In this document: positions 1-64,000 of the stretch, piece after piece
Layout of the letters: each line of letters begins with the position of its first letter
How positions within the stretch are numbered: position 1 is the stretch's first letter
From: Zestosphaera sp.
Lineage (GTDB): Archaea > Thermoproteota > Thermoprotei_A > Sulfolobales > NBVN01
Length of the DNA: 64,000 nucleotides
Reading direction: 5' to 3'
Assembly (NCBI GenBank): GCA_038843015.1
Contig: JAWBSH010000003.1
Span: 3,634-67,633 of the forward strand
The notes under the pieces: model-generated
The model's input: only the letters and a program-made list of their open reading frames with translations
Told to the model about the DNA's origin: nothing
Databases searched by the model: none
Position numbers and translations under genes: made by a program

Positions 1-579
1 CTGCTAACAGCACTAGTTTTAAGCACGTCATTGCTTGTAGTGAGTAAGGTGTACGTAGATGAGAAATCAATTGACCGGTATGAGAGAATCTACCTCTACA
101 GAAACGTTTTCTCAGTCTTAATAATAGCTCTAATGTCGCTGGCTTATGGTGCAAGCAACGCTGGTATTACTGCCGGACCACTACTCAAGATCGTAACAAG
201 TGAGTTAAGACTCGCTAACGAGAGCGCTTTACCGGCTCTACTAGCTTTCAGCGGTCTCCTCATTTCTTTAGGGATAATTTCTTGGGGGAGGAGGGTTGTA
301 GGGACTCTGGGTGAGGAACTAGCTACACTTAATTACTCTACGGCCGTAGTAACGTATTTCTCTGCATCATTAACTACGCTAGTGTTAGCGGAATTGGGGG
401 TGCCGGCAGCAACTACCATGGCAGTAACTGGAAGCATTATCGGAGCTAGCTTAGCAGAAGGCTACAGTGCCGTCAATATGAGAGTTGTAAGAAAGATACT
501 GACGATGTGGGCTTTAACAACACCGGCTTGCGTGACGATATCTTGCGTTCTATACTGGCTCATAATGTTAGTCACTTAA
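1..579 (+). CDS. PiT-family inorganic phosphate transporter, C-terminal part (gene continues left of the window)
   Basis: Frame 1 is open from nt 1, with no stop before the track's TTG at 31. The sequence is hydrophobic and multi-TM. AYGASNAGITAGP resembles the PiT signature repeat (GANDvaNa). The neighbour is a DUF47/PhoU-like gene. Confidence 0.6.
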   Translation: MLTALVLSTSLLVVSKVYVDEKSIDRYERIYLYRNVFSVLIIALMSLAYGASNAGITAGPLLKIVTSELRLANESALPALLAFSGLLISLGIISWGRRVVGTLGEELATLNYSTAVVTYFSASLTTLVLAELGVPAATTMAVTGSIIGASLAEGYSAVNMRVVRKILTMWALTTPACVTISCVLYWLIMLVT

Positions 580-1231
580 GCCCTCTACAGTATAGAGCGA
601 GTGTTCTCAGGTAATCACTCGCGTCTTCAGCGAAGTCTGTTATTCCCTCGAGGGACTCAATAAGCTTATCAACCATTAGTATTATCGCGGGATTCTTTAT
701 CATAGACCCATACTTAACTAGTAGCTGACGTCCCCTAATGAGTATCTTATCAGCGTCTTCCTCAGTTACCTCAATCCTGTATGCTTCTTCAACAACCTCA
801 TTATATTTATGATTGATTAATAAGGAAGTTATCTCATAGAGTTTCGAAACGGACTCGTAAGCTTTCCCAGAAAGCTCGTCGACAGCATTCTTTATCTCAC
901 CAGGTAACTCCAAGTAAGGAAATAGAGTCATGTTTCTAGCAACTTCTTTAGACTGTTCAGCTATTAAGTCAAGTCTTCTAAGAAGTGTAGATATTCTCTC
1001 CCTCATAAAGCCTGGATGCAGGTCCTGCAACTTAATCAGCAGGTTACGCCTAATTTCGTCAGCTACGGTGTCTTCATGTATGCCTTTAGTGAAAGACTCC
1101 ATAGCTTCAGCAGTCCTGAATTCTTCGAGGAGCTTAATACCTTCGTTACTTAGTTTAACAATATTGACGACGGCTCTAACATATTTAAGTAATTCGTTGC
1201 TCAAGCTACTCTCAAACTCGCAATACTCCAA
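572..1231 (-). CDS. DUF47/PhoU-like protein (putative phosphate-transport accessory/regulator)
   Basis: 219-aa helical-looking protein of the type usually paired with PiT transporters. It is convergent with the PiT gene and overlaps it by 8 nt. Confidence 0.5.
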   Translation of the reverse strand: MEYCEFESSLSNELLKYVRAVVNIVKLSNEGIKLLEEFRTAEAMESFTKGIHEDTVADEIRRNLLIKLQDLHPGFMRERISTLLRRLDLIAEQSKEVARNMTLFPYLELPGEIKNAVDELSGKAYESVSKLYEITSLLINHKYNEVVEEAYRIEVTEEDADKILIRGRQLLVKYGSMIKNPAIILMVDKLIESLEGITDFAEDASDYLRTLALYCRGLK

Positions 1232-1307
1232 CCTAAGCCCCCAAAACCTAGTTCATTAACAAATAAAATAACTTCTTATCACGAAAAGGAAACACGCTCC
1301 TAGAAAC

Positions 1308-2366
1308 TCAAGCCGTAAAACCAAAGTATTCCTTAACTTGCTTATCGCGTTCCTTAATTTCATTAAGGTGATGCTTAAGCGTTTTCGCGAACTTAAGCGT
1401 ATAATACACTGTAAATATTGAGTGTAGGTACATCCCTAAAAGACCGAGAAATCCTTGAAGAGGTCTGTACCGCAAGTACCTCTCTCTAGCGAGAAGCTCT
1501 AACTTTATGATGAGGTACGTCAAGCCAGCTAAACACGCTAAGAACACAACCTCCGCAGGCACTGAAGTCAAGGAAGCTAGTCCGGCCGACATTATAGCTA
1601 AGTAAGCGATCAACACCATAAGTGGCGATAACATAAAGAGAAACCAAGGAGTAAAATCAGGCGGGAGTTTCTTCCCGGTAAGTAAAGAACCCTCAACCAA
1701 GCCTTTAACCCTGTTACGCTGCCAAGCAATAACCTCCTTAAGAGACTTAGGCACTGTCGTTACTAGGGAAGCCTCCTCACAGTAGCAGAACTCGGCATTG
1801 CCGTGTAGTGAGAGACTGAAGAAGAAGTCATCGCTTCTGGAGATAGCCGGGTACGTGTGTTTCTTGTAGAGGCTAGTCTTAACTGCCTTATTATTTCCTG
1901 GAGCGTGTCTCCTAGAAACAAACTTGAAGAGGTGGTGGTATGTATGGTACCAGTAGAAGAGCATACCCCAAAAACTATCTCTCACATACGTAGACCCGGA
2001 ACACACATCACATGACCTCTCACTGTTAAAACACTTCAGAAAACTACTCACGTAGTTCTCAGAATACTCGTTCTCAGAGTCGCCCCAAATAATTAAGTCG
2101 TAACCTAAGTCCATACCATACTTGACTGCCTCTACTCTAGCCTGCCCGACACCCCCCTTAAACCTCTGCTTAATAAAGTTAATACACTTAAACCTACTCT
2201 TGAATTCTTCAGCAACCTGTTCGGAATCGTCTGTAGACCAACCATCAACAACTAAAACGTCGAAATCAACACAGATACTCACGCCAGACTGCTTGCTCAA
2301 GGACTCAAGAGCATTCTTCAACCCCCCAGCATTATCCTTATTCAGCAACACTACCAGCACACGCAC
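1308..2366 (-). CDS. Family 2 glycosyltransferase with C-terminal membrane domain
   Basis: N-terminal GT-A pattern VVLLNKDNAGGLKNALESL...VVDGWSTDDS. An acidic motif follows (WGDSENE). The C-terminal third has several hydrophobic helices. Confidence 0.7.
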   Translation of the reverse strand: MRVLVVLLNKDNAGGLKNALESLSKQSGVSICVDFDVLVVDGWSTDDSEQVAEEFKSRFKCINFIKQRFKGGVGQARVEAVKYGMDLGYDLIIWGDSENEYSENYVSSFLKCFNSERSCDVCSGSTYVRDSFWGMLFYWYHTYHHLFKFVSRRHAPGNNKAVKTSLYKKHTYPAISRSDDFFFSLSLHGNAEFCYCEEASLVTTVPKSLKEVIAWQRNRVKGLVEGSLLTGKKLPPDFTPWFLFMLSPLMVLIAYLAIMSAGLASLTSVPAEVVFLACLAGLTYLIIKLELLARERYLRYRPLQGFLGLLGMYLHSIFTVYYTLKFAKTLKHHLNEIKERDKQVKEYFGFTA

Positions 2367-2710
2367 ATACCTGCACCAGACACATTAACGAGATTTCCTA
2401 TATTTAGTTTTCTTTAGTTTTCTACAGAGAGAACCTTAATGAAGTGCTAAACAGCCTCTCTCCTGTTCTAGAGGGCGGGCTTTTATCGTAACGATACTAG
2501 GTCTTTCATCTTTTAACCTTATTTATAATGTTTATGTTAAAAAACAGAAATCTTCTAAGAACTTATTTAACGTAAATACATTCTCTTAGAGGGATATCTA
2601 ATATAGAACTTCTTACTATACTTAATTAATTGATTTTTCTAAACGTTCTCTCTCATTTCACGTATACCCATCAAATAGTTTTTTAAAAGCTTTCTAGAAT
2701 ATATTCACAC

Positions 2711-4159
2711 GTGGTGTGTAACTTGAGTTCAGCACCTAGATCAAGCATGTTACTAGTTGGTTTAGCCATAGCTATAATAGTTGTTGGAGTCCTAGGTTAT
2801 TATATAGGAAGTATGACAGCCCCAACACAGACAACCACAGTCACTCAAGCAGCACAAACACTTACTGTCACTACTACTAGGACAGAAACTGTGACGCCTG
2901 TTTATACACCTCCCGAGAAGATTAGAGCAGGCTTCATATACGTAGGTCCTATAGGAGATTTTGGCTGGACCTTCATGCACGACCTTGGTAGGAAAGTTGT
3001 TGCTGAACTCTATAAAGATTGGCTTGAAACTACGTATTACGAAAGTGTTCCCGAAGGTGCTGTGGCTGATAGATTAAGAGACTTAATAAGAGCGGGATAC
3101 AATGTTTTCTTTACTACCTCCTTCGGTTTCATGGAGGGTACCCACGCAGTAGCTCAGCAGTACCCCAACTTAATTTTCTGGCACTGTAGCGGTTATTTGC
3201 GAGACAAGAATATGGGTACTTACTTTGCTGATTTCTATCAAATCTACTATCTTAACGGTTTAGCCGCCGGTGCTTTAACTAAGACAGGTAAGGTAGGTTA
3301 TGTAGCAGCTTTCTTGATTCCTGAAGTAGTAAGGCACTTAAGTGCTTTCGCGATAGGTGCTAGAGAAGTTGCTCAGCAGAGAGGACTTAACCTAACTCTA
3401 TACGTGATAGAGATCGGCGCGTGGTATGATCCTGCTAAAGCTAGGTCAGCTGCCGAGACTCTCGTTAACCAGTATGGTGTTGACGTAATAGCTTTCACTG
3501 AAGACTCAACAGCGATTGTAGAGTATGCGCAGGAGCAGTTTAGTCTAGGCAAAGAGATATACGTCTTCAGCCACTATAGCCCCATGTATGTTTACGGTGA
3601 AGATGTGGTAGTCAGTGGTCAGCTAGTTAGGTGGGAGATAATATATGCTGACATACTAGGCAAGATTAAGGCGGGTATATACACGCCAACTAACCTGCAA
3701 AACGTTGATTACTGGTACCTCCTCAACACAGGAGCTGTTGAGATGGCCGCACACGTATTCCCTAACGGTAGTGTCATGTACATTAACCCGAAGTTCGTAG
3801 AGCCTCTTAAGGGGGTTACTGTGACTGACAAGATATCTGGCAAGACTATGAGTGTTTATGACTTGATATGGCTTAGGTACGAGCAGATGAGGAACGCGCC
3901 AATGCTAATGTCTTTCCAGCAGATAGCTACTAGCCACATCTACGAAAATGTAACGTCTATTACTATAACTATAGGAGGCACGCCTACTACTTACCCGATA
4001 GCACCGGTCTTCGACCCATTCATGGGTCCTTTAAGCGGGTACAAGATAGACAATCCATCACAGAAAGTCACAGTAGCTCCCGGCGCTAGATTAGGGCATG
4101 CTGACCTCTGGAGTATGGATTGGGTCCCTGATTTCGTAAGAATAATCGGTAAAATTTAG
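2711..4159 (+). CDS. BMP-family (Med/PnrA-like) ABC transporter substrate-binding protein
   Basis: N-terminal TM anchor plus a Thr-rich linker. GFIYVGPIGDFGWTFMHD is typical of basic-membrane-protein binding proteins. It is first in an ATPase and two-permease operon. The likely start is the ATG at 2747. Confidence 0.7.
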   Translation: MVCNLSSAPRSSMLLVGLAIAIIVVGVLGYYIGSMTAPTQTTTVTQAAQTLTVTTTRTETVTPVYTPPEKIRAGFIYVGPIGDFGWTFMHDLGRKVVAELYKDWLETTYYESVPEGAVADRLRDLIRAGYNVFFTTSFGFMEGTHAVAQQYPNLIFWHCSGYLRDKNMGTYFADFYQIYYLNGLAAGALTKTGKVGYVAAFLIPEVVRHLSAFAIGAREVAQQRGLNLTLYVIEIGAWYDPAKARSAAETLVNQYGVDVIAFTEDSTAIVEYAQEQFSLGKEIYVFSHYSPMYVYGEDVVVSGQLVRWEIIYADILGKIKAGIYTPTNLQNVDYWYLLNTGAVEMAAHVFPNGSVMYINPKFVEPLKGVTVTDKISGKTMSVYDLIWLRYEQMRNAPMLMSFQQIATSHIYENVTSITITIGGTPTTYPIAPVFDPFMGPLSGYKIDNPSQKVTVAPGARLGHADLWSMDWVPDFVRIIGKI

Positions 4160-4168
4160 GTGTCTTAA

Positions 4169-5719
4169 ATGAGTATTCAGTCTTTTTTTCCTTCAAAAAG
4201 AGATGAACTCTCAGTTTTAAGTCCTATTATTTCCGTCCGTAATTTATGGAAGAGCTTCCCGGGTGTAGTGGCTTTAAAGAACGTGAGCCTCGATATATTT
4301 CCTGGAGAGATACACGCTATTCTAGGCGAGAATGGGGCCGGTAAGTCTACACTCCTAAAGATACTATACGGTATTTACGTGCCAGATAAGGGAGAATTAT
4401 TCTTTGAAGGTAAGAAAGTAGTGTTGACGTCCCCCCAAGACGCGGTTAAGAACGGCTTAGTACTCGTTTCTCAAGTTCCTCAGCTCGTAGATTCACTGAC
4501 CATCGCTGAGAACCTGTCTTTGTCTTTAAGGCAGTTTAGTTACGTGAGTAGTGTGAAGAAAGTCTCTAAGTTTCTCTTAGAGAAGGGAAGAGAATATGGC
4601 GTGAGAATAGACCCAGACATAGAGGCCTGGAAGTTAAGCTATACTCAAAAACAGTTAGTCGAGATTTTGAGGGCTTTGCTACTTAACGCGAGAGTGATAG
4701 CCTTCGACGAAGCAACTACACTTTTGCCGCATGCTGAGAAAGAAAGACTTTATGAGTTTATGAAACTGTTTAAGAGTAAGGGAGGCACGATCCTGCTCGT
4801 AACTCACAAGATTCCTGAGGCCATGGAAGTCTCAGACAGGATAACTATTCTGAGGAGAGGAGAGGTGGTAGGTACTGTGAAAACTGGTGAGACTACCATA
4901 GATCAAGTCAGGTATATGATGTTTGGTGAGAGACTTACTCAACTCAATTCTGGTGAGTATGAGAGATTGTATAAGAAGGATTCAGAAGTCCTGGTCGTGA
5001 AGGATCTTTGGGTTAGAAGTGATTATGGCGTGTACGCAGTAAGGGGAGTGTCTTTTAGCGTTCGTAGAGGCGAGATTTTCGGGATAGCTGGCGTAGCTGG
5101 TAACGGTCAGCTAGAACTTATTCAGGCTTTAGCTGGGCTAAGAAGAGTTGAGAAAGGTAGCATATATTTACGTTATAATGGGAACGAAATAAACGTCACT
5201 AACAAAGGCTCTATGCTAATCAGACGCTTAGGAATAGGGTACATACCAGACGAACCCGTTAAAAAAGGTGTTTCCCTAGACAACACTATCGAGGAGAACA
5301 TAGCGGTACATCCAAAACTTTCGAAGTTCTTGATAAACTGGAGAGGCATCAAGAATTTAGCCTCTAACCTAGTTAAGGAATTCAATATAGTGACGCCCTC
5401 AACGAGTACTAGAGCTAAAGTTTTGTCTGGAGGTAATTTAATGAAGGTTTTAGTAGCCAGAGAATTAACAGTCTCTAAACTAGCTTTAGTCGCTTATAAC
5501 CCGACTAGAGGTCTAGATGAGGTCTCGACTCGTTACGTTAGGAAACTGATAGTGAATAAGGCAGCAAATGAAGGTATGTGTGCTGTGATTGCTTCTGAAG
5601 ACCTCGACGAGATCATTGAGATAAGCGACGTGATCGCAGTTATGAATTCTGGCTCGGTAGTCGGTATTTTCAAGTCTGGAGCGAATAGAGAGGAGATTGA
5701 GAGAGTTATGGTGAGTTAA
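4169..5719 (+). CDS. ABC transporter ATP-binding protein (duplicated ATPase domains)
   Basis: Walker A GENGAGKST and a second P-loop GVAGNGQ. Signature-like LSYTQKQ and LSGGNLMK. 516 aa, typical of sugar/nucleoside-type tandem ATPases. Confidence 0.85.
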   Translation: MSIQSFFPSKRDELSVLSPIISVRNLWKSFPGVVALKNVSLDIFPGEIHAILGENGAGKSTLLKILYGIYVPDKGELFFEGKKVVLTSPQDAVKNGLVLVSQVPQLVDSLTIAENLSLSLRQFSYVSSVKKVSKFLLEKGREYGVRIDPDIEAWKLSYTQKQLVEILRALLLNARVIAFDEATTLLPHAEKERLYEFMKLFKSKGGTILLVTHKIPEAMEVSDRITILRRGEVVGTVKTGETTIDQVRYMMFGERLTQLNSGEYERLYKKDSEVLVVKDLWVRSDYGVYAVRGVSFSVRRGEIFGIAGVAGNGQLELIQALAGLRRVEKGSIYLRYNGNEINVTNKGSMLIRRLGIGYIPDEPVKKGVSLDNTIEENIAVHPKLSKFLINWRGIKNLASNLVKEFNIVTPSTSTRAKVLSGGNLMKVLVARELTVSKLALVAYNPTRGLDEVSTRYVRKLIVNKAANEGMCAVIASEDLDEIIEISDVIAVMNSGSVVGIFKSGANREEIERVMVS

Positions 5720-5720
5720 G

Positions 5721-6920
5721 ATGCGCTTGATAGTAGTCAAGCGAGTAAAGACTTCTAACATGTACTACATTGGAATACCAATACTCTCCATATTAGTAGG
5801 TCTTGCAATATCTATACTCATATTTGCTTCTATAGGTGTGCCGCCCGACTTATTCGTTGGGGGGATTATCTCAGGCTTTCAAAGTCCTCAGACTTTGAGG
5901 TATTTCGCCTTACTTGTTATGCTGGGTGTAGCGTTAACATTAAGTTTCAGAGCTTCTATCTGGAACGTAGGTGCTGAAGGGCAGATGATATGGGGGATGC
6001 TTGCGGGAGGCTACATAGCACTCTTTGTTGCTGCCCAATCAATGTATGTGAGTCCTAGTGAGCTACCTAACTACGCTAGCATGCCTGGTGTGGAAATTAT
6101 TGACGCGAGTCCTTACGCACCTGTCATCTCAGTTCTTTTGATGGATCCCTCATTAGGAAAGTTATTAATGATTCTTTTTGGTATGCTAGCAGGGGGATTA
6201 TGGGCTTTAATACCTGCAGTACTTAAGGCGTACTTAGACGTAGATGAGGTCGCAACTACTCTTATCTTAAATTACGTTGCGTACCAGCTCTTTAATCACT
6301 TAGTTTCCTATAATTTAAGAGGTTTAAGCGTTCAAGCAAAACAGTTTTTCAGGACAGACAGAATAAACTCGGCACTCTTCTTCAACCTCATCCCCGGCAC
6401 GTCAGTCACTATACAGGAGGTAGTTATGGCCGCGATATTCTTTGTTGGCGTCATCTTAATGTATAAGTACACAACGATAGGTCTGAGACTGAAAATAATT
6501 GGGTCAAACCCGCAACTCCTTAGGTCTGTAGGAGTAGATGAGAGGAGATACATACTGCTAGCAATGTTCTTAAGCGGGATGTTAGCAGGCGCTGCAGGAG
6601 TCTCTATATTTGCTAACCTAGGCGTAGGTAAGTTAGAAAAGATAGCTAACGTGGTTAGCCCACCCACCATGAACTTAGGCTACACCGCTATACTCGTATC
6701 GTGGCTTTCAATGCTTGACACTCGTCTTATCCCCATATACGCTTACGTAGTAGCTTCATTGTTTCAGGGGAGTAGCATACTCCAGTCAGAGATTAACCTA
6801 CTATTTCCTGAGTTGTCCTTAACAGGCGCGGCTTTAACTTACATTCCTATAGGCTCTATATTGATAGTCTACGTAGTTCTAAGAGTATTAACAGATTACT
6901 CAATAAGGATAAGGAGGTAG
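5721..6920 (+). CDS. ABC transporter permease
   Basis: Polytopic membrane protein. Its start lies 2 nt after the ATPase stop. Confidence 0.75.
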   Translation: MRLIVVKRVKTSNMYYIGIPILSILVGLAISILIFASIGVPPDLFVGGIISGFQSPQTLRYFALLVMLGVALTLSFRASIWNVGAEGQMIWGMLAGGYIALFVAAQSMYVSPSELPNYASMPGVEIIDASPYAPVISVLLMDPSLGKLLMILFGMLAGGLWALIPAVLKAYLDVDEVATTLILNYVAYQLFNHLVSYNLRGLSVQAKQFFRTDRINSALFFNLIPGTSVTIQEVVMAAIFFVGVILMYKYTTIGLRLKIIGSNPQLLRSVGVDERRYILLAMFLSGMLAGAAGVSIFANLGVGKLEKIANVVSPPTMNLGYTAILVSWLSMLDTRLIPIYAYVVASLFQGSSILQSEINLLFPELSLTGAALTYIPIGSILIVYVVLRVLTDYSIRIRR

Positions 6921-7883
6921 ATGATGTTGCTGGAAGACATACTTACTACAATAATGGCGTCATTAGCAGAGATACCTAATATAGTGCTTGCTATGTCACC
7001 TATATTTGTTTACTTATACTTAGCTAGTTTAGGTAATTCTGTTGTCGAGAAGTCTGGTATACTTAATCTAGCTATTGACGGAGCGTACACGCTAGGTATA
7101 GCGCTAGTCTTTACGTTGCTGGTGTTTGTAGGCGACCCCACACTAGCTCTACTGATTACTTCATTCTTGATTGGGTTGTTAGGAGTTTTGGTAGCTTTCT
7201 TGACTACGAAGCTCCCCATATCTCACGGTGCTATAGGACTTTCAATACAGTTCGTGGGTTACGGTCTCGCGTCGTTTCTCGCATACCCGGTGTCGCTGAA
7301 GGTTAGGGCTGAGAGGATAAGCCTTAATACGTACCCCGCAGTACCTGAGGTCGTTTTAGCTTTCTTAACTCTATCTATACTGATCGGTGTACTAATACAT
7401 TTACTTATTTTCAAGACTAAGTTAGGGTCAGCGATAAGAGCTGTGGGCGAGAACCCTGCAGGAGCTTCAGCTCTAGGAATTAATGTCCTTAAAGTAAGAG
7501 TCATAGCTACTTTCTTAGGGTACGTTTTGATAGGGACTGCTTCCTCGCTTTTCCTCTTACTCTACACGAAAAACTGGCAAGAAGGTCTAGGCATGGGTTA
7601 CGGCTGGATTTCCTTCGCTATATCACTCTCGTCCGGCAGGCACCCAATCGTGGGAATAGTCACTTCAGTGATCTTCGCTGTTCTCATTAGGTACGCATAC
7701 GTTCTTCAAGACGCTTTAGTGAGGTATGGGATAAGCATATCTAACTTCATAGTTATTGCCTTACCGTTCATAGCAGCAGTACTAATACCTCTCGCAGTTA
7801 CTGCAATCCCGCAACTACGTCGGAGGTTTGCGCCACCCAAGCATCTAGGGAAAATATTCTTTAGTGAAGAGAGGTCAGTATAA
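6921..7883 (+). CDS. ABC transporter permease
   Basis: Polytopic membrane protein that abuts the previous permease with no gap. Confidence 0.75.
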   Translation: MMLLEDILTTIMASLAEIPNIVLAMSPIFVYLYLASLGNSVVEKSGILNLAIDGAYTLGIALVFTLLVFVGDPTLALLITSFLIGLLGVLVAFLTTKLPISHGAIGLSIQFVGYGLASFLAYPVSLKVRAERISLNTYPAVPEVVLAFLTLSILIGVLIHLLIFKTKLGSAIRAVGENPAGASALGINVLKVRVIATFLGYVLIGTASSLFLLLYTKNWQEGLGMGYGWISFAISLSSGRHPIVGIVTSVIFAVLIRYAYVLQDALVRYGISISNFIVIALPFIAAVLIPLAVTAIPQLRRRFAPPKHLGKIFFSEERSV

Positions 7884-7964
7884 CTTCACACTACTTAAGA
7901 CAGAGCACATTAGTGGGCCCAGCATTTTAATCTTCGTTGATACAATACTTCAGGGGTAAGTAGT

Positions 7965-9101
7965 TTGAGTAGGCAGAGCGACGACGAGACATTATGGTCT
8001 CAAGAAGTTCATCTTCTTCAGCCAAGCAGACACCTCAACCCATCACTTATTGACTTTATTGACCACCTACAAAGCTTTGAGTATGTCCCGGAAATTTCAG
8101 AAGTAGCTGATTTAATGGACCTACACACTTCTACCGTGTGGAAAATGATGAAAACTTTAAAGCAGAGAGGACTCGAACTTCAGGGTCTCATAGACATAAG
8201 TCGTTTAGGCATGGTTGAGGTCGTCTTAATATTTGATAAATTTCTTGAAATTTCTGAGCTACCTAAATGCTTGCTTAGAGAGTACGCGCCAGTACTGCCT
8301 TGGGGTTCTTACCTCAGGTACGTAGTGCCGAGAAATGCTGTCGAGACTTTCTTGACTTCCTTGTATGTTAAGCTAGGTGTTGAGGCTAGAGAAGTTTACG
8401 TACTGCCTACGACGATATACAGCAAACCTAGCTTAAAAGAATATTACGACATAACGACTAGGAGGCTCCTGTTAAGCTGGGATAAGCTACTAGCACGTAT
8501 TAAGTCGTCACCTAGAGAGTCTCTCCCAAGAGAGAGCCCAGGAGAGAAAATAAGGTATGACGAGATAGACTTACACATAGTAAGGGAACTCGAACTTAAT
8601 CCTTTCACTTCTATCAAGAATATAGCTAAAAAACTTAGTGATGAGTCGAGCATGGGTAGAACACTTAATTACGTGTTAGTTTTGAGGCACTACAACAACC
8701 ACGTGAAGAACAGGGGTGTCATGAGGGGTGTTAGACTGAGGTTTGAGCGTTTACTCTTAGACCCTCCTATAAAAACCTTAAGTATAGTTGCTGGAAACCC
8801 TATAGACTTGCTGAGAGTTTCTAAAATTTTGAGCACACACGTATACTTCCTTGACTCCTACATTAGTCTATCTGACAACATATTAATAACACAAGCCCTG
8901 ATACCGCCGAGGCTGATCTTCGACTTGAGTTTATTCTTTGAGAAGCTAAAGTCGAGTGAAATCATAAAGTCTTGGAGGAACTTATACCTAGACAACACTA
9001 GATTAAAGAAGTACGCGTTCCCAGTCAAACTCTATACTCTAACGATAGAGGAAATGCTTAGTTTAAGCGACGATGAATTAATGATTAAGGAAATAACTTA
9101 A
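7965..9101 (+). CDS. Putative transcriptional regulator with two HTH (Lrp/AsnC-like) modules
   Basis: Segments EISEVADLMDLHTSTVWKMMKTLKQRGL and IDLHIVRELELNPFTSIKNIAKKL look like wHTH/AsnC-type HTH units. I did not recognise the remainder. Confidence 0.35.
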   Translation: MSRQSDDETLWSQEVHLLQPSRHLNPSLIDFIDHLQSFEYVPEISEVADLMDLHTSTVWKMMKTLKQRGLELQGLIDISRLGMVEVVLIFDKFLEISELPKCLLREYAPVLPWGSYLRYVVPRNAVETFLTSLYVKLGVEAREVYVLPTTIYSKPSLKEYYDITTRRLLLSWDKLLARIKSSPRESLPRESPGEKIRYDEIDLHIVRELELNPFTSIKNIAKKLSDESSMGRTLNYVLVLRHYNNHVKNRGVMRGVRLRFERLLLDPPIKTLSIVAGNPIDLLRVSKILSTHVYFLDSYISLSDNILITQALIPPRLIFDLSLFFEKLKSSEIIKSWRNLYLDNTRLKKYAFPVKLYTLTIEEMLSLSDDELMIKEIT

Positions 9102-9153
9102 GGTTGGGAAATCAGAAGAACTTAACTTAAATGATATGATGGCTAGCACTTTC

Positions 9154-9177
9154 AAGGCCTTAAGGCCTTAAGACCTT
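9154..9177. repeat. Tandem palindromic octamer AAGGCCTT AAGGCCTT AAGACCTT
   Basis: Read directly from the sequence, 53 nt downstream of the 7965-9101 stop. It is self-complementary and could form a hairpin. Confidence 0.8.
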
Positions 9178-9273
9178 AAAGTTGTGAAGTCTTGACAAAA
9201 GAATCAGAACCGCCGTGGTGAGAGGTCCTAAGGAGACTGTTAAAGAGCGAATAGTTGGGGGACTGTCTGTATG

Positions 9274-9540
9274 TTGTTTAGTTTTGGTTTTTCTGGTTGT
9301 TTGGGTTATTTCCGCGGGTTTCAGGAATCGACATATTAAGGTATATAAATAACTGAGTGTTTTAGTGACTGGGAGCCGATGAGCTGATGAGTCGTTGGCG
9401 AGGGACGAGACTCTGTAAACCGCTCTTCACCGATGGCTCCGGGAAGCACAGCAACCTCCTAGAGCCGTAAGTGGGGGAAAAGGAGATAACCAGGTGGGGG
9501 TGAACCCCTACTCAGAAAAACCAAAACAACTAAAACAACC
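9274..9540 (+). other. GC-enriched structured intergenic element (candidate ncRNA or repeat-family member)
   Basis: A perfect 15-bp complement pairs 9281-9295 (GTTTTGGTTTTTCTG) with 9513-9527. A nested 10-bp stem pairs 9304-9313 with 9482-9491 (one G-U). There is a GGGGG-UGAA-CCCCU hairpin at 9496-9509. The core 9361-9510 is about 57% G+C by hand count. Confidence 0.3.
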
Positions 9541-9673
9541 AAAAAACCTAGCTAACGGACACGGGCAACCACTAGATACCAACAGATGCGAAAGCTTGTG
9601 AGGCAGCTACCTGCCTAGAAAACAATAACGTTTATAAAGTTATCTTAAGAAATCACATGAGGGATACATAGTT

Positions 9674-10915
9674 TTGGAACTTGTTAGGTTCCCAACAATA
9701 GATGATGTTGTCTTGAGTAAGAAGAGAGTTCTCGTCCGAGTTGATTTTAACTCGCCCATTGACAAAGATGGCAAGATAATAGATGACTCCAGGATAAAGG
9801 CACATCGACAAACTCTCTTGACTTTAATCGATCGCGGAGCAGCTGTGGTAGTAATTACTCATCAGGGCAGACCAGGCGATGACGACTTCATAACTTTAGA
9901 GCCGCACGCACAGAAACTTGAGGAAGTTCTCGGTGCTAAGGTGAAGTTTGTTAGTGATGTTATAGGTCCTGCGGCTACTGAAGCCATACGAAACTTAAGT
10001 GAGGGTGAGGTCCTGCTACTCGATAACGTTAGGTTAGTTTCGGAAGAGTTGATTGAAGCAGAACCTGAGAAGCATGCTAAGACATACTTAGTTAGAAAAC
10101 TTTCACCTTTATTTGATTACTTCGTATTCGACGCTTTCGCAACAGCACACAGGTCTCAACCCTCTATAGTAGGGTTTCCAGTGGTTCTTCCCACACTAGT
10201 TGGTTACGTCATGAAGAGCGAGCTTGAAGCATTGAGTAAATCGATACTCAGTAGCGAGTCCCCGAGACTCTTTGTTTTAGGCGGTGCTAAGGTCAGAGAC
10301 ACAATAAAAGTAATAGAATTCTTAACGAGGAAGAGAGTCGCCGACAGAATACTCACTACAGGTCTCGTGGGCTTAACTTTCCACGTAGCTAAGGGTGGCA
10401 GATCAGGCAAGTCGCTCTTGAAGTTCCTTGAAGAGAAGGGCCTCACAACCTTAATACCTTTAGCTCGAAGAGTAATTCTTTCTGGAGCCCCTGTAGACAC
10501 ACCCTACGACGTTAAGGTAATCAAAGAGGACGGGAGTATCGCTGAAGAACCTATAAACACTGCCGACGGAGTACCAGTAGACATAGGGTCTTACACTTCC
10601 TTGATGTTCTCAGAAATGATTAGGGAGGCTTCTATAGTAGTGTTGAGGGGGCCAGCCGGATATGTTGAAGACCCTAGATTTAGGTCTGGTACCCTAGACA
10701 TACTAAAGGCTGCTCTCGAAAGCAACGCTTACGTAATAATTGGTGGTGGTCACCTAGGCTCTATGCTTAGCGAGGTAGGTGTAAGGAGAGAGAAAAGACT
10801 TCACGTATCTACGGGCGGTGGTGCTCTCCTCATAGCACTTTCCGGAGAAACGCTCCCAGCCCTGAAGGCCTTAGAAATCTCGTACAAAAAATTTTTTGCT
10901 GGTGGTTCTTCATGA
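9674..10915 (+). CDS. pgk: Phosphoglycerate kinase
   Basis: RVDFNSP, ITHQGRPG and STGGGALL motifs. 413 aa. Overlaps gap by 4 nt (operon). Confidence 0.9.
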   Translation: MELVRFPTIDDVVLSKKRVLVRVDFNSPIDKDGKIIDDSRIKAHRQTLLTLIDRGAAVVVITHQGRPGDDDFITLEPHAQKLEEVLGAKVKFVSDVIGPAATEAIRNLSEGEVLLLDNVRLVSEELIEAEPEKHAKTYLVRKLSPLFDYFVFDAFATAHRSQPSIVGFPVVLPTLVGYVMKSELEALSKSILSSESPRLFVLGGAKVRDTIKVIEFLTRKRVADRILTTGLVGLTFHVAKGGRSGKSLLKFLEEKGLTTLIPLARRVILSGAPVDTPYDVKVIKEDGSIAEEPINTADGVPVDIGSYTSLMFSEMIREASIVVLRGPAGYVEDPRFRSGTLDILKAALESNAYVIIGGGHLGSMLSEVGVRREKRLHVSTGGGALLIALSGETLPALKALEISYKKFFAGGSS

Positions 10916-11934
10916 AAGTGAGAGTAGGAGTAAACGGATACGGAACTATAGGTAAGAGAGTTGCTTGGGCGATATCATTACAACCAGACATGGAGTTAGT
11001 AGGTGTCGTGAAAACGAAGCCTAATTGGGAGACTCTCTCAGCTGTCAAGAGAGGTCTGAGGATCTACACGTTGAAGGAGAACATACGTGAGTTTCACGCG
11101 CGGGGGATAGAAGTTCATGGTACTCTAGAAGACCTGCTTAACTCAGTTGACGTGATAGTTGACGCTACACCAGGTGATGTGGGGGCGACTTACAAGAAAA
11201 TCTATGAGAGCTTCGCACGTAAGGCAGTCTTTCAAGGCGGTGAAGAACCCGACGTAGCTGAGGTCAGTTTCAACGCCTTAGTAAATTATGGTGAAGCACT
11301 AGGCAAGAATTATGTGAGGGTAGTGTCATGCAATACTACTGGCTTACTGAGAGTAATATATGCAGTCTCAAAACTAAGTAAGATAAGGAGCGTAAGAGGC
11401 TTTATAGTCAGGAGAGCTGCTGACTTGAAAGAAATTAAGAAGGGTCCTGTTGAGGGTGTAGTTCTTGACCCTCCTAAGCCGCCCTCACACCATGCACTAG
11501 ACGTGAATACCGTGCTTAAAGACTTAGATATAGTCACGTACGCTGTGGTAGTGCCCACTACTTTAGCACATATACACACACTCCACTTCGTTCTTGAAAG
11601 GTCTGTTACCAGTGATGAGGTTCTTGACGCGTTATCTAACACTCCCCGCATACTGCTAGTTGATGGGGGGCTAATTAAGTCTACTGCCGAGTTAAGAGAG
11701 CTCGCTAGAGATTTAGGGAGACCACAGGGAGATATCTTTGAGAATGTTGTGTGGTCTGATAGTGTCCTCGTGAGAGGCGATGAAGTAATGTTAACGTACG
11801 CAGTGCATCAAGAAGCCATAGTAGTTCCAGAGAATATAGACGCTATACGTGCTGTAATGAGGCTTAAGGAGAAAGCTGAAGATTCCATTAAGATAACTGA
11901 TGAGAGCTTAGGTATCAAGAGGTGGTTGCAGTGA
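10912..11934 (+). CDS. gap: Glyceraldehyde-3-phosphate dehydrogenase, archaeal phosphorylating type
   Basis: VNGYGTIGKRVA Rossmann start. VSCNTTGL carries the catalytic Cys. 340 aa, typical of archaeal GAPDH. Confidence 0.9.
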   Translation: MKVRVGVNGYGTIGKRVAWAISLQPDMELVGVVKTKPNWETLSAVKRGLRIYTLKENIREFHARGIEVHGTLEDLLNSVDVIVDATPGDVGATYKKIYESFARKAVFQGGEEPDVAEVSFNALVNYGEALGKNYVRVVSCNTTGLLRVIYAVSKLSKIRSVRGFIVRRAADLKEIKKGPVEGVVLDPPKPPSHHALDVNTVLKDLDIVTYAVVVPTTLAHIHTLHFVLERSVTSDEVLDALSNTPRILLVDGGLIKSTAELRELARDLGRPQGDIFENVVWSDSVLVRGDEVMLTYAVHQEAIVVPENIDAIRAVMRLKEKAEDSIKITDESLGIKRWLQ

Positions 11935-12356
11935 GTTATTACCCTGAACCAACATATATAGTGAGTTACCTCTTTAGAAGAATACTAATACCTGTTGACG
12001 GGTCAGCAATGAGTTATAAAGCTCTTGAAGTAGGACTTGACTTCGCGTCTAGGTACGGCTCTAAGATAAAAGTGTTGGTAGTTGAAGACCCGTCAATCCC
12101 TGACGTCAATGAGGTTAAGAAGAGAGTTACTGAGATATCTAGCAAGAGAGGGATTAGTATTGAAGTCAAGGTAAAGAAGCCTAACTATCCAGACACTTCA
12201 GTAGCTACGGCCGTGGTAGAGGAACTGTTTGAAGAACACTATGACCTGGTTATATTGACTGCGCGTGGCCGGACTCTCAACCCAGACTTAGTTATGGGTT
12301 CGATAGCCTTGTCAGTAATCATAAACTCAAATACGTCAATCTTCTTAATAAGGTAA
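11922..12356 (+). CDS. Universal stress protein family protein
   Basis: ILIPVDGSAMSYKALEVGLDFA...KVLVV pattern of the UspA fold. 144 aa. The exact start is uncertain. Confidence 0.6.
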   Translation: MVAVSYYPEPTYIVSYLFRRILIPVDGSAMSYKALEVGLDFASRYGSKIKVLVVEDPSIPDVNEVKKRVTEISSKRGISIEVKVKKPNYPDTSVATAVVEELFEEHYDLVILTARGRTLNPDLVMGSIALSVIINSNTSIFLIR

Positions 12357-12425
12357 GAAACAAAATTAAGGAAGAGTTTTTATTTTAATGTGTCTTAACT
12401 TGTATTGATTAGTGTGGTGATTTAG

Positions 12426-13679
12426 TTGAGTAGTGAGAATACTAGGAAGTACGTGTTTGACGAGATCCACGGCTACATAGTCTTAGACCCTCTAATGAGA
12501 GACTTAGTCGATACCCCACCCGTTCAGAGGTTGAGGAGAGTCAAGCAATTATCTCAAGCTTGGTACGTGTTTCCAGGCGCTGTTCACACCAGGTTTTCTC
12601 ACTCGCTAGGTGTTATGAAGCTAGCCGAGAAAATCACAGATAAACTCATAAATGACGGCATACTCAGCAAGGACGATAGGGACTTACTTAGGTGTGCAGC
12701 GTTACTCCACGACGTAGGTCACACACCCTATTCACATGCTCTCGAATATGTCTTCTACTCTAGTTACGGGATAAACCATGAAGAGTTGAGCTATATGATG
12801 ATTAATGAAGAGCCGCACATTAGGGAAGTTCTCTCTAATTACGGTCTTTCATCTAATGAGGTAGCTAAAATAGTTACGGGTACGCATGAAGAACCAGCAT
12901 TTAATAATCTCTTAAATGGCGACTTAGATGTTGACAGGCTTGATTACCTACCTAGAGACGCCCTACACACAGGCGTTAGGTATGGCTTAATAGATCTTGA
13001 GAGAATAATCCAGACAATAACTCTAGATGATGAGGGTTACGTAGCAGTACATCCTAAGGCAGTTCACGCAGTAGAGTCCTTTTACGTCTCAAGACTTCAT
13101 ATGTATAGGTCTGTCTATTATCACAAAACGATAACAGGGTATCAATTACTGCTAGCCGCTATATACGAGATGATCCTGGCTGAGAGAGAAGTTAAGAGTT
13201 TCTTAGAGCCCTTCACGTCTCTAGAAGGTATTAGGAAGTCGGTGAGAGAAGGGAGTATCTGTGCGTGGGACGACTTCTTAATAGGCGGTGTGCTGAACGT
13301 TGTGTTGGCCAAGAAGCTGGGTAGTGAGATACTCAGAGAACTTATTAAGTCTTACGTTAACAGGAGAGGTTATAAGACATTCTATAACCATATAAGCTTT
13401 AAGCTAGAACAAGGCATAACCCCCTCAGAGATGGATAAGCTAAACAGAATTAGTAAGGCACTCTTAGCTAGAGGAGTCAACGCCTACACCTTCAGGACTT
13501 ACACAGAGTCTGTTCCCATAATTTCTAGTGAGAAGGAAGTTAGAGTACTAAGTAACGCTAAGTCTGTCAAGATATCTGAGCTAGAAGATTCTATAATTAA
13601 GAGTCTTCCTAGATATATGGAGATCGTTAGAATCTATGCTCTACCCGCGCTCGAGGAAGTAATTAAAGACCTTATCTAG
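12426..13679 (+). CDS. HD-domain phosphohydrolase (COG1078/SAMHD1-like)
   Basis: FDEIHGYIVL, QRLRRVKQL, RFSHSLGV, LLHDVGHTPYSH and DVDRLDYLPRD motifs. Confidence 0.8.
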   Translation: MSSENTRKYVFDEIHGYIVLDPLMRDLVDTPPVQRLRRVKQLSQAWYVFPGAVHTRFSHSLGVMKLAEKITDKLINDGILSKDDRDLLRCAALLHDVGHTPYSHALEYVFYSSYGINHEELSYMMINEEPHIREVLSNYGLSSNEVAKIVTGTHEEPAFNNLLNGDLDVDRLDYLPRDALHTGVRYGLIDLERIIQTITLDDEGYVAVHPKAVHAVESFYVSRLHMYRSVYYHKTITGYQLLLAAIYEMILAEREVKSFLEPFTSLEGIRKSVREGSICAWDDFLIGGVLNVVLAKKLGSEILRELIKSYVNRRGYKTFYNHISFKLEQGITPSEMDKLNRISKALLARGVNAYTFRTYTESVPIISSEKEVRVLSNAKSVKISELEDSIIKSLPRYMEIVRIYALPALEEVIKDLI

Positions 13680-13734
13680 GTGAAACTAGATAAATCGCTT
13701 AAAGAGAACACTTAAATTCTTGTTGTTTAAGAGT

Positions 13735-14190
13735 TCAGCTAACTTCTTTACGCATTAAGTAAGCGTCTGAGTCGGGGTAGTAGTTGGGTAGCCTCTCAAT
13801 TATCTTGTAGCCTAGCTTCCTGTAGAGGTTTAAAGCTCTCTCGTTTTTTACAGAGACTTCAAGCTCTAGGCACTTAATCTTAAGTTCTGAACATCTCTCC
13901 TCAAAAGACGTCAGCAACTTTTTGCCTAACCCTACCCCGCGTGATTCAGGGTCTACAGCTATAGAAGCTATGTGGCAACAATTACTAGTTGTTACGAACC
14001 CGGTTATGTAACCTTTAACGAGTCCGCCACACTCAATAACTAAGAACAGTTCTGGATGGAGAAACAGTGCCGAAATAAACACTGTAATGGGGTACGGGTA
14101 TTCAAAAGATCTTCTTTCTATCTTAACTATTTTTTCCATATCTCTCAGGGAAGCATTCCTCACTATACACTCACTTACTTCATAGACCAT
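13735..14190 (-). CDS. GNAT N-acetyltransferase (RimI-like)
   Basis: IAVDPESRGVGLGKKLL acetyl-CoA binding motif. 151 aa. Confidence 0.75.
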   Translation of the reverse strand: MVYEVSECIVRNASLRDMEKIVKIERRSFEYPYPITVFISALFLHPELFLVIECGGLVKGYITGFVTTSNCCHIASIAVDPESRGVGLGKKLLTSFEERCSELKIKCLELEVSVKNERALNLYRKLGYKIIERLPNYYPDSDAYLMRKEVS

Positions 14191-15185
14191 AACTTCATTA
14201 CCTCATCTTCCACGTAAGGGTCGTAGACATACTCTCTTGAACTTCCTCTAAGTACTTCTAAGAGAGGTCCTTCATGATTTCTGGGAAGCACCTCACCAAT
14301 CACCGATGCTTCTATACTATTTTTCTTGAGTAAGTCTACAGCCTCTTCGACCCGCTCTCTCGGTACAGAAGCTAGTAAAGCGCCTGATGAGAGTATTTTC
14401 AGTGGGTCTAGACCTAAAGCCTTAGTAATTTCTATCGTTACTTCATGAATAGGTATTTTATCAGCATACACTCTTATGAGCTTTCCTGACGCGTAAGCCA
14501 TTTCAGCAAGACCTCCTAACAATCCTCCTTCTGTTGGGTCATGCATGCCGCTCACTAAGCCTTCCCTGCTCAATAGGGTTGCTTCTTCTACGACGCTAAT
14601 TAAGTTTATCATTTCCTCACCTTTGTTTAAGGTCTCTTCACTGACTCCTCTAGTTACGAGCGTCTCTCTAAAATCAGATGATAGCACGGCAGTTCCTTCG
14701 ATACCTGCATACTTACTCACAATGATTAGGTCTCCTTCTTTGATGTTCCTGACATCTACTAAGTTACTTAGTTTGAGTATGCCGAAAGCCGTAGTTATAG
14801 CTACAGGTCTCTTAACACTATCAGTAAACTCTGTGTGACCTCCCACCATTAAGGCCCCGTATCTGTCTAGCGTTCTCTTCATAGAATCTGTTATTGTGTT
14901 CACTAAGTCTTCGCTTGACCCTTCAGGAAGTAAGATGACTGACGTGAAGAACTTTGGGTAAGCACCTATCATCGCGACGTCGTTAGCTGGTATAACTATA
15001 GAGAGAGTTCCGAGATGCTTGACTGCTCCTGAGATCGGGTCTGGATGCACACCTATAAGAACTTCGTCACAAGCCTTAACTGCTGCTGCGTCTATCCCGA
15101 TGTCTGCTTGAAGAACTATTGAAGGGTCGTGAGTCTTAAATTTATCTAACACATGTTTCTTTAGGCTCTCAGGCTTGAGCTTCAT
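14175..15185 (-). CDS. AIR synthase-related (PurM/HypE/ThiL superfamily) protein
   Basis: N-terminal DAA..., GGHTEF and two-domain PurM-like organisation. It lacks a C-terminal Cys motif, so I do not call it HypE. Confidence 0.55.
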   Translation of the reverse strand: MKLKPESLKKHVLDKFKTHDPSIVLQADIGIDAAAVKACDEVLIGVHPDPISGAVKHLGTLSIVIPANDVAMIGAYPKFFTSVILLPEGSSEDLVNTITDSMKRTLDRYGALMVGGHTEFTDSVKRPVAITTAFGILKLSNLVDVRNIKEGDLIIVSKYAGIEGTAVLSSDFRETLVTRGVSEETLNKGEEMINLISVVEEATLLSREGLVSGMHDPTEGGLLGGLAEMAYASGKLIRVYADKIPIHEVTIEITKALGLDPLKILSSGALLASVPRERVEEAVDLLKKNSIEASVIGEVLPRNHEGPLLEVLRGSSREYVYDPYVEDEVMKLWSMK

Positions 15186-15255
15186 CTAATTCCCTTTTAA
15201 TGAATTCTTAAGTAATAAATAATATGCTATTCAATGAGTGTATTAAGGGGTTTAC

Positions 15256-15990
15256 TTGGTTGAGGTAGTGTTTCTTGGGGTGGGTGGCTGGTTATCGAAT
15301 CCCTCATACGGTCAGTCAGGCATTCTAGTGTCAGGCTCTAGCAGAACTGTCTTACTAGACGTTGGTGAAGGAACTTTAGAGAAACTACATAAGTGTGTCA
15401 AGATGGATGTGAACGACCTTGACTACATTATCTTAACTCACTCACACGGGGATCATGTGTTGGGACTACCTACTATAGCACAACATTTAAGACGCTCAGT
15501 AAGAGTTGTTGGACTGAGAGAGACGCTAGAAGACTTGAGGAAGATTTTCGAGGCTCTGCATGTGGAGAACAAGCTCCAGCAACTAATTTTTGTTGAGATC
15601 CCGTCTGAAGGTCGCAAAGAGTTAGAGAGTGGAGTTAGACTCGAGTGGGTTAGAGCTAAGCACGTAATACCTTCTGTTTCTGTAGTGTTAGAGATAGATG
15701 GTGTTAAGATAGCTTACAGTGGTGATACTTCCTATAACCCTGAGTTCTTAAGTATAGCTAAACACGCGGAATTACTAATTCATGAGTTCTCGGTTCCTCG
15801 AGAGATGCAGGACATAACAGACGTTTTAGGTCATACCGCAGTCACAGATTTTGAGCGTGTGGTGAGGTCATCCAGGCCTAAGCGCGTGGCCCCAATACAT
15901 TATTACCTAGAAGCTCCCAGACTAGATTTAAGGTGTGTAGAGGACGTAGAGTTAGTTATCCCGGCGCCATGCTCTAGATTAAGTTTTTAA
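15256..15990 (+). CDS. Metallo-beta-lactamase fold hydrolase (RNase Z-like)
   Basis: LTHSHGDHVLG (HxHxDH) motif and a downstream His. 244 aa. Confidence 0.7.
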   Translation: MVEVVFLGVGGWLSNPSYGQSGILVSGSSRTVLLDVGEGTLEKLHKCVKMDVNDLDYIILTHSHGDHVLGLPTIAQHLRRSVRVVGLRETLEDLRKIFEALHVENKLQQLIFVEIPSEGRKELESGVRLEWVRAKHVIPSVSVVLEIDGVKIAYSGDTSYNPEFLSIAKHAELLIHEFSVPREMQDITDVLGHTAVTDFERVVRSSRPKRVAPIHYYLEAPRLDLRCVEDVELVIPAPCSRLSF

Positions 15991-16091
15991 CAGTTGTTGT
16001 GAAGTTTAAGCAGGTATGGATTAATACGTATTTGTCAAAACATTATTAAACTTTTTAAGTATTGTAGTAGCTATTAATTTAGGGTGAGCCA

Positions 16092-17174
16092 ATGCCGGAA
16101 GTAAGAAGAATTCAAAGATTTGGTAAGTCAACTCTAATGGTTTCATTACCGGCAAGCTGGGTTAAATCAATGAAATTACTGCCTGGTGATAGTGTTTCGA
16201 TAGACTTGATGGAGGACGGGTCGTTAAGAATAGTACCCCTCTATATGTCTCAAAAAAGAGAAGAGAAGTTATTACAGATAAAAGTGAGCAAGAATTCTTC
16301 TGAAGTCTTGCTTGCTAGAAGTGTTGTCGCCGGATATCTTCTCGGCGCTGACGTCATAATTGTGGAAGCTATGGACGGGGTACTCTCAGAAACACACTTG
16401 AAAACGGTGAGAGACGTGGTTAGAGAGCTTTTAGGTGCTGAAATACTTGAGCACACCCCGAGTAAAGTCTCAATACAGATCTTGATAGACGCGAGTAAGT
16501 ACTCGGCACTCAACCTACTTAACAGACTACTTAACCGTGTTAAGTTCATGATACAACATCTGCAGATAGCAGTAATAGATAATAAGCCATACCTACTTCA
16601 CGAGATAGAGGAAATAGAGAGAGAAGTTGACAGGCTTCACGCCCTAGCTATTAGGCAATTCCTCCAGGCACAGAACGACAGGTCTCTCAGCAAGTACTTG
16701 GGGATTAAGACGTCTCTGATACCAGAGTACAGAGGGATAGTTAAAGGACTTGAGGAAGTTGCTGACGCGCTGAGTTCGGCGGCACAAGTACTTAAAGAAT
16801 TGGATGAGCTGGGTCAGCTAGCCTTATTTAATTACGAATCAAACATTCTTAGAGAGAGTCTTGACTACCTTCTCATGACTGTTGAGAGGATAGATAAAGT
16901 ATTTAAAACTCTAGACCTCTACGTAGCTAATGAAGTCATTAATATGGTTACCGAGTACTACACTCTGATAAGAAAATACGATGAGCTTTTCTTCAGATCG
17001 CTTAAACAAGAAGAGCCGAACAAGTTATTCGATAAGAGCTATGTTCTAGTTAGAGAATTTATCGATAGGTTGGTAGAGGCGGGCAGGTCTCTAGAGTCTG
17101 TTTCTGAAGCGCTCTTTGACATATCTATAGAGAAAGCTGGGGCTACCCTAGACATATGTAAAGTCTTCATATAA
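16092..17174 (+). CDS. AbrB/SpoVT-domain plus PhoU-like-domain regulator
   Basis: N-terminal swapped-hairpin motif [35 protein letters not shown], followed by long helical PhoU-like repeats. Confidence 0.65.
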
Positions 17175-17238
17175 TAGTGTAGATAGTAGAGGAGTCTTTT
17201 TAAGAAAAGATAGTTTTGAGTCTTTATGTGGGGAGCAA

Positions 17239-18180
17239 TTGGTTAAATTTGACGTAGCCGAAGCCACGAAAGAAGTTCTCGAAGGTGATGTTTGGCAAGC
17301 TCTAGAAGCGTTTCTGACAGAGCTTGAGGCGGCAGGAGCTTCACAAAAAACCGTTCGTGCTTATAAGTACGGAATCAAGGACTTCCTTAAATTCGCGAAC
17401 AAGCACTACGTGAAAGAACTGAGTATTGATGACTACAATAGGTGGAGGCTGGAGAGGTTGAGGAGAGGTTTCCCGGAAGGCTCTAACGATAAGAGGAGAA
17501 CTCAAGCTACTCTTCATTACTACTCACTCTATGTGAGGTCCTTCATTAAATGGTTAGGTATAGCTGATAAGATACCTGCGGTCGCTAGACCTAGGGGGAG
17601 AAAGAACATAGCGACTCTCAAAGTAGAAGACGTGAAGAAAATGTTTGAAACCGCGAGAGACATTCTCGACAAAACTATAGTAGCGTTACTTTTTGAGACT
17701 GGTCTTAGAGCTCAAGAACTGCTATCGTTGAGTGTAGAGGATGTTAATCTTGAGTCACGCGAAATAATAGTTAGAAATGCTAAATTTGGTGATGAGAGAG
17801 TAGTTTTCTTTGGTCCCTTAAGCTATGAGACTCTGAAGATTTACATATACCTAAACAATAAGAAGGGGGGAAGACTCTTCGACTTAACCTACAGTGGCTT
17901 ATATAAGAGACTAAAGACCCTCGCTTCGAGAGCTGGAATAGACCCTAGCAGGGTAAGACCACACGTACTAAGGCATACGTTCGCTACTGAAGCTTTGAAG
18001 AGGGGCATGGACTTAATAGCTTTGCAGAATATCTTAGGACACAAAGATATAAAAACAACACAAATATACGTTCACTTACTCAAGGAAGACATAAGAAAAT
18101 CCTATGAGAACGCCTTCTACCACGAATTAAAGTCCTGGAAGGCGAGCCACGAACTAAACCTAAGTAACATAGTCTCATAA
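17239..18180 (+). CDS. xerA: Tyrosine recombinase XerA-like
   Basis: C-terminal catalytic pattern [11 protein letters not shown]...[14 protein letters not shown]-terminal SAM-like core-binding domain ([16 protein letters not shown]). Confidence 0.8.
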
Positions 18181-18332
18181 ACAACAAGTCTTAAGAACTA
18201 GTACCTCCTGCCTTAAAATGAGGTCCCTACTAAGAGGTTTGAAGCTACTTACTAACCTCTATACGTAGAGAGTAATTAGTGTAGCTCACGTAAGCCGTGT
18301 TTTGAGTACTTTTTATTAAAGAGCTCGCATGC

Positions 18333-19607
18333 TTACGTTCTAATCATGTCTAGGATTTTCGGAAGTATCTCCCACCCATGGCTTAGAACGCCTATGGAGC
18401 CGAGTTCGTAGCATGTCTTTTCTTCTAGTCTCAAGACTTCGTCAGGTTTTATCCTACCCCCTACTAGTAGTAGGGGTACAGGGTCGTCTGTATGCGCTCT
18501 TATTGAAGGAGGTGTCGCATGATCTGCTGTCACTAGTATCGCAACTTCTCTTAAATCAATACTGTCTATTAATTCCTTAACGTAGAACTTATCTATGTCT
18601 TCTATTGACTTTATCTTGCCGTGTAAGTCGCCATCATGTCCTGGCTCGTCAGGTCCTTTTAGATGGACATACACCACGTCTACTTCCTTAAGTAATTTCA
18701 GCGTAGCACTTAACCTAATAGAGTAGTCTGAGGCTTTATCTTCTGTAGGGGGCGGCATCTCTGCAGCACGCATCCCCAAGAGTCTAGCTATGCCATTCTC
18801 TACTGGCATTTCCGTTATAGAACCAAAAGAAGCGTTGAATAGCTTACTTATGGGAGTTAGTTTAGGTAATTTCGAGCCAGCATCTCTAACTAGTATGACG
18901 TTTGCTTTAAGTAATCCTCTTTCTTCTCTTGCTCTATTAATCGGGTGCTTATCAAGGATCTCAATAGACCTCAGAGTAAACTCATTAACTAAATCTGCAG
19001 TGACCTGAGCGCTTAGCGTAGGACTCAAAGGAGTTGACTTCTTTATGTATGGCTGAAAGCTCTTCTCAGCTACTGAGATAGCACCGACTTTCTTATAGGC
19101 AGGGTCAGTGTTGTCTACCTCATCACTTAACGGCATCACGTCACTGCCTATCACTACGACAGCTCTATGCCCTACTGTTGCTTTAACCTTAACATAGCCG
19201 CCGTGAGTGCTTAGCTTTAACCCATCTAGAGCTTCAGCTAACTCACGAGCTTCCTCGGTACTCAACGACCTACCAACTCTCCTATCTACGAGTTTCTTGC
19301 TGCTTGGATCGACTGTAGCGAAGTTAGCTCTGAAAGCTACTTCACGGCCCTCAACAAAAGAGACTCCGGCTCCTACAGCCTCGAGGGGGCCTCTGCCAGT
19401 ATAGCTTGTGTGTGGGTCGTAACCAAGAATACTCATTACTGCGGCATCAGATTCTGGAGCTACTCCCTTCCCAACAGTATATACGGCGCCGCACGCACCC
19501 GCTCTCGCTAGGAGGTCTAAGTAAGGCTTCTTAGCCATAGACAATGAAGTTGAAGTGTCTGAAAGCCTATCAGCCACACCATCTAAAACTAAATAAACGA
19601 GCTTCAT
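18333..19607 (-). CDS. apgM: 2,3-bisphosphoglycerate-independent phosphoglycerate mutase, archaeal type
   Basis: LVLDGVADR, HLKGPDEPGHDGD and TADHATP metal-binding motifs. 424 aa. Confidence 0.85.
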   Translation of the reverse strand: MKLVYLVLDGVADRLSDTSTSLSMAKKPYLDLLARAGACGAVYTVGKGVAPESDAAVMSILGYDPHTSYTGRGPLEAVGAGVSFVEGREVAFRANFATVDPSSKKLVDRRVGRSLSTEEARELAEALDGLKLSTHGGYVKVKATVGHRAVVVIGSDVMPLSDEVDNTDPAYKKVGAISVAEKSFQPYIKKSTPLSPTLSAQVTADLVNEFTLRSIEILDKHPINRAREERGLLKANVILVRDAGSKLPKLTPISKLFNASFGSITEMPVENGIARLLGMRAAEMPPPTEDKASDYSIRLSATLKLLKEVDVVYVHLKGPDEPGHDGDLHGKIKSIEDIDKFYVKELIDSIDLREVAILVTADHATPPSIRAHTDDPVPLLLVGGRIKPDEVLRLEEKTCYELGSIGVLSHGWEILPKILDMIRT

Positions 19608-19672
19608 CGTCGTGCACCAATTCCTAAATGTTAGGTAAAGAATAATAAGTTTAAGCGAGAGTTAAGGACGTT

Positions 19673-20431
19673 CTACAGCTTGTAGTCGTCTGGCTTAGTC
19701 TGTATCAACTTCTTCACGGTCTCTGCCCTCTTGCTACTCGTTTCTTTTCTAAGGTTCTCGACTTTATTAGCTATTCGTTCCAGCACGTTCTTCTCTTTCA
19801 GTATCTCGAGTATGTTTGGCTCATACCACTTCCATAACGAGTTATTATTTCTGAGGAGCTTAGCTACCTCAACCACGATTTTGCCCACGTTTGCTGAGTC
19901 CATTACCGCTTCCCTACTCTTTAAGGCGTCGTCCATTCCTTGATAGTAGGCTAGAGCCCAAGGAGGTATTAAGTAACCAAACGAGTTGAAGACACTCATT
20001 AGGTATGCTATAGTCATTACAGCTCCTGCCTCAGCGCCGACAGCTATGAATCCTGCTACCTTGCCCTCAACCCATGACTTACCGTCAACGAAGATCATGT
20101 TCTCAAATATTGTTAGTTTGTCTATTAAGTTCTTTAGATGTCCTGAGGGCCCGTACCAAAATACGGGAGTCGCTATTATTAGTGCGTCACTACCCAGCAC
20201 TTCTTTCATTAGAGCCCAACTATCGTCGTTGTTTATGCAGGGAGGTCTACAAGCGAGTTGCTCATCACTTAAGCACCCCTCACAAGGCTTTATGTCGTAG
20301 TCGTATATGTGAATAAGTTTCGTCTCAGCCCCGTAGATAGAGGCTGTCTCAAGAGCTACTTCCAGGAGCTTATACGTGTTTCCATACTTTCTCGGAGACG
20401 CGTTAAGACCTAACACCTTAACTGACTCCAT
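19673..20431 (-). CDS. NADPH-dependent FMN reductase / iron-sulfur flavoprotein-like protein
   Basis: Flavodoxin-like start VLGLNASPRKYGNT. Compact Cys cluster CEGC...C..PC. IIATPVFWYGPSG. Confidence 0.6.
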   Translation of the reverse strand: MESVKVLGLNASPRKYGNTYKLLEVALETASIYGAETKLIHIYDYDIKPCEGCLSDEQLACRPPCINNDDSWALMKEVLGSDALIIATPVFWYGPSGHLKNLIDKLTIFENMIFVDGKSWVEGKVAGFIAVGAEAGAVMTIAYLMSVFNSFGYLIPPWALAYYQGMDDALKSREAVMDSANVGKIVVEVAKLLRNNNSLWKWYEPNILEILKEKNVLERIANKVENLRKETSSKRAETVKKLIQTKPDDYKL

Positions 20432-20599
20432 GTGTTGCTCCCGAAGAAAATATGTATAATATATGAGGTAATTTAAGAGTTCTAAAGAATACAGAGCTTA
20501 TAAACCTTACCACATCATCCCCGCCCTAAAGAACGAGGCTTTCGGGATTGTAATAAGTGGCTTACTCATTAGGGTTTGTCTTCATTAAGAAACTATTAA

Positions 20600-21886
20600 C
20601 TAGTAGAAACTACGTATTTCCTTCCCTGACAACAAGCTTCTGGCGATCTCCTTAACCTCGCTTGAGTACTGCATGTACTTGTCTCTCACATATATCCTGA
20701 GGAACGCTAACTCAGCCGGCATAGAGCCGGCTATAGTCTCTCTAACAGGTTTTGCTTCTACTTCTCCTTCCTCATTCTCTATGTAGATTACGGCCTCCTC
20801 AAACATGGGGTTTGTAGGGAGTTTCGGCGTATCTACAAAAACTAAGTTGTCTTTATCAGCAACTTCTGGGTGGAGGTTCTTCAACTTATCTTCAAGACTC
20901 CTCTTAATAGCTTCCTTACTTATCGCTAAGAATCCTTTTAATGTTTGGTCTACTGGCAAGACAGTCTGGTAGACGTTCTTGTAAGGTACTCTCCTATCAA
21001 GTAAGTACTTACTCTCTTCTAGTTGTCTAATCTCCGGGTGTGATAATACGTACTCGTCGTCTAACTCAACATACTTGATGATGTTGTCGAATCTCTCACC
21101 GTAATTCAGTATCTTGTCTGCCTTAAGCAACATCTCGCCAGCTATCTTATCAAACGCTCGTACGGTCTTATGGTAATACACTGTCTTAAACATAAATATT
21201 CTGGCTATAAGTAGATGGTCTAACACGTCTTTAGCTTTATACTCCAGCACTATCTTGTCTTTAACAGGCTTTGAGTGGAAGGCTAGTCGCTCCCAGTCAA
21301 GCCCGAAGCCGTAGTTAGCTCCCGTAAAGTACGAGTCTCTGAGCAGATAATCTACTATGTCGGCGCTATAGGCCCCCTTAATTATGTAGTATAGTGACTT
21401 CTCACTAACTCCGCTACCTATGCTTGAGGTTAGCGGCCACGTCTCTAGCGAGACAGCTTCTATAAGCTTGGCCATGATCTCCGCGGAAATGCCTATCTCT
21501 TTCTCTATGTAGTTATCGAAACACTTAGATATTTCTGGGTGTTCCTTAATTATTTTACTTCCTAAGACTTCATGATTTACTTCGTAGTTTACGAGAACAT
21601 GATCTTCGAATGTGTGTGAGAATGGTCCATGACCTAAGTCATGCAGTAAGCCTATAAGTCTCGCTATCTGTTTTAGCCTGTTAACTTCAGGAGAATTCAA
21701 CCCAAGTCTTGAGTACGTGTACTCAGCGAATACTCCGGCCACGTGCATAGAACCCAGAGAGTGTGAAAACCTATTATGAACTGCCCCCGGATAAACCAGG
21801 TGTGACGTACCTAGTTGCTTAAGCCTTCTCAGCCTCTGCATAGGCGAGGACGAAACTAAGCATATCTCGTGTTTTACGAGTCTCAA
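20600..21886 (-). CDS. HD-domain phosphohydrolase (paralog of 12426-13679)
   Basis: QRLRRLKQL, RFSHSLGS and LLHDLGHGPFSH. The in-frame region 21887-21934 encodes the conserved DPIHGY motif but contains no ATG/GTG/TTG (see findings). Confidence 0.8.
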   Translation of the reverse strand: MRLVKHEICLVSSSPMQRLRRLKQLGTSHLVYPGAVHNRFSHSLGSMHVAGVFAEYTYSRLGLNSPEVNRLKQIARLIGLLHDLGHGPFSHTFEDHVLVNYEVNHEVLGSKIIKEHPEISKCFDNYIEKEIGISAEIMAKLIEAVSLETWPLTSSIGSGVSEKSLYYIIKGAYSADIVDYLLRDSYFTGANYGFGLDWERLAFHSKPVKDKIVLEYKAKDVLDHLLIARIFMFKTVYYHKTVRAFDKIAGEMLLKADKILNYGERFDNIIKYVELDDEYVLSHPEIRQLEESKYLLDRRVPYKNVYQTVLPVDQTLKGFLAISKEAIKRSLEDKLKNLHPEVADKDNLVFVDTPKLPTNPMFEEAVIYIENEEGEVEAKPVRETIAGSMPAELAFLRIYVRDKYMQYSSEVKEIARSLLSGKEIRSFY

Positions 21887-22086
21887 ATAGCCATGTATGG
21901 GGTCCTTAATCTGGACTAGTTCTTTATCCAGACACTACACCCAGCTAATATTTTGTGACACGAAATAAATATTATGGTCTTTGAAACCATATATTTCGAG
22001 TTAGGAAAACTAATTTAATCAACAATGTAATTTCCAGAGGATTTTCTTTAAAAAGTGTGCCTTTAAATTCTTAATAGTGATGTGGA

Positions 22087-23085
22087 TTGGCTGGTAGTAT
22101 AGTAATAACTCATGGGGACTGTGATGGGGTAATCTCTGCCTACCTCTACATAAAGCACTTCATGAAAGATATGTGGCCCTCAAATATATCGGTCATTTTT
22201 ACTCAGCCTTGGAGAGCTAACTTAGACTTTTTGAGGGGATATCGTGAAGGAGTTGATGAGGTAGTTCTTCTAGACCTAGCACTCAGTAGTGAACTAGTTA
22301 AAGAGATACTCAGAGTTGGGAGCAACCTAAGGAAAATTACGATTATAGATCATCATGTAAGCTCTCTAGAGTTCATTAACCAAATCACCGCCAACAACCT
22401 GCTTAAGAACGTGAAGGTAGTGTGCGAGAAGGCACAGTCATGCCCTAGATTAATGATCACCTCACTTAAAATCTCTCCTAACCCTTACGAGAAGTTATTG
22501 GTTGATGTGGCGGACGTGTGTGAAGGTGGTGAAGCCTCATCTGCTGAAGTGACTAAGTTGGCTGACATCATAAAATTATCTATTGCTAGAGACCCGGGAG
22601 ATTACGACTTCATGAACTACTTGCTTGCTCTGCTCATGAAAAATAGGAGTGTAGAGTCTGACGACATAGTTAGTAGGAGGTATAAGACAGCTAAGTTTGT
22701 CTTAAGCCGGCTACTTAAGATAATGAGTGAGAACTCGATATCCTACAGGAACGTAGTGAAGATCTCTACGCTCTCGTTGCCTGAGTCCAGGATTTTCGCT
22801 GGTTTGCTGGGTGTTGGGACTACAGAACTAGCCAGAATGTATAAATCTGATATAGTTTTGGTGAGGAGTGAGGAGAACAAGGTAGTAGTTACTGTGAGAA
22901 CCTTAGATGATAAAGCGCTTAAATTATGTAGAGACATAGCTAAGTTGGGTAAGGGGAGGTTCGGGGGTCATGCGGAGGCGGCTTCAGCTACATTACCTGA
23001 GTTAAGCCTTCAGGAAGTCACAGATTTAATTGTTGGTGTTGTGGGTGGGAGAGAAGATATATTACAGAGGAAGCATAAAATTTGA
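22087..23085 (+). CDS. DHH-family phosphoesterase-like protein
   Basis: ITHGDCDGV (DxD motif) and TIIDHHVSS (DHH motif). 332 aa. Confidence 0.55.
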   Translation: MAGSIVITHGDCDGVISAYLYIKHFMKDMWPSNISVIFTQPWRANLDFLRGYREGVDEVVLLDLALSSELVKEILRVGSNLRKITIIDHHVSSLEFINQITANNLLKNVKVVCEKAQSCPRLMITSLKISPNPYEKLLVDVADVCEGGEASSAEVTKLADIIKLSIARDPGDYDFMNYLLALLMKNRSVESDDIVSRRYKTAKFVLSRLLKIMSENSISYRNVVKISTLSLPESRIFAGLLGVGTTELARMYKSDIVLVRSEENKVVVTVRTLDDKALKLCRDIAKLGKGRFGGHAEAASATLPELSLQEVTDLIVGVVGGREDILQRKHKI

Positions 23086-23782
23086 TGAACTCCACCAGCT
23101 AGTGAGGAAGTGGTTTAGGCACGCAACGATACTAATAATTGGAGAGTGTGAGGTAGATTATACTGGGAGGGCTTCTTCTAGGGCTAGCAACTCATGGAGA
23201 CTCATAATAATTAAGGAAGACGGGACGGTACTAATACATGAATCAGTAGGTAGAGAACCTATCAACTGGCAACCTAACTCATACGTGACGACGGAACTCA
23301 AGGAGGACACTCTAATCATTAGGGCCTTAAGGTTGAGACCGCGTGAAGAGCTAGTGATTAGGTTGAGGGGTGAGTGTGAGGCACTCATAGCTAAGTTAGG
23401 GACAGGCAAGTTCATCATGTCAGGGACTGAGAAAGACGTGATCGAGTTCCTAGCAAATAACCCAAAAATAATCGATGAGAAAGCCGAACTTGTTTCCAGA
23501 GAGGTGCCAACACCTCACGGACGTATAGACCTAGTTCTCCGAGGGAGAGACAACACATTAATACTAGTCGAGATCAAAAGAGACGTAGCTGATGTGGAAG
23601 CGGTTTTTCAGCTGAGGAGGTATGTGGAATACTACACAAGCCTGGGCGTAAGCAATGTTAGGGGAATCATAGTAGCGCAATCTTTAACCCCGACGGCCCG
23701 AAAACTATTAAGTGATTTTGGTTTAGAGTACAGGTGTATTAAGGTGAGTGAGGGCAACGTGTATGAGAAGGAAGTATGTTGA
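23030..23782 (+). CDS. nucS: Endonuclease NucS (EndoMS)
   Basis: GECEVDYTGRASS N-terminal domain. C-terminal PD-(D/E)xK region HGRIDLVLRG...LILVEIKR. The start is uncertain because several alternative start codons lie in the overlap with the upstream gene. Confidence 0.8.
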   Translation: MLVLWVGEKIYYRGSIKFDELHQLVRKWFRHATILIIGECEVDYTGRASSRASNSWRLIIIKEDGTVLIHESVGREPINWQPNSYVTTELKEDTLIIRALRLRPREELVIRLRGECEALIAKLGTGKFIMSGTEKDVIEFLANNPKIIDEKAELVSREVPTPHGRIDLVLRGRDNTLILVEIKRDVADVEAVFQLRRYVEYYTSLGVSNVRGIIVAQSLTPTARKLLSDFGLEYRCIKVSEGNVYEKEVC

Positions 23783-24500
23783 TTCACATATACATCTCAA
23801 CGACTACACAAGAGAGAAGATCCTTGATTTATGTGGGAAAGACGATATGGAGTTAGTCGCTGTCTCTGAAGATCTGCATTCATCGTTAATTAACTTATCG
23901 CTTGAGAGGGAATGTTCTAACGTGAGAGCTGCTGTAGGAGTTCACCCGTGGAATGCTGATAAAGTAGCGGCTGACGAGCTAGCTAAAGTGATGGAGTTAA
24001 TAGATAGTGTTGGTTTCGTGGGTGAGGTAGGGCTAGATAAGAAATTCACTCCTGAGACTTTCGACTTACAGCTGAAAATTTTTAAGGAGTTTGTTTCTCG
24101 AGCGTCGAGCGGTAATAAGGTGTTGCTTCTTCACGCCGCGGGAGCTTGGAAGGAAGTACTTGAAGTATTGTCTAAGACTCCTGTTAAGGCCGCAGTACTT
24201 CACTGGTATACTGGTCCTTTAGAATACTTGAGAGATATTAGAGAGCTGGGGTACTTCATAGGTGTGAACGTATCCTTACTAAGACAACCTAAGATGAGGG
24301 AAGTAGTCAAGCAGGCCCCCCTAGACATCATGCTGACAGAGTCTGATGGACCTTATGAGTACAGGGGGCTCAGACTAGAGCCTGACTTAATACCAGCCTT
24401 AATAAATGAGATTGCGACAATAAAGAAATTGAGTTCTGAAGATGTGTTGGAGGCAGTTTATAATAATTACTTAAGTCTACTAAATAGGATGCTGAAGTAG
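23748..24500 (+). CDS. TatD-family metal-dependent hydrolase
   Basis: DSHIHLN, GEVGLD, LHWYTG and TESDGP motifs. The likely start is the ATG at 23763. Confidence 0.75.
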   Translation: MRATCMRRKYVDSHIHLNDYTREKILDLCGKDDMELVAVSEDLHSSLINLSLERECSNVRAAVGVHPWNADKVAADELAKVMELIDSVGFVGEVGLDKKFTPETFDLQLKIFKEFVSRASSGNKVLLLHAAGAWKEVLEVLSKTPVKAAVLHWYTGPLEYLRDIRELGYFIGVNVSLLRQPKMREVVKQAPLDIMLTESDGPYEYRGLRLEPDLIPALINEIATIKKLSSEDVLEAVYNNYLSLLNRMLK

Positions 24501-24503
24501 CCT

Positions 24504-25436
24504 GTGGTGTGGAGATTGGGTAGTGTTAAGGTTGGTGTTGTAGGCGTTGGTGTTTGGGGAAGGAATATAGTGAGGGTACTTAAAGATTTAGAGAAGGAGG
24601 ACTTAGTTAAGATAGTTGGCGTAGCTGACTTAGACGTGAGCAGAGCTCTTGAAGTCGCTAGCACGTACAATATCAGCGCTTACGTAAGGAATGTTAGAGA
24701 TCTTGCAGAGTTAGGTGCGGAGGCTGTAGCGATATCAGTCCCTATCAGTGAGTTATTTCATGTAGCTAGAGAAGCCTTGAGTTTAGGATTGCACGTATTT
24801 ATAGAGAAACCTGTCTCAGTAAAGTCAGAAGAGGTGACTGAGCTAATTAAGATATCTGAGTCTTTCTCGCTTGTAGCTCAGCCAGGCTTCATAGTTAGGT
24901 ATGACCCGGGAGTCAAGGCCCTCAAGAAAGTCCTTAAAGGCAGAATAAAATACTTGATTTTTAAGAGGTTATCTGCTAGACCGCCACATAGGAGGAACTT
25001 CTCAGTAGTTTTAGACTTAATGATTCACGATATAGACTTAGCACTTAATCTAGTTAATCCCGAGAAGACAGAGCTAGTGAGTGTGTTAGGATTTAAGAGA
25101 GAAGATGGAGTACCTCAAGAAGTTCACGCCAAGCTATTGCTAGATGATGTAGTAGCTTACTTAATAACTGACGGCACTCTCCCGGTTAAGGTTCGTAATG
25201 TCGAGGTAGTCACTGAAGATACATACTATGAAGTCTCTTTCACTGATTATACCCTTCTCGTTAAGGGAGTTAGCGGTAGTTACGTGCAGAGAGTTGAGGG
25301 TGAGGAGCCTCTTAAAGCAGAATTAAGAGATTTTATAAGGTCTGTAGAGGGTCATAAGTCTCCAGATGCTCCAACACTTCAAGACACTCTAAGAGCACTT
25401 AAAGTGATTGAGTTGATTGAACAAAGACTGAGTTAA
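24504..25436 (+). CDS. Gfo/Idh/MocA-family oxidoreductase
   Basis: N-terminal Rossmann motif VGVVGVGVWGRN. EKP motif (VFIEKPV). Confidence 0.65.
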   Translation: MVWRLGSVKVGVVGVGVWGRNIVRVLKDLEKEDLVKIVGVADLDVSRALEVASTYNISAYVRNVRDLAELGAEAVAISVPISELFHVAREALSLGLHVFIEKPVSVKSEEVTELIKISESFSLVAQPGFIVRYDPGVKALKKVLKGRIKYLIFKRLSARPPHRRNFSVVLDLMIHDIDLALNLVNPEKTELVSVLGFKREDGVPQEVHAKLLLDDVVAYLITDGTLPVKVRNVEVVTEDTYYEVSFTDYTLLVKGVSGSYVQRVEGEEPLKAELRDFIRSVEGHKSPDAPTLQDTLRALKVIELIEQRLS

Positions 25437-25479
25437 GCTTGACGTGAAAGATAAGTTATAACTCGCTACCATTAATTCC

Positions 25480-26814
25480 TTAGAGATTCTCTAAAAACTC
25501 ATCTATTAACTCCTTTATTGAAGGACCTTCTAGTATTTTAAGTTCCCAAGTAGCCTTCACTATAGGCTTATTTATCTTTAGTAACATAGTGATGTCTGCA
25601 GGTGTTCCTAACACTACTACGTCTGCAGGTGTTCTATTTATAGTTTCTTCTAAATCTCTTAGTTGTTCGGGTGTATAGCCTGTGGATGGCAGGACTTCTT
25701 TCATGTGTGGGTATTCCGCATACAGCTTCTTAAGAATTCCTACAGCGTAGGGTCTTGGGTCAATTATTTCTGAGGCGCCGTATTTCTTAGCAGCAACGTA
25801 TCCTGCACCATAAGGTACTCCGCCATGAGTAACTGTTGGTGAATCTTCTATTACTAATACTCTCTTGCCTCTCACTAAGTCAGGTTCTGGGAGCACCACC
25901 TCCATGTCAGCTAAGCATATCTTTGCGCGTGGGTTGACGTTCTTAACGTTACTGACTACTTTACTTACAGAATCTTTGGGAGCTTGACTGACTTTATTGA
26001 TTATTACGGCGTTGGCCATCCTGGTATTTACCTCGCCAGGGTAAGAACCAATCTCCTGTCCTGGCCTCATAGCGTCAGCCACTGTTATCATGTAGTTGAA
26101 CTTGTAGAAGGGGAAGTCGTTGTTTCCCCCGTCCCACAATATAACGTCACCCATGCTTTCAGCGACTGTTAGTACTTTGCCGTAATCTACCCCGGCGAGC
26201 ACAGGAAGTCCTAGCCTTATGTATTGTTCGTACTCTTCCCTCTCTTCTATAGTTACTTTCCACTTCACCAGGTCGTCATAACTCCTGAACACTTGTACGG
26301 ACATCTCTCTTAAGTCTCCGTAAGCCATGGGATGCCTGACGGGCACAGGTTTAATACCTCTGCTCATTAACTCCCTAACCACTGCTCTAGAAACTGTAGA
26401 CTTACCAGCACCAGTTCTCACTGCGGTAACTGCTATTACGGGCTTATGAGATGCTAACATGGTTTCTCTGGGGGAGAGTAGCTTGAAGCTAGCTCCGTTA
26501 GATAAAGCTATAGACGCTATCCTCCCAACGTCTTCGTATCTTAAGTCACTGTAGGACAGTACGACCTCATCTACGTGGAATTCTCTGATTATCTCACCCA
26601 ACTTACTTTCTGGGACTATAGGTATTCCGTCAGGGTATAGAGACCCTGCTAGTTCAGCAGGATATCTCCTCCTCTCTACACCAGGTATCTGAGCTGCTGT
26701 GAAGGCTACTACCTCGTAATCAGGATTATCTCTGAATACCACGTTAAAATTATGGAAGTCTCTTCCTCCCGCACCAACTATAACTACTCTCGTTCTTCTA
26801 ACCAAGACAAGCAC
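25480..26814 (-). CDS. COG2403-type P-loop protein (cyclic 2,3-diphosphoglycerate synthetase-like)
   Basis: VVIVGAGGRDFHNFN start and P-loop RTGAGKST. I place the start at the GTG at 26814, because a TATA-like TTTTTTTAAGG ends 20 nt upstream (leaderless-type spacing). The track ORF extends to 26892. Confidence 0.5.
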   Translation of the reverse strand: MLVLVRRTRVVIVGAGGRDFHNFNVVFRDNPDYEVVAFTAAQIPGVERRRYPAELAGSLYPDGIPIVPESKLGEIIREFHVDEVVLSYSDLRYEDVGRIASIALSNGASFKLLSPRETMLASHKPVIAVTAVRTGAGKSTVSRAVVRELMSRGIKPVPVRHPMAYGDLREMSVQVFRSYDDLVKWKVTIEEREEYEQYIRLGLPVLAGVDYGKVLTVAESMGDVILWDGGNNDFPFYKFNYMITVADAMRPGQEIGSYPGEVNTRMANAVIINKVSQAPKDSVSKVVSNVKNVNPRAKICLADMEVVLPEPDLVRGKRVLVIEDSPTVTHGGVPYGAGYVAAKKYGASEIIDPRPYAVGILKKLYAEYPHMKEVLPSTGYTPEQLRDLEETINRTPADVVVLGTPADITMLLKINKPIVKATWELKILEGPSIKELIDEFLENL

Positions 26815-26947
26815 CCAAGAATATAGTGTGCTGAACCTTAAAAAAATTGCTAATCTGCAACAATATTTTTTACGTGTAAGTAAGTTAAGCACTCCATACT
26901 GAGTTATAGTTTAATAAGTTTCCTATAATTTTAGGTAGGGTCTCCTC

Positions 26948-28048
26948 ATGAGGCTGAGTAAGCTTGTTAAAATAGTTGATGAACTTAATCTAGATGCAGT
27001 ATTGATAACTTACGAGTGGAATGTGTTTTACTATGTTAGTGTGCCGAGACCTAGTGGGAGCTTCATACTGTATGAGAAGGGAGGAACTCCTAAGATTCTT
27101 ACTCCAGCACTAGACTTCTGGAGATTGACTGACGAGGTGGGAGAGAGTATTGAGGTAATCCCGTACACAACGTACGAATTACCTGGATTTCCTAAGCTAG
27201 TTAAGGGGAAGCTCTCTGACTGGATAATTAAATATTTGAGTGACTCTAGGTATGGCAGGGTAGGGCTTGACTTAAGCCACTCAACACCACTAGCTAGAGA
27301 AGTTAGTGAGAGGTTGAGAAATCACGCATCAGTAGAAGACATAAGTTCGCAGATAAGTATGCAGAGATCTATTAAAGAACCTGAAGAAATAGAGTTGATT
27401 AATCAGGCTTTAAGGATTTCCGAGAGTAGTTTTAATAAGTTGCTTAATGAGGGAGTAAGAGAATTAAGTGAGAAGGAGGTTGCTGCCAAACTAGACAGTT
27501 ATATGAGATTAAGCGGTGCTGACGGGGTAGCCTTTGAAACTATAGTTGCTTCAGGACCTAACTCAGCGTACCCTCATGCCTACCCAACTAACAAGAAAGT
27601 AAGTAGAGATGATGTTGTGGTTTTTGATTTCGGCGCTAGATTCATGAATTACTGCTCAGATACTACCAGAACTCTAGTTCCGGGAGCTAATGAGGAAGCT
27701 AAGAAAGCTTTAGAAGCGGTTGGTGATGCGCTGAATGTTGCTACTGACACTATTAGAGAGGGTGTTAAGTCGAGCGAGCCAGACTCTGCCGCGAGAGAAG
27801 TTCTCAGAAGGCACGGGCTAGAAAACTACTTCATACACTCGCTAGGTCATGGAGTCGGGCTTGAAATACACGAAAGACCTAGGCTAGCTCAAGGAATAGA
27901 AGATACTCTAGTTGAGGGTATGGTAGTGACTGTTGAGCCGGGTATCTACATACACAATAGGTTCGGCATCAGGTTAGAAAACCTTGTTGTTGTAAGGAAG
28001 AGTAAAGCCGAGGTCTTGAATAGGTTGCCTCTCATCATAAGTGTTTAG
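26948..28048 (+). CDS. M24-family Xaa-Pro aminopeptidase
   Basis: VVVFDFGA, HSLGHGVGLEIHE and VTVEPGIY metal-ligand motifs. Confidence 0.8.
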   Translation: MRLSKLVKIVDELNLDAVLITYEWNVFYYVSVPRPSGSFILYEKGGTPKILTPALDFWRLTDEVGESIEVIPYTTYELPGFPKLVKGKLSDWIIKYLSDSRYGRVGLDLSHSTPLAREVSERLRNHASVEDISSQISMQRSIKEPEEIELINQALRISESSFNKLLNEGVRELSEKEVAAKLDSYMRLSGADGVAFETIVASGPNSAYPHAYPTNKKVSRDDVVVFDFGARFMNYCSDTTRTLVPGANEEAKKALEAVGDALNVATDTIREGVKSSEPDSAAREVLRRHGLENYFIHSLGHGVGLEIHERPRLAQGIEDTLVEGMVVTVEPGIYIHNRFGIRLENLVVVRKSKAEVLNRLPLIISV

Positions 28049-29429
28049 GTGCGTGCAAGGGTTTTCCTGAAGCCTCTGATACTATCTCGCTAAAGACTTC
28101 TGAGTAGGTTGGGTGTGAGATTATAGTCTTCCTTAACTCATTAACGCTTAACCGATGGCTAACCGCTAGAGTGAATAAATGTATTACGTCAGCAGCGCCA
28201 TTGCCTACTACAGCAGCCCCTAAAATCTTGCCCGTGTTTTTCTCCACGATTAGTTTAGCGAAACCTTCTGGGGTAGCTCTGACAGAAGCTGAGTCCCTGC
28301 CTAAGGCCACGTAAGGAAACTTAGAGACTTTATAGTCTATGCCGGCCTTAGAAGCTTGCGACTCGTTCAGACCAACAAACCCTATCTCTGGATGTGTATA
28401 TATCACCATAGGTACAGGACCTCTCGGGAGAGGCTCCTCTACCCCCACAATAGCTTCTGCCGCAATTAAGCCCTCCCTAAAAGCTTTATGCGCTAGGAGA
28501 GGAGGCCCCGTCACGTCTCCTGCCGCGTAGACACTGGGAACCGTGGTTCTCATGAAGTCATTAACTATTATAGCGCCCTTATTATCTAACTCTACGCCGA
28601 CCTCGTTTAAGCCCATGTTTGAGGTGTTATAGCTTCTCCCAGCTGCTATAAGAACCTTCTCTACTTTAACTTCTGTAGTCCCTCCTTTACTTACTATCCT
28701 AACCAGCACCTCGTCATTAACGTAACCCCCGAACTGCGCCTGAGAAGACGTGTATATCTTAACACCAGATTTCAGCAAGTACTTATGGATCACGTCACTT
28801 ACGTCTTGATCTACTTCAGGCAGTATCTTATCCATTATCTCTACTAGGTGGACTTCTGTACCTAACTGAGCTAGTGCCTCGGAAATCTCGCATCCTATGG
28901 CGCCAGCACCTACTATGAGTATAGAATTAGGTAATGAATCTAGTTCGAAGAAATGCCTGTTATGAATTATTTTCTCACCATCAAAACTGAAGGTAGGTAC
29001 ACTCCTAGGTTCTGTTCCGGTAGCAACTATTATGTTAGTAGCTTCCAGCTCTGTGTTTGTTTCGCCTTCTACTTTGACTGTATGCGGGTCTTTAAGCCTG
29101 CCATATCCTTGAATGATTTCAGCGCCGCTGAGAAGATACTTGACCCCCTCTCTAGCCTTAATTACAGCTCTAGAAACATGCTTCAGTACTTTACTTCTGT
29201 CAACACTCCCCACACTTAAGGACACGCCGTACTTACTCAGAGACTTGGCGAGTCCTACAGCGTTTCCTAGCTCGATTAAGGCTTTAGAGGGTATACAACC
29301 CCAGTTACTGCATTCACCGCCTAAATACTTTCTCTCTATTAGAGCTACTTTAAGTCCTCTCTGAAGAGCTGTTATAGCTGCAACATACCCTGCAGGACCA
29401 CCACCAAGAACAACAACATCATACCTCAA
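28035..29429 (-). CDS. Dihydrolipoamide dehydrogenase-like pyridine nucleotide-disulfide oxidoreductase
   Basis: VVLGGGPAGY, redox-active GGECSNWGCIPSK, a second GAGAIGCE and C-terminal HPTYSE. Confidence 0.75.
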   Translation of the reverse strand: MRYDVVVLGGGPAGYVAAITALQRGLKVALIERKYLGGECSNWGCIPSKALIELGNAVGLAKSLSKYGVSLSVGSVDRSKVLKHVSRAVIKAREGVKYLLSGAEIIQGYGRLKDPHTVKVEGETNTELEATNIIVATGTEPRSVPTFSFDGEKIIHNRHFFELDSLPNSILIVGAGAIGCEISEALAQLGTEVHLVEIMDKILPEVDQDVSDVIHKYLLKSGVKIYTSSQAQFGGYVNDEVLVRIVSKGGTTEVKVEKVLIAAGRSYNTSNMGLNEVGVELDNKGAIIVNDFMRTTVPSVYAAGDVTGPPLLAHKAFREGLIAAEAIVGVEEPLPRGPVPMVIYTHPEIGFVGLNESQASKAGIDYKVSKFPYVALGRDSASVRATPEGFAKLIVEKNTGKILGAAVVGNGAADVIHLFTLAVSHRLSVNELRKTIISHPTYSEVFSEIVSEASGKPLHAPKHL

Positions 29430-29531
29430 TTCTCATCAACCACATTAATTAGCGGCGGAATTATTATTAAGAATTTTAGGCTTGTCTGTCGCTAAAATAA
29501 TTCAAGAAGTAGTTGTCTACGTTTTAGTTAG

Positions 29532-30347
29532 CTATCTTTGAGCGAGATCTTTGAATGAGTAGAAAGGTCCGTCTACAAAAACTCTCTTATGTTTAGTCTT
29601 CTCATAGAGTTTTATCACTTTATCTACAGATTCTTTAGGAACTCCGGAAATCCTGGGTATCTCATGAGGTTCACGCCTCTCATCAAACAGCCTGTAAAGC
29701 ACTTCATCTATTTCATCGTAAGTTAAGCCTAGTTCTCCCTCAGCCGTGTGTCCAGGCCATAAATCAGGTGATGGGGGTCTAGAGATTACCTCAGTAGGTA
29801 AGTTGAGATACTTAGCAAATTCTCTTACTTGAGTTTTATATAGTCCTATTATGGGGTGTAAGTCACCGGCTCCATCACCCCACTTAGTAAAGAAACCTAT
29901 CAAGAACTCTGAGCGGTCGCTAGTACCAACTACCAACATGTTTTCTTTATTAGCTATAGCGTAGAGTACGACCATCCTACTCCTAGCTTTTATATTACCC
30001 CTAACTAGCTTGTTAGAAGACTCGTAGCTCATCCCCAAAGATTTGAGAAAAGCACTGACTACATCAGTTATATTTATGACTTCTAGTTCTAGCCCCAAAT
30101 TACCAGCTACTTTATTAGCTATTAGAGTTGAGATGGGATTGCTTTCTGCTTCAGGCATGTGAATAGCCTTAACTGATGAAGCTCCTAAGGCCTTGACAGA
30201 AAGAGCGACACATACTGAGGAATCTCCCCCTCCTGAAAGACCTATAACAACTCCTGAAGCACCTGCTTCCTTAACTCTAGCTCTGATGAAGTTAGTGATG
30301 ACGTCTTCGGCTTTGCGGAAGTCTACACTTAGGTGCGGAGGTAGCAT
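29532..30347 (-). CDS. nadE: NH3-dependent NAD+ synthetase
   Basis: PP-loop GLSGGGDSSV. 271 aa. Confidence 0.85.
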   Translation of the reverse strand: MLPPHLSVDFRKAEDVITNFIRARVKEAGASGVVIGLSGGGDSSVCVALSVKALGASSVKAIHMPEAESNPISTLIANKVAGNLGLELEVINITDVVSAFLKSLGMSYESSNKLVRGNIKARSRMVVLYAIANKENMLVVGTSDRSEFLIGFFTKWGDGAGDLHPIIGLYKTQVREFAKYLNLPTEVISRPPSPDLWPGHTAEGELGLTYDEIDEVLYRLFDERREPHEIPRISGVPKESVDKVIKLYEKTKHKRVFVDGPFYSFKDLAQR

Positions 30348-30457
30348 TAAGTCACACCGTGAATAATAGAAGCGTGTGGGAATTAAAAGTTGAGCTCCTC
30401 GCTAACTAGAGTGTTAAACAATTAAATCCCCTATTCGAGATGCTTATGGGTGTTTAG

Positions 30458-31462
30458 TTGAAGAGGGTGGTAGCTTCTGCGCCAGGCAAGGTCACGCTCT
30501 TCGGCGAGCACGCCGTTGTCTACGGGTATCCAGCCATAGTAGCCTCTATAGATAAGCGGATCTATGTCAGTGCAGAGTTACGTGAAGATGACAAGATCAG
30601 AATAAACGCTCAGGACTTAAGGACTTCAGGTGTGATAGTATCTATAAGTAACGGCGAAATTCAAATAACGACTGATTACGGGAAAACTCTCTCAGCCATA
30701 GGATACCTAAACAGATCAATTGAGTTAACTTCTGAGTACTTAGGTGTTAGGAAGGGGGTAAGCCTAGAAGTAAGGTCTGAGATGCCTGTAGGTGCTGGAC
30801 TAGGAACTTCGGCTGCGGTGTCAGTAGCTACGATAGCCGCTTACAGTACTTGCTTAGGTTATGAGTTAAGCAAGGATGAGATAGCGAAACTTGGATGGGA
30901 AGTCGAGAAGAGCGTACAAGGCATTGCGTCACCCATGGATACCTCGATAGCTACGTTTGGGGGAGTCCTCAAGATATGGTTTGAGGGAAGTACTGTATAT
31001 AGGGTCCCGCTAAAAGTGAGTAACGAATTACCTCTAGTCGTGGCCTACGTAGAAAGAGAAAAAAGCACTAAAGATATGGTTATGTTGGTAAGGAATTTGA
31101 GAGAGAAGCATCCCGACCTGATTAATGGTATACTAGAGCACATAGGCAAGACAACACTAGAAGCGGAGAAAGCGTTGGCTGAAGGCAACCTGCAAGAAGT
31201 AGGTACCTTGATGAACATAAATCACGGTCTCTTAGAAGCTCTAGGAGTCTCCTCAAGAAGGCTCAATGAAGTAGTATATACTGCTAGAGTAGCCGGTGCT
31301 CTAGGATCTAAACTGACAGGCGGTGGTGGTGGAGGAGCTTCAATAGCTTTGACACTCCCAGACAACATAAACGTATTGACTAACGTACTAAAACTAGTCA
31401 CTCCACACGTCTTCAAAACCAGCATACAGTATGAAGGGGTTAGAGTGACTGTTTCTCAGTAG
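30458..31462 (+). CDS. mvk: Mevalonate kinase
   Basis: APGKVTLFGEHAVVYG, GHMP motif PVGAGLGTSAA and C-terminal KLTGGGGGG. Confidence 0.85.
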   Translation: MKRVVASAPGKVTLFGEHAVVYGYPAIVASIDKRIYVSAELREDDKIRINAQDLRTSGVIVSISNGEIQITTDYGKTLSAIGYLNRSIELTSEYLGVRKGVSLEVRSEMPVGAGLGTSAAVSVATIAAYSTCLGYELSKDEIAKLGWEVEKSVQGIASPMDTSIATFGGVLKIWFEGSTVYRVPLKVSNELPLVVAYVEREKSTKDMVMLVRNLREKHPDLINGILEHIGKTTLEAEKALAEGNLQEVGTLMNINHGLLEALGVSSRRLNEVVYTARVAGALGSKLTGGGGGGASIALTLPDNINVLTNVLKLVTPHVFKTSIQYEGVRVTVSQ

Positions 31463-31470
31463 GTGGCTAT

Positions 31471-31551
31471 TCATAGGCTTTCTTGCTTTTTATGTTTGGC
31501 CTCCTAGCCATCTACTTCTCAACGGTCTCTTCAGAGCCCCTCACCGCAGAG
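31471..31551 (+). repeat. ~81-nt C/T-rich noncoding module, copy 1 (homolog of 42473-42553)
   Basis: Hand alignment to 42473-42553 gives roughly 70-75% identity (TCATAgGCTTTC...GCCTCCtAgCCATC..CTCTCAACG.TC...CCTCACcGCAGA). Confidence 0.75.
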
Positions 31552-31803
31552 GCCCCCTACAGTTGCCCGCGGTTCATAGCTCTACGGTTCTCAGAACCCT
31601 GAGAGCACTATTAGCCACTCAAGTTTTTGAAGCTTAAAAACCTTACAAACCACGCAAACAACCCAAACGAGCATCAAAAAGGAAACAGTCCTCAAATATT
31701 CTTACTAATTCGTGAGTCGAGGGCTCGCCTGTATAGGTAGTTTTTAAGCTTTCACGCACTATCTCGGCAATTTTAGTGTGGTGCTTGTAGCGTCTTATAA
31801 GTC

Positions 31804-32994
31804 TTGAAAAAATATTCTTGTTGGTCTCATATGAGGGAGTATTTGAGATACGTCGAGTTTGTAAGACCTGACTCGGTAAGAGTTTGGAGAAGCGATAAAG
31901 TTAGAGAAAGGCTCTCATGGTATTATTCTGTGATGCGGGGGGCATCGCCTCCTAAGTACTTGATAGTTAAGAGTATATCAATAGATTTCAAGAAAGATGA
32001 ATTAACCATGTTGAGTATTGATGAATTATTGAAGGAGCATTCAAGACTGCAGAGAGTTTTTGATGAGTTATGGAATGAGGTTAAGGAGTCTAAAGACTCT
32101 TGGAAGTATGTGAGGAATAAGGTGGTTGAGAGACCTTCATTTCTGGACTTGAAGATAGAATTAGCTGATAGGCTTGCAAGCCCGTGCAGACTCTGTGAGT
32201 GGAAGTGTAGTGCTTTAAGGAGTGAGGGTAGGATGGGATACTGTAGAGTTACAGGACTTAACGCGTACGTCGACACATTCTTTCATCACATGGGGGAGGA
32301 GGCCCCCTTAGTTCCTTCAGGCACTATATTCTATGTAGGTTGCAACTTCAGGTGTGTGTACTGCCAGAACTGGAGTATAAGTCAGCGAGAAGGACTGCCC
32401 TCAGAAGAAAAAACTCCTGAAGAATTAGCAGATATTCAAAAGTGGCTTGCGTTAAACGGCGCTATAAACATAAACCATGTGGGCGGAGATCCTACTCCAA
32501 ACATACCGGCTATACTGAAGTCACTTAAGTATCTAGATATTAGGACTCCTCAATTATGGAATAGTAATATGTACTTAAGTAGTGTGGCTATGGAACTCGT
32601 GAGAGACGTAATAGACATATGGTTGCCAGACCTCAAATATGGTAACGATTCTTGCGCTCTCAAATACTCTATAGTCAAGAACTATTTTGAAGTAGCGTCC
32701 AGGAACATAAAAATAGCTCATGACTCGGGTGATGTCATAATAAGACACCTAGTACTACCTAACCATGTGGAGTGCTGCACTAGGAATGTGCTTAAGTGGA
32801 TCTCAGAAAGTGTTAGAAGGGCCTTAACTAATATAATGGATCAGTATAGGCCTGAGTACTTAGTTGTTAGACAGCCTGATAAGTGGGGTGAGATAAGGAG
32901 GCGTGTTAGTACTGAGGAACTCAAGAGGGCTTTTGAGCTAGCTAGAGAATACGGTTTTGAGGGCCCTGTTGAGGATTTATGGTATCTAGAATAA
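31804..32994 (+). CDS. Radical SAM protein (PflX/COG1313-like)
   Basis: GCNFRCVYCQNW (CxxxCxxC). An upstream Cys cluster CRLCEWKC..GYCRV. Confidence 0.7.
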   Translation: MKKYSCWSHMREYLRYVEFVRPDSVRVWRSDKVRERLSWYYSVMRGASPPKYLIVKSISIDFKKDELTMLSIDELLKEHSRLQRVFDELWNEVKESKDSWKYVRNKVVERPSFLDLKIELADRLASPCRLCEWKCSALRSEGRMGYCRVTGLNAYVDTFFHHMGEEAPLVPSGTIFYVGCNFRCVYCQNWSISQREGLPSEEKTPEELADIQKWLALNGAININHVGGDPTPNIPAILKSLKYLDIRTPQLWNSNMYLSSVAMELVRDVIDIWLPDLKYGNDSCALKYSIVKNYFEVASRNIKIAHDSGDVIIRHLVLPNHVECCTRNVLKWISESVRRALTNIMDQYRPEYLVVRQPDKWGEIRRRVSTEELKRAFELAREYGFEGPVEDLWYLE

Positions 32995-33051
32995 GCTTAA
33001 TTAATGGTTACATTCATATTTGTTGGTGCCGAAACTGTATTCAGAGAATAG

Positions 33052-33960
33052 GTGTTTGAGTTTATGAGAGCGGTCCATGCCTCTTTCACTCTTAATCTGG
33101 CATCACTTATGCTGAAATTAGCTAGTGCACTTAACGCTACCTCAGTAGCTGTCAATGCAGAGTTTCTTCACTCTCTAGGCGATACTATAGGCTCAGGACT
33201 TTTAGTTTTTGGGCTCTCTATAAGTAAGAAAAGCCCTTCTGCAAGGTATCCCTTTGGCTTTGGTAGAGCTATATATGTTTTCGGTTTAATAACGTCAGCT
33301 ATTCTAGGAGGGTTTCTCTTCGCAATAACGTCTACTTCCGGCGTCCAGCAACTTATCTTAATGGAGGAAGTGTCTTCTTCCACGCTTTCCGTCACATCTC
33401 TTACGCTCGCGTTTATACTGGACCTGGCAGTGCTTTCTTGGAGTTTAATAGAGCTTAGGAAGATGCCGAAAGACCCTGCATCCAGGGGCGCGCTAGTCGA
33501 GAACCTCTCTGACTCGGTTGGTGAACTCGCGGCCCTCATATCACTAACTACCGGCAATCCCTGGATTGACGGGGTGGGAGCTCTAATAGTTTCAGCTATC
33601 TTACTCTCGTCTTCTGCCCTCCTTAGTTACAGGTATTTTGAGGTTCTAGTAGGTAAGTCAGCACCCAGAAACGTGGTTGGTAGGGCAGTCAAGATTGTTT
33701 TGTCAGATCCTAGAATAGTTGACGTTAATGACGTGAAGTCCTTATTTATAGGTCCTGACGAGTACCTTATTGTCTTGCAGGTTGAGGTTTCAGAAACTAC
33801 TAGCGTGGAGGAGGTAGATAGCATAAGGAGAGAATTAAGCGAGAGAATCCGTGAGGGACTGCCAGAAGTAAAGCACGTGATAATAGAGTTCCATAAACCA
33901 ACCTCACCTCCGATGAGTTTTAAGAAGATACTTAAGGAAATAATTACTTTAGGGGATTAG
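33052..33960 (+). CDS. Cation diffusion facilitator family transporter
   Basis: Six hydrophobic segments. LHSLGD and LSDSVGE metal-site-like motifs. A C-terminal soluble domain. Confidence 0.6.
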   Translation: MFEFMRAVHASFTLNLASLMLKLASALNATSVAVNAEFLHSLGDTIGSGLLVFGLSISKKSPSARYPFGFGRAIYVFGLITSAILGGFLFAITSTSGVQQLILMEEVSSSTLSVTSLTLAFILDLAVLSWSLIELRKMPKDPASRGALVENLSDSVGELAALISLTTGNPWIDGVGALIVSAILLSSSALLSYRYFEVLVGKSAPRNVVGRAVKIVLSDPRIVDVNDVKSLFIGPDEYLIVLQVEVSETTSVEEVDSIRRELSERIREGLPEVKHVIIEFHKPTSPPMSFKKILKEIITLGD

Positions 33961-34096
33961 CGTAATTACATATTTCTCTAGGTTTCCTGAGTGCCTTAAC
34001 AGCAATCAATGTATGTCGCATTTGTCGTGATGAAGCTGGCAAAATGCCTGACTCTTTATAAGGTAATGAAGTGCTCTAGATGTTTTAGGGAGTTAC

Positions 34097-34429
34097 TTGA
34101 CATATAGTGTGTCAAGTAAGAATGAAGTTAGCGAGTTCGTACACGAAGAAAAAGAGACTCCTGAGGAAGTTGTTGATAGGTTCGGTCTAGTGATGAAGGT
34201 GGATAGTAAGGGTCGTGTAGCCGACGTGATAGTCAACGCCCCTACGAAAGTTGTGGATCCTGAAATAGTAGCTAAGATATCGCTTATAATGAGTGTTCTC
34301 GCCAGGAATTTACTTAACTACGTTAATTCTCAGAGGATTGAGGAGATTAACGTGAGTTTTAATAATGGGATGCTCTTGATAATACCTGAAGATAACGATA
34401 TTAGAGTTGCCTTAATAACCTCAACTTAG
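34097..34429 (+). CDS. Hypothetical protein (possible Roadblock/LC7-like fold)
   Basis: 110 aa. The pattern KVDSKGRV...INVSFNNGMLLIIPEDNDIRVALI weakly recalls Roadblock/MglB proteins. Confidence 0.3.
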   Translation: MTYSVSSKNEVSEFVHEEKETPEEVVDRFGLVMKVDSKGRVADVIVNAPTKVVDPEIVAKISLIMSVLARNLLNYVNSQRIEEINVSFNNGMLLIIPEDNDIRVALITST

Positions 34430-34498
34430 GCGAATTCAAGAAAGCTGGTGCTCTCAAGTACTGGTAGTGTAGTTACAAAAATCAAAATATTTTAATTC

Positions 34499-34759
34499 TT
34501 AAATCCCTCTCGCGTGCTTGGAGGTGTTTCTGTTTTCTTTAATCTTTGGTAGTTTAACTACCTCAACAGCAATCCCGTCTTCTCTCTTCTTAAGTGTGAC
34601 TTCTTGTAGTACCTCTCTATAGCCACAGGCTCTACACTTAATGACGTACCTAGCTACCTTATACCCATTACTCAATTCGACCTCCCCGTAGTAGGTCATA
34701 GGTTTGCCGCAAGTAGGGCATCTTGCTCCGTTAGTGCTGCTTAGCGTCACTGTTGTCAC
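34499..34759 (-). CDS. Small zinc-ribbon protein
   Basis: CPTCG...CRACG pairs of CxxC. 86 aa. Confidence 0.4.
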   Translation of the reverse strand: MTTVTLSSTNGARCPTCGKPMTYYGEVELSNGYKVARYVIKCRACGYREVLQEVTLKKREDGIAVEVVKLPKIKENRNTSKHARGI

Positions 34760-34864
34760 CCTGTTGCTAGTCCTCAGTTCTTCAAAATAGTATTTGATTT
34801 AATGAGTAAATAAGTTCATTACATAAATATATTTTTATGAGGAGTTCCCGATAATTACGAAAAT

Positions 34865-35398
34865 CTAATCTAGTGTGAGGCCAGTCTTCAAAGCTTTAAT
34901 ATTTATCTCATGTAGGTTCTCAGAAATAATTTCTTTTAACGCTTTCTCTACATGCTCAACTTTCTGCACTCCTGTTTTAGCTATTAGATGTCCTAGAGCC
35001 ACTATATTAGCCACTCTAGAAGTTCCTACGTTTTTCTCAGCTATCTCGTTATATGGTTTTAAGAAAACTTTTTGAGTTTTGTAGGGGTGTTCCTCACCGA
35101 ATGAAGAGTTAATGAATACGTAGGCATTCTCTTTCAAAATTTCTGAATATTTCGTTAGGTTGTAGGGGTACATGAAGAGTGCTATGTCAGCATTTAATAC
35201 TCTCACATAATCTATTTCTTCAGGGTTGTCAGATATTACTAGGTCTACGCGTGACTCCCCTCCTCTAGTTTCGGAAGCGTATGCTTCCACACTAGTTACG
35301 TATAGACCAGCATATTTGGATGCTGCAACTCCTATCACGCGACCAAGTAATAGAATTCCCTGACCTCCTCTACCAACGATGAGCATCTCTACTTTCAT
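34865..35398 (-). CDS. 2-oxoacid:ferredoxin oxidoreductase, gamma subunit
   Basis: IVGRGGQGILLLGRVIG motif. Last gene of a delta-alpha-beta-gamma operon. Confidence 0.8.
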   Translation of the reverse strand: MKVEMLIVGRGGQGILLLGRVIGVAASKYAGLYVTSVEAYASETRGGESRVDLVISDNPEEIDYVRVLNADIALFMYPYNLTKYSEILKENAYVFINSSFGEEHPYKTQKVFLKPYNEIAEKNVGTSRVANIVALGHLIAKTGVQKVEHVEKALKEIISENLHEINIKALKTGLTLD

Positions 35399-36231
35399 TT
35401 CGATATCCCCTTAACCCTGTCTAAATAACTTGGATTATCACGAATTAAATACTCTCCTACAACTAAGCCTTTCTCCCAATCAGGGTCTGACTCATCAACG
35501 CTGGGTGATTGCTTAACAACTATCTTACTCTTTAGAGAGTTATATAGAGTGAGGGGGTCTCTTATACCTATGTGTCTACCGAACACTTCAGGACATGTTG
35601 AAAGTATTTCTATAAACCTAAAGCCTCTCATACCTAGAGCTTTATACACGTACTGCTCTACTAGTATGGGATGCGTAACTGAAGCCCTAGCTACGTAGTT
35701 AGCGTTAAGAGAGGAGACTACTCTGATTACATTTAAAGGTGGTTCAGGGTTCCCGTGGGGGGTCGTGGTAGTGTATAGACCGAGCGGTGTTGTAGGAGCT
35801 ACTTGACCTCCAGTCATTGCATAAACAAAGTTAGTTATCATTACGACTATCAAGTCCATGTTTCTCTTAGCGGCATGGAGTAAGTGATTACCTCCTATAC
35901 CGGCTATGTCGCCGTCGCCCCCGATAACTATCACTTCTAGTTCGGGCTTTGCTAGCTTAGCGCCCGTGGCAAAAGCTATGGCTCTACCGTGTAGGGTGTG
36001 CGCAGCGTCAAAATTGACGTAGAAGGAAGTTCTTGCGGAGCAACCGATGCCTGTGACGAAGACTACGTTCTCTTTTTTAAGAGTACCCTCTTTAATTCTC
36101 TTATCTATTGCTCTCATCACGCCTCCTAAAGCTATTCCAATCCCGCATCCGGGACACCATATATGCGGTAGTCTCGTAGTCCTTAAGTACCGGTCCAGTG
36201 GGTGGGAGTTCTCTACGTCACTCACAACCAC
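35395..36231 (-). CDS. 2-oxoacid:ferredoxin oxidoreductase, beta (TPP-binding) subunit
   Basis: WCPGCG, GIGCS and the TPP motif GGDGDIAGIGGNH. Confidence 0.85.
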   Translation of the reverse strand: MVVSDVENSHPLDRYLRTTRLPHIWCPGCGIGIALGGVMRAIDKRIKEGTLKKENVVFVTGIGCSARTSFYVNFDAAHTLHGRAIAFATGAKLAKPELEVIVIGGDGDIAGIGGNHLLHAAKRNMDLIVVMITNFVYAMTGGQVAPTTPLGLYTTTTPHGNPEPPLNVIRVVSSLNANYVARASVTHPILVEQYVYKALGMRGFRFIEILSTCPEVFGRHIGIRDPLTLYNSLKSKIVVKQSPSVDESDPDWEKGLVVGEYLIRDNPSYLDRVKGISK

Positions 36232-37385
36232 TTCTTAACACCCTCTACAATATCTTTTGGCTCAGGTATTTCTAAATCTAACAACGATAGAGGAATGACC
36301 TTATTATCTTCAGCTACTCTCTCGACGTCATATAATAACTTACCCGTATTATTCTCTACAACAAATACTTTCTCAGCCTTGTCACAGTACTTCTTAAGAG
36401 TTTCAAGTTTAAGAGGCCATAAAGTCTTGAGTCTAAGTAAGCCAGCCTTGATGCCTGACTTCCTAAGGATCCTAACAGCTGCTAATGCTGATCTGGCTGT
36501 AGACCCAAATGAAACTAAGAGGTATTTATAGTCGTCGCTATAATAAGCTTCTATCTCAAATATTGAGTCAACCTTATTTAAAATCTTGTTGGTAATCCTG
36601 TTGATGAGACTACGATATGTTGCTTTATCTTGCCTGTAAAAACCTCTCTCATCATGTACTAATGACTCAACTAATACGCTATAACCTTCGCCAAAAGTCG
36701 CCATAGGCGGTACTAAGTCATCGTCTGGCTTGTAAGGTAAGTATGTGTCTGGCGGAACACTAGGCTTTTTCCTGTTGATTATCTCTATTTCATCAGGCTC
36801 TGAAATGAGTACAGACTCCCATAAATGCGCGATTACAGCGTCTGAGAGCAATATTACTGGAGTTCTCAGAGACTCAGCTATGTTGAACGCTTTTATAGTT
36901 AGGTCATAAGCCTCCTGTGCAGACCATGGCGCGAGAACCGGAATCACGTAATCTCCGTGAGCGCCGTATCTCACTTGCATGACGTCACTCTGAGAAGTCT
37001 TTGTAGGGACCCCCGTAGAGGGTCCCGCTCTCATGATGTCCGCAATGACTACAGGCGTCTCAGTTATTACGGCGAGACCCAGCGCCTCAAGCATGAGTGA
37101 GAATCCAGGACCTGACGTAGCTGTCATAGACTTAACTCCGGCCCATGATGCGCCTATTGCGGCATTTATTGATGCGATCTCATCTTCAAACTGCATAGTT
37201 ACTCCCCCAATTCTAGACAGCTTCTCAGCCAGGTACTCCATAATCTCGGAAGCAGGTGTTATTGGATAACCAGCGTAAAATCTCATGCCAGCAGTTATAG
37301 CGCCTTCAGCTATAGCTATATTACCTGAAATAAAGGATTTTTTCATTTCCTGAGAACCTCCACAAAAACTGCGAAGTCGGGACAA
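36222..37385 (-). CDS. 2-oxoacid:ferredoxin oxidoreductase, alpha subunit
   Basis: GNIAIAEGAI..AGYPITPASEI start. 387 aa. Confidence 0.85.
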   Translation of the reverse strand: MSRLRSFCGGSQEMKKSFISGNIAIAEGAITAGMRFYAGYPITPASEIMEYLAEKLSRIGGVTMQFEDEIASINAAIGASWAGVKSMTATSGPGFSLMLEALGLAVITETPVVIADIMRAGPSTGVPTKTSQSDVMQVRYGAHGDYVIPVLAPWSAQEAYDLTIKAFNIAESLRTPVILLSDAVIAHLWESVLISEPDEIEIINRKKPSVPPDTYLPYKPDDDLVPPMATFGEGYSVLVESLVHDERGFYRQDKATYRSLINRITNKILNKVDSIFEIEAYYSDDYKYLLVSFGSTARSALAAVRILRKSGIKAGLLRLKTLWPLKLETLKKYCDKAEKVFVVENNTGKLLYDVERVAEDNKVIPLSLLDLEIPEPKDIVEGVKKWL

Positions 37386-37615
37386 CTATATTCGCAGAGT
37401 CTGCAACCAATACATTTCTCGATATTTGCTGGGAGAGGATATCTGAAACCATACTCATTATATTTGCTACCTCTCACTAAGACTTTAGTAGGGCAAACAC
37501 CTATACATATACCGCATTCCTTACACCTACTCGTTACTATACTGACACGAAATCGCGCATTAGAAGCACTCACTAATTTCGTGGTGGTTGAGGCATACGT
37601 AGGTAATCTCATCAC
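37343..37615 (-). CDS. 2-oxoacid:ferredoxin oxidoreductase, delta subunit (2x[4Fe-4S] ferredoxin)
   Basis: CKECGICIGVCP and CIGCRLCEYSCP. Confidence 0.75.
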   Translation of the reverse strand: MMRLPTYASTTTKLVSASNARFRVSIVTSRCKECGICIGVCPTKVLVRGSKYNEYGFRYPLPANIEKCIGCRLCEYSCPDFAVFVEVLRK

Positions 37616-37969
37616 CCTATAATACTTTAATTAGAATTAAAAAAGATTCTGTTAACACCTAAACTGGTTTAAAGTTCATAGGTAATATTTAAACACCTCT
37701 CATCAAGTCTCAGGAGGATAGTATAGTTGATGAATTCAATTAACTAGGAGAATATATCAACAACATACCTGACGTATGGGGTGAGAGACTTAAACAGAAG
37801 CACCCAACGTATTATCAGTAATTGATGATATATCTCGAGTCCAGTACTACGCAGGATAGGATTAACGCGCCCAAGATCTGGCGCGAGACTAAATAATCAA
37901 GGAGTAGGCTGTTTTTATGTTTTTGTGGTGGTCTAAACTAATTCATAAGCTATGGAATGCCTGGTTAAA

Positions 37970-38193
37970 GGGGTTTGGGTTTCATGTTGTTTGTTATTTA
38001 TCCTTGGCTTCACAGACCTCGAGACGACCTCGACTCACAGCCCCTTACTGAGTTCATTGCTGTGGGGGACCCCACATCCTGGCGTTGAATGTCCTGCCCG
38101 CCCAAGTCTTCACTACTTACTCACATTGTAGGCAGGCTCAACCCACAATAAAGTATCAACTCTTGCAAGCCTTCAAGAAACCCGAAACAGCTA
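37970..38193 (+). repeat. 224-bp inverted repeat, copy A
   Basis: Identical (224/224 by hand alignment) to the reverse complement of 42556-42779. It is noncoding. Its termini are complementary (GTTTGGGTTTC...GAAACCCGAAAC). Confidence 0.97.
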
Positions 38194-38218
38194 CACGAGG
38201 CTTCAAACAACCAAGTTT

Positions 38219-38935
38219 TTAGAGTACCTTAGCCAGCTTAAGAAGATGTGATGGAGGAAGTAAGATCAGGAAGCCTTGGAGTTTTGGCGTATTAAATACT
38301 TCATAAACCTTTCTGCAATCGCATACGCTATCATGACCAGATAAGAAATCCTTAAGAAACTCCTCGAACATGTTAGGCGATTTTATATACATGTAACTAG
38401 CTATTAAGAGGACTAGATACAAGTCCCAACCCATGTGCGGAGGTTCTGCCTCAGATAGTGCCTGTTCCGCGTCTATAACGTAAATTAAGTCGTTAGTGCC
38501 TACCAGAAAATTAGTTAGTTTGACGTCTCCTAAAGCCCACCCTTCTCTATGGATCTCTCCTAAAACTCTACCTAAGTTATTTGCATCAATGTCTATATCT
38601 AGCATCCTGCCCTCCACGTACTCACGCAATATTTTATGGTTCTCTTTATCAACTTCAACTATCTTAGGTGTCTTAAAGAATCTCCATTCCTTACTGAAGA
38701 AAGCAAGTTCTCTCTCCAGCCTCTCGGCAGGGTCGTACGTGAAGGGGTAAACAAAACTTAAGAAAGTGCTTAGAGGAAACCACTTGAATGACGACTTCTC
38801 TCCTGTGAAGCTTTTGAGCACGTACTTCACACCAGACCTCTCAATAATCTCAGACTGTGAAACCATCTTATCTAGCAAAGCAATCAGTCCTAACCTATTC
38901 ACCTCACTCAACCTAACATAGTAATTTATTACCAC
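38219..38935 (-). CDS. Small atypical protein kinase-like protein (Bud32/RIO/Kdo-kinase-like)
   Basis: Catalytic-loop-like GDVKLTNFLV and IYVIDAEQA (DFG-equivalent). 238 aa. Confidence 0.5.
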   Translation of the reverse strand: MVINYYVRLSEVNRLGLIALLDKMVSQSEIIERSGVKYVLKSFTGEKSSFKWFPLSTFLSFVYPFTYDPAERLERELAFFSKEWRFFKTPKIVEVDKENHKILREYVEGRMLDIDIDANNLGRVLGEIHREGWALGDVKLTNFLVGTNDLIYVIDAEQALSEAEPPHMGWDLYLVLLIASYMYIKSPNMFEEFLKDFLSGHDSVCDCRKVYEVFNTPKLQGFLILLPPSHLLKLAKVL

Positions 38936-38954
38936 GTAATTAAGTTTCCTTAGG

Positions 38955-39686
38955 GTGAGTGCAGTGGCATACTACCAAAGTAAGAAACAACTAGTTTTCT
39001 CGCTCGTATACTCTCAAGTACTTATCCTCAGTCTAGCCATAATAAACGTGTTCTACCCTCAATACTATCAGTACACCTTCATAGTGTTCTTCATAGTAGC
39101 GATACTCTTCACTAGCTGGAGTGTAAGAAAGTCGAGAATAGGTAGCGGTATATCACCGAGCGAGGTTAAGACTGGCAGACTACTCTTCAAAGCATCAAGA
39201 AATGACGTATTAGAACTTCAAGGCAAGGACACAGAACTAGTTTCTGAGCTGAAGCCTATGCTTAAAGTCTCGCTACTCAATCTAGCGATATTCCCAGTAT
39301 TTATGATATGGTACTGGTGGTATTTCGACTTCATCAGAACACTAGCTATAGAAGCAACCGAACATAGGTTTTTAGCATATCTGATAGGCTATGAAGTGCC
39401 TTATGGCCTCGTTCAAATCATGAATCTAGCTGGGAGGAGAGCTGTCAAATCTTTCGTGCAAGTCGTCTCAGAATATGAGGTCTACGATAAGGGGATCGTG
39501 GGGGCCGGAATCACTTTGAAATTCCCTCTAAAAACTGACCAATATAGAGTAGAGTACAACACGAAAAGAATGTACGTAGACCTGATTCAGACTTCCAGTA
39601 GCAAAACATCTGTTAAGCTTAGATTCTACACGAAAAATCCTGAGAGACTTTACGAAGTATTAAGGAGGTACGCCTTAACTACTTAA
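38955..39686 (+). CDS. Hypothetical membrane protein
   Basis: Two N-terminal and further central hydrophobic helices. I recognised no family. Confidence 0.35.
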   Translation: MSAVAYYQSKKQLVFSLVYSQVLILSLAIINVFYPQYYQYTFIVFFIVAILFTSWSVRKSRIGSGISPSEVKTGRLLFKASRNDVLELQGKDTELVSELKPMLKVSLLNLAIFPVFMIWYWWYFDFIRTLAIEATEHRFLAYLIGYEVPYGLVQIMNLAGRRAVKSFVQVVSEYEVYDKGIVGAGITLKFPLKTDQYRVEYNTKRMYVDLIQTSSSKTSVKLRFYTKNPERLYEVLRRYALTT

Positions 39687-39772
39687 GAAAACTAGCTGAG
39701 AACAGAACAACAATAAGATATGAGTTACAAGCCCATAAACGACTAGCAATTCTCAGCAAGTTCCCTTAAATA

Positions 39773-40099
39773 TTATTTCATAGCATTACTACTACGTGCG
39801 TTATCTAGAGAAGATAGTAGGGCTAGACCCTTACTACTTAGTCTTACTCGCGTTTCTTTCTCTTTATTCTCCACTACAATTAGCCCTACTTGAGCCAATA
39901 GCGTTAGGTCATTCTCTAAGTCTTTAGAGTAGGGGCCGAAAGAATACTTCACGAAGTCGTAACCGAACCTAACTCCTCTCTCGCTCTGCAATTTATAGAC
40001 TATCTTATGAAGCTCCAGCAAGCCACTCAAGTTCTCGTTTTCTTTAATTATCCTTAACAACCACAAAAGGGGTAACTTACTTTCTAACATTTTACTCAC
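39773..40099 (-). CDS. Hypothetical small protein (possible winged-helix)
   Basis: 108 aa. LHKIVYKLQ...YSFGPYSKDLENDL pattern. The family is uncertain. Confidence 0.3.
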   Translation of the reverse strand: MSKMLESKLPLLWLLRIIKENENLSGLLELHKIVYKLQSERGVRFGYDFVKYSFGPYSKDLENDLTLLAQVGLIVVENKEKETRVRLSSKGLALLSSLDNARSSNAMK

Positions 40100-40181
40100 A
40101 TAACAACTCTGTACTTCATAACCATATAAAAGACTTTAGCCACACTCACGACTCCTAAGTTTCTCAAAATTCTCGCGCGTC

Positions 40182-40739
40182 TCAAGCTTCAAGAGATTCT
40201 AAGCTATTATTGTATGCCTCTTCATTCACCCATCTCAGCAAAGCCATCAAAACAGATAGTCGAGTCAAGTGAGTCCTGTTTAATAATCCCTTAGAGAGTA
40301 AGTGGATAACTCCCTCACGTTCACCAATATCTTCGATGTTGTAAGTTTTAGCAACAGCTTCTTCTAATTCTCTAACCTCATTCCTCACAATTAACCTCAT
40401 TAACTTATCTGGTATTTGAAATCCGGGTGAGAAGCCTATCGCTTGACGCCCTCTTAAGTCTCTGACTATAGTTACCTGCACGTCCACATAAGTATTAGGC
40501 ATTACTTCTATTATTCCCGCCTCAACACCTACGTAGAAGTCACAGTCCTTGCGCGATAATGAAGTATGAACTCTCCTTAAAGCTCCTTCAAGAATCTCGT
40601 TAAGACCTACAGGTTGAGGTCTTAAGTCTCTAGACTCGACACTAACTAACTCTATGTCTCCAATATTGAATGCTTCTCTGAAGGCCTGTTTTATGCCTTC
40701 TAGCTTCGAAGGATTCTTAGTACCGGCGCAGACCCTCAT
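40182..40739 (-). CDS. Inosine/xanthosine triphosphatase-like NTPase (DUF84/YjjX family)
   Basis: AGTKNPSKLEGIKQAF start and VGVEAGI motif. 185 aa. Confidence 0.65.
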   Translation of the reverse strand: MRVCAGTKNPSKLEGIKQAFREAFNIGDIELVSVESRDLRPQPVGLNEILEGALRRVHTSLSRKDCDFYVGVEAGIIEVMPNTYVDVQVTIVRDLRGRQAIGFSPGFQIPDKLMRLIVRNEVRELEEAVAKTYNIEDIGEREGVIHLLSKGLLNRTHLTRLSVLMALLRWVNEEAYNNSLESLEA

Positions 40740-40811
40740 GAAAGACTCACCTAAAATACTTTGAACTAAACTCTTATAACTGAGGACATACGTTAAGTAA
40801 GTTTAAGAGTC

Positions 40812-41567
40812 TTACATTATCTCTCTAGACTCTCTCCTCTCAGCGCCTTTACCCATAAGCTTACTCACTTGCGAGAGCGTTGCTTTAATTCTCGACTCAA
40901 CTACCTCCGCGTGACTTAACAAGTCCTCAGTAGATACTCTGATTTTTAGGTAGTTCTTAAGCAAGTCTACGACGGACTTAACAGCCCTGAAGTCAACTTC
41001 ATTAAACTCTACTATAGTTGACCAAGTCTCGCCTAACATGACAGCACTCCTAATGCCATAATAGGAAGCCCACCCAACTATTATGCCGTTAACTCCTGTT
41101 ATGACTCCTTCCTCAAGAATATTACCGCCTAAACTACTTAACTCAGCTAACAAGCCCTCATCATTTCCTGCTATGAAAACCCTCCTTGAGTCGCTGTATT
41201 CAGGAACCACGTAAGCAGCAGTAGCGATGAGTGAGGCGGGCTTCCCCCTACTCATTATGTGGTTTAACAACTCAACACATATCTCATGCTGTCCGTCCGG
41301 GTTTTGAGGCTGTGTCTCTCCAGTAAACACTAGAAAATTATTGACTTCATATAAGCGACCCGTAAAAAGCGTTGAAATTCCCCTCCTATTAACGACTAGT
41401 TGCGAAGGAAACGTTGTTGAGTAGAGCTCAGCAACTAAGTCGCCCCCTATCTTCTCTAGTATGTAGTTTACTGAGGCATAACCGACTCTGCCCATTCCCG
41501 GCAAGCCAATGAGTAAGTGCTTATCCTTACTCTCATACTCTTTTAATACTTTCACCTTAGTTACCAT
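40812..41567 (-). CDS. PAC2-family (proteasome assembly chaperone-like) protein
   Basis: LLIGLPGMGRVGYASVNYI motif. 251 aa. Confidence 0.6.
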   Translation of the reverse strand: MVTKVKVLKEYESKDKHLLIGLPGMGRVGYASVNYILEKIGGDLVAELYSTTFPSQLVVNRRGISTLFTGRLYEVNNFLVFTGETQPQNPDGQHEICVELLNHIMSRGKPASLIATAAYVVPEYSDSRRVFIAGNDEGLLAELSSLGGNILEEGVITGVNGIIVGWASYYGIRSAVMLGETWSTIVEFNEVDFRAVKSVVDLLKNYLKIRVSTEDLLSHAEVVESRIKATLSQVSKLMGKGAERRESREIM

Positions 41568-41600
41568 CTTATTACCTCTATTTCAAGTTGTTTTGCTAAG

Positions 41601-42344
41601 TTATAAAGGATACTCTCGTAGCGACACGCACTCACCTCTCCTGCTCTCTACGTACACCCTCTGAGACGAAATTATCTCCCTAGTAGCACTCTCAGGATTC
41701 GTTGAGAGAGTTATTGCCCTCCCAACTACTTCCGCGTCAGCGCCAGAACAGATGCCCTCACCAGGTTTCGCACCCATCCTCAATATACCTGAAGCTAGAA
41801 TCACGTGCCTCTTTCCAAAGCTAGACCTAATCTCCCTAATCATGAAGCCCTTACTAGCAGGTATTATTAGTCCTGAAGCGTCAGTCAAATTCACTACATT
41901 CTTAATTAAATGGTAAGACTGGTCAATAACTTCCCCAGCTCCCTCATGAGGTAGAGACACCTGAAGGAATAGTTCCATCCCCAACTCCTTAACTCGCGAA
42001 GAGAGAGGTTCTAGGGCCCCCTTATACCCAACAAAAGCGTGAGACACAACACCCTGAAAGCCCGCCACAGAAAGCTCATCTACAACTGGTAACATGACGT
42101 CGGCGATATCAGCTAGCTTCAGGTCCGCAATGAAGTAGTACTTATCTCTACGACTGCTAATCAAGTTACTTATGTTTTTGAGGCCGTACCTAAGCATATA
42201 AGGCAAGCCAATCTTAACGCCGGACACATAATCATAGATTCTGTCAAGTAACGCATCTAATCTAACTATGTCTGGAGGCGGGTAATTTACTGCGAGCACT
42301 ATAGTTCTCTCACTATCTCTCAAAATCCTGTGTGCGGACAACAC
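41601..42344 (-). CDS. pyrF: Orotidine 5'-phosphate decarboxylase-like protein
   Basis: IVLAVNYP, VKIGLPY and FIADLKLADI (DxKxxDI) motifs. Confidence 0.55.
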   Translation of the reverse strand: MLSAHRILRDSERTIVLAVNYPPPDIVRLDALLDRIYDYVSGVKIGLPYMLRYGLKNISNLISSRRDKYYFIADLKLADIADVMLPVVDELSVAGFQGVVSHAFVGYKGALEPLSSRVKELGMELFLQVSLPHEGAGEVIDQSYHLIKNVVNLTDASGLIIPASKGFMIREIRSSFGKRHVILASGILRMGAKPGEGICSGADAEVVGRAITLSTNPESATREIISSQRVYVESRRGECVSLREYPL

Positions 42345-42472
42345 TATACACCAACATATTTTCTAACCACACTTAAAAACACTTCCTGACAACTGACCCC
42401 CTTCCAGTCCCGGGAGACAAGAGTCCCCAAAATAAGGGTTTGAGGCCACATCGTTTCTCAGCAGATGACTGC

Positions 42473-42553
42473 TCATAAGCTTTCACGTTTCTTCGTATCC
42501 AGCCTCCCAACCATCCGCCTCTCAACGATCCCCCAGAACTCCTCACTGCAGAA
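42473..42553 (+). repeat. ~81-nt C/T-rich noncoding module, copy 2, abutting repeat copy B
   Basis: Homologous to 31471-31551 (hand alignment). It ends 2 nt before repeat copy B. Confidence 0.75.
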
Positions 42554-42555
42554 TA

Positions 42556-42779
42556 TAGCTGTTTCGGGTTTCTTGAAGGCTTGCAAGAGTTGATACTTTA
42601 TTGTGGGTTGAGCCTGCCTACAATGTGAGTAAGTAGTGAAGACTTGGGCGGGCAGGACATTCAACGCCAGGATGTGGGGTCCCCCACAGCAATGAACTCA
42701 GTAAGGGGCTGTGAGTCGAGGTCGTCTCGAGGTCTGTGAAGCCAAGGATAAATAACAAACAACATGAAACCCAAACCCC
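42556..42779 (-). repeat. 224-bp inverted repeat, copy B
   Basis: Exact reverse complement of 37970-38193. Confidence 0.97.
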
Positions 42780-42849
42780 GGTTAATTAGTGTGATTAAAT
42801 ATTTATACTGATTTTCTGAGAATTCTTATAGTGTGAGGAGGGTTTACGA

Positions 42850-43779
42850 TTGCTTGGTGGAAGACATTGCTTAATTATCTTAACAATTGGTTTGTTGTTG
42901 TTTGGAGGCCTAGCTTTAAAAGCTTCTGACGGTCTAAGATATACGTACATTCTCTATCCTGACGGACACGCTCATGTCAAGGTGGTGTGTAACGTGTCTG
43001 GGAAAGAGTTTCTAGAACTTAAACTTGAGAGAGGATACGTGAACGAGACAATTATGGCTTTCTCCGATAGTGGGATGCCCCTGCCTTACATATTAAGTCC
43101 TGACGGGAAGATAGTTGTTGATGTCAGTAACCTGAGTAGCGTGACTATAGAGTATGAGGCAGTAGTAGGGAGCGTATTCACTGAAGTTCAGGTTAACGTA
43201 CTTATAAATCCGTTAGGTCCTGCCGACGTAATACTACCACCTAATTCTGCTCTCTTATACTTTAGTGGCTCACCACAAATAACTACAGTTAGCGACTCAA
43301 CAGGTAAGCAGTTTTATTTAGTTCTTAGTTATGATAGCGCAGGCACGTATGAAGTTAGTTTCCTACTACTCCCTCGGACAGAGCTCCCCACCGAAACACT
43401 CAGCTCTCAAACAACTCCCCCCTCTAGCGAGGCCGGAGCATTCGATACTCTTATTTTCATTTTGGTAGGTGTGGCGGTAACGGCTTTGCTAGGATACTTT
43501 ATTATAAGGAGAAGACTTGAGAAAACGTCTGAAATAGAGCCTCTACTAGAGCATGGTTTTGACGAACGTGACAAGGCGATTCTTAAAACGTTGAGTAGTG
43601 GCGAGGCTACTCTATCAGACTTGAGCAAGGCAGTAAGACTAAACAAGTCTGTTGTTTGGAGGAGGTTAGAGAGGCTTAGAGAATTGGGATATGTTGAGAA
43701 AGGCTATTCTAGAGGCAAGTCTATATATAGATTGACACAAAAAGGATCGAAAATCCTTAAAGACCTAGACAATCAGTAG
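42850..43779 (+). CDS. Membrane-anchored winged-helix (MarR/ArsR-like) regulator with extracytoplasmic N-terminal domain
   Basis: N-terminal signal/anchor, a ~170-aa domain, an S/T/P linker and the TM segment FILVGVAVTALLGYFII. The C-terminal part is ILKTLSSGEATLSDLSKAVRLNKSVVWRRLERLRELGYV. Confidence 0.55.
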   Translation: MLGGRHCLIILTIGLLLFGGLALKASDGLRYTYILYPDGHAHVKVVCNVSGKEFLELKLERGYVNETIMAFSDSGMPLPYILSPDGKIVVDVSNLSSVTIEYEAVVGSVFTEVQVNVLINPLGPADVILPPNSALLYFSGSPQITTVSDSTGKQFYLVLSYDSAGTYEVSFLLLPRTELPTETLSSQTTPPSSEAGAFDTLIFILVGVAVTALLGYFIIRRRLEKTSEIEPLLEHGFDERDKAILKTLSSGEATLSDLSKAVRLNKSVVWRRLERLRELGYVEKGYSRGKSIYRLTQKGSKILKDLDNQ

Positions 43780-43791
43780 ACTTTCAGAGTC

Positions 43792-45120
43792 TCAGTCCTT
43801 CTTAGTGTACAGTCTTTCAAGCAAGTCTCTCCTGTTCACCCACACCTTCGTTAAATCTCTATTCTTACTAACCGGCTGTCCCCCACCTAAGAGGCAGCCC
43901 CCTGGACACGCCTCAAAAACTACTTTCTCAGCATGTTTAGCACGATCTGAAAGAATCTGTTTTAGATTCTTAAGTTCGCTAACTACTACTACACCTTCCC
44001 TAAAATCTAGTATTTCGTCAGGTCTCTCTGCACCTAACCTCTCCACGCCTAGTTCTCTTATGAGTGACTGAAGTTCGCGCGTAGTTAGTGAATTTACTAT
44101 ATTTCTCCATGAGAGACACTGAGTTATGTAGACAGCGTCTTGAGGTATTCTCGGCGTGAGTAAACGGACACGATATTCAGGGACGTGCTTACTAAGTATT
44201 GAGTACTCCACGGGTGATCTAGCCAGAACATCATTTTCTGCATTGTTTTTAACTTCACACAGACTTGAGTATACGAACACCCTTGAAAACCCAATAATCT
44301 TGAGAGCAGAAATTACCTGCTCTAACTCGAGATTGTCTGACTCCATAAGTGATGCTAGTGCTTCAGGCTCTATATAAGCTATTCTCAAGAAACCCTCACG
44401 GACCTTATCTAACAAATCTTTTGTTTTAGTCTTAAGGCTTATGGCTCCCACGGGACAGTAAGCAAAACAGAGTCCGCAATTAATACACCCAGCATTTTCT
44501 AGTGGTTCTTGATATGGTGTAGAAATCGTTGTTTGCACTCCTTTGAAAACATAGTTTAACACTCTAGCGCCTACTAACGAACACGCTTCAACACATCTAC
44601 CACAAACAACACACTTAGAAGTGTCTATCTCAATAAGTGAGCCGTCAATTCTAAAGCTATCTCTACCGACTTTGCTAAACCTTCTACTACTAACGCTGAT
44701 TAAGTTACCGTCAGCCAGCTCTTTCAGTAACTTAATTAACTCGCTAGTGTTTATTGGACACCCCCTAACGTGATAATCTACCTTGACGTAGTGACTTACT
44801 GGTTTAGAGAAGCTTGCTTCAGCTCCCGGCTTTTTTATGCCTGCCTGAACGCCTCCCAGTATCGCGCAAGCACCCACAGCTATCAAAATCTTAGATTTCA
44901 TTCTTGTCCTGGAGAGTATTTCTAGGTCTCTGCTTGACACTACGGAGCCTTCAATTAACGCAACATCATATGCTTCTACTTGTTTCTTTAGACCCAGTAA
45001 TGGCCAGAAAACCAACTCAACGTCGAGTTTCTTCAAGAAGTCTAAGAATCCCTCACTTAAGAGATTATACTGACACCCGTCACAACCTGCGAGAGGCACT
45101 ACGGCTAGCTTGAGAGGCAC
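43792..45120 (-). CDS. [NiFe] hydrogenase small-subunit N-domain fused to a 2x[4Fe-4S] ferredoxin domain and a [FeFe]-hydrogenase H-domain-like relic
   Basis: aa 1-125: PLAGCDGCQ, GACAILGG and RGCP (NuoB/oxidored_q6-like proximal cluster ligands). aa 169-226: CVVCGRCVEAC and CINCGLCFAYCP. aa 230-442: LKIIGFSRVF, YITQCLSW and EACPGGCLLGGGQP. GTG start with GAGGTGA 5 nt upstream. Confidence 0.7.
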   Translation of the reverse strand: MPLKLAVVPLAGCDGCQYNLLSEGFLDFLKKLDVELVFWPLLGLKKQVEAYDVALIEGSVVSSRDLEILSRTRMKSKILIAVGACAILGGVQAGIKKPGAEASFSKPVSHYVKVDYHVRGCPINTSELIKLLKELADGNLISVSSRRFSKVGRDSFRIDGSLIEIDTSKCVVCGRCVEACSLVGARVLNYVFKGVQTTISTPYQEPLENAGCINCGLCFAYCPVGAISLKTKTKDLLDKVREGFLRIAYIEPEALASLMESDNLELEQVISALKIIGFSRVFVYSSLCEVKNNAENDVLARSPVEYSILSKHVPEYRVRLLTPRIPQDAVYITQCLSWRNIVNSLTTRELQSLIRELGVERLGAERPDEILDFREGVVVVSELKNLKQILSDRAKHAEKVVFEACPGGCLLGGGQPVSKNRDLTKVWVNRRDLLERLYTKKD

Positions 45121-45125
45121 TCAAC

Positions 45126-46415
45126 TCACCTCTTCTTAATTACGTGTACCGCACACGGGATACACGGGTCGTAGGCTCTAATCAGCGCCTCAACAAGCTT
45201 CTTAACTAAGGTGTCATCATAATCTCTCTCATTATCTATTAAGCCCCTTATTAAGGCCTCACTACTAACTTCCAGGTGTTTCGAGAACATTACGGTAGGC
45301 GTTATTATGTCTGCCTTAACTACTCTCAACTCAGGACTTAACTCGTAGTAGTGTATTAGAAGACCCCTGGGAGCCTCGATGACTCCGACCCCGAAACCGC
45401 CTCTAAAGTTGTTGTCATGTTTTACTCTCTTAATCTTTTCCATTTCTAGAGAAGTTAGAGCCTGCAACAAGCTCTCGTATATGAGTAGTGACTCGATTAT
45501 CTTAGCATATATGTTAGAGAAGGGGTTCTCCTTGAAGAACGCCTCATAATTAGTTATTAAGTACCTAAGCTCGTTAGTTGTGTTGAGTCTACCTCTTCTT
45601 AGATAATTGAGTAGCCTAGCTCTAGCACCAGTATAGAAGACTTTCTTACCTGACATTAAGCACTTCTTGCTTGTTGATGAGTCTAGGTATTGCTCGACGA
45701 AGATTTCACGATAATTTCCGTGAATAACGTAAGTGTTTCTGAGTGTGTCTATGACGTAAGGTCCTCCCACAGGCACTGTCACGTTTGGAGACTCTCTTAA
45801 GGAAGCGTATTCTGGAGAGGGATCTGTGAGTTCAGGCAATTCAACACTTAAAACCACGTTAGCTAGTTCTCTCAAATCATTATTCAAGCTCCTCAAGAGA
45901 CTTAAGATTTTCTCAATTACCGTGGGCTTTACGTCTATAGTGAAACCCCCTGGTAGGTAGGTATTCGGGTTAGTTAGTCTGCCTCCCAACAAATTCAAAG
46001 CTTCGGTGACTACTCTGTTTACCCTGAGCAACGTACTCACGTACTTATCGCTCCTGACTAAGTGCTCATAATCCGGTAGGACCAGGAAGCCGAGATGCAT
46101 TATGTGATTCTGGAGAATCTGTAGCTTATTACATGCGTCCCTGAGTGTTGCCGTAGTTTCGTCTACCTTAATTCCCAGGGCTGACTCAATCGCCAGGTTA
46201 GATGCCCAGAAGTGGGCGTGACTGCAGACCCCGCACACTCTAGAAACTACGTAAGGTACTTCCCAGTATTTGCGTCCCTCAACTAATGATTCGAAGGACC
46301 TGGGACTAGCTAAGCTGTTGTACTCTACTCTAACATTCTCTCCCTCGATCTCGATGACGACTTCTGATTCTCCAGCAACTCTAACAATCTCTGAAGAGAA
46401 GAATTTAGTAGTTAT
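45126..46415 (-). CDS. [NiFe] hydrogenase large subunit (start uncertain: no canonical start codon before the conserved N-terminus)
   Basis: RVCGVCSHAH (RxCGxCxxxH) and C-terminal DPCIPCAVH. The frame is open up to 46421. The first ATG/GTG/TTG is the Val codon inside RVCGVC (46238). AGGAGGTGA lies at 46422-46430, followed 6 nt later by ATA at 46413-46415. Confidence 0.8.
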   Translation of the reverse strand: MTTKFFSSEIVRVAGESEVVIEIEGENVRVEYNSLASPRSFESLVEGRKYWEVPYVVSRVCGVCSHAHFWASNLAIESALGIKVDETTATLRDACNKLQILQNHIMHLGFLVLPDYEHLVRSDKYVSTLLRVNRVVTEALNLLGGRLTNPNTYLPGGFTIDVKPTVIEKILSLLRSLNNDLRELANVVLSVELPELTDPSPEYASLRESPNVTVPVGGPYVIDTLRNTYVIHGNYREIFVEQYLDSSTSKKCLMSGKKVFYTGARARLLNYLRRGRLNTTNELRYLITNYEAFFKENPFSNIYAKIIESLLIYESLLQALTSLEMEKIKRVKHDNNFRGGFGVGVIEAPRGLLIHYYELSPELRVVKADIITPTVMFSKHLEVSSEALIRGLIDNERDYDDTLVKKLVEALIRAYDPCIPCAVHVIKKR

Positions 46416-47058
46416 TGCTACTCACCTCCTCTATAAGTCTCCGAAGATTTTGCGGTAAGTAAGTCCAGAAGAAACTTACTAATGACTTAAGTTCACTTAA
46501 GTCTATGTTGCCGTTATAGAGGTTTTTAAGAGCCCAGGCCCATACGTCCTCACTTACAATATAGCCTCTGCACCCAATACATGGAGAACCCCTCCTAGGG
46601 CATTCAGCCTCGCAGCCAGCCACCGTTAACGGACCTAGACACGGAATACCCTTCAGCACCAAGCAAGAGTGCTCACGTAGTGAGCACTCACTACATACCG
46701 GAATACCTTCTACTCCTAGTTTTTTACTGAGGTCAAGCAACTCACACGCTCCTTTCCTCACGCAAGACCAGCACTTAATTTCGTGCGTAGCTAGAAGTAA
46801 TTCTAAGTTGATCTTCCTTAATTTTCTTAAATCACTATCATCGACTATGATTTTAGCGTTTTCAGATACAGGGAACTTACATGCTGGCACAACCCTCCCG
46901 TTAACTTTCACGACACATATTCTGCAAGTAGCCTCGTTAAAAAGTCCTTTAAGGTAACATAGGGTAGGGACTTCATACCCAGCTTTCTCTATGGCATCAA
47001 TAACTAGGGTGCCGGGAGGTACGTCAACTTCGTAATTATTCACGTAAATCTTAACCAT
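46405..47058 (-). CDS. HydA-N/HoxU-like FeS protein ([2Fe-2S] + His-ligated [4Fe-4S]) fused to a [NiFe] small-subunit C-terminal FeS domain
   Basis: CYLKGLFNEATCRICVV...PAC (plant-type 2Fe-2S). HEIKCWSCVRKGAC (Hx3Cx2Cx5C). CSECSLREHSC...PCLGPLTVAGCEAECPRRGSPCIGCRG. The likely start is the ATG at 47058 (MVKIYVNN); the track ORF begins at 47115. Confidence 0.7.
   Translation of the reverse strand: MVKIYVNNYEVDVPPGTLVIDAIEKAGYEVPTLCYLKGLFNEATCRICVVKVNGRVVPACKFPVSENAKIIVDDSDLRKLRKINLELLLATHEIKCWSCVRKGACELLDLSKKLGVEGIPVCSECSLREHSCLVLKGIPCLGPLTVAGCEAECPRRGSPCIGCRGYIVSEDVWAWALKNLYNGNIDLSELKSLVSFFWTYLPQNLRRLIEEVSSNNY
46422..46430 (-). promoter_or_regulatory. Shine-Dalgarno-like AGGAGGTGA preceding the hydrogenase large-subunit frame
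   Basis: Read on the minus strand, within the 3' end of the upstream gene. A similar GAGGTGA element precedes the next gene's GTG at 45120 with similar spacing. Confidence 0.5.
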
Positions 47059-47063
47059 AGAAA

Positions 47064-48887
47064 TCACACCTTCGTCACGGCCCCGAAGGGGCAAGCTATT
47101 AAGCACTGACCACACTTGATGCAGCGATTATAGTTTATTACGTGTGTTTTGCCGGGGGAACCGCTGATCGCGTTTGCAGGGCAGTTCTTAGCACATTGCG
47201 TACACCCTCTACATTTAGAGGGGTCTATCTCATACCTCACTAGCTTAGAACATACTTTAGCAGGGCACTTCTTCTTAATTACGTGGTCTTCGTACTCGCT
47301 TCTGAAATATCTTAGCGTAGATAGTATGGGGTTAGGTGCTGTTCCCCCTAATGCGCATAGAGATGATTTCGCAATGCTTTCTCCAAGCTCTTTCAAGACC
47401 TCAAGGTCTTCTAAGGACGCGTCCCCTGACGTAATCTTCTCAAGCACTTCACTAATGACCTTCATTCCTATTCTGCAGGGTAAGCACTTACCGCAGGATT
47501 CCGCTAAAGTGAAGGAAGTGAAGTATTTAGCTACATCAACCATGCAATTAGAGTCGTCTATTATGACTAATCCTCCGGAACCCATTATAGCGCCATAAGA
47601 CTGCAGAGTTTCATAATCTAGTTCTAGGTCTAGCAAGTCAGCCGGTATGCACCCGCCGCTTGGACCACCTATTTGGACTGCCTTAATAGCTCTCCCGTCT
47701 GGTGGCCCTCCAGCCAACTCATATACTAATGTCTTGATCTTAGTGCCTATAGGGACCTCATACACGCCGGTCTTCTTGACCGACCCAGTCACGCAAAACA
47801 TTTTAGTTCCTTTAGATTTCTCAGTACCATACTTAGTGAATTCCTCTAAACCGACCTGGAAGATAGTCGCTACGTGAGCTAGTGTCTCGACATTATTTAT
47901 GACTGTAGGCTTACCCCACAAACCGCTTGTTGCTGGGTACGGGGGTCTCTGTCTAGGTCTTGACCTACCTTCTATCGCTGCTATAAGAGCAGTCTCCTCA
48001 CCGCATACGAAAGCGCCGGCACTCCTATAAACCTCCACATCAAAACTGAAGTCAGTGCCTAGTATCTTCTCGCCTAGGAAGCCATAGTCTCTGGCTTGGC
48101 TAGCAGCCATCTCTAGCCTCTCAGCCATTAGAGGCTTCTCAGCCCTCACGAATATGTAGCCTCTAGAAGCCCCTATAGCGTATCCTGCTATGATTAACCC
48201 TTCTAAAACTCTATGAGGGTCTGACTCGGCCAGCAACCTATTCATGAACGCTCCCGGGTCTCCCTCATCACCATTACAGATCACGTACTTGACATCACTC
48301 TTCTGCTCGTACGCTACTCTCCACTTATACCAAGTGGGGAAGCCAGCCCCTCCACGACCCCTAAGACCGGACTTTCTCACTACTTCAATCACGTCTTCTC
48401 TGCTTAGCTTAAGTGCCTTCTTAAGACCTGAGTAACCGCCAGTTCTTATGTAATCTTCTATTGACTCAGGATCTACTAGACCACAATTCCTGGAAACGAA
48501 CCTGACCTGAAGTTTCCACTCAGGGAGAGAATCAAGCGTCGGTACATTCTTGAAGTCGTGAGTTCCTCCTCTGATTACCAAAGCACTACTCAAATTCCCC
48601 TTGACATATTCTCTCACTATCTTCTCAACTTCTTCTGGCTTAACGTTAGCATATATAGCTGGCGGAGCCCCCCTCATTTCTAGTTCTATCCATGGATCCA
48701 AGTAACAGAGACCCATGCACCCAACTTTCTTAATTGTAGCTTCAAGACCTAACTTCTCTAAAGTTTTCTTAACAGACTCAAGCACTCTGCTAGCGCCGGC
48801 TGCTAGAGTGCAACTAGCTAGAGGTACCTTAACAGTAAGCACATCAGCTCTTTGAAGACCTGCGTCAACCGTCAAGACCTTCATCAC
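47064..48887 (-). CDS. NuoF/HydB/HoxF-like NAD(P)H-binding flavoprotein subunit with extra FeS domains
   Basis: GLRGRGGAGFPT (FMN site) and ESCGKCLPCRIG (N3 cluster). C-terminal CRGCTQCAKNCP and CIKCGQCLIACP. An N-terminal thioredoxin-like domain. Confidence 0.85.
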   Translation of the reverse strand: MMKVLTVDAGLQRADVLTVKVPLASCTLAAGASRVLESVKKTLEKLGLEATIKKVGCMGLCYLDPWIELEMRGAPPAIYANVKPEEVEKIVREYVKGNLSSALVIRGGTHDFKNVPTLDSLPEWKLQVRFVSRNCGLVDPESIEDYIRTGGYSGLKKALKLSREDVIEVVRKSGLRGRGGAGFPTWYKWRVAYEQKSDVKYVICNGDEGDPGAFMNRLLAESDPHRVLEGLIIAGYAIGASRGYIFVRAEKPLMAERLEMAASQARDYGFLGEKILGTDFSFDVEVYRSAGAFVCGEETALIAAIEGRSRPRQRPPYPATSGLWGKPTVINNVETLAHVATIFQVGLEEFTKYGTEKSKGTKMFCVTGSVKKTGVYEVPIGTKIKTLVYELAGGPPDGRAIKAVQIGGPSGGCIPADLLDLELDYETLQSYGAIMGSGGLVIIDDSNCMVDVAKYFTSFTLAESCGKCLPCRIGMKVISEVLEKITSGDASLEDLEVLKELGESIAKSSLCALGGTAPNPILSTLRYFRSEYEDHVIKKKCPAKVCSKLVRYEIDPSKCRGCTQCAKNCPANAISGSPGKTHVINYNRCIKCGQCLIACPFGAVTKV

Positions 48888-48889
48888 TT

Positions 48890-49459
48890 CTAAGCCTTGT
48901 CTATATTTGACAGCGCTCTCGTCCTATAACCTAGAGCTACTTTCTTGCTCTCAGCTATGTTTAGCCTGCCGTGCACGTACCTCTCACTCTCGTCTGACGA
49001 GGTGACCATTATTACCGGAGCCAGACTACAACAACCGAAACACCTAGCTTTCTCTACGGTTATCGCGCCGTCTCTTGTAGTGTTTTCTCTCTCTTTCAAG
49101 TTGAGTGCTTTCTTTATAGATTCGTAGATCTCCGGAGACCCCTTAAGATAGCATGCTGTGCCAAAACACACGTGAATTACGTATGTTCCGAGGGGTTCTA
49201 GCCTAAACTGATGATAGAAAGTAGCTACGTTAAGAATTTCAGACAGTGGTATACCTAGCTTGTTAGATAGTGCTTCAAGAGACTGTCTAGGCAAATAATG
49301 AAACTCTCTCTGTATTTCTTGAAGCATGTTAATTAACTTACTTCTATCAACGCCATACTTATGAATGACTCTGTCTACTGTACTAAGGTACCTCTCAGAA
49401 TCTAACGTAATGTCGGCGCGTGATAACAGACGAGTCTTTTGTTCACTCACAGCACGCAT
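48890..49459 (-). CDS. NuoE/HydC/HoxE-like thioredoxin-fold [2Fe-2S] subunit
   Basis: VCFGTACYLKG...CFGCCSLAPV. Confidence 0.8.
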   Translation of the reverse strand: MRAVSEQKTRLLSRADITLDSERYLSTVDRVIHKYGVDRSKLINMLQEIQREFHYLPRQSLEALSNKLGIPLSEILNVATFYHQFRLEPLGTYVIHVCFGTACYLKGSPEIYESIKKALNLKERENTTRDGAITVEKARCFGCCSLAPVIMVTSSDESERYVHGRLNIAESKKVALGYRTRALSNIDKA

Positions 49460-49634
49460 GCCTAACCTCCAACTTATACTGGGGACACATTCTATATAAG
49501 GAGAATTTAATTAAACATACTTTCAGGTAAGTAAATTTAATTAAGAGGGTCTGCTTGAGGGGGACTCCTTATAGTGTTCTTATTTCTGTTGCTTCCGTCT
49601 TAAAAGGCAATCTAGGTTTTCAGCTACTGGTTTT

Positions 49635-50525
49635 CTACACTTTAGGGTAGAAGTGCTTACATCTACACGCTTTATTTCTTATACAACGTCCTAGAACAAG
49701 TTCTGAAATCTTTGATATCAGGTATGAACACCTCTCACAGAAATCAGACTCTACGTCCACGTTTTTAAGTAGCTTGAGTACGTTACTAGCCGTATTGACT
49801 GCCGTGTCTATGTCTTGCACTAGTAAAGCATTTATAGATCCTTCAGTCAATTCAATGAGCTTCTCAACGCATTTAACCTCTGAAGAAGTAAGTTCTCGGG
49901 CGTTGATGAACGTGTTAACTAATTCTTTCACATACTCTATAGAGAGTAGCAGGTCTATGGCTTCATAAGGCTCGACGCTATTCTCGGCTAAATTGAGTTT
50001 CAGGCTTCTTAAGAAGTGCAGGTAAATTCTCATAAACTCTCTGTGGTACATTGTGGCTTTCTCGTAATCTCTGTTGACGAGGCTTTCTAGTATTTCAGTA
50101 GTTATAGACTCTATAAGTTTTAGGGTGGAGGTTATGTCTGTCTTCACGTCATCGAATATTATCTCGTGTATTCTTGAGTTCGGGTCTGCCCTGAGCATGA
50201 ACATAGAGATGCTTTCTCTAAGTTTTTCAGAAATTTTGAGTAGTTCAGTATACTCAGCTCTCACTTTGACTCTAGTGACTCCCTCAACATATGATGCTAT
50301 GAGTTTTCTTAGAGCTAGGTCTGGTTCTTCAATCTCGATTAATATGTTGATGTTTTCTGGCTCCTCCTGAGTATGCGGCACTATAGTTATTTTAGAGCCA
50401 TCAAAGATTAGACCGATCTCGTCTCCAGGTCTTACGCCTATAGAATCTGCCCACTTCTTAGGTATGACTACTGATAAGGAACCTTTACCTATTAAGCCAA
50501 TCTTCTTGACTATCTTCTCAGTCAT
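49635..50525 (-). CDS. AbrB/SpoVT-domain plus PhoU-like-domain regulator
   Basis: GKGSLSVVIPKKWADSIGVRPGDEIGLIFDGSKITIVP followed by helical PhoU-like repeats. The likely start is the ATG at 50525. It is co-directional with, and 175 nt upstream of, the hydrogenase cluster. Confidence 0.6.
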   Translation of the reverse strand: MTEKIVKKIGLIGKGSLSVVIPKKWADSIGVRPGDEIGLIFDGSKITIVPHTQEEPENINILIEIEEPDLALRKLIASYVEGVTRVKVRAEYTELLKISEKLRESISMFMLRADPNSRIHEIIFDDVKTDITSTLKLIESITTEILESLVNRDYEKATMYHREFMRIYLHFLRSLKLNLAENSVEPYEAIDLLLSIEYVKELVNTFINARELTSSEVKCVEKLIELTEGSINALLVQDIDTAVNTASNVLKLLKNVDVESDFCERCSYLISKISELVLGRCIRNKACRCKHFYPKV

Positions 50526-50624
50526 AGAGCCTAACCCAATTAATACGTTAATTATCAAGTCTTAAAAGATTCTGCCTGAAGCAAGTCTCAACGGCTTTAA
50601 TTCCTGCGCTTAAGATATTATCGG

Positions 50625-51848
50625 TTGAGAACGGTGAGAAAGCCTACCCTCGATTATAATGTAGTCTTGGACGAATTGTCTGGAGAGAAGGCTTTCCAGT
50701 ACATCTCGCGTGCCCGTGAGTTAGCATCTAAAGGTTTTGACGTGATATCTTTTGGGGTTGGTCAGCCAGACGTACCTACACCTCAGTTCTTAGTAGATGA
50801 GGGTAAGAAAGCTCTTGACGAGAGGTTCACAGGATATACGGAGACAGAAGGCATTAAGGAGTTGAGAGACACGGTGGCAGAATACCTCAACACGCGTTAT
50901 GGAAGTGACGTAAAACCTGAAGAAGTCGTGATAACTATAGGTACTAAGGGTGCGGCATACTTGGCTATGGCTGCTTACGTGAGACCTGGCGATGAAATCA
51001 TTGTGACAGACCCTACTTACCCTGTTTATTCTGAATTGCCTAAGTTCCTCAACGCTAGGCCTGTTTACGCCCCATTAAGGTGGTTAGGTGAGGAGTCTGG
51101 GTTCTCTCTAGACGTGGACTTGATACATGAGCTGATAACGAGCAAGACTAAAGGCATAGCTATAGTTAACCCGCACAATCCTACTGGAGCAGTCTTTAGT
51201 AGTAAGGAGATCGAGGAAATCATGGACTTAGCTAGAGACTATAACTTACTCGTGATAGCTGACGAAATATACGATAACTTCCTCTACGAAGACGCTGACT
51301 TCAAGTCTTTCATGAGCTTCCCTGATTGGAGAGACCACGTACTCTACTGTAACGGGTTTTCCAAGACTTTCTCGATGACTGGGTGGAGGCTGGGTTACCT
51401 AGTTGCTAGGCGGGAAGTCACTAAAGCACTAACTAAGCTAGCAGTGAATACTTGGTCTTGTCCCCCCTCAATAGCTCAGAAAGTCGGTATTAAGGCTTTA
51501 AAAAGTGACTGGAGCTCCGTTCAGGAAATGGTGTCGTTATTTGATAGAAGGAGGAAGACCATATGTAGAGAGTTAAGGCAAGTTAAAGGATTTGAAGTGT
51601 GGTGTGGTAAGGGGGCTTTCTACCTATTTCCGAGAATCTCGAAAATCTTGGAAGCTACTGGATTAGACGTAGAGACTTTCGTGACTAACTTAATGGAGAA
51701 AAAACACGTTGTAGTGCTTCCTGGAACAGCTTTCCCTAAAGAATTCGGCAAAGATTTTATTAGGTTTAGTTATGCGGTAAGCGAAGAGAGGATAGTAGAG
51801 GGAGTTAAAAGAATACGTGAGTTCATAGAAGAAATAACTTTAAGTTAA
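50625..51848 (+). CDS. Class I/II (aspartate-type) aminotransferase
   Basis: NPHNPTGAV and the PLP-lysine motif GFSKTFSMTGWRLGY. Confidence 0.85.
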   Translation: MRTVRKPTLDYNVVLDELSGEKAFQYISRARELASKGFDVISFGVGQPDVPTPQFLVDEGKKALDERFTGYTETEGIKELRDTVAEYLNTRYGSDVKPEEVVITIGTKGAAYLAMAAYVRPGDEIIVTDPTYPVYSELPKFLNARPVYAPLRWLGEESGFSLDVDLIHELITSKTKGIAIVNPHNPTGAVFSSKEIEEIMDLARDYNLLVIADEIYDNFLYEDADFKSFMSFPDWRDHVLYCNGFSKTFSMTGWRLGYLVARREVTKALTKLAVNTWSCPPSIAQKVGIKALKSDWSSVQEMVSLFDRRRKTICRELRQVKGFEVWCGKGAFYLFPRISKILEATGLDVETFVTNLMEKKHVVVLPGTAFPKEFGKDFIRFSYAVSEERIVEGVKRIREFIEEITLS

Positions 51849-51935
51849 GGTAAGTATTTTAAAGTAGTGTTAGTTTATTTTTGTGGATGAGGAAAGCTAG
51901 GTGCTACAGAATTAATGAAGAGAGAACCCCCGACT

Positions 51936-51970
51936 GACGCATGAGTAGCTTGGCGTACTCACGTCATTTT
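51936..51970. terminator. Hairpin followed by a T-run between convergent genes (candidate terminator)
   Basis: GACG(CA)TGAGTA-gcttggcg-TACTCACGTC gives a 10-bp stem with a 2-nt bulge (51936-51965), then ATTTT. Confidence 0.3.
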
Positions 51971-52046
51971 CGCAGAAGCTTCTATAGAGAGAGGGAATGA
52001 GTATCTAAAACAACGTAATTAAACAGTTGTGAGTAACTACCGTATT

Positions 52047-52223
52047 CTAGTATAGGCAGACTTTTCTTGGTCTAGACCTCCTACTTTTGTTTTTGTTGTT
52101 AGGGTTTATGTAGTGATTTAGAGCGTCTCTTATAATTTCAGACCTATTTTTACCACTCCTTAGAGAGTAGATGTCTATGCACTCAATCAATTCTTCAGGT
52201 AGCCTGACGGTAACAGTCTTCAT
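52047..52223 (-). CDS. Ribbon-helix-helix (CopG-like) small protein, not in the ORF track (58 aa)
   Basis: My translation: MKTVTVRLPEELIECIDIYSLRSGKNRSEIIRDALNHYINPNNKNKSRRSRPRKVCLY. The VTVRLPEEL...RSEIIRDAL pattern is typical RHH. Confidence 0.5.
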   Translation of the reverse strand: MKTVTVRLPEELIECIDIYSLRSGKNRSEIIRDALNHYINPNNKNKSRRSRPRKVCLY

Positions 52224-52385
52224 TTAGTTCACTACTAAGTAATTCTCTGTAGGTTTAGATAAGCTGAGGAGTAGAATTTTTCCTTAGAGAGAGGTCACTG
52301 AAAGTATCGTTTTAAAGTAGCTATTGAGAGACTGTATTCTCGGTAGTAAAAGTTTATTTGATTTGTTTCTTAATTCTTACTTGGT

Positions 52386-52496
52386 GCGGGGGTGCCCGAG
52401 CCAGGTCAAAGGGGGCGGGCTCAAGTCCTCCGGCAGCAAGAGCGGGAGACCCGCTGGCGTAGGCCTGCGTGGGTTCGAATCCCACCCCCCGCACCA
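52386..52496 (+). tRNA. tRNA-Leu (anticodon CAA) with a ~23-nt intron at the canonical 37/38 position; CCA encoded
   Basis: Acceptor GCGGGGG/CCCCCGC. Class II D-arm and long variable arm. Anticodon stem GCGGG/CCCGC with loop CU-CAA-G[intron]A. T-arm GTGGGTTCGAATCCCAC. 3' ACCA. Confidence 0.85.
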
Positions 52497-52518
52497 GTAA
52501 AGAGGAGGTTGATGAGCG

Positions 52519-53547
52519 TTGATAATACGTGCCTTAACCTTAATGTATGACGAGGTTCAAGACTTGAACGAGTTAAGAAAAGACCTAGAATTGAGTGAGA
52601 AAGCTTTAGCTGGTATTGGCTTTACTCCATGGACTGTCAGAGTTACGTTGCCTAACGAGGTCTCTCAAGACGTGATTAAGAAGTTGTGTGGTAGTAGGTA
52701 CTTGTTCTCTGCATATCATTCTAGAGTTAGTGACGTGAGTAGGGAGTCTTTAAGAAAGATCTTGGAATGTAGTAACGCGTTCGCGACCCTCCTAATCTCA
52801 AGCTCCGACGAAATACCTAAAGCTTCAGAACTACTCGTGAGTATAGTTAGCGAGTTAGGCGCTGACGCAGCTACTAGACTAGGCTTCACCATAGGTGATT
52901 ACGTAGAAACTCCCTACTACCCTCTCTCAACTTCTAGGAGGTATGGAGCTTCTGTCGCTTTGAGGTACGTGAACGACTTCCTGAGATCTCTTAGAGCGCA
53001 CAAGACTCTTGAGAATGCTTACAGTGAAGTAGGTGAGAGTCTTAAGAGATTAGACAAGATACTGGATTCTGCGTTTAAGAATATTGGGATACCGTATTTA
53101 GGAATAGACGTTTCTCTTTCTCCCTGGATGGATGAGTCCGTAGTACCAATAATAGAACACTTAAGCGGCGTTCCTTTCCCTAACGCCGGCAGTGCTTGGG
53201 GGATAAAGAAATTGAATAATTTGCTTCAGGAACTAAGCAGAGAAGTTAAGTCTATAGGGTTTAACGAAGTAATGCTGCCTGTAGGAGAAGATAACAACCT
53301 CATGAAGTTAGTTAGGGAGGGCTCTCTAAGATTGCCTCATTTAACGTTCTTGACTGCTTACTGCCTAGTAGGAGTTGACATGGTAGCTTTGCCAGGAGGT
53401 GTAGAAACAGTTGAGCACGTCTTGAAGGACGTGCTAGCAGCGTACGAGGTGAAGAAAAAACCTGTTGGTGTTAGGGTTATACCGTCCTTCGATAATAAGG
53501 AAGTACACATAGATAGGTTCGGCACCATACCAGTCATTTCAACGTGA
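52519..53547 (+). CDS. DUF711/UPF0210-like protein
   Basis: The start MIIRALTL and the C-terminal VGVDMVALPGGV...VGVRVIP resemble UPF0210 family proteins. Confidence 0.5.
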   Translation: MIIRALTLMYDEVQDLNELRKDLELSEKALAGIGFTPWTVRVTLPNEVSQDVIKKLCGSRYLFSAYHSRVSDVSRESLRKILECSNAFATLLISSSDEIPKASELLVSIVSELGADAATRLGFTIGDYVETPYYPLSTSRRYGASVALRYVNDFLRSLRAHKTLENAYSEVGESLKRLDKILDSAFKNIGIPYLGIDVSLSPWMDESVVPIIEHLSGVPFPNAGSAWGIKKLNNLLQELSREVKSIGFNEVMLPVGEDNNLMKLVREGSLRLPHLTFLTAYCLVGVDMVALPGGVETVEHVLKDVLAAYEVKKKPVGVRVIPSFDNKEVHIDRFGTIPVIST

Positions 53548-53588
53548 GCTTGAGTCAGGTGTTTTTTGTTCCTCACTAACATATTAAA

Positions 53589-54119
53589 TTAAGTGAGTTT
53601 CTCACGAATCTTGACGAGAGTTATTTTCTTCCTGCAGTCAACCAAGTATAGCCACAGACCCTCACTACTTAATGACTCAAACACTCTCATTACGTGATCA
53701 CTAAGCTCTTCTCTAGTAATTTGGTCGTGCAGGTCTTGCTCGACGCATGAGGTGCCCACATACTTCTTCTGAAGTAGATATCTGCAACCTACTATGCTTC
53801 CCTCAAGACTAATGACGCACTGTGCGGGGGTAAAGGAAGGTAGAGGGGGTAAGAAGCCCTTATAAACCTCGACATACGTTCCTTGCTCGCCTGTCGGTGT
53901 GGTGCCGTGAACTACTATGCCTGTGAGAGGCAAGCACTCTCCGCTAACGAGCACCTCACTCAGGGTTACTGGCGCTCCAAGGAGTTCTCTTAATTCTTGA
54001 GGTATTTTATTGAGGAAGGTGTTGAGACATTGTTGAGGCAGAACGTAACTTACGAAGCTCTTGTCTAGAAACCCTATAACTATTTTTAAGTTCTCTCCTC
54101 TACTCATGGAATGACCCAA
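53589..54119 (-). CDS. Hypothetical protein
   Basis: 176-aa ORF that overlaps the pyrH stop by 16 nt (co-transcribed). I recognised no family. Confidence 0.3.
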   Translation of the reverse strand: MGHSMSRGENLKIVIGFLDKSFVSYVLPQQCLNTFLNKIPQELRELLGAPVTLSEVLVSGECLPLTGIVVHGTTPTGEQGTYVEVYKGFLPPLPSFTPAQCVISLEGSIVGCRYLLQKKYVGTSCVEQDLHDQITREELSDHVMRVFESLSSEGLWLYLVDCRKKITLVKIREKLT

Positions 54120-54784
54120 GAGCCGTAAGTCTTCTCACCAGATAAGACGGATTTAAGCATGTAGGGCTTGAAGGCGTTTATGAATACAATGTTTAGTTTT
54201 GCTCTCTCGATTATCGAGATAGCTATTGGGTCTAGTAATTCGTATTTTCCTGGCGCGTAAGACTGTGATAAGACGTTCTTTAATTCCTTTATAGTCAGTT
54301 CCTTAAGTATTCTTGCGTTGGGGTCTATTCTAGGGTCTCTGTCGTAGACTCCGTCGACTGTGGTGGCGTTGATGAGTAGTTCTGCGTTAAGTAGCTCGGC
54401 TAGTGAGGCGGCTACTGCGTTATTAGATTGTCCTGGTTGCAGGCCTCCCCCAACAGCTATCTTGTCTAAGTTCCATGCGTGAATGAATTCTTCTATTCTT
54501 GTCGGTATTGGGTAGTATGCGTAGTCGCCGAGCAACGCGGAGAATAATACTGCGTTAACTCTGGAAGCATTTATTCCTAGAATGTCTTGCCAGCCTAGAG
54601 AGACGCCGGCTTCTGAAGCCATACTTATGTACTTTCTCGCTGTCTCACCCCCGCCGACGACAACTGCTAACTTCAGACCTCTTTTCTTGTGCTCTATTAT
54701 TATGTCGGCGATCTCCATCAGGACTTTAACGTTTTCCGGACTGAACAGCTTTCCAGTTAGTTTAATCACTACTCTATTCAACAC
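54104..54784 (-). CDS. pyrH: Uridylate (UMP) kinase, archaeal type
   Basis: VVIKLTGKLF, AVVVGGGETARKY and DGVYDRDP. Confidence 0.85.
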   Translation of the reverse strand: MLNRVVIKLTGKLFSPENVKVLMEIADIIIEHKKRGLKLAVVVGGGETARKYISMASEAGVSLGWQDILGINASRVNAVLFSALLGDYAYYPIPTRIEEFIHAWNLDKIAVGGGLQPGQSNNAVAASLAELLNAELLINATTVDGVYDRDPRIDPNARILKELTIKELKNVLSQSYAPGKYELLDPIAISIIERAKLNIVFINAFKPYMLKSVLSGEKTYGSWVIP

Positions 54785-54835
54785 AGAGTCTCCCTAAATA
54801 AACCTTAACACGCTATAATAAAGTGTTGGGTTGTG

Positions 54836-55714
54836 TTAGTCGATTATCTCGTAAGGGAGACTCAATGATTTCAGTTCCTCAACTACTGCAGACCTGGGCT
54901 CAGAACCTATCTTTCTTGATAAGACTGCCTTGGCTGGTGCGGGCTTACTTCTTGAAGCGGCTTCTCTAGCGACATACTTAAGTTCTTCTTTATTTTGAAT
55001 CTCTCTGATCGCGTACCTAGATATTATGTGTCCGTAACACTCTCTATATTTTAAAGCTCTCTTAGTGAATCCCTCAGCGTAGTGTGGTCCTCCGAAGCCT
55101 ACGGTAGGCGTGCAGTCAACTGGAGACTTGAGTTCTCTTAACGCGTTCAACACGGACTCACCGACTATCTCGTGAGCTTTCTTGTAAGACCACTCTGTTT
55201 CTGAAGACCCTATCTCGACGAAAGTAAGTGGTTTCTGGAGACTAGTAGGTCCGTGATGTGTTACCTCATAAACAACTTCAAAGTCTCTGAGCTCGCTTGC
55301 TGCTAACTTGCTCAGGTTTCTTAGAGTAAGGTATGAGAAGACGGGGTTAGCTATCGAGAGTTCTTTCGGTCTACCCCCCACGTCAGCTGATGAGGTTGGG
55401 TTGCCAGTATGGTGTACTGTCAATGACTTAATGCCTGAACTAGCTTTATGGCGTGACAAGATTACGTAGAAGCTAACGCTAGGTAATGCATTATCTAGGA
55501 AGTCAAAGTAAATAACGTCTTCCTCGAAACCGACTAGCAAAGCATTGAGTTCTTCAAGAAACCAGGACTCCACGCTACCAGCTACCTGAATTCCCCTACT
55601 CTTAAGAATTCTTCGGATAAAGCTCGCTATACCCTTACCAGCAGGGTCTCCAACACTATACACTATACCAACAAGACTCTCTTCAGAGCTGTCCTCCCGC
55701 GGCTTAAGCATCAC
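54836..55714 (-). CDS. dtdA: D-aminoacyl-tRNA deacylase, archaeal DTD2 type
   Basis: SRHKASSGIKSLTVHHTGN, EVTHHGP and GGPHY motifs. Confidence 0.7.
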   Translation of the reverse strand: MMLKPREDSSEESLVGIVYSVGDPAGKGIASFIRRILKSRGIQVAGSVESWFLEELNALLVGFEEDVIYFDFLDNALPSVSFYVILSRHKASSGIKSLTVHHTGNPTSSADVGGRPKELSIANPVFSYLTLRNLSKLAASELRDFEVVYEVTHHGPTSLQKPLTFVEIGSSETEWSYKKAHEIVGESVLNALRELKSPVDCTPTVGFGGPHYAEGFTKRALKYRECYGHIISRYAIREIQNKEELKYVAREAASRSKPAPAKAVLSRKIGSEPRSAVVEELKSLSLPYEIID

Positions 55715-56029
55715 GAACGCACCTTAACATAATCTCACAGTCAGTAAATAAAGAAAGATAGCAAGCCTCCCAAGTCTTAACCTCAGAAAACCCTCAGTCG
55801 CGGACAGCTGCTTTCTCACATATGCTTCTCTACTAACCCATATTTTCAGGCCCTCCACAAAATTAAGTCTCAAGGAACTCACGCTAACTATTATTCATAG
55901 CTTAACTGAATTGAGTAAGCACATTCGATAGGCAACTCTCAAAGAGTTAATTATTAATAAACTCCAAGGCAGAAGAAAAGTCTTCCTACACCATTCCCTT
56001 ACGTGAATCTTTCTAATGAGCTTGAGGAG

Positions 56030-56104
56030 TGGGCCCGCGGGGACTCGAACCCCGGACCTCCGCCTCGTAAGGGCGGCGTCCTAACCAGGCTAGACGACGG
56101 GCCC
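56030..56104 (-). tRNA. tRNA-Val (anticodon UAC), no intron, CCA not encoded
   Basis: Minus strand reads GGGCCCG TC GTCTAGCCTGGTTAGGAC G CCGCC CTTACGA GGCGG AGGTC CGGGG TTCGAGT CCCCG CGGGCCC A. Confidence 0.9.
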
Positions 56105-56198
56105 AACCAACAAAAACATAAAACAAAACCTAATAAATCTTAAGCTGTGGACTTCCGTAGTGTTCTGGTGTCGTGGCCTGTGTTTTCATGCGGTTATG

Positions 56199-56993
56199 TT
56201 ATTTCAGGATGTGTTTGTTAGTTACGTAGTTGAGTGTCAGGGGTCTTGTGATGAGATACGTGATTACCGCTCCCCATGAAGGTATTAACGTGTAGTTAGT
56301 TATTACTTTGGGGTTCTTTGAGAAGTCACTTAATATGATTTTCTTTACTTCCTCATTCCACTCTCTCAGATATACTGCTTGGTGGAGTGGTGAGGTGACT
56401 CCAGCTATGAGTAAGTCTATCGCTATCTGCGCGAGGACGTTCACTATCTCTATCAATAGAACTGTGACTAGCCAGTAAGTAATGTACTTCCGTAGAGGGA
56501 AGCTGTAGTTGAAGCCTAGCCTAAAAACAAGTAGTAAGAAGAGTATAGGAGCAAAATATATGACGATAGCAACAACAATCATTATCGTGGCGTAAGTATA
56601 GTATATAGACATGACATAACCTGAAGGAGCCAAGACAAACCCACTATAAAGTCCTAGAGTCAAGTGAATCAATGCTGGCAACGCAGTCACCAAGAAAAAC
56701 AACGCCACAAATAGACGACGCACCCTAAACCCTCTAACCCTAAGTATCTCAGCAGAACTAAGATAAGTATAGAGATACGGAGTAACAGCATAAAATAACG
56801 CAGTAAGCCCGACACCCACTTGCAACACCATCAACACCTGACGACTAGAGTAGAGCTCCCTCGTAGAGTATGGGGGCCCTGCATAGTACGGGTAAGCATT
56901 ATAATAAACTAAGATTAGTGATAAGGGGATTAACAGAGCAAAGTAAGCTTTCTTAAAACTAAACATGGTCTGTCCCCTACATATCAATATCAA
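56199..56993 (-). CDS. Polytopic membrane protein (about 7 TM), unknown family
   Basis: Hydrophobic throughout. It overlaps or abuts the stop of the 892-aa gene. An alternative ATG start lies at 56966. Confidence 0.4.
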   Translation of the reverse strand: MILICRGQTMFSFKKAYFALLIPLSLILVYYNAYPYYAGPPYSTRELYSSRQVLMVLQVGVGLTALFYAVTPYLYTYLSSAEILRVRGFRVRRLFVALFFLVTALPALIHLTLGLYSGFVLAPSGYVMSIYYTYATIMIVVAIVIYFAPILFLLLVFRLGFNYSFPLRKYITYWLVTVLLIEIVNVLAQIAIDLLIAGVTSPLHQAVYLREWNEEVKKIILSDFSKNPKVITNYTLIPSWGAVITYLITRPLTLNYVTNKHILK

Positions 56994-59655
56994 CAGACTT
57001 AGTTACGACTATCTCCATAATACGTGCTGGATAAACTTCAGGATTAGACCACAACCTTATAGTAGCTTTCACATGCAGAACTGCAGGCACATTCCCAATA
57101 CGCAAATTGTTAAGATATACAGAAAGCGGCGCTGATGTTGATGTAGCCGAACCAGTATCATACTCTACAATAATTCTATGATTCGCCCTATATATTATCT
57201 GAACTTCATTAGTAAGACTAGTCCTGTAAATATTATAGACAAGAGCGAAAAGTTCCGCGAAAGTTGCTATAGCTCCTAATGCAGCCTGTGAGGGGCCTGG
57301 AATTAGTGTGAGAACTCCTAAAACTGATGCTACACGCGAAGCAACTTCTTCGTATTTGGGGAGATTAGCCCCAGGTCCAGGGTCATAGAAACTAGCAAAT
57401 AAGGTTGTGGACCCCATGCTTATATTTGAAGAATAGAGTTCTAGTCTAAATTTATTATATCTTGCCTGAACAGATAAATCTTGATTAACAGCCGCTGAAA
57501 CTATTGACGGCAATCCTAACCCGATATATAAATGAGCGGTGACATACTTTCTTCGTATCTCGAAGACAGACTCTCGTGAGATAGAGATGTAAGCAGAGCT
57601 AGAGGTATAGATGTTGTACTTTTCGCTCCATGCAGTATCAAAAATGTCAACACGCATGATACCAGCTAACAAATAAGCGTAGGGGCTATACTTGCCACTA
57701 AGATACTCAGGATCAGAACACTCATGACTTGGTGGAGCGCATGTGTAGAGTGTTGTGTAATGAAGGATGTTAGGATTTGCTAGAGCAGCACTTACTATGT
57801 TCTTGTAGTAGAATCTTGTTCTGTAGTTGCTGTAGTTTGTGAGTGGTGTTATTTTTATGTAGAGGGGGTGGGGGTATACGTTCTCTAAAGTGTTAGGCTT
57901 TAGTTCTATTGTTAAAGGTATGTTGCCATCGTATAGGTAAGTCGCTAACCATCTATAGAGTGGTAGTCTGGGTGCTAGATTCATTACTGGCTTTATTTTT
58001 ATGGTTATGTCTCTGAGGTTGTCCCATTTAGTTAGGAGGAGGTTTGTGTTGCCGCAGAGGAGTCCTCCTAAACATATTCTTAATGTGTAGTTAGCTGACC
58101 AGTCAATATCTGTTTGTCCTAAGTAAGCCTCTATTCTTAAACTCACGTTTACGTAGTCTTGATTGACGTCCCCCATATTAGTGCCGTCATCGACGTAGCC
58201 GCCGTAAGGTGTTGGGAGTAGTGACGTGACGCTATACCTGTAGTTGTAGTTCTCGAGTGTGTGGGGTCTTAATATTACGTACCACCAGGAATTCATGGCA
58301 GAGAATAAGTCTACGTCGTAGGTGCCGTTATATATGCGGCTATTTAGTGCTGTAGTGTTTAAGTTGTAGTAGGTTATTACCTCGCCCTCAATTCTCCATT
58401 CTTTACCAGGAGATATTGCTGGTTCTATCTTTATGTTGTACGAGATTGGTTGTGAGGGGTCTCTTCCTGGGTAGTCGTAGTAGTATTTGTTGACGAGTAC
58501 TTCGTTTATGAGGTGCGGGTAGATAGTGTATGTTTTTTGTTCGTTATCTATAGTCACGCGTAGAGTCCTGCTATTTGTGTCGTTGCCGTAAATACGTAGC
58601 TTGATACTGAATCTTATAACGTGTGGGTTATAGGGTTGCCAGCCATGATAAGCACTGACTAGGTAGTAGTTGCTTGAGTAACTTGCGTTACTTGCTGTGA
58701 GAGTTACTACTGTCTGAGGTACTTCCTCCCCACCTACCCACACTAGATTATTAAATAAGACTGGCGTTCTCTCAACATAATTCCATGTTAGGGGAGGGCC
58801 TCCACCACCATCAGGTATTTCTCCCGGAGGTCTTGGTTCTAGTATCTCTATTGACCTAACCTCGCTATTTATTGGCTTTTGTAGTTCTTTTATTAAGTGA
58901 GACGTGAATTTATTGAAGTCTGTGTCTGTTAAGTGTAGCTTCTCCTGGAGGTAGCTTTTTTCCTCGTTAACGAGTTCGACGATGCGTAGCTTCTCGTGCG
59001 TTCTGTATGGCGAGAGCACGTCCATAGTTAGTAATCCGTAGTCGTAGTCATATCTAACACTCCTCTCACGGTCTTTGATGGTTGGGTTGATGAAGAAGTA
59101 GAGGGGTATGACGTATTTAGCGACTTCGTCAGTAATGACTACCAAGACTTCCACAGCTTTAGAGCCCCTAACTTGCGGTAGTATCTCGTGCGTGAGGTTT
59201 CCTACCTCAGGAATTTCAGAAGGTAATATTAGTTCTAAGCAAGAACTCTCAGTAATAATCGGTGAGATAACGTATTGAGTATATCCGTTAGAAGCTTCAA
59301 TCTTATCTATGAAGACTCTATACGGCAACTCTCTCCAAGAATTATTAACAAACACGCCAACTACTAAATCACTAGAATCAAGACCTAAAATACCTAACTT
59401 CTTGAGCTCTCCACCACAAATCAAGAGTGGTCGACCACCATAGTAGTAAGAATACCTCAAATCAAAACTCAAGTCACTAAAACCTAAGACACTGAGAATT
59501 TCCTCCACTAACTGATGAGCACCACCACTAAAGCCACTCACTACCTCATCACTACATACTAAAGAAAACGACTGTATAATCACGTGAGTAGAGATAAGTA
59601 GTAATAAGAGTAAAGTGTTTAAGCGACTCCTAAACATAGCTGACCCAATAAACAA
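56977..59655 (-). CDS. Large secreted/surface protein, unknown family (892 aa)
   Basis: N-terminal signal-like RLNTLLLLLLISTHVII. Rich in Tyr/Asn with many N-x-S/T sequons. A hydrophobic stretch VLGVLTLIPGPSQAALGAIATFAELFALV lies about 100 residues before the C-terminus. Confidence 0.45.
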   Translation of the reverse strand: MFIGSAMFRSRLNTLLLLLLISTHVIIQSFSLVCSDEVVSGFSGGAHQLVEEILSVLGFSDLSFDLRYSYYYGGRPLLICGGELKKLGILGLDSSDLVVGVFVNNSWRELPYRVFIDKIEASNGYTQYVISPIITESSCLELILPSEIPEVGNLTHEILPQVRGSKAVEVLVVITDEVAKYVIPLYFFINPTIKDRERSVRYDYDYGLLTMDVLSPYRTHEKLRIVELVNEEKSYLQEKLHLTDTDFNKFTSHLIKELQKPINSEVRSIEILEPRPPGEIPDGGGGPPLTWNYVERTPVLFNNLVWVGGEEVPQTVVTLTASNASYSSNYYLVSAYHGWQPYNPHVIRFSIKLRIYGNDTNSRTLRVTIDNEQKTYTIYPHLINEVLVNKYYYDYPGRDPSQPISYNIKIEPAISPGKEWRIEGEVITYYNLNTTALNSRIYNGTYDVDLFSAMNSWWYVILRPHTLENYNYRYSVTSLLPTPYGGYVDDGTNMGDVNQDYVNVSLRIEAYLGQTDIDWSANYTLRICLGGLLCGNTNLLLTKWDNLRDITIKIKPVMNLAPRLPLYRWLATYLYDGNIPLTIELKPNTLENVYPHPLYIKITPLTNYSNYRTRFYYKNIVSAALANPNILHYTTLYTCAPPSHECSDPEYLSGKYSPYAYLLAGIMRVDIFDTAWSEKYNIYTSSSAYISISRESVFEIRRKYVTAHLYIGLGLPSIVSAAVNQDLSVQARYNKFRLELYSSNISMGSTTLFASFYDPGPGANLPKYEEVASRVASVLGVLTLIPGPSQAALGAIATFAELFALVYNIYRTSLTNEVQIIYRANHRIIVEYDTGSATSTSAPLSVYLNNLRIGNVPAVLHVKATIRLWSNPEVYPARIMEIVVTKSVDIDM

Positions 59656-59749
59656 ATAATTAAAAAACTAATATATTTTTTATTCACTATTTATTATTAT
59701 ACAAAACCAGTTTACCTCATATTGAAGGTCTTAAGTATGTGGGGCGTAG

Positions 59750-60682
59750 CTATACTTCCGTAATCCAGTGTCTGTACTTGCTTATCTTGCCTAGTACGAC
59801 TTCCCTATACAGATTCACTAGCTTTCTTGTTATGTCTCCTGCTTCTCCATTGCCTATGAGTCTACCGTCAACTTCTATTATCGGTGTTATTTCTGCTGCT
59901 GTTCCAGTAAAGAATGCCTCGTCACTCGCGTATAGTTCTTCTCTCCTAATTCTACGCTCCACGACCCTTATCCCCAGAACTTCACTAGCCAGCTTTATGA
60001 CTGTGTCTCTAGTTATTCCTTCTAGGATGGCGTCGTACGTAGGTGGTGTTACGAGTTCACCGTTCTTGACTATGAATATGTTCTCACCTGAACCCTCAGC
60101 TACATAGCCTTCACTGTCTAGCAGGATAGCTTCGTCGTATCCGTTCTTATGAGCCTCGACGGAAGCTAGGTGGTAGAGTAGGTAGAGTCCGGTAGCCTTA
60201 GCTAACACAGGGATTGAGTCGGCCGAGGGCTTCCTCCAAGAAGAGATCATACACTTAACGCCTGAAGGCTTGAGATACTTTCCAAACTCTAAAGCTATAA
60301 TCGCTACTTCTACAGGATTCAGAGATTTTAAGCTGAAGTCACCTAAACCCCTGAACGCTACAGGCCTTACGTATATGTCTGACTTAAACTTATTAGCTCT
60401 GATTAGCTCTGCCGTCGCCTTAACTAGACTCTCAACTGAGTACGGGATACTCATGTAGAGTATCTTAGCAGACTTATGAAATCTCCTCATATGATCTTCA
60501 AGTCTGAAGACCTTGATGAGACCGTCATCGTAATAACCTCTCACACCCTCAAAAACTCCCACACCATAATGTAACCCGTAAGAAAACACGTGAACACTAG
60601 CCTCACTCCACCTAACGATCGAGTTATTTAACCACACGTACTCCGGCCACTTACTAAAGCTGACAGGCTTCCCCACCATCAC
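59750..60682 (-). CDS. ilvE: Branched-chain amino acid aminotransferase (class IV)
   Basis: GVFEGVRGY, LEGITRD and overall class IV layout. 310 aa. Confidence 0.85.
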   Translation of the reverse strand: MMVGKPVSFSKWPEYVWLNNSIVRWSEASVHVFSYGLHYGVGVFEGVRGYYDDGLIKVFRLEDHMRRFHKSAKILYMSIPYSVESLVKATAELIRANKFKSDIYVRPVAFRGLGDFSLKSLNPVEVAIIALEFGKYLKPSGVKCMISSWRKPSADSIPVLAKATGLYLLYHLASVEAHKNGYDEAILLDSEGYVAEGSGENIFIVKNGELVTPPTYDAILEGITRDTVIKLASEVLGIRVVERRIRREELYASDEAFFTGTAAEITPIIEVDGRLIGNGEAGDITRKLVNLYREVVLGKISKYRHWITEV

Positions 60683-60753
60683 TAAACACCTAAGTCATAT
60701 GTTATTATGTTTGAAGATATCTTTTTAAATTTTGAGGATGAGCTCTGAAGACC

Positions 60754-61074
60754 CTAGCCACTACCAGACCTAACGAAAGCATTAAGGAACACCACCTCAT
60801 ACAAGACGACTAAAGACTTCACACCATATAATGTGAGTAAGGCGCACCCCCAGGCACGTGGTTGCGGAATACTAAAAACATGATCTTCCAGCATCTTATC
60901 TTCAACACGCATTCCTAACTCTCTGAACCCTGTCCTCAAGAAATCAAGTGAGGCGTTTCTATCAAGTCTCTTGAGTCTGAGGTTAAAACAGTGTCTCTCA
61001 CACAATAGTGAGTCTTGCATATCGATTCCTAGAAGTCCTGGTCTGACCCCCACCCTAAAGAGCGAGGCTTTCAA
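60754..61074 (-). pseudogene. Possible remnant of an archaeal AAA ATPase (Arch_ATPase/DUF234-type) gene
   Basis: LKRLDRNASLDFLRTGFRELGMRVEDKMLED resembles the mid-region of archaeal ATPase family proteins (..L.PL..eea.eFL..gF.e.g...). No P-loop or remainder is present. Confidence 0.25.
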
Positions 61075-61106
61075 TCGTAAATATTAAGTTAGGAATACGT
61101 AATTTC

Positions 61107-62642
61107 TTGGTGCGATCTTTGAGTATCTATGAGTTAAGGGATAAGCTATTCTCAGATATTGTTGTGAGGGTAGATGGGGTCTATCACTTTAAGACATTCG
61201 TAGCTGGTTGGGTTACCTCAGATGATTACATAGAAGTCAGGAGTCCTATAGATATGTCGGTTATCGGGAGGGTGCCTAAGTTGCGGTGGGAGGTAGTTGA
61301 TAAGGCTCTTGACATTGTTTATGAGGTCGGTAGGTGGAGAGTTAGAGATATTCCTGGCTGGGCTAGACTTGACCTGCTGGAGAGGCTAGCAGGCTTGATA
61401 GAGCAACATAAAGAAGACCTTGTGGAGACTCTCATAATCAATGCTGGCAAGACTCGCTCGCAGGCTCTAGGCGAAGTTAACGCGTCTGTTGATAGACTTA
61501 GGAGAGCTGACCTAGACGCTAGGAAAATATACGGTGATTACATGCCTGGAGACTGGGACCAGACAACTACCGAGACTGAAGCCATAGTCAGGAGAGAGCC
61601 TTTCGGGGTCGTATTAGCTATCGTGCCATTTAACTACCCTCTATTCGATACCGTGAATAAGTTTGCGTATAGTTTCGTAGCCGGCAACGCGATACTAGTG
61701 AAGCCCTCGTCACTCGACCCACTGCCTGTATTGCTGTTTGCTAAGCTTGCTGAGGAGGCCGGCGTTCCTAAGGAAGCGTTCGCGGTCCTCACGATCCCGG
61801 GCCAGGAGAGTGACAAGCTCGTGTCTGACTGGAGAATTAGTGTGGTGAGTTTCACAGGCAGTAGCAAGACAGGTAAGAGCGTTTTGTCGAAGGCGGGCAT
61901 AAAGCAGTTCATAATGGAGCTAGGTGGTGGAGACCCAGCTATAGTTCTAGAAGATGCTGACATTGACTTAGCTGCTGAGAGAATAGCTCTAGGTATCTAC
62001 AGCTACGCGGGGCAGAGATGCGACGCCGTGAAGCTGATACTAGCTGAAGAAAGCGTTTACGGCGAGTTAAAGAAGAGAGTCGCGGCTAATTTAGCTAAGG
62101 TCGTTGTAGGAGACCCGAGAGATGAGAAGACAGTAATGGGTCCCTTGATAGAGCCTAAAGCTGTTGAAGAAATGCTTGAAGCTGTTAAGGAAGCAGTTGA
62201 GAGAGGCGGTAAGGTAGTGTATGGTGGCAGGAGGTTGGGACTGACTTACGTAGAGCCTACTCTAGTAGAATTCCACGACAAAGACACTCTGAAAGAGCTT
62301 CGACTATTTAAAGAAGAAATATTCGCGCCAGTAGCTCTGATTACTAGTTTTAAAGAACTTGATGAAGCAATAAGGATAGCTAATTCTAGAAGATACGGTC
62401 TTGACGCTGCAGTCTTCAGCTACAACATCGACAAGATCAGGAAGCTAATAAGATTCCTAGAGTTCGGAGCCATATACGTCAACGACATGCCTAGACACGG
62501 AGTAGGGTATTACCCATTCGGAGGACTAAAAGAGTCAGGTCTTGGGAGAGAAGGAATAGGCTACTCAGTAGAGTACGTAACCACGTACAAGACTATAATA
62601 TACAATTACAGAGGGAGAGGAGTCTGGAGATACGTTACCTGA
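61107..62642 (+). CDS. Aldehyde dehydrogenase family protein (non-phosphorylating GAPN-like)
   Basis: FTGSSKTGK, MELGGGDPAIV, catalytic-Cys motif AGQRCDAV and EEIFAPV. Confidence 0.8.
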   Translation: MVRSLSIYELRDKLFSDIVVRVDGVYHFKTFVAGWVTSDDYIEVRSPIDMSVIGRVPKLRWEVVDKALDIVYEVGRWRVRDIPGWARLDLLERLAGLIEQHKEDLVETLIINAGKTRSQALGEVNASVDRLRRADLDARKIYGDYMPGDWDQTTTETEAIVRREPFGVVLAIVPFNYPLFDTVNKFAYSFVAGNAILVKPSSLDPLPVLLFAKLAEEAGVPKEAFAVLTIPGQESDKLVSDWRISVVSFTGSSKTGKSVLSKAGIKQFIMELGGGDPAIVLEDADIDLAAERIALGIYSYAGQRCDAVKLILAEESVYGELKKRVAANLAKVVVGDPRDEKTVMGPLIEPKAVEEMLEAVKEAVERGGKVVYGGRRLGLTYVEPTLVEFHDKDTLKELRLFKEEIFAPVALITSFKELDEAIRIANSRRYGLDAAVFSYNIDKIRKLIRFLEFGAIYVNDMPRHGVGYYPFGGLKESGLGREGIGYSVEYVTTYKTIIYNYRGRGVWRYVT

Positions 62643-62721
62643 TCATCTAATCTAAGAGTTTAATTTTTCCTTATAAAATCCTTAATCCTCATATTTATTA
62701 ATTCCTCATGTAATTATTAAT

Positions 62722-62979
62722 ATGGTGATATATTTGGTTAAGTTTCGTGTTATAGTTGATAGAACAACGTGCATAGCGTGTGGGGCAGCACCTGCTGCGT
62801 GTCCTGAGGTATTTGTCCTAGGCTCTGATAACGGGAAGAACCGAGTAGTAGATGAGTACAACGTAAAAACAGACGAAGACACGTCAATTGGTGAGATTCC
62901 TGAGGAGCTATATGAGTGCGCTAAGTCTGGTGCCGACGTATGTCCGGTTGGTGCTATCAAGATAGAGGAGATGAAGTGA
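62722..62979 (+). CDS. Small [4Fe-4S]/[3Fe-4S] ferredoxin
   Basis: CIACGAAPAACP ... CPVGAI. 85 aa. Confidence 0.7.
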   Translation: MVIYLVKFRVIVDRTTCIACGAAPAACPEVFVLGSDNGKNRVVDEYNVKTDEDTSIGEIPEELYECAKSGADVCPVGAIKIEEMK

Positions 62980-63296
62980 CTGAGTCTAGTGATGAGTGCG
63001 CGCAATGCACACGCTTTAAACCCCACCTTTACTACCCTTACATAGGTCTCTGTGTAGCTAAAGATGAAGTGGGGGAAGGCAGGAGAAGAGTTGAGGGTTG
63101 CCCGTATTTCAGGGCTAAGACGCTCGATGAAGTCAGGGAGTCCCTGACTAGAAAAGAGTGGGTTTATTGCGTGTCCTGCAGAAAAACTCTGACTAGCGTA
63201 GAAGAACTAGAAGAGCATGTAATGAAAGGTCACGCAGTTTTTGAAGAAGTGCTGGTAGACGACGTAGTCGCTGAGGAAGCACCGAGCGGGGATTAA
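62976..63296 (+). CDS. Small Cys/His-rich protein (possible zinc finger)
   Basis: CAQC..., CPYF and CVSC...H....H (C2H2-like). The GTG start overlaps the ferredoxin stop (GTGA). The track ORF begins at 62940. Confidence 0.35.
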   Translation: MTESSDECAQCTRFKPHLYYPYIGLCVAKDEVGEGRRRVEGCPYFRAKTLDEVRESLTRKEWVYCVSCRKTLTSVEELEEHVMKGHAVFEEVLVDDVVAEEAPSGD

Positions 63297-63297
63297 G

Positions 63298-64000
63298 GTG
63301 TGGGTTTTGGACGAGATCGAGATACTTATTGGGGGTCCTCAAGGCTCCGGTATAGAGACTTCAATGATGGTTTTGTCTCGAGCATTCGCTAGAAGGGGCT
63401 ATGGCGTTATAGCTGACCGAGAATACTTCTCTAACATAACGGGGAGGCACAGCTACATACACATGCTGGTATCAGCTAATAAAATCCCTTCTTCTCTCCG
63501 TTATCCCGTCAAGATATTAGTGGGGGCGGACGCTGAGACAGTCTTCACGCATTTTGATGACTTAGCTGAAAAGGGAGTAATCATTTATGACAAGAAACAA
63601 TTGAATAAGAGGCTCGATGAGGTACCGAGCATCGAGAACGCGACCAAGAATAGAATATCCAGAAAACTAGCTGAGTTGGGGGTTCACCAAGACGTAGCTT
63701 CAGTAATTAAGTACTTGGAGAAGGAGAGGCGAGTCTTACCACTAGGTTTAGACTTTGAAGCTTTGCTGAGGAGTCTCTTAAACGCCTATAAAATCGACCC
63801 ACGCCAGCTCTCCAGGTACGTGAGCGGGTTGGTAGTGTCTTCTATAGCAGTCCTTACAGGATTGAGTGAAGAGTTTGTTAAGTACGGGTTTGAAGCTTTG
63901 TTTAGGGGACGAGAATACCTAGTAGAGCAGAACTTGATGCTCTTTAAACTAACTAGAGAGTCTATGAGGGGTTATGAGTCTATTCTTAAGCTAGAGAACC
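63298..64000 (+). CDS. 2-oxoacid:ferredoxin oxidoreductase alpha subunit of the two-subunit type (gamma-like domain first), 3' end outside the window
   Basis: GTG at 63298. My translation is VWVLDEIEILIGGPQGSGIETSMMVLSRAFARRGYGVIADREYFSNITGRHSY..., open to nt 64000. It is not in the ORF track because it runs off the edge. Confidence 0.6.
   Translation, partial: MWVLDEIEILIGGPQGSGIETSMMVLSRAFARRGYGVIADREYFSNITGRHSYIHMLVSANKIPSSLRYPVKILVGADAETVFTHFDDLAEKGVIIYDKKQLNKRLDEVPSIENATKNRISRKLAELGVHQDVASVIKYLEKERRVLPLGLDFEALLRSLLNAYKIDPRQLSRYVSGLVVSSIAVLTGLSEEFVKYGFEALFRGREYLVEQNLMLFKLTRESMRGYESILKLEN

Follow-up and report, generated by a model that had tools for sequence, protein, structure and literature searches.

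Inversions between opposed copies of IS elements or MITEs are known in prokaryotic chromosomes, for example in Sulfolobus and in many bacteria. Flip-flop isomerisation is known from the inverted repeat of plastid genomes and from the inversion isomers of Halobacterium pNRC100, with repeats that are kilobases long and carry genes. REP/BIME, ERIC, Correia, BOX and RUP are families of bacterial intergenic repeats which are co-transcribed and fold. Natural populations also contain, in either orientation, a further class of invertible segments, the invertons of the PhaseFinder/PhaVa type, characterized by short inverted repeats, a nearby site-specific recombinase and the switching of a promoter or coding sequence; in archaea invertons are barely explored (bioRxiv 10.1101/2023.03.11.532203). 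The locus described here shares with IS- or MITE-bounded inversions the identical inverted copies of a dispersed element, both orientations, breakpoints inside the copies, ordinary housekeeping genes in the inverted part and the apparent lack of a dedicated invertase, but its element is only 224 bp long, codes for nothing, has no visible target-site duplication and no known transposase partner. Long perfect inverted repeats, recombination isomers and apparent gene conversion of the arms are common to this locus and to plastid or pNRC100 flip-flop, of which near-identical repeats, breakpoints inside them, two isomers and concerted arms were all found; in contrast, arms of 224 bp here enclose a unique region of 4.4 kb, in the chromosome of a hyperthermophilic archaeon. 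An inverted-repeat-bounded segment present in both orientations is what it shares with invertons, whereas short repeats and a nearby recombinase are absent, no switched promoter was found and the arms are complete copies of a dispersed element.

The analysed stretch of DNA (64 kb, hereafter the window) comes from a hot-spring archaeon, a Zestosphaera-like member of the Desulfurococcaceae. Its relevant features are the following, the strand of an arm being the sense of the covariance model (TAGCTG...CCCC):

34865..37615, minus strand: outward-facing 2-oxoacid:ferredoxin oxidoreductase operon of four genes (delta, alpha, beta, gamma)
37970..38193, minus strand: left arm, element copy 1 (covariance-model match of 263 bits on the minus strand)
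38061..38076, no strand: internal palindrome TGTGGGG-GA-CCCCACA, mirror copy at 42673-42688, stems invariant in ten family members
38194..42555, no strand: invertible segment of 4,362 bp, in the window in orientation B with pyrF beside the HTH gene
38219..38935, minus strand: Bud32/RIO-like small kinase, below threshold (NCBIfam arch_bud32 6e-12, under the curated cut-off; PDB Bud32 chains 4e-5)
38955..39686, plus strand: DUF2208 membrane protein (Pfam 6e-46)
39773..40099, minus strand: small protein of 108 aa with no family assigned, not a recombinase
40182..40739, minus strand: DUF84 (NTPase_I-T), inosine/xanthosine triphosphatase-like (Pfam 4e-42)
40812..41567, minus strand: PAC2 family protein (Pfam)
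41601..42344, minus strand: OMP decarboxylase, pyrF-like (Pfam)
42453..42552, no strand: copy of element 2, an intergenic repeat of about 100 bp unrelated to the arm, directly abutting the right arm's inner end
42556..42779, plus strand: right arm, element copy 2, identical to copy 1 (covariance-model match of 263 bits on the plus strand)
42850..43779, plus strand: outward-facing membrane-anchored winged-helix (HTH) regulator (Pfam/NCBIfam)

What the initial annotation had described at this locus was recovered throughout. The arms are complementary at 224 of 224 positions with 4362 nt between them, and their identity ends abruptly at all four boundaries, the outer flanks having nothing in common but a short TTAAC(C) immediately ahead of the repeat. 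A 34-nt arm probe, with up to three mismatches allowed, matched the two arm sites only (chance expectation 0), and at a minimum length of 40 nt the arm pair is the sole sizeable repeat of the window, where one other pair (43 nt, 72%) was found. The arm is noncoding as claimed: each of the six frames either contains stops or is not the same from one family member to the next, gene calling in ten assemblies placed no gene within it, and no conserved ORF crossing an arm was found. Its G+C content is about 50%, while that of neighboring spacers is 32-40%. Each arm had been said to lie the same way relative to the outward gene beyond it, and the model sense indeed points outward at both, from the left arm to the oxidoreductase operon and from the right arm to the membrane HTH gene. 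The complementary termini pair in the predicted fold and the palindrome is helix 7 of a 12-sequence alignment, with none of its seven pairs varying and with a variable loop (arm SNP positions 99 and 100; AAA or AAAC in paralogs); both features are kept in distant family members. A paralog of element 2 is present in the window at 31451-31550.

The six-gene content of the segment agreed with Pfam and NCBIfam, with the kinase below threshold and without a match in the Pfam search, while the 108-aa protein gave no Pfam match, only a weak NCBIfam match below the cut-off and no PDB relatives. The kinase gene is co-oriented with the model sense of the left arm, and its stop codon lies 25 bp from that arm's inner end. 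In accordance with the reported lack of a transposase or integrase, no recombinase domain was detected in the ten proteins scanned (six inner and four flanking; Pfam, NCBIfam, PDB). The oxidoreductase operon starts 355 bp from the left arm and the HTH gene 71 bp from the right arm. The pyrF promoter GTTTTTAAGT, about 35 bp upstream of the gene, lies within the segment, moves with it and is kept in the repeat-less species, and the HTH gene's own TATA region TTAAATATTTA sits between the right arm and the gene and is kept in arm-less species. No switched promoter or coding sequence was found, as neither pyrF nor the HTH gene is separated from its promoter; the inversion would alter only the gene downstream of the kinase, which is the HTH gene in orientation A and the oxidoreductase operon in B.

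Related loci were retrieved with PAC2 as the anchor, and the window was compared with ten conspecific assemblies that have an identical PAC2 protein and are less than 0.45% divergent. All ten have the repeats. Orientation A, with pyrF beside the oxidoreductase operon, was read from seven of these assemblies (L001, L003, L005, L007, L008, L009, L010) and orientation B, with pyrF beside the HTH/hydrogenase side, from three (L002, L004, L006) and from the window, so that the two states are shown between assemblies; GCA_038861255.1 is an example of B and GCA_038867265.1 one of A. The junctions of outer and inner flanks lie exactly at the repeat ends in both orientations, and between the window (B) and L007 (A) three compared stretches of 7 kb, 7 kb and 4.4 kb contain 1, 0 and 1 SNPs, respectively. 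Both strain clades contain both orientations, and the 11 genomes, which diverge by at most 0.43%, require at least four orientation changes on a neighbour-joining tree, a parsimony count of inversions that recombination between strains can inflate; at least four changes among genomes less than 0.45% divergent would make switching unusually frequent in comparison with IS or MITE inversions. Since near-identical wild strains have either orientation, the 4.4-kb block appears to flip repeatedly in nature, as might be expected from the earlier remark that such repeats are substrates for inversion.

Synteny in related genomes, proposed as a check, gave one fixed order in siblings and either order in conspecifics. 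In the sibling species L013-L016 (PAC2 about 90% identical) order A is present throughout, and in L012 it extends from the operon to DUF84, after which synteny is lost. Judged from these comparisons, arrangement B of the window is the derived (inverted) one. Neither an inverted repeat nor an arm homolog was found at this locus in L012-L016, and the spacer between the kinase and HTH genes of the sibling species is shorter by about 224 bp. The initial annotation had listed recent duplication, ongoing gene conversion and selection on an RNA or DNA element as possible reasons for the complete identity, and each of them gained support. The repeat missing in sibling species indicates a recent duplication. 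The arms of one genome differ by 0-5 SNPs, and the clade-typical bases at arm positions 51, 115 and 133 are mostly common to both, which indicates concerted evolution and in turn gene conversion; a MAG consensus from a strain mixture can be chimeric, which may blur these arm SNP patterns too. The third reason is favored by the unit belonging to a conserved noncoding family.

By its sequence, the arm is a member of a low-copy dispersed noncoding family of Zestosphaera-like Desulfurococcaceae/Sulfolobales. Diverged copies of 210-299 bp are found at other intergenic sites of this species and of three other species-level lineages. Those of L045/L051-L054 come from the same assemblies as L009 and L001 and therefore mark a third element site in this species, whose three known sites hold two identical copies and one 78% identical; further copies are those of L044/L055/L056, L012 and L037. 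Conservation of the family starts and ends at the repeat boundaries within 0-2 nt. Length is modular and depends on whether a hairpin module is present (224 versus 280-299 bp), indels between members are not multiples of three and no frame is kept, and the central part, 20-50 times more variable among strains than its flanks, has patches in common between loci and between species. At the tRNA-editing locus of L047-L050 the orthologous site lacks the element, and the L012 copy is present where the orthologous spacer of the window is empty. The end sequences GTTT-GGGTTTC and GAAACCCGAAAC, located 3-5 nt inside the termini, match each other as complements along about 11-12 nt if one indel is allowed, and in distant members this complementarity is kept or both sides are changed together, a pattern that the closing helix of an RNA gives as well.

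The element resembles MITEs in being shorter than about 500 bp without coding capacity (210-299 bp) and in its presence or absence at orthologous sites, but a target-site duplication was seen neither at the arms, with either pairing of outer and inner flanks, nor at the copies of L044, L045, L012 and L037. No relatives were found in viral contigs, phages and plasmids of the collections searched, nor was a cognate transposase found for the element. The loci of other family members do not break assemblies, which argues against a burst of near-identical copies. The high-copy MITE with target-site duplications and a fixed orientation of the segment, considered at the outset as the ordinary alternative, does not fit: duplications are not visible, near-identical copies are few and the orientation is not fixed. 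With REP/BIME, ERIC, Correia, BOX and RUP the family shares a short noncoding unit, complementary ends, internal hairpins, modular length, intergenic location, co-orientation with genes and presence or absence at orthologous sites; it differs in having no sequence relationship to them, an archaeal host, few near-identical copies and a variable central part with patches shared across loci and species. It is a new and probably mobile family, absent from Rfam and from the phage and plasmid collections searched.

The best reading of the locus, with a probability of about 0.68, is in our view that the block has been inverted repeatedly by homologous recombination, acting on two copies of this new, probably mobile element that were duplicated recently. 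The two arms would derive as sisters from one discrete noncoding element, about 224 bp long, which would have come, in opposite orientation and in the lineage to this species, into both spacers bounding the pyrF-PAC2-DUF84-small ORF-DUF2208-kinase block. The unit seems to have been copied precisely from end to end, which speaks for an element-defined, transposition-like step and not for a random segmental duplication; we infer this copying of a mobile unit only from the coincidence of boundaries. Two perfect 224-bp inverted copies lying 4.4 kb apart would then be a substrate for general homologous recombination, in which reciprocal exchange between the arms would invert the block and non-reciprocal exchange (gene conversion) would keep the arms identical. 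The enzyme system would be that of general recombination (RadA-type) and not a dedicated invertase.

The two orientations could also arise if only one were true and short-read assemblers had oriented the 4.4-kb block arbitrarily, because a perfect 224-bp repeat exceeds the k-mer and read-overlap length. The arms show no differences in 4 of the 11 genomes (the window, L004, L007 and L010), where only read pairs could orient the block, the orientations are scattered over the strain tree as coin-tossing would give, and many assemblies do break at the arms: PAC2 is found only on 2-5 kb contigs in 28 of the 60 collection blocks, which is what frequent assembly breaks at both arms would produce, and the contig of L046 ends inside the arm, at arm position 54. 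We nevertheless regard such an artefact as unlikely, for unresolved repeats normally make assemblers break contigs and not guess, and both states are also seen in genomes whose arms have 3-5 differences at intervals of less than 125 nt, namely B in L006 (five differences on a contig named k141_..., of which the innermost, at position 115, is 110 bases away from the inner boundary) and A in L001, L003 and L005 (3-4 differences). At such spacing the flank can be connected to the interior by 150-nt reads that overlap or by 141-mers, and overlapping short reads or k-mers can thus resolve the orientation of these four genomes. The repeat-less sibling species independently show orientation A, and B occurs in four separate assemblies. 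Programmed phase variation, with a recombinase encoded elsewhere that flips the block at a site in the arm such as the palindrome as a regulated switch, would suit the very frequent switching relative to point divergence and the 7+7-nt palindrome invariant across ten family members, and archaeal invertons are barely explored (bioRxiv 10.1101/2023.03.11.532203). Such a switch is very unlikely, however, with no recombinase in the segment or the adjacent genes and no promoter or coding sequence switched; family members that stand singly at other loci, without a partner copy, have the palindrome as well, so that it did not evolve for this inversion. Moreover, the inverted repeats of invertons are far shorter than arms of 224 bp. 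It could finally be supposed that the inversion itself made the duplication, staggered breaks at one breakpoint copying the sequence between the nicks to both ends; this would place inverted duplicates exactly at the breakpoints of the inversion, and the species showing the inversion is indeed the only one with the repeat. At both ends the duplicate matches, to within 0-2 nt, the limits of family members at unrelated loci, and random nicks would not hit both ends of the unit, which makes this origin highly improbable.

The nature of the arm is a separate question. What the arms represent may primarily be a functional structured RNA in two copies, whether as a small RNA gene or as a cis-acting leader or 3'UTR module for the outward genes, with identity kept by selection and conversion and with inversion as a side effect, and this is compatible with homologous recombination as the mechanism. 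Across the family-level divergence blocks of complete conservation, among them the 23-nt end and the hairpin, are interspersed with variable regions and with an optional hairpin module of about 45 nt, and the consensus folds better in the model sense than on the opposite strand (-51 versus -38 kcal/mol, with 98.1% versus 93.6% of cells paired). Six pairs with double changes were found among 6 sequences, and after two diverged members had been added 14 pairs were changed on both sides among 12 sequences (three in the terminal helix), in an alignment that was fitted to the model. The higher G+C content of the arm relative to the spacers, and a model sense co-oriented with an adjacent gene at every site examined, point in the same direction, and covariation modestly favors a transcript in the sense TAGCTG...CCCC, outward from the segment. 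On the other hand, Rfam 15 gave no match at the gathering score in the window and only noise at E<=10 for three family members, the independent sequences are few, and no promoter is conserved inside the unit. The fold of the 224-nt arm is no better than shuffled (z-scores of -0.5 and -0.3), and among its relatives L044 reaches -0.9 and -1.9 and only L051 attains -3.3 and -2.7. The element is missing at the orthologous sites of sibling species, which means that its position is not stable. We regard a functional RNA in the arms as possible but somewhat doubtful.

To return to inversion by homologous recombination between the two copies, it would be essentially neutral for the organism because every gene keeps its own promoter. 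The mechanism by which the block would be turned is an ordinary one, and it is the family of elements, probably mobile in these archaea, that is new.

The inverted repeat described in the initial annotation was recovered by a repeat finder and by direct reading of both copies, as two stretches of 224 nt that are 100% complementary and lie 4362 nt apart. Identity stops at all four arm borders just as abruptly as had been stated, TTAAC(C) directly before the arm being the sole sequence common to the outer flanks. Only two matches to a 34-nt arm probe are present in the window with up to 3 mismatches allowed (chance expectation 0), both in the arms, and the one other repeat pair detected in these 64 kb at a 40-nt minimum is weak, 43 nt at 72%. 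The gene content read earlier from the sequence also emerged from domain searches, and the locus is arranged as follows.

Left of the repeat: four-gene 2-oxoacid:ferredoxin oxidoreductase operon, transcribed away from the repeat
37970-38193 (-): left arm
38194-42555: segment with genes for a Bud32-like kinase (below threshold), DUF2208, a small unassigned protein, a DUF84 NTPase, PAC2 and OMP decarboxylase (pyrF)
42556-42779 (+): right arm
Right of the repeat: membrane-anchored winged-helix (HTH) gene reading away, then a hydrogenase cluster

No transposase or integrase had been noticed inside the segment, and indeed none of the ten proteins scanned (six in the segment and four flanking) has a recombinase domain; no tRNA or tmRNA lies near the repeat. 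Elsewhere in the window, a probable archaeal tRNA with an intron lies at 52386-52493 (+), where Rfam gave a tRNA match (108 nt, 41.8 bits) and ARAGORN made no call.

A search for proteins identical to this PAC2 gave ten loci of 20.8 kb from other assemblies, nine NCBI MAGs of one series and one ENA MEGAHIT assembly, all of which possess two arms. With PAC2 placed on the + strand, orientation was scored by the neighbour preceding pyrF: this is the oxidoreductase operon in seven loci (orientation A: L001, L003, L005, L007, L008, L009 and L010) and the HTH gene with the hydrogenase cluster in L002, L004 and L006 as well as in the window (orientation B). Either inner end of the segment joins each outer flank precisely at the arm boundaries, so the earlier proposal that the repeats are a substrate for inversion is borne out by both orientations among conspecific assemblies. 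The 11 sequences represent one species (divergence of at most 0.43% over 18.8 kb) and fall into two clades, each containing A and B. Between the window (B) and L007 (A) there is one substitution in one 7-kb flank, none in the other and one in the 4.4-kb interior. A neighbour-joining tree of the 11 genomes requires no fewer than four changes of orientation, a count that recombination between strains could inflate. The event is a repeat-mediated inversion of a housekeeping block, which is an already known kind of event, and with both states present in public assemblies the locus can be tested directly with existing reads.

Misassembly at the arms could in principle have produced one of the two states. 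The arms are identical in four genomes (the window, L004, L007 and L010), and there the block can therefore be oriented by read pairs only. Many assemblies also break at the arms: 28 of the 60 collection blocks have PAC2 on nothing longer than a 2-5 kb contig, and L046, a JGI contig from this species, terminates at arm position 54. However, both states are also found where the arms are distinguishable. In L006 (B), whose contig name is MEGAHIT-style (k141_...), the arms differ at positions 1, 51, 54, 99 and 115, the innermost difference lying 110 bases from the inner boundary, while L001, L003 and L005 (A) have three to four arm differences spaced by less than 125 nt, so that flank could be chained to interior in these four with overlapping 150-nt reads or 141-mers. 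Sibling species without any repeat likewise show orientation A, and we consider an artefact unlikely. A flip-flop locus in turn explains the recurrent assembly break that leaves PAC2 alone on a 2-5 kb contig in many assemblies. Within the one-genome-per-species collection (L011-L043) no encoded PAC2 exceeds 92% identity to that of the window, hence the species itself did not surface there; this is consistent either with loss of the 4.4-kb block from the representative MAG through breaks at both arms or with absence of the species.

Evolution of the arms is concerted. Variable positions among the 22 arms are 1, 51, 54, 99, 100, 115, 133, 170 and 222; clade-typical bases at 51, 115 and 133 are mostly common to both arms of one genome, position 1 tracks the outer flank, and this pattern is what would be expected of gene conversion between arms. 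Exchange points could not be placed from the arm SNPs, the haplotypes being too mosaic. A PAC2 profile fetched loci from sibling species, among them 'Ca. Zestomicrobium tamdykulense' and MAGs of Zestosphaera/Desulfurococcaceae, whose PAC2 is about 90% identical. Their synteny is order A throughout in L013-L016 and, in L012, from the oxidoreductase operon to DUF84, beyond which synteny is lost; none of the five has an inverted repeat of 30 nt or longer. An arm homolog was not found at the siblings' locus: although a global alignment was suggestive to the eye, homology to their spacers was rejected on local alignment scores no higher than those of shuffles and, for the L013 spacer, on the lack of a match in both nhmmer and covariance-model searches. 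The kinase-HTH spacer is about 156-168 bp in siblings against about 380 bp here, a difference that is essentially the arm; that between oxidoreductase and pyrF is 676 bp here and ranges in siblings from 33 unaligned bp (L014, L016) to 0.8-1 kb (L013, L012). As the siblings are repeat-free with order A, this order is ancestral, the inverted pair arose in the lineage of this species, and the window represents the derived state. The roughly 275 bp that separate the left arm from the oxidoreductase promoter region (37696-37969), including a hairpin CGCGCC-N8-GGCGCG at about 37868-37887, are without counterpart in L014 and L016 and have no match elsewhere.

General homologous recombination between the arms would be the simplest mechanism, with the enzymes presumed, because the 224-bp arms match perfectly and evolve in concert, the segment and its immediate neighbours include no recombinase gene, and single copies of the element at other loci retain the palindrome. 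Crossover between arms would invert the block and conversion would homogenise them. The pyrF promoter (GTTTTTAAGT) lies inside the segment and the HTH promoter (TTAAATATTTA) outside the arm; both are also found conserved in repeat-free species, so no promoter or reading frame is switched. Inversion alters context only in what follows the kinase gene and arm, which is HTH in A and the oxidoreductase operon in B. From this arrangement we infer that inversion is neutral or nearly so, and a programmed switch of the block is very unlikely. Archaeal invertons are little studied, with 12 putative cases in 42 genomes (bioRxiv 10.1101/2023.03.11.532203).

The arms belong to a wider family. When the outer 23 nt of the arm were used to scan metagenome contigs, three records matched, L046 at the same locus and copies of about 290 nt (L044) and 280 nt (L045), roughly 70-78% identical and in unrelated housekeeping contexts. 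L045 is 99.4% identical to L051-L054, whose assemblies (GCA_038833525.1, GCA_038897595.1) also supplied L009 and L001, and this species therefore has a third, diverged copy. L044 is from another species of the order Sulfolobales, with the copy at the identical site in two more strains (L055, L056). A covariance model built from six members detected two more, both diverged, which are the last two below.

Third copy in this species: flanked by genes for an ABC-2 transporter and a YbaK-type tRNA-editing protein; absent at the orthologous locus in four relatives
L012 4327-4536: in a sibling species; the window's equivalent spacer is short and empty
L037 16681-16950: in a distant MAG whose PAC2 shares just 44% identity

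In all members conservation opens at GGGG/AGGG...TTTGGGTTTC and closes at ...AAACAG(C/T)T, within 0-2 nt of the arm boundaries, so the duplicated stretch is the element copied end to end. This coincidence argues for an element-defined copying step over random or staggered-break duplication, and a staggered-break origin was rejected. About 25 nt before the L012 member, GCGGTTTGGTTTCAG (L012 4290-4312) resembles the element's opposite terminus GGGGTTTGGGTTTCATG, perhaps as the remnant of a further copy, perhaps by chance. The hairpin pattern TGCTGTGGGGNNCCCCACATCC had no matches in the one-genome-per-species collection or in metagenome contigs, its NN loop being unable to match the 3-4-nt loop of the paralogs, and six-frame translation of three concatenated members, as a route to further copies through spurious ORFs, gave no protein at E<=1.

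As to its nature, the repeat is noncoding as first judged, stops and frameshifts differing between members. A known RNA family was rejected (no Rfam match at gathering score in the window, none at E<=10 for three members), as was a virus or plasmid origin (no blastn match of 37616-38218 to phages and plasmids); three viral-contig pattern scans were all empty. Small size, presence or absence at orthologous sites and complementary ends, which an RNA closing helix would equally produce, are MITE-like traits, whereas block-wise conservation across family-level divergence is not; no target-site duplications flank the arms or the L044, L045, L012 and L037 copies, and since other loci assemble unbroken there was probably no burst of near-identical copies. 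The consensus fold is more stable in the sense TAGCTG...CCCC, outward from the segment, than on the opposite strand (-51 vs -38 kcal/mol; paired cells 98.1% vs 93.6%). Addition of L012 and L037 yielded 14 pairs changed on both sides, three of them in the end-pairing helix, a count biased toward structure because the alignment was fitted to the covariance model. Folding of the arm is not better than that of shuffled sequence (z = -0.5, -0.3); z is -0.9 and -1.9 for L044, and a value as low as -3.3 is seen in L051 only. In model sense the element is co-oriented with a neighbouring gene at every site examined, following a stop codon by 25-82 bp at four sites and preceding a start codon by 59-120 bp at four, the distance to the oxidoreductase operon start being 355 bp; G+C is about 50% in the arm vs 32-40% in adjoining spacers. 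Evidence for RNA structure is thus moderate, and a role at the RNA level is possible at slightly less than even odds. The element likely is or was mobile as a unit, which is compatible with such a role.

Among strains more than 99% identical in flanks, variability in the centre of single-copy members exceeds that of the flanks 20-50-fold, and the ends are invariant: L045 and L051 have 26 differences in 215 bp (L051 4667-4881) vs about 30 in 10.2 kb, and L055 and L044 have 30 in 150 bp (L044 6296-6447; L055/L056 comparison) vs 24 in 5.7 kb. A patch of L055 (CCCACAGCTCACCCTCATTTA...GCTCACAGCTGTGGGGAAA-CCCCACAT) is nearly identical to L051, from another species and locus, which suggests that core patches are exchanged ectopically or between species. 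This family combines signs of RNA structure with unusually fast core turnover. A joint reading, which we regard as improbable, is a new archaeal class of mobile structured RNA module with invariant ends and a hypervariable core that swaps patches among loci and even with co-resident species, the pair being kept as a reversible switch that would re-couple a kinase read-through transcript to the HTH regulator or the oxidoreductase operon.

Two other dispersed elements were met.

Element 2, about 100 bp, intergenic: window 42453-42552 and 31451-31550, L051 5482-5555, L013 4466-4513; copies 72-77% identical
Element 3, about 295 bp, noncoding: L001 14633-14927, also in L002, L005, L008 and L009, between the HTH and hydrogenase small-subunit genes
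Element 3 paralogs: window 9278-9573, L055 1055-1354; 80-81% identical

The element 2 copy at 42453-42552 lies upstream of pyrF and directly against the right arm's inner end; because sibling L013 has a copy in the corresponding position, it appears to predate the 224-bp pair. Element 3 is a strain-level insertion polymorphism, present in five and absent from six assemblies including the window (empty site 43813/43814), with flanking direct ACAGT, complementary ends (TTTTGGTTTTTCTGG / CCAGAAAAACCAAAA) and a 10-bp hairpin; its kinship with the 224-bp family was rejected, the similarity not being significant. These genomes contain short dispersed noncoding elements of at least one family not described before, and the number of such families is probably three.

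To our knowledge, back-and-forth chromosomal inversions are scarcely documented in archaea, and we know of no flip-flop inversion from uncultured hyperthermophilic Desulfurococcaceae, so that this locus offers a compact natural example. If inversion is merely neutral recombination, it is a tidy yet ordinary repeat-mediated rearrangement; what is notable is how often wild populations of this uncultured hyperthermophile show it, and that its arms are members of an undescribed conserved noncoding family.

Follow-up and report, generated by a model that had tools for sequence, protein, structure and literature searches.

We consider it reasonably probable that a hybrid operon of Zestosphaera (Desulfurococcaceae) encodes a soluble, Bfu-type [NiFe] enzyme, whose [FeFe]-hydrogenase-like site would be without a canonical H-cluster. 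The operon occupies positions 43792-49459 on the minus strand of the 64,000-nucleotide stretch of DNA analysed here (the window). All five ORFs of the original prediction were confirmed at their coordinates, in the order hydC-hydB-hydD-hyhL-fusion (HyhS-HydA), and they are as tightly packed as it had described, with intergenic gaps of 2, 5, -11 and 5 nt (Table 1).

Family membership and surroundings of the locus

Gene content, domain homologies, ligand sets and synteny were observed directly. We assigned the domains of the five proteins by Pfam, NCBIfam and PDB searches, which bore out the domain parsing proposed earlier, with Fe_hyd_lg_C staying below threshold. Judging from the sequence, the locus is one more example of the group F [FeFe]/group 3f [NiFe] hybrid hydrogenase cluster. 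This cluster, comprising HydC, HydB, HydD, HyhL and a HyhS-HydA fusion, was described by Greening et al. (Cell 2024; PMC11216029) from host classes that include Thermoproteia and Bathyarchaeia, and the Zestosphaera locus has five components identical in kind. HyhL, HydB and HydC are contiguous with a four-cluster conduit, HydD, and a single polypeptide joins an N-terminal group 3 [NiFe] small-subunit domain to a C-terminal region of HydA homology (residues 141-434). Because the same architecture was published in 2024, the layout, which the original prediction had taken to be novel, is not new.

The gene order was found in approximately 37 archaeal GTDB species representatives, at identities from 82% down to approximately 31%, and hyhL is absent from the cluster in four Bathyarchaeia species. 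A profile search showed that the fusion family is discrete, with approximately 24 clusters at 50% identity. The prediction was to be abandoned if the architecture proved to be a common, already characterised subgroup; with a published description and approximately 37 species this is largely the case, although biochemical characterisation is thin. The hybrid fusions assayed are two Thermoplasmata proteins only, in lysates (PMC11216029), and the window fusion is 27-30% identical to Thermoplasmata fusions. The Thermoplasmata hybrids that were modelled and assayed differ from the present locus in their gene order (fusion-HydC-HydB-HydD-HyhL) and in their HydB, which is 1066 aa long, as opposed to the classic Bfu B subunit of 607 aa found here; a GltA (glutamate synthase) domain has been placed on HydB of the hybrid complexes (PMC11216029).

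Table 1. Features of the hybrid hydrogenase operon, with positions in the window.
Feature	Position	Strand	Basis or remark
Putative operon promoter element, TTATATAG	49492-49499	-	32 nt 5' of the hydC ATG; read from sequence
Putative ribosome-binding element, GGAGGT	49465-49470	-	read from sequence
hydC, NuoE/BfuC-like, one [2Fe-2S]	48890..49459	-	ligands C98, C103, C140, C144
hydB, NuoF/BfuB-like FMN and NAD(P)(H) subunit	47064..48887	-	Pfam, PDB phmmer
hydD N-terminal part, residues 1-118	46705..47058	-	HydA/NuoG-type [2Fe-2S] and His-ligated [4Fe-4S]
hydD C-terminal part, residues 119-217 and stop	46405..46704	-	medial/distal-cluster half of a group 3 [NiFe] small subunit
hyhL, group 3 [NiFe] large subunit	45126..46415	-	NiFeSe_Hases 1.4e-26
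Fusion gene (whole ORF)	43792-45120	-	
Fusion, HyhS domain, residues 1-138	44707..45120	-	N-terminal half of a [NiFe] small subunit
Fusion, 2x[4Fe-4S] ferredoxin-like domain, residues 161-232	44425..44640	-	Fer4 families
Fusion, shortened H-domain-like region, residues 233-442 and stop	43792..44424	-	Fe_hyd_lg_C, AF2, motif alignment

The minus-strand region 49465..49499 is likely to be the promoter and ribosome-binding region of the operon. Both of the 2-oxoacid:ferredoxin oxidoreductase (OFOR) loci noted earlier in the window (34865-37615; 63298 onward) are real, and an aldehyde dehydrogenase gene also lies within it. In agreement with the earlier reading, a motif search found no hyp or endopeptidase genes; as it covered the window only, this result is uninformative.

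Flavin core, [NiFe] subunit and chimeric conduit

HydC matches 2Fe-2S_thioredx (Pfam, E=3e-41) and HoxE/NuoE (NCBIfam), and its cysteine spacing (Cx4Cx36Cx3C) is that of a BfuC subunit with the C1 [2Fe-2S] cluster. HydB contains Complex1_51K (4e-47), NADH_4Fe-4S, SLBB and C-terminal 2x[4Fe-4S] (Fer4) domains, as well as a GAFM motif. We compared it with the Bfu criteria given in PMC9304861 and PMC12018979. The FMN/NAD site, the B1 [4Fe-4S] ligands (C465/468/471/511) and the C-terminal 2x[4Fe-4S] clusters B3 and B4 (C559-569 and C589-599) are present; non-bifurcating NuoF/HoxF are without this C-terminal, ferredoxin-binding domain. The B2-site ligands (C448/T486/H535/C541/C546) are also present and align with A. 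mobile C438, C476, H525, C531 and C536. Almost every BfuB has the B2-site His, which non-bifurcating homologues lack, and enzymes that bind Zn at the B2 site likewise have Thr at the T486 position (PMC9304861, PMC12018979). By sequence, then, HydB bears the marks of electron-bifurcating Bfu enzymes.

The best solved relatives of HydB in a PDB phmmer search were 9bov_B (1e-205), NfnB 9n5u_B (1e-202) and A. mobile HydB 7t2r_B (1e-201), and it was aligned to all three at residue level over the full length. The T. sibiricus Nfn-Bfu enzyme (NfnABC, PDB 9N5U) shares with HydB the Thr at the B2 position, where A. mobile has Cys476. The N-terminal thioredoxin-like domain of HydB (a weak 2Fe-2S_thioredx match, residues 24-94) has just three Cys (26, 57, 61), a pattern also found in the aligned region of T. 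sibiricus NfnB, whose B5 site holds Zn; the first N-terminal motif has a single Cys in both proteins, and the NfnB structure has Zn at both sites. The cofactor content of HydB is thus uncertain, because its B2 and B5 sites resemble these Zn-type sites. The T. sibiricus enzyme supports the 'flavobicluster' of FMN, B1 and C1 as the site of bifurcation; it differs from the Zestosphaera locus in using NADPH as third substrate, through a different A subunit, and in being without a hydrogenase module.

HyhL has both Ni-Fe motifs (RVCGVC, residues 59-64; DPCIPCAVH, residues 416-424), with all four metal ligands (C61, C64, C418, C421) and a tail of five residues after the C-terminal His. Its best families and structures belong to groups 3b, 3c and 3d, the closest solved relative being the alpha subunit of P. 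furiosus sulfhydrogenase I (SHI; 2e-36), with A. mobile HydL at 4e-24. The coordinates predicted for this ORF hold, with the added detail that it opens at ATA (46413-46415), 6 nt past GGAGGTGA (46422-46429), and not at ATG, GTG or TTG, none of which occurs in the ORF upstream of RVCGVC. We compared the hyhL start codon across 23 homologous loci.

HydD is a chimera. Residues 1-123 correspond to the HydA N-terminus (Fer2_4, 3e-12; NADH-G_4Fe-4S_3, 8e-12), with ligands C34/45/48/60 and H92/C96/C99/C105, and residues 1-124 match FeFe_hydrog_A6 (3e-31); the N-terminal part also matches PDB 7q4v_A (2.5e-23). Residues 119-181 match the C-terminal half of the sulfhydrogenase delta subunit (NCBIfam sulfhyd_HydD positions 164-227, E=4.5e-16), and the C-terminal part also matches PDB 9nez_A residues 161-225 (8e-16); its eight Cys are sufficient for two [4Fe-4S] clusters. 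In the published hybrids, HydD was modelled after HydA of A. mobile as well as after the small subunit of Mvh (PMC11216029).

The fusion protein supplies the other half of the small subunit. Residues 3-138 match Oxidored_q6 (1e-21, residues 13-134), sulfhyd_ShyD positions 1-150 (4e-22) and PDB 9e1j_A, and the proximal [4Fe-4S] ligands C13, C16, C85 and C121 are invariant across the family. Residues 141-282 match the 2x[4Fe-4S] domain of HydA and the start of the H-domain (7p5h_A residues 115-264), with ferredoxin-like ligands C170/173/176/180 and C212/215/218/222. When an AlphaFold model of the fusion was searched with Foldseek, the top matches were [FeFe] hydrogenases (TmHydA, 9e-14; CpI), and the N-terminal part matched NiFe small subunits (SHI delta/MvhG).

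The altered H-cluster site and competing explanations

Residues 377-434 of the fusion match the end of Fe_hyd_lg_C (CPGGCLLGGGQP) at 2e-4 and 21.5 bits, short of the 22.1 bits set as gathering score, and the AF2 pLDDT is mostly 82-96 over residues 231-390, falling towards the C-terminus. The original prediction, in labelling this part an 'H-domain', had overlooked that one of the four cluster cysteines is replaced. The three motifs read ARSPVEY in L1 (R301, S302, E305), TQCLSWR in L2 (C335) and EACPGGCLLGGGQP in L3 (C405, C409). Three of the four H-cluster cysteines of CpI (C300, C355, C499, C503) are thus present; the Cys300 position is S302 and that of the proton-relay Cys299 is R301, with further changes where CpI has Met353 and Met497. 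The TSCCPGW motif has become x-S-x-x-E here and in nearly all Thermoproteota relatives, whereas the Thermoplasmata L1 motif S-W-C keeps the ligand cysteine (C300). Given the Ser at Cys300 and the Arg at Cys299, a canonical H-cluster is doubtful. Across 42 Thermoproteota-clade sequences, conservation reaches 95% or more at S302, E305, C335, C405 and C409 despite a mean domain identity of 33%, which argues for a retained metal site.

Greening et al. proposed that both catalysts are active in these hybrids, the [NiFe] site and the H-cluster forming a redox valve in which one module evolves and the other consumes H2. The predicted H-domain fold of residues 233-442, the conserved L3 motif CPGGCxxGGGQP and the L2 Cys accord with this, and a conserved Ser could stand in for Cys as a cluster ligand. 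Moreover, the Thermoplasmata fusion Th1 evolved H2 once artificially matured with [2Fe]adt (PMC11216029), so related H-domains can be catalytic, and the Bathyarchaeia clusters without hyhL suggest that the H-like domain is important on its own; a purely accessory role is hard to reconcile with them. Both observations count against our proposal. However, the L1 cysteines are missing throughout the Thermoproteota clade, while the longer Thermoplasmata-type clade keeps Cys300; the L1/L2 and L2/L3 spacings are 33 and 70 residues, as compared with approximately 55 and 144 in canonical enzymes; and the H-like domain is just 21% identical to that of a Thermoplasmata fusion of the assayed type. Together with the sub-threshold Pfam match and the failure of a search across the window to find HydEFG signature motifs, this makes a second active catalyst in the Zestosphaera enzyme rather unlikely.

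Less probable still is a group 3 [NiFe] hydrogenase of the HoxEFUYH or sulfhydrogenase kind, which would simply link H2 to NAD(P)(H) without bifurcation, the additional FeS domains being passive wires. HyhL and both small-subunit halves are indeed nearest to group 3b P. furiosus SHI, and non-bifurcating Hox enzymes also have a NuoE/F/G-like set, but according to the Bfu papers non-bifurcating homologues lack three features that HydB has, namely the N-terminal thioredoxin-like domain, the conserved site with His535 and the 2x[4Fe-4S] domain at the C-terminus (HoxF-type proteins such as that of R. eutropha are without the Bfu-specific B2-B5 sites; PMC9304861), and every one of the best matches to HydB is an enzyme shown by experiment to bifurcate. 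As for an F420-reducing (group 3a) hydrogenase, this is suggested by the JGI names of fusion homologues ('coenzyme F420-reducing hydrogenase gamma subunit'), the 'NiFe 3A' label for Z. tikiterensis relayed in PMC11467010, and FrhG/FrhA NCBIfam matches that are weak and far under cut-off. These organisms lack a pathway for F420 biosynthesis, as PMC11467010 itself points out, the module paired with the hydrogenase is NuoE/NuoF-like, and an FrhB-type F420-binding subunit was not found within ±10 kb. This identity is extremely improbable and is effectively refuted by gene content.

Proposed reaction and relation to known enzymes

For the Bfu-type [NiFe] enzyme that we favour, we infer the following assembly and electron path. 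The five polypeptides would form one soluble enzyme, in which the [NiFe] site of HyhL would activate or evolve H2. Electrons leaving HyhL would first reach the fusion, at the proximal cluster of its HyhS domain. On HydD they would then run through the clusters of small-subunit type and the His-ligated one, and from there through the 2x[4Fe-4S] domain of the fusion and the [2Fe-2S] cluster on HydD to the B1 cluster and FMN of HydB; the two chimeras would thus jointly build the FeS wire. By homology, HydBC is expected to distribute the electrons of each pair to two acceptors, NAD(P)+ at the FMN and, via the HydC [2Fe-2S], ferredoxin at the clusters of the HydB C-terminus. Given the bifurcation marks of HydB and the four metal cysteines of HyhL, the most likely function would be reversible conversion of H2 to NAD(P)H and reduced ferredoxin:

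2 H2 + NAD(P)+ + 2 Fd(ox) ⇌ NAD(P)H + 2 Fd(red) + 3 H+

Given a fermentative hyperthermophile and the nearby ferredoxin-reducing OFORs, the enzyme probably runs by confurcation in the cell, evolving H2 in fermentation. The H-like end of the fusion, with three Cys and a Ser, would most likely hold a [4Fe-4S]-type cluster, not a canonical H-cluster.

The analogy to the bifurcating [NiFe] enzyme of A. mobile, drawn in the original prediction, holds. That enzyme, NiFe-HydABCSL (Feng et al. 2022, PDB 7T2R/7T30), likewise has a BfuBC core and a [NiFe] pair, and its HydA-derived FeS conduit with a non-catalytic H-cluster site is likened to the present one; by this analogy, the enzymes of the clade to which the Zestosphaera locus belongs may bifurcate with the [NiFe] site as their only hydrogenase centre. 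For the A. mobile enzyme the reaction of H2, NAD+ and Fd was measured, and it is this reaction that is expected here. The A. mobile system is bacterial, and its HydA (692 aa, with A1-A5) and one-cluster HydS (179 aa) are separate and intact; in the archaeal locus they are recombined into two chimeras, and there are two extra small-subunit-type clusters. HydL resembles Hox enzymes, with 36% identity to HoxH of H. thermoluteolus, whereas HyhL is nearest to group 3b. P. furiosus SHI has a similarly short tail after DPCxxCxxH; however, its beta/gamma subunits (GltD-like flavoprotein) are not NuoE/F-like and its small subunit is one polypeptide. HoxEFUYH (group 3d) also wires a NuoE/NuoF/NuoG-like diaphorase to a [NiFe] pair, but its HoxU and HoxY are separate and unpermuted.

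We tentatively suggest, as a possibility short of even odds, that the Thermoproteota branch, this locus included, is without a canonical H-cluster and that its Cys3-Ser(-Glu) pocket, though derived from the H-cluster site, has a required function and had gone unrecognised. If this is true, the pocket could be a Ser-ligated [4Fe-4S] cluster serving as an extra point of electron entry or exit; it could instead be catalytic in modified form, and the Bathyarchaeia clusters without a dedicated [NiFe] large subunit would then be explained. Most genomes counted as archaeal '[FeFe] group F' would then be mechanistically distinct from the assayed Thermoplasmata enzymes.

Organization of the operon and its surroundings

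The five hydrogenase genes are co-directional, with intergenic spacings of 2, 5, -11 and 5 nt. A TATA-like box and a GGAGGT can be read 5' of hydC, the first gene, and a T-run lies 3' of the fusion gene, the last. Identical operon proteins are encoded by contigs from MAGs that NCBI lists as Zestosphaera sp. (Desulfurococcaceae), e.g. GCA_038861255.1. Profile and structure-database searches bore out every domain assignment that the original prediction had made for the five proteins. For the fusion protein, the best structural matches of an AlphaFold2 model (mean pLDDT 77; mostly 82-96 across H-like domain residues 231-390) pointed the same way: the predicted fold resembles T. maritima HydA and CpI, and its N-terminus resembles MvhG and the delta subunit of P. 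furiosus sulfhydrogenase I (SHI, group 3b).

Features of the hydrogenase operon and of the neighbouring genes (window positions)
Feature	Position	Strand	Length	Description
Operon hydC-hydB-hydD-hyhL-fusion	43792-49459	minus		Hybrid hydrogenase
HydC			189 aa	NuoE-type [2Fe-2S] protein (profile and structure-database searches)
HydB			607 aa	NuoF-type flavoprotein; additional FeS domains at N- and C-terminus
HydB, B1 cluster				C465/468/471/511
HydB, B2 site				C448, T486, H535, C541, C546
HydD			217 aa	First two HydA/NuoG modules joined to a small-subunit segment
HydD, HydA-type modules				[2Fe-2S] site C34/45/48/60 and Hx3Cx2Cx5C cluster from H92
HydD, residues 119-181				8 Cys; homologue of the C-terminal half (medial and distal clusters) of group 3 [NiFe] small subunits (sulfhydrogenase delta, E=4.5e-16)
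HyhL			429 aa	[NiFe] large subunit; motifs RVCGVC and DPCIPCAVH
hyhL start region	46413-46429	minus		GGAGGTGA
Fusion protein			442 aa	Small-subunit N-terminal half (four proximal-cluster Cys), HydA-type 2x[4Fe-4S], shortened H-domain; terminal motif CPGGCLLGGGQP
AIR-synthase-family (AIRS) protein	14175-15185	minus		Rejected as HypE
AbrB-domain protein	16092-17174	plus		With PhoU-like region
CxxxCxxC protein	31804-32994			Rejected as HydE/G
Winged-helix protein	42850-43779	plus	309 aa	Hydrophobic N-terminus, second hydrophobic stretch, C-terminal ArsR/TrmB-like domain
SpoVT/AbrB-domain protein	49635-50558	minus	307 aa	Directly upstream of hydC
tRNA match	52386-52493	plus	108 nt	Rfam, 41.8 bits
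Aldehyde dehydrogenase	61107-62642	plus		Aldedh, 1e-124
Second 2-oxoacid:ferredoxin oxidoreductase locus	63298-64000	plus		Adjoins the aldehyde dehydrogenase

No ATG, GTG or TTG lies ahead of the essential RVCGVC motif of hyhL, and the reading frame begins at an ATA, 6 nt past the strong motif listed in the table. At this codon, the closest relatives among the fetched loci (L001-L003 and L020) have TTG, and a distant Sulfolobales MAG (L007) has ATA too. Gene callers give conflicting HyhL lengths of 429, 407 and 370 aa. Judging from the sequence, the ATA is probably a genuine non-canonical start.

Motif scans of the 64-kb window found no hyp or endopeptidase genes, as had been predicted, and no HydE/G genes. 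The sole CxxxCxxC protein is only weakly NrdG-like. The AIRS protein is most like HypE (4e-35), with a score well under the 251.6-bit cut-off; it is without the C-terminal PR[IV]C cysteine required in HypE, and by this measure its gene is not a hyp gene. Both of the 2-oxoacid:ferredoxin oxidoreductase loci noted previously are present. The aldehyde dehydrogenase is possibly a non-phosphorylating GAPDH, and together with the second oxidoreductase it could supply the hydrogenase with NAD(P)H and reduced ferredoxin. Either of the AbrB-domain proteins, the second of which is 33 kb off, could be a candidate regulator. The winged-helix protein, whose gene runs towards the end of the operon from the opposite strand, may, from its domain composition, be anchored in the membrane and bind DNA. 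The tRNA match, for which there was no ARAGORN call, is probably an archaeal tRNA containing an intron. Exact-sequence look-ups for two flanking proteins in the window found no record.

Relation to published hybrid hydrogenases

Group F [FeFe] hydrogenases have been defined as fusions in which HyhS forms the N-terminal domain and HydA the C-terminal one; the contiguous genes at their loci code for HyhL, HydB, HydC and the conduit HydD, which has four clusters (Greening et al., Cell 2024, PMC11216029). The authors placed the HydD cofactors from A. mobile HydA and Mvh small subunit templates, a double template that reflects the same chimerism as the original prediction saw, and they set the hybrid complex explicitly against A. 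mobile HydABCSL (PMC11216029). Our scan of GTDB species representatives gave full-length fusion relatives in about 46 genomes, and the order hydC-hydB-hydD-hyhL-fusion was identical in about 37 loci, including those of Zestosphaera, other Desulfurococcaceae, Ignisphaera, Thermofilaceae and Wolframiiraptor. When 1.84 billion representatives were searched with HMMER, the full-length fusion proteins fell into about 24 clusters at 50% identity. Given the published description and the 37 or so loci of the same order, the novelty first proposed for the fused architecture does not hold, and the cluster largely belongs to an already described subgroup. In other words, the locus is a further example of the published hybrid hydrogenase; its architecture itself adds nothing new and is no surprise for a specialist.

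Database annotation has wholly missed this system. The fusion protein and its relatives are publicly listed as "hypothetical protein", "4Fe-4S binding protein" or "F420-reducing hydrogenase gamma subunit". The F420-reducing (3a) reading taken from automatic names is ruled out by gene content: the cluster has no FrhB, and its partner module is of the NuoEF type. A group 3 [NiFe] cluster has been reported for the cultivated Zestosphaera tikiterensis (PMC11467010), and this is probably the same operon, misclassified.

Among known systems, SHI is closest to HyhL (2e-36) and to both small-subunit halves, whereas A. mobile HydL is less close to HyhL (4e-24). The Thermoplasmata loci that we fetched have a HydB of 1066 aa and another gene order, whereas the window HydB is a classic subunit of the electron-bifurcating Bfu family. 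A GltA domain was placed on HydB in the modelled complex of Greening et al. (PMC11216029). A contig labelled "Candidatus Nealsonbacteria" (L047) is probably mis-binned, since its genes and proteins are almost those of a Thermoplasmata contig (L049); on both, a second, Hox-like NuoE/NuoF/NuoG/small/large cluster adjoins the hybrid cluster divergently.

Bifurcation marks and the H-like domain

The full-length matches of HydB (E about 1e-200) are B subunits of Bfu enzymes for which bifurcation has been shown by experiment, A. mobile HydB and T. sibiricus NfnB among them, and we mapped the published Bfu criteria onto their alignment. The B2-site His, which is near-universal in BfuB and missing from non-bifurcating homologues, is present, as are a GAFM motif and a C-terminal 2x[4Fe-4S] ferredoxin-reducing domain. 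The likeness to T. sibiricus NfnB extends to Thr486 and the three-Cys N-terminal domain; NfnB has Zn at both of these sites, and its bifurcating "flavobicluster" consists of FMN, B1 and C1. The C1 ligands are present in HydC, and all four Ni-Fe cysteines in HyhL.

We also aligned 44 members of the fusion family with canonical enzymes, adding 21 profile-search representatives. The family falls into two clades. In the longer clade (476-580 aa, Thermoplasmata-type, the kind assayed by Greening et al.), the H-cluster motif L1 is (S/T)-W-C and the ligand Cys300 is kept. In the Thermoproteota clade (427-477 aa), which includes the window protein, L1 is x-S-x-x-E: Cys300 is replaced by an invariant Ser (S302) and Trp303 by an invariant Glu (E305), and Cys299 is variable (Arg in the window). 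The canonical "CC" at L1 is kept in L046 (8001-9350) and the homologous protein P0128, and L043 (8001-9260) and P0127 have "CS"; on sequence, these four look like intermediates between the clades. The L2 Cys (C335) and the L3 CxxxC (C405, C409) are invariant. Since S302, E305, C335, C405 and C409 are at least 95% conserved across 42 Thermoproteota-clade sequences, despite an average domain identity of 33%, a metal site is probably retained. Four Cys ligands, one defining feature of an H-cluster site, were looked for in the H-like domain, and the full set is not there. The replacement of K358 by Trp was dropped as an argument against an H-cluster, because in the Cys300-retaining clade, as in the window, Lys is missing from C+3 and position C+4 is Lys/Arg. 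This Cys-to-Ser site is possibly a clade-level variant that has gone unreported.

The alignment and site ligands of HydB, the C1 ligands of HydC and the Ni-Fe cysteines of HyhL argue for a soluble bifurcating complex, and in function we read the Thermoproteota clade as nearest to the A. mobile enzyme, whose H-cluster site holds a plain FeS cluster. A non-bifurcating Hox- or SHI-like enzyme is unlikely because of the Bfu marks on HydB. A dual-site hybrid, in which the [NiFe] site and an H-cluster are both active, is improbable to a lesser degree and is a live rival: a Thermoplasmata homologue made H2 following [2Fe]adt loading (PMC11216029), and four Bathyarchaeia species (L026 8001-14248; L027, L029 and L045) have hydC-hydB-hydD-fusion without hyhL between hydD and the fusion gene, which counts against a purely accessory H-like domain. 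Downstream of this cluster in L026 are an 825-aa HTH/HdrA/MvhD-like protein and a separate MvhG-like/MvhA-like [NiFe] pair.

The favoured bifurcating complex would catalyze 2 H2 + NAD(P)+ + 2 Fd(ox) ⇌ NAD(P)H + 2 Fd(red) + 3 H+. Its FeS wire would pass back and forth between HydD and the fusion, the two chimeras, which in three dimensions would jointly restore a single small subunit and a single HydA FeS domain. One reciprocal exchange between ancestral hydA and hyhS would give precisely these two chimeras. As for direction, we propose that H2 evolution by confurcation in a fermenter would be compatible with the 2-oxoacid:ferredoxin oxidoreductases and aldehyde dehydrogenase of the window.

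Implications for archaeal hydrogenases

Hybrid hydrogenases stand behind a recent and prominent claim: that the evolutionary history shared by [FeFe] and [NiFe] enzymes is old, and that H-clusters are made in archaea. If the Z. tikiterensis cluster is this operon, then native enzyme could in practice be obtained from a cultivable organism, for a first test, biochemical and structural, of a complete hybrid complex. The largest branch of the family, which is thermophilic, has Ser in place of an H-cluster ligand Cys, and this change bears directly on the number of real archaeal "[FeFe] hydrogenases". If the enzyme of this branch does in fact bifurcate with [NiFe] alone, then the estimated spread of archaeal [FeFe] hydrogenases would need trimming.
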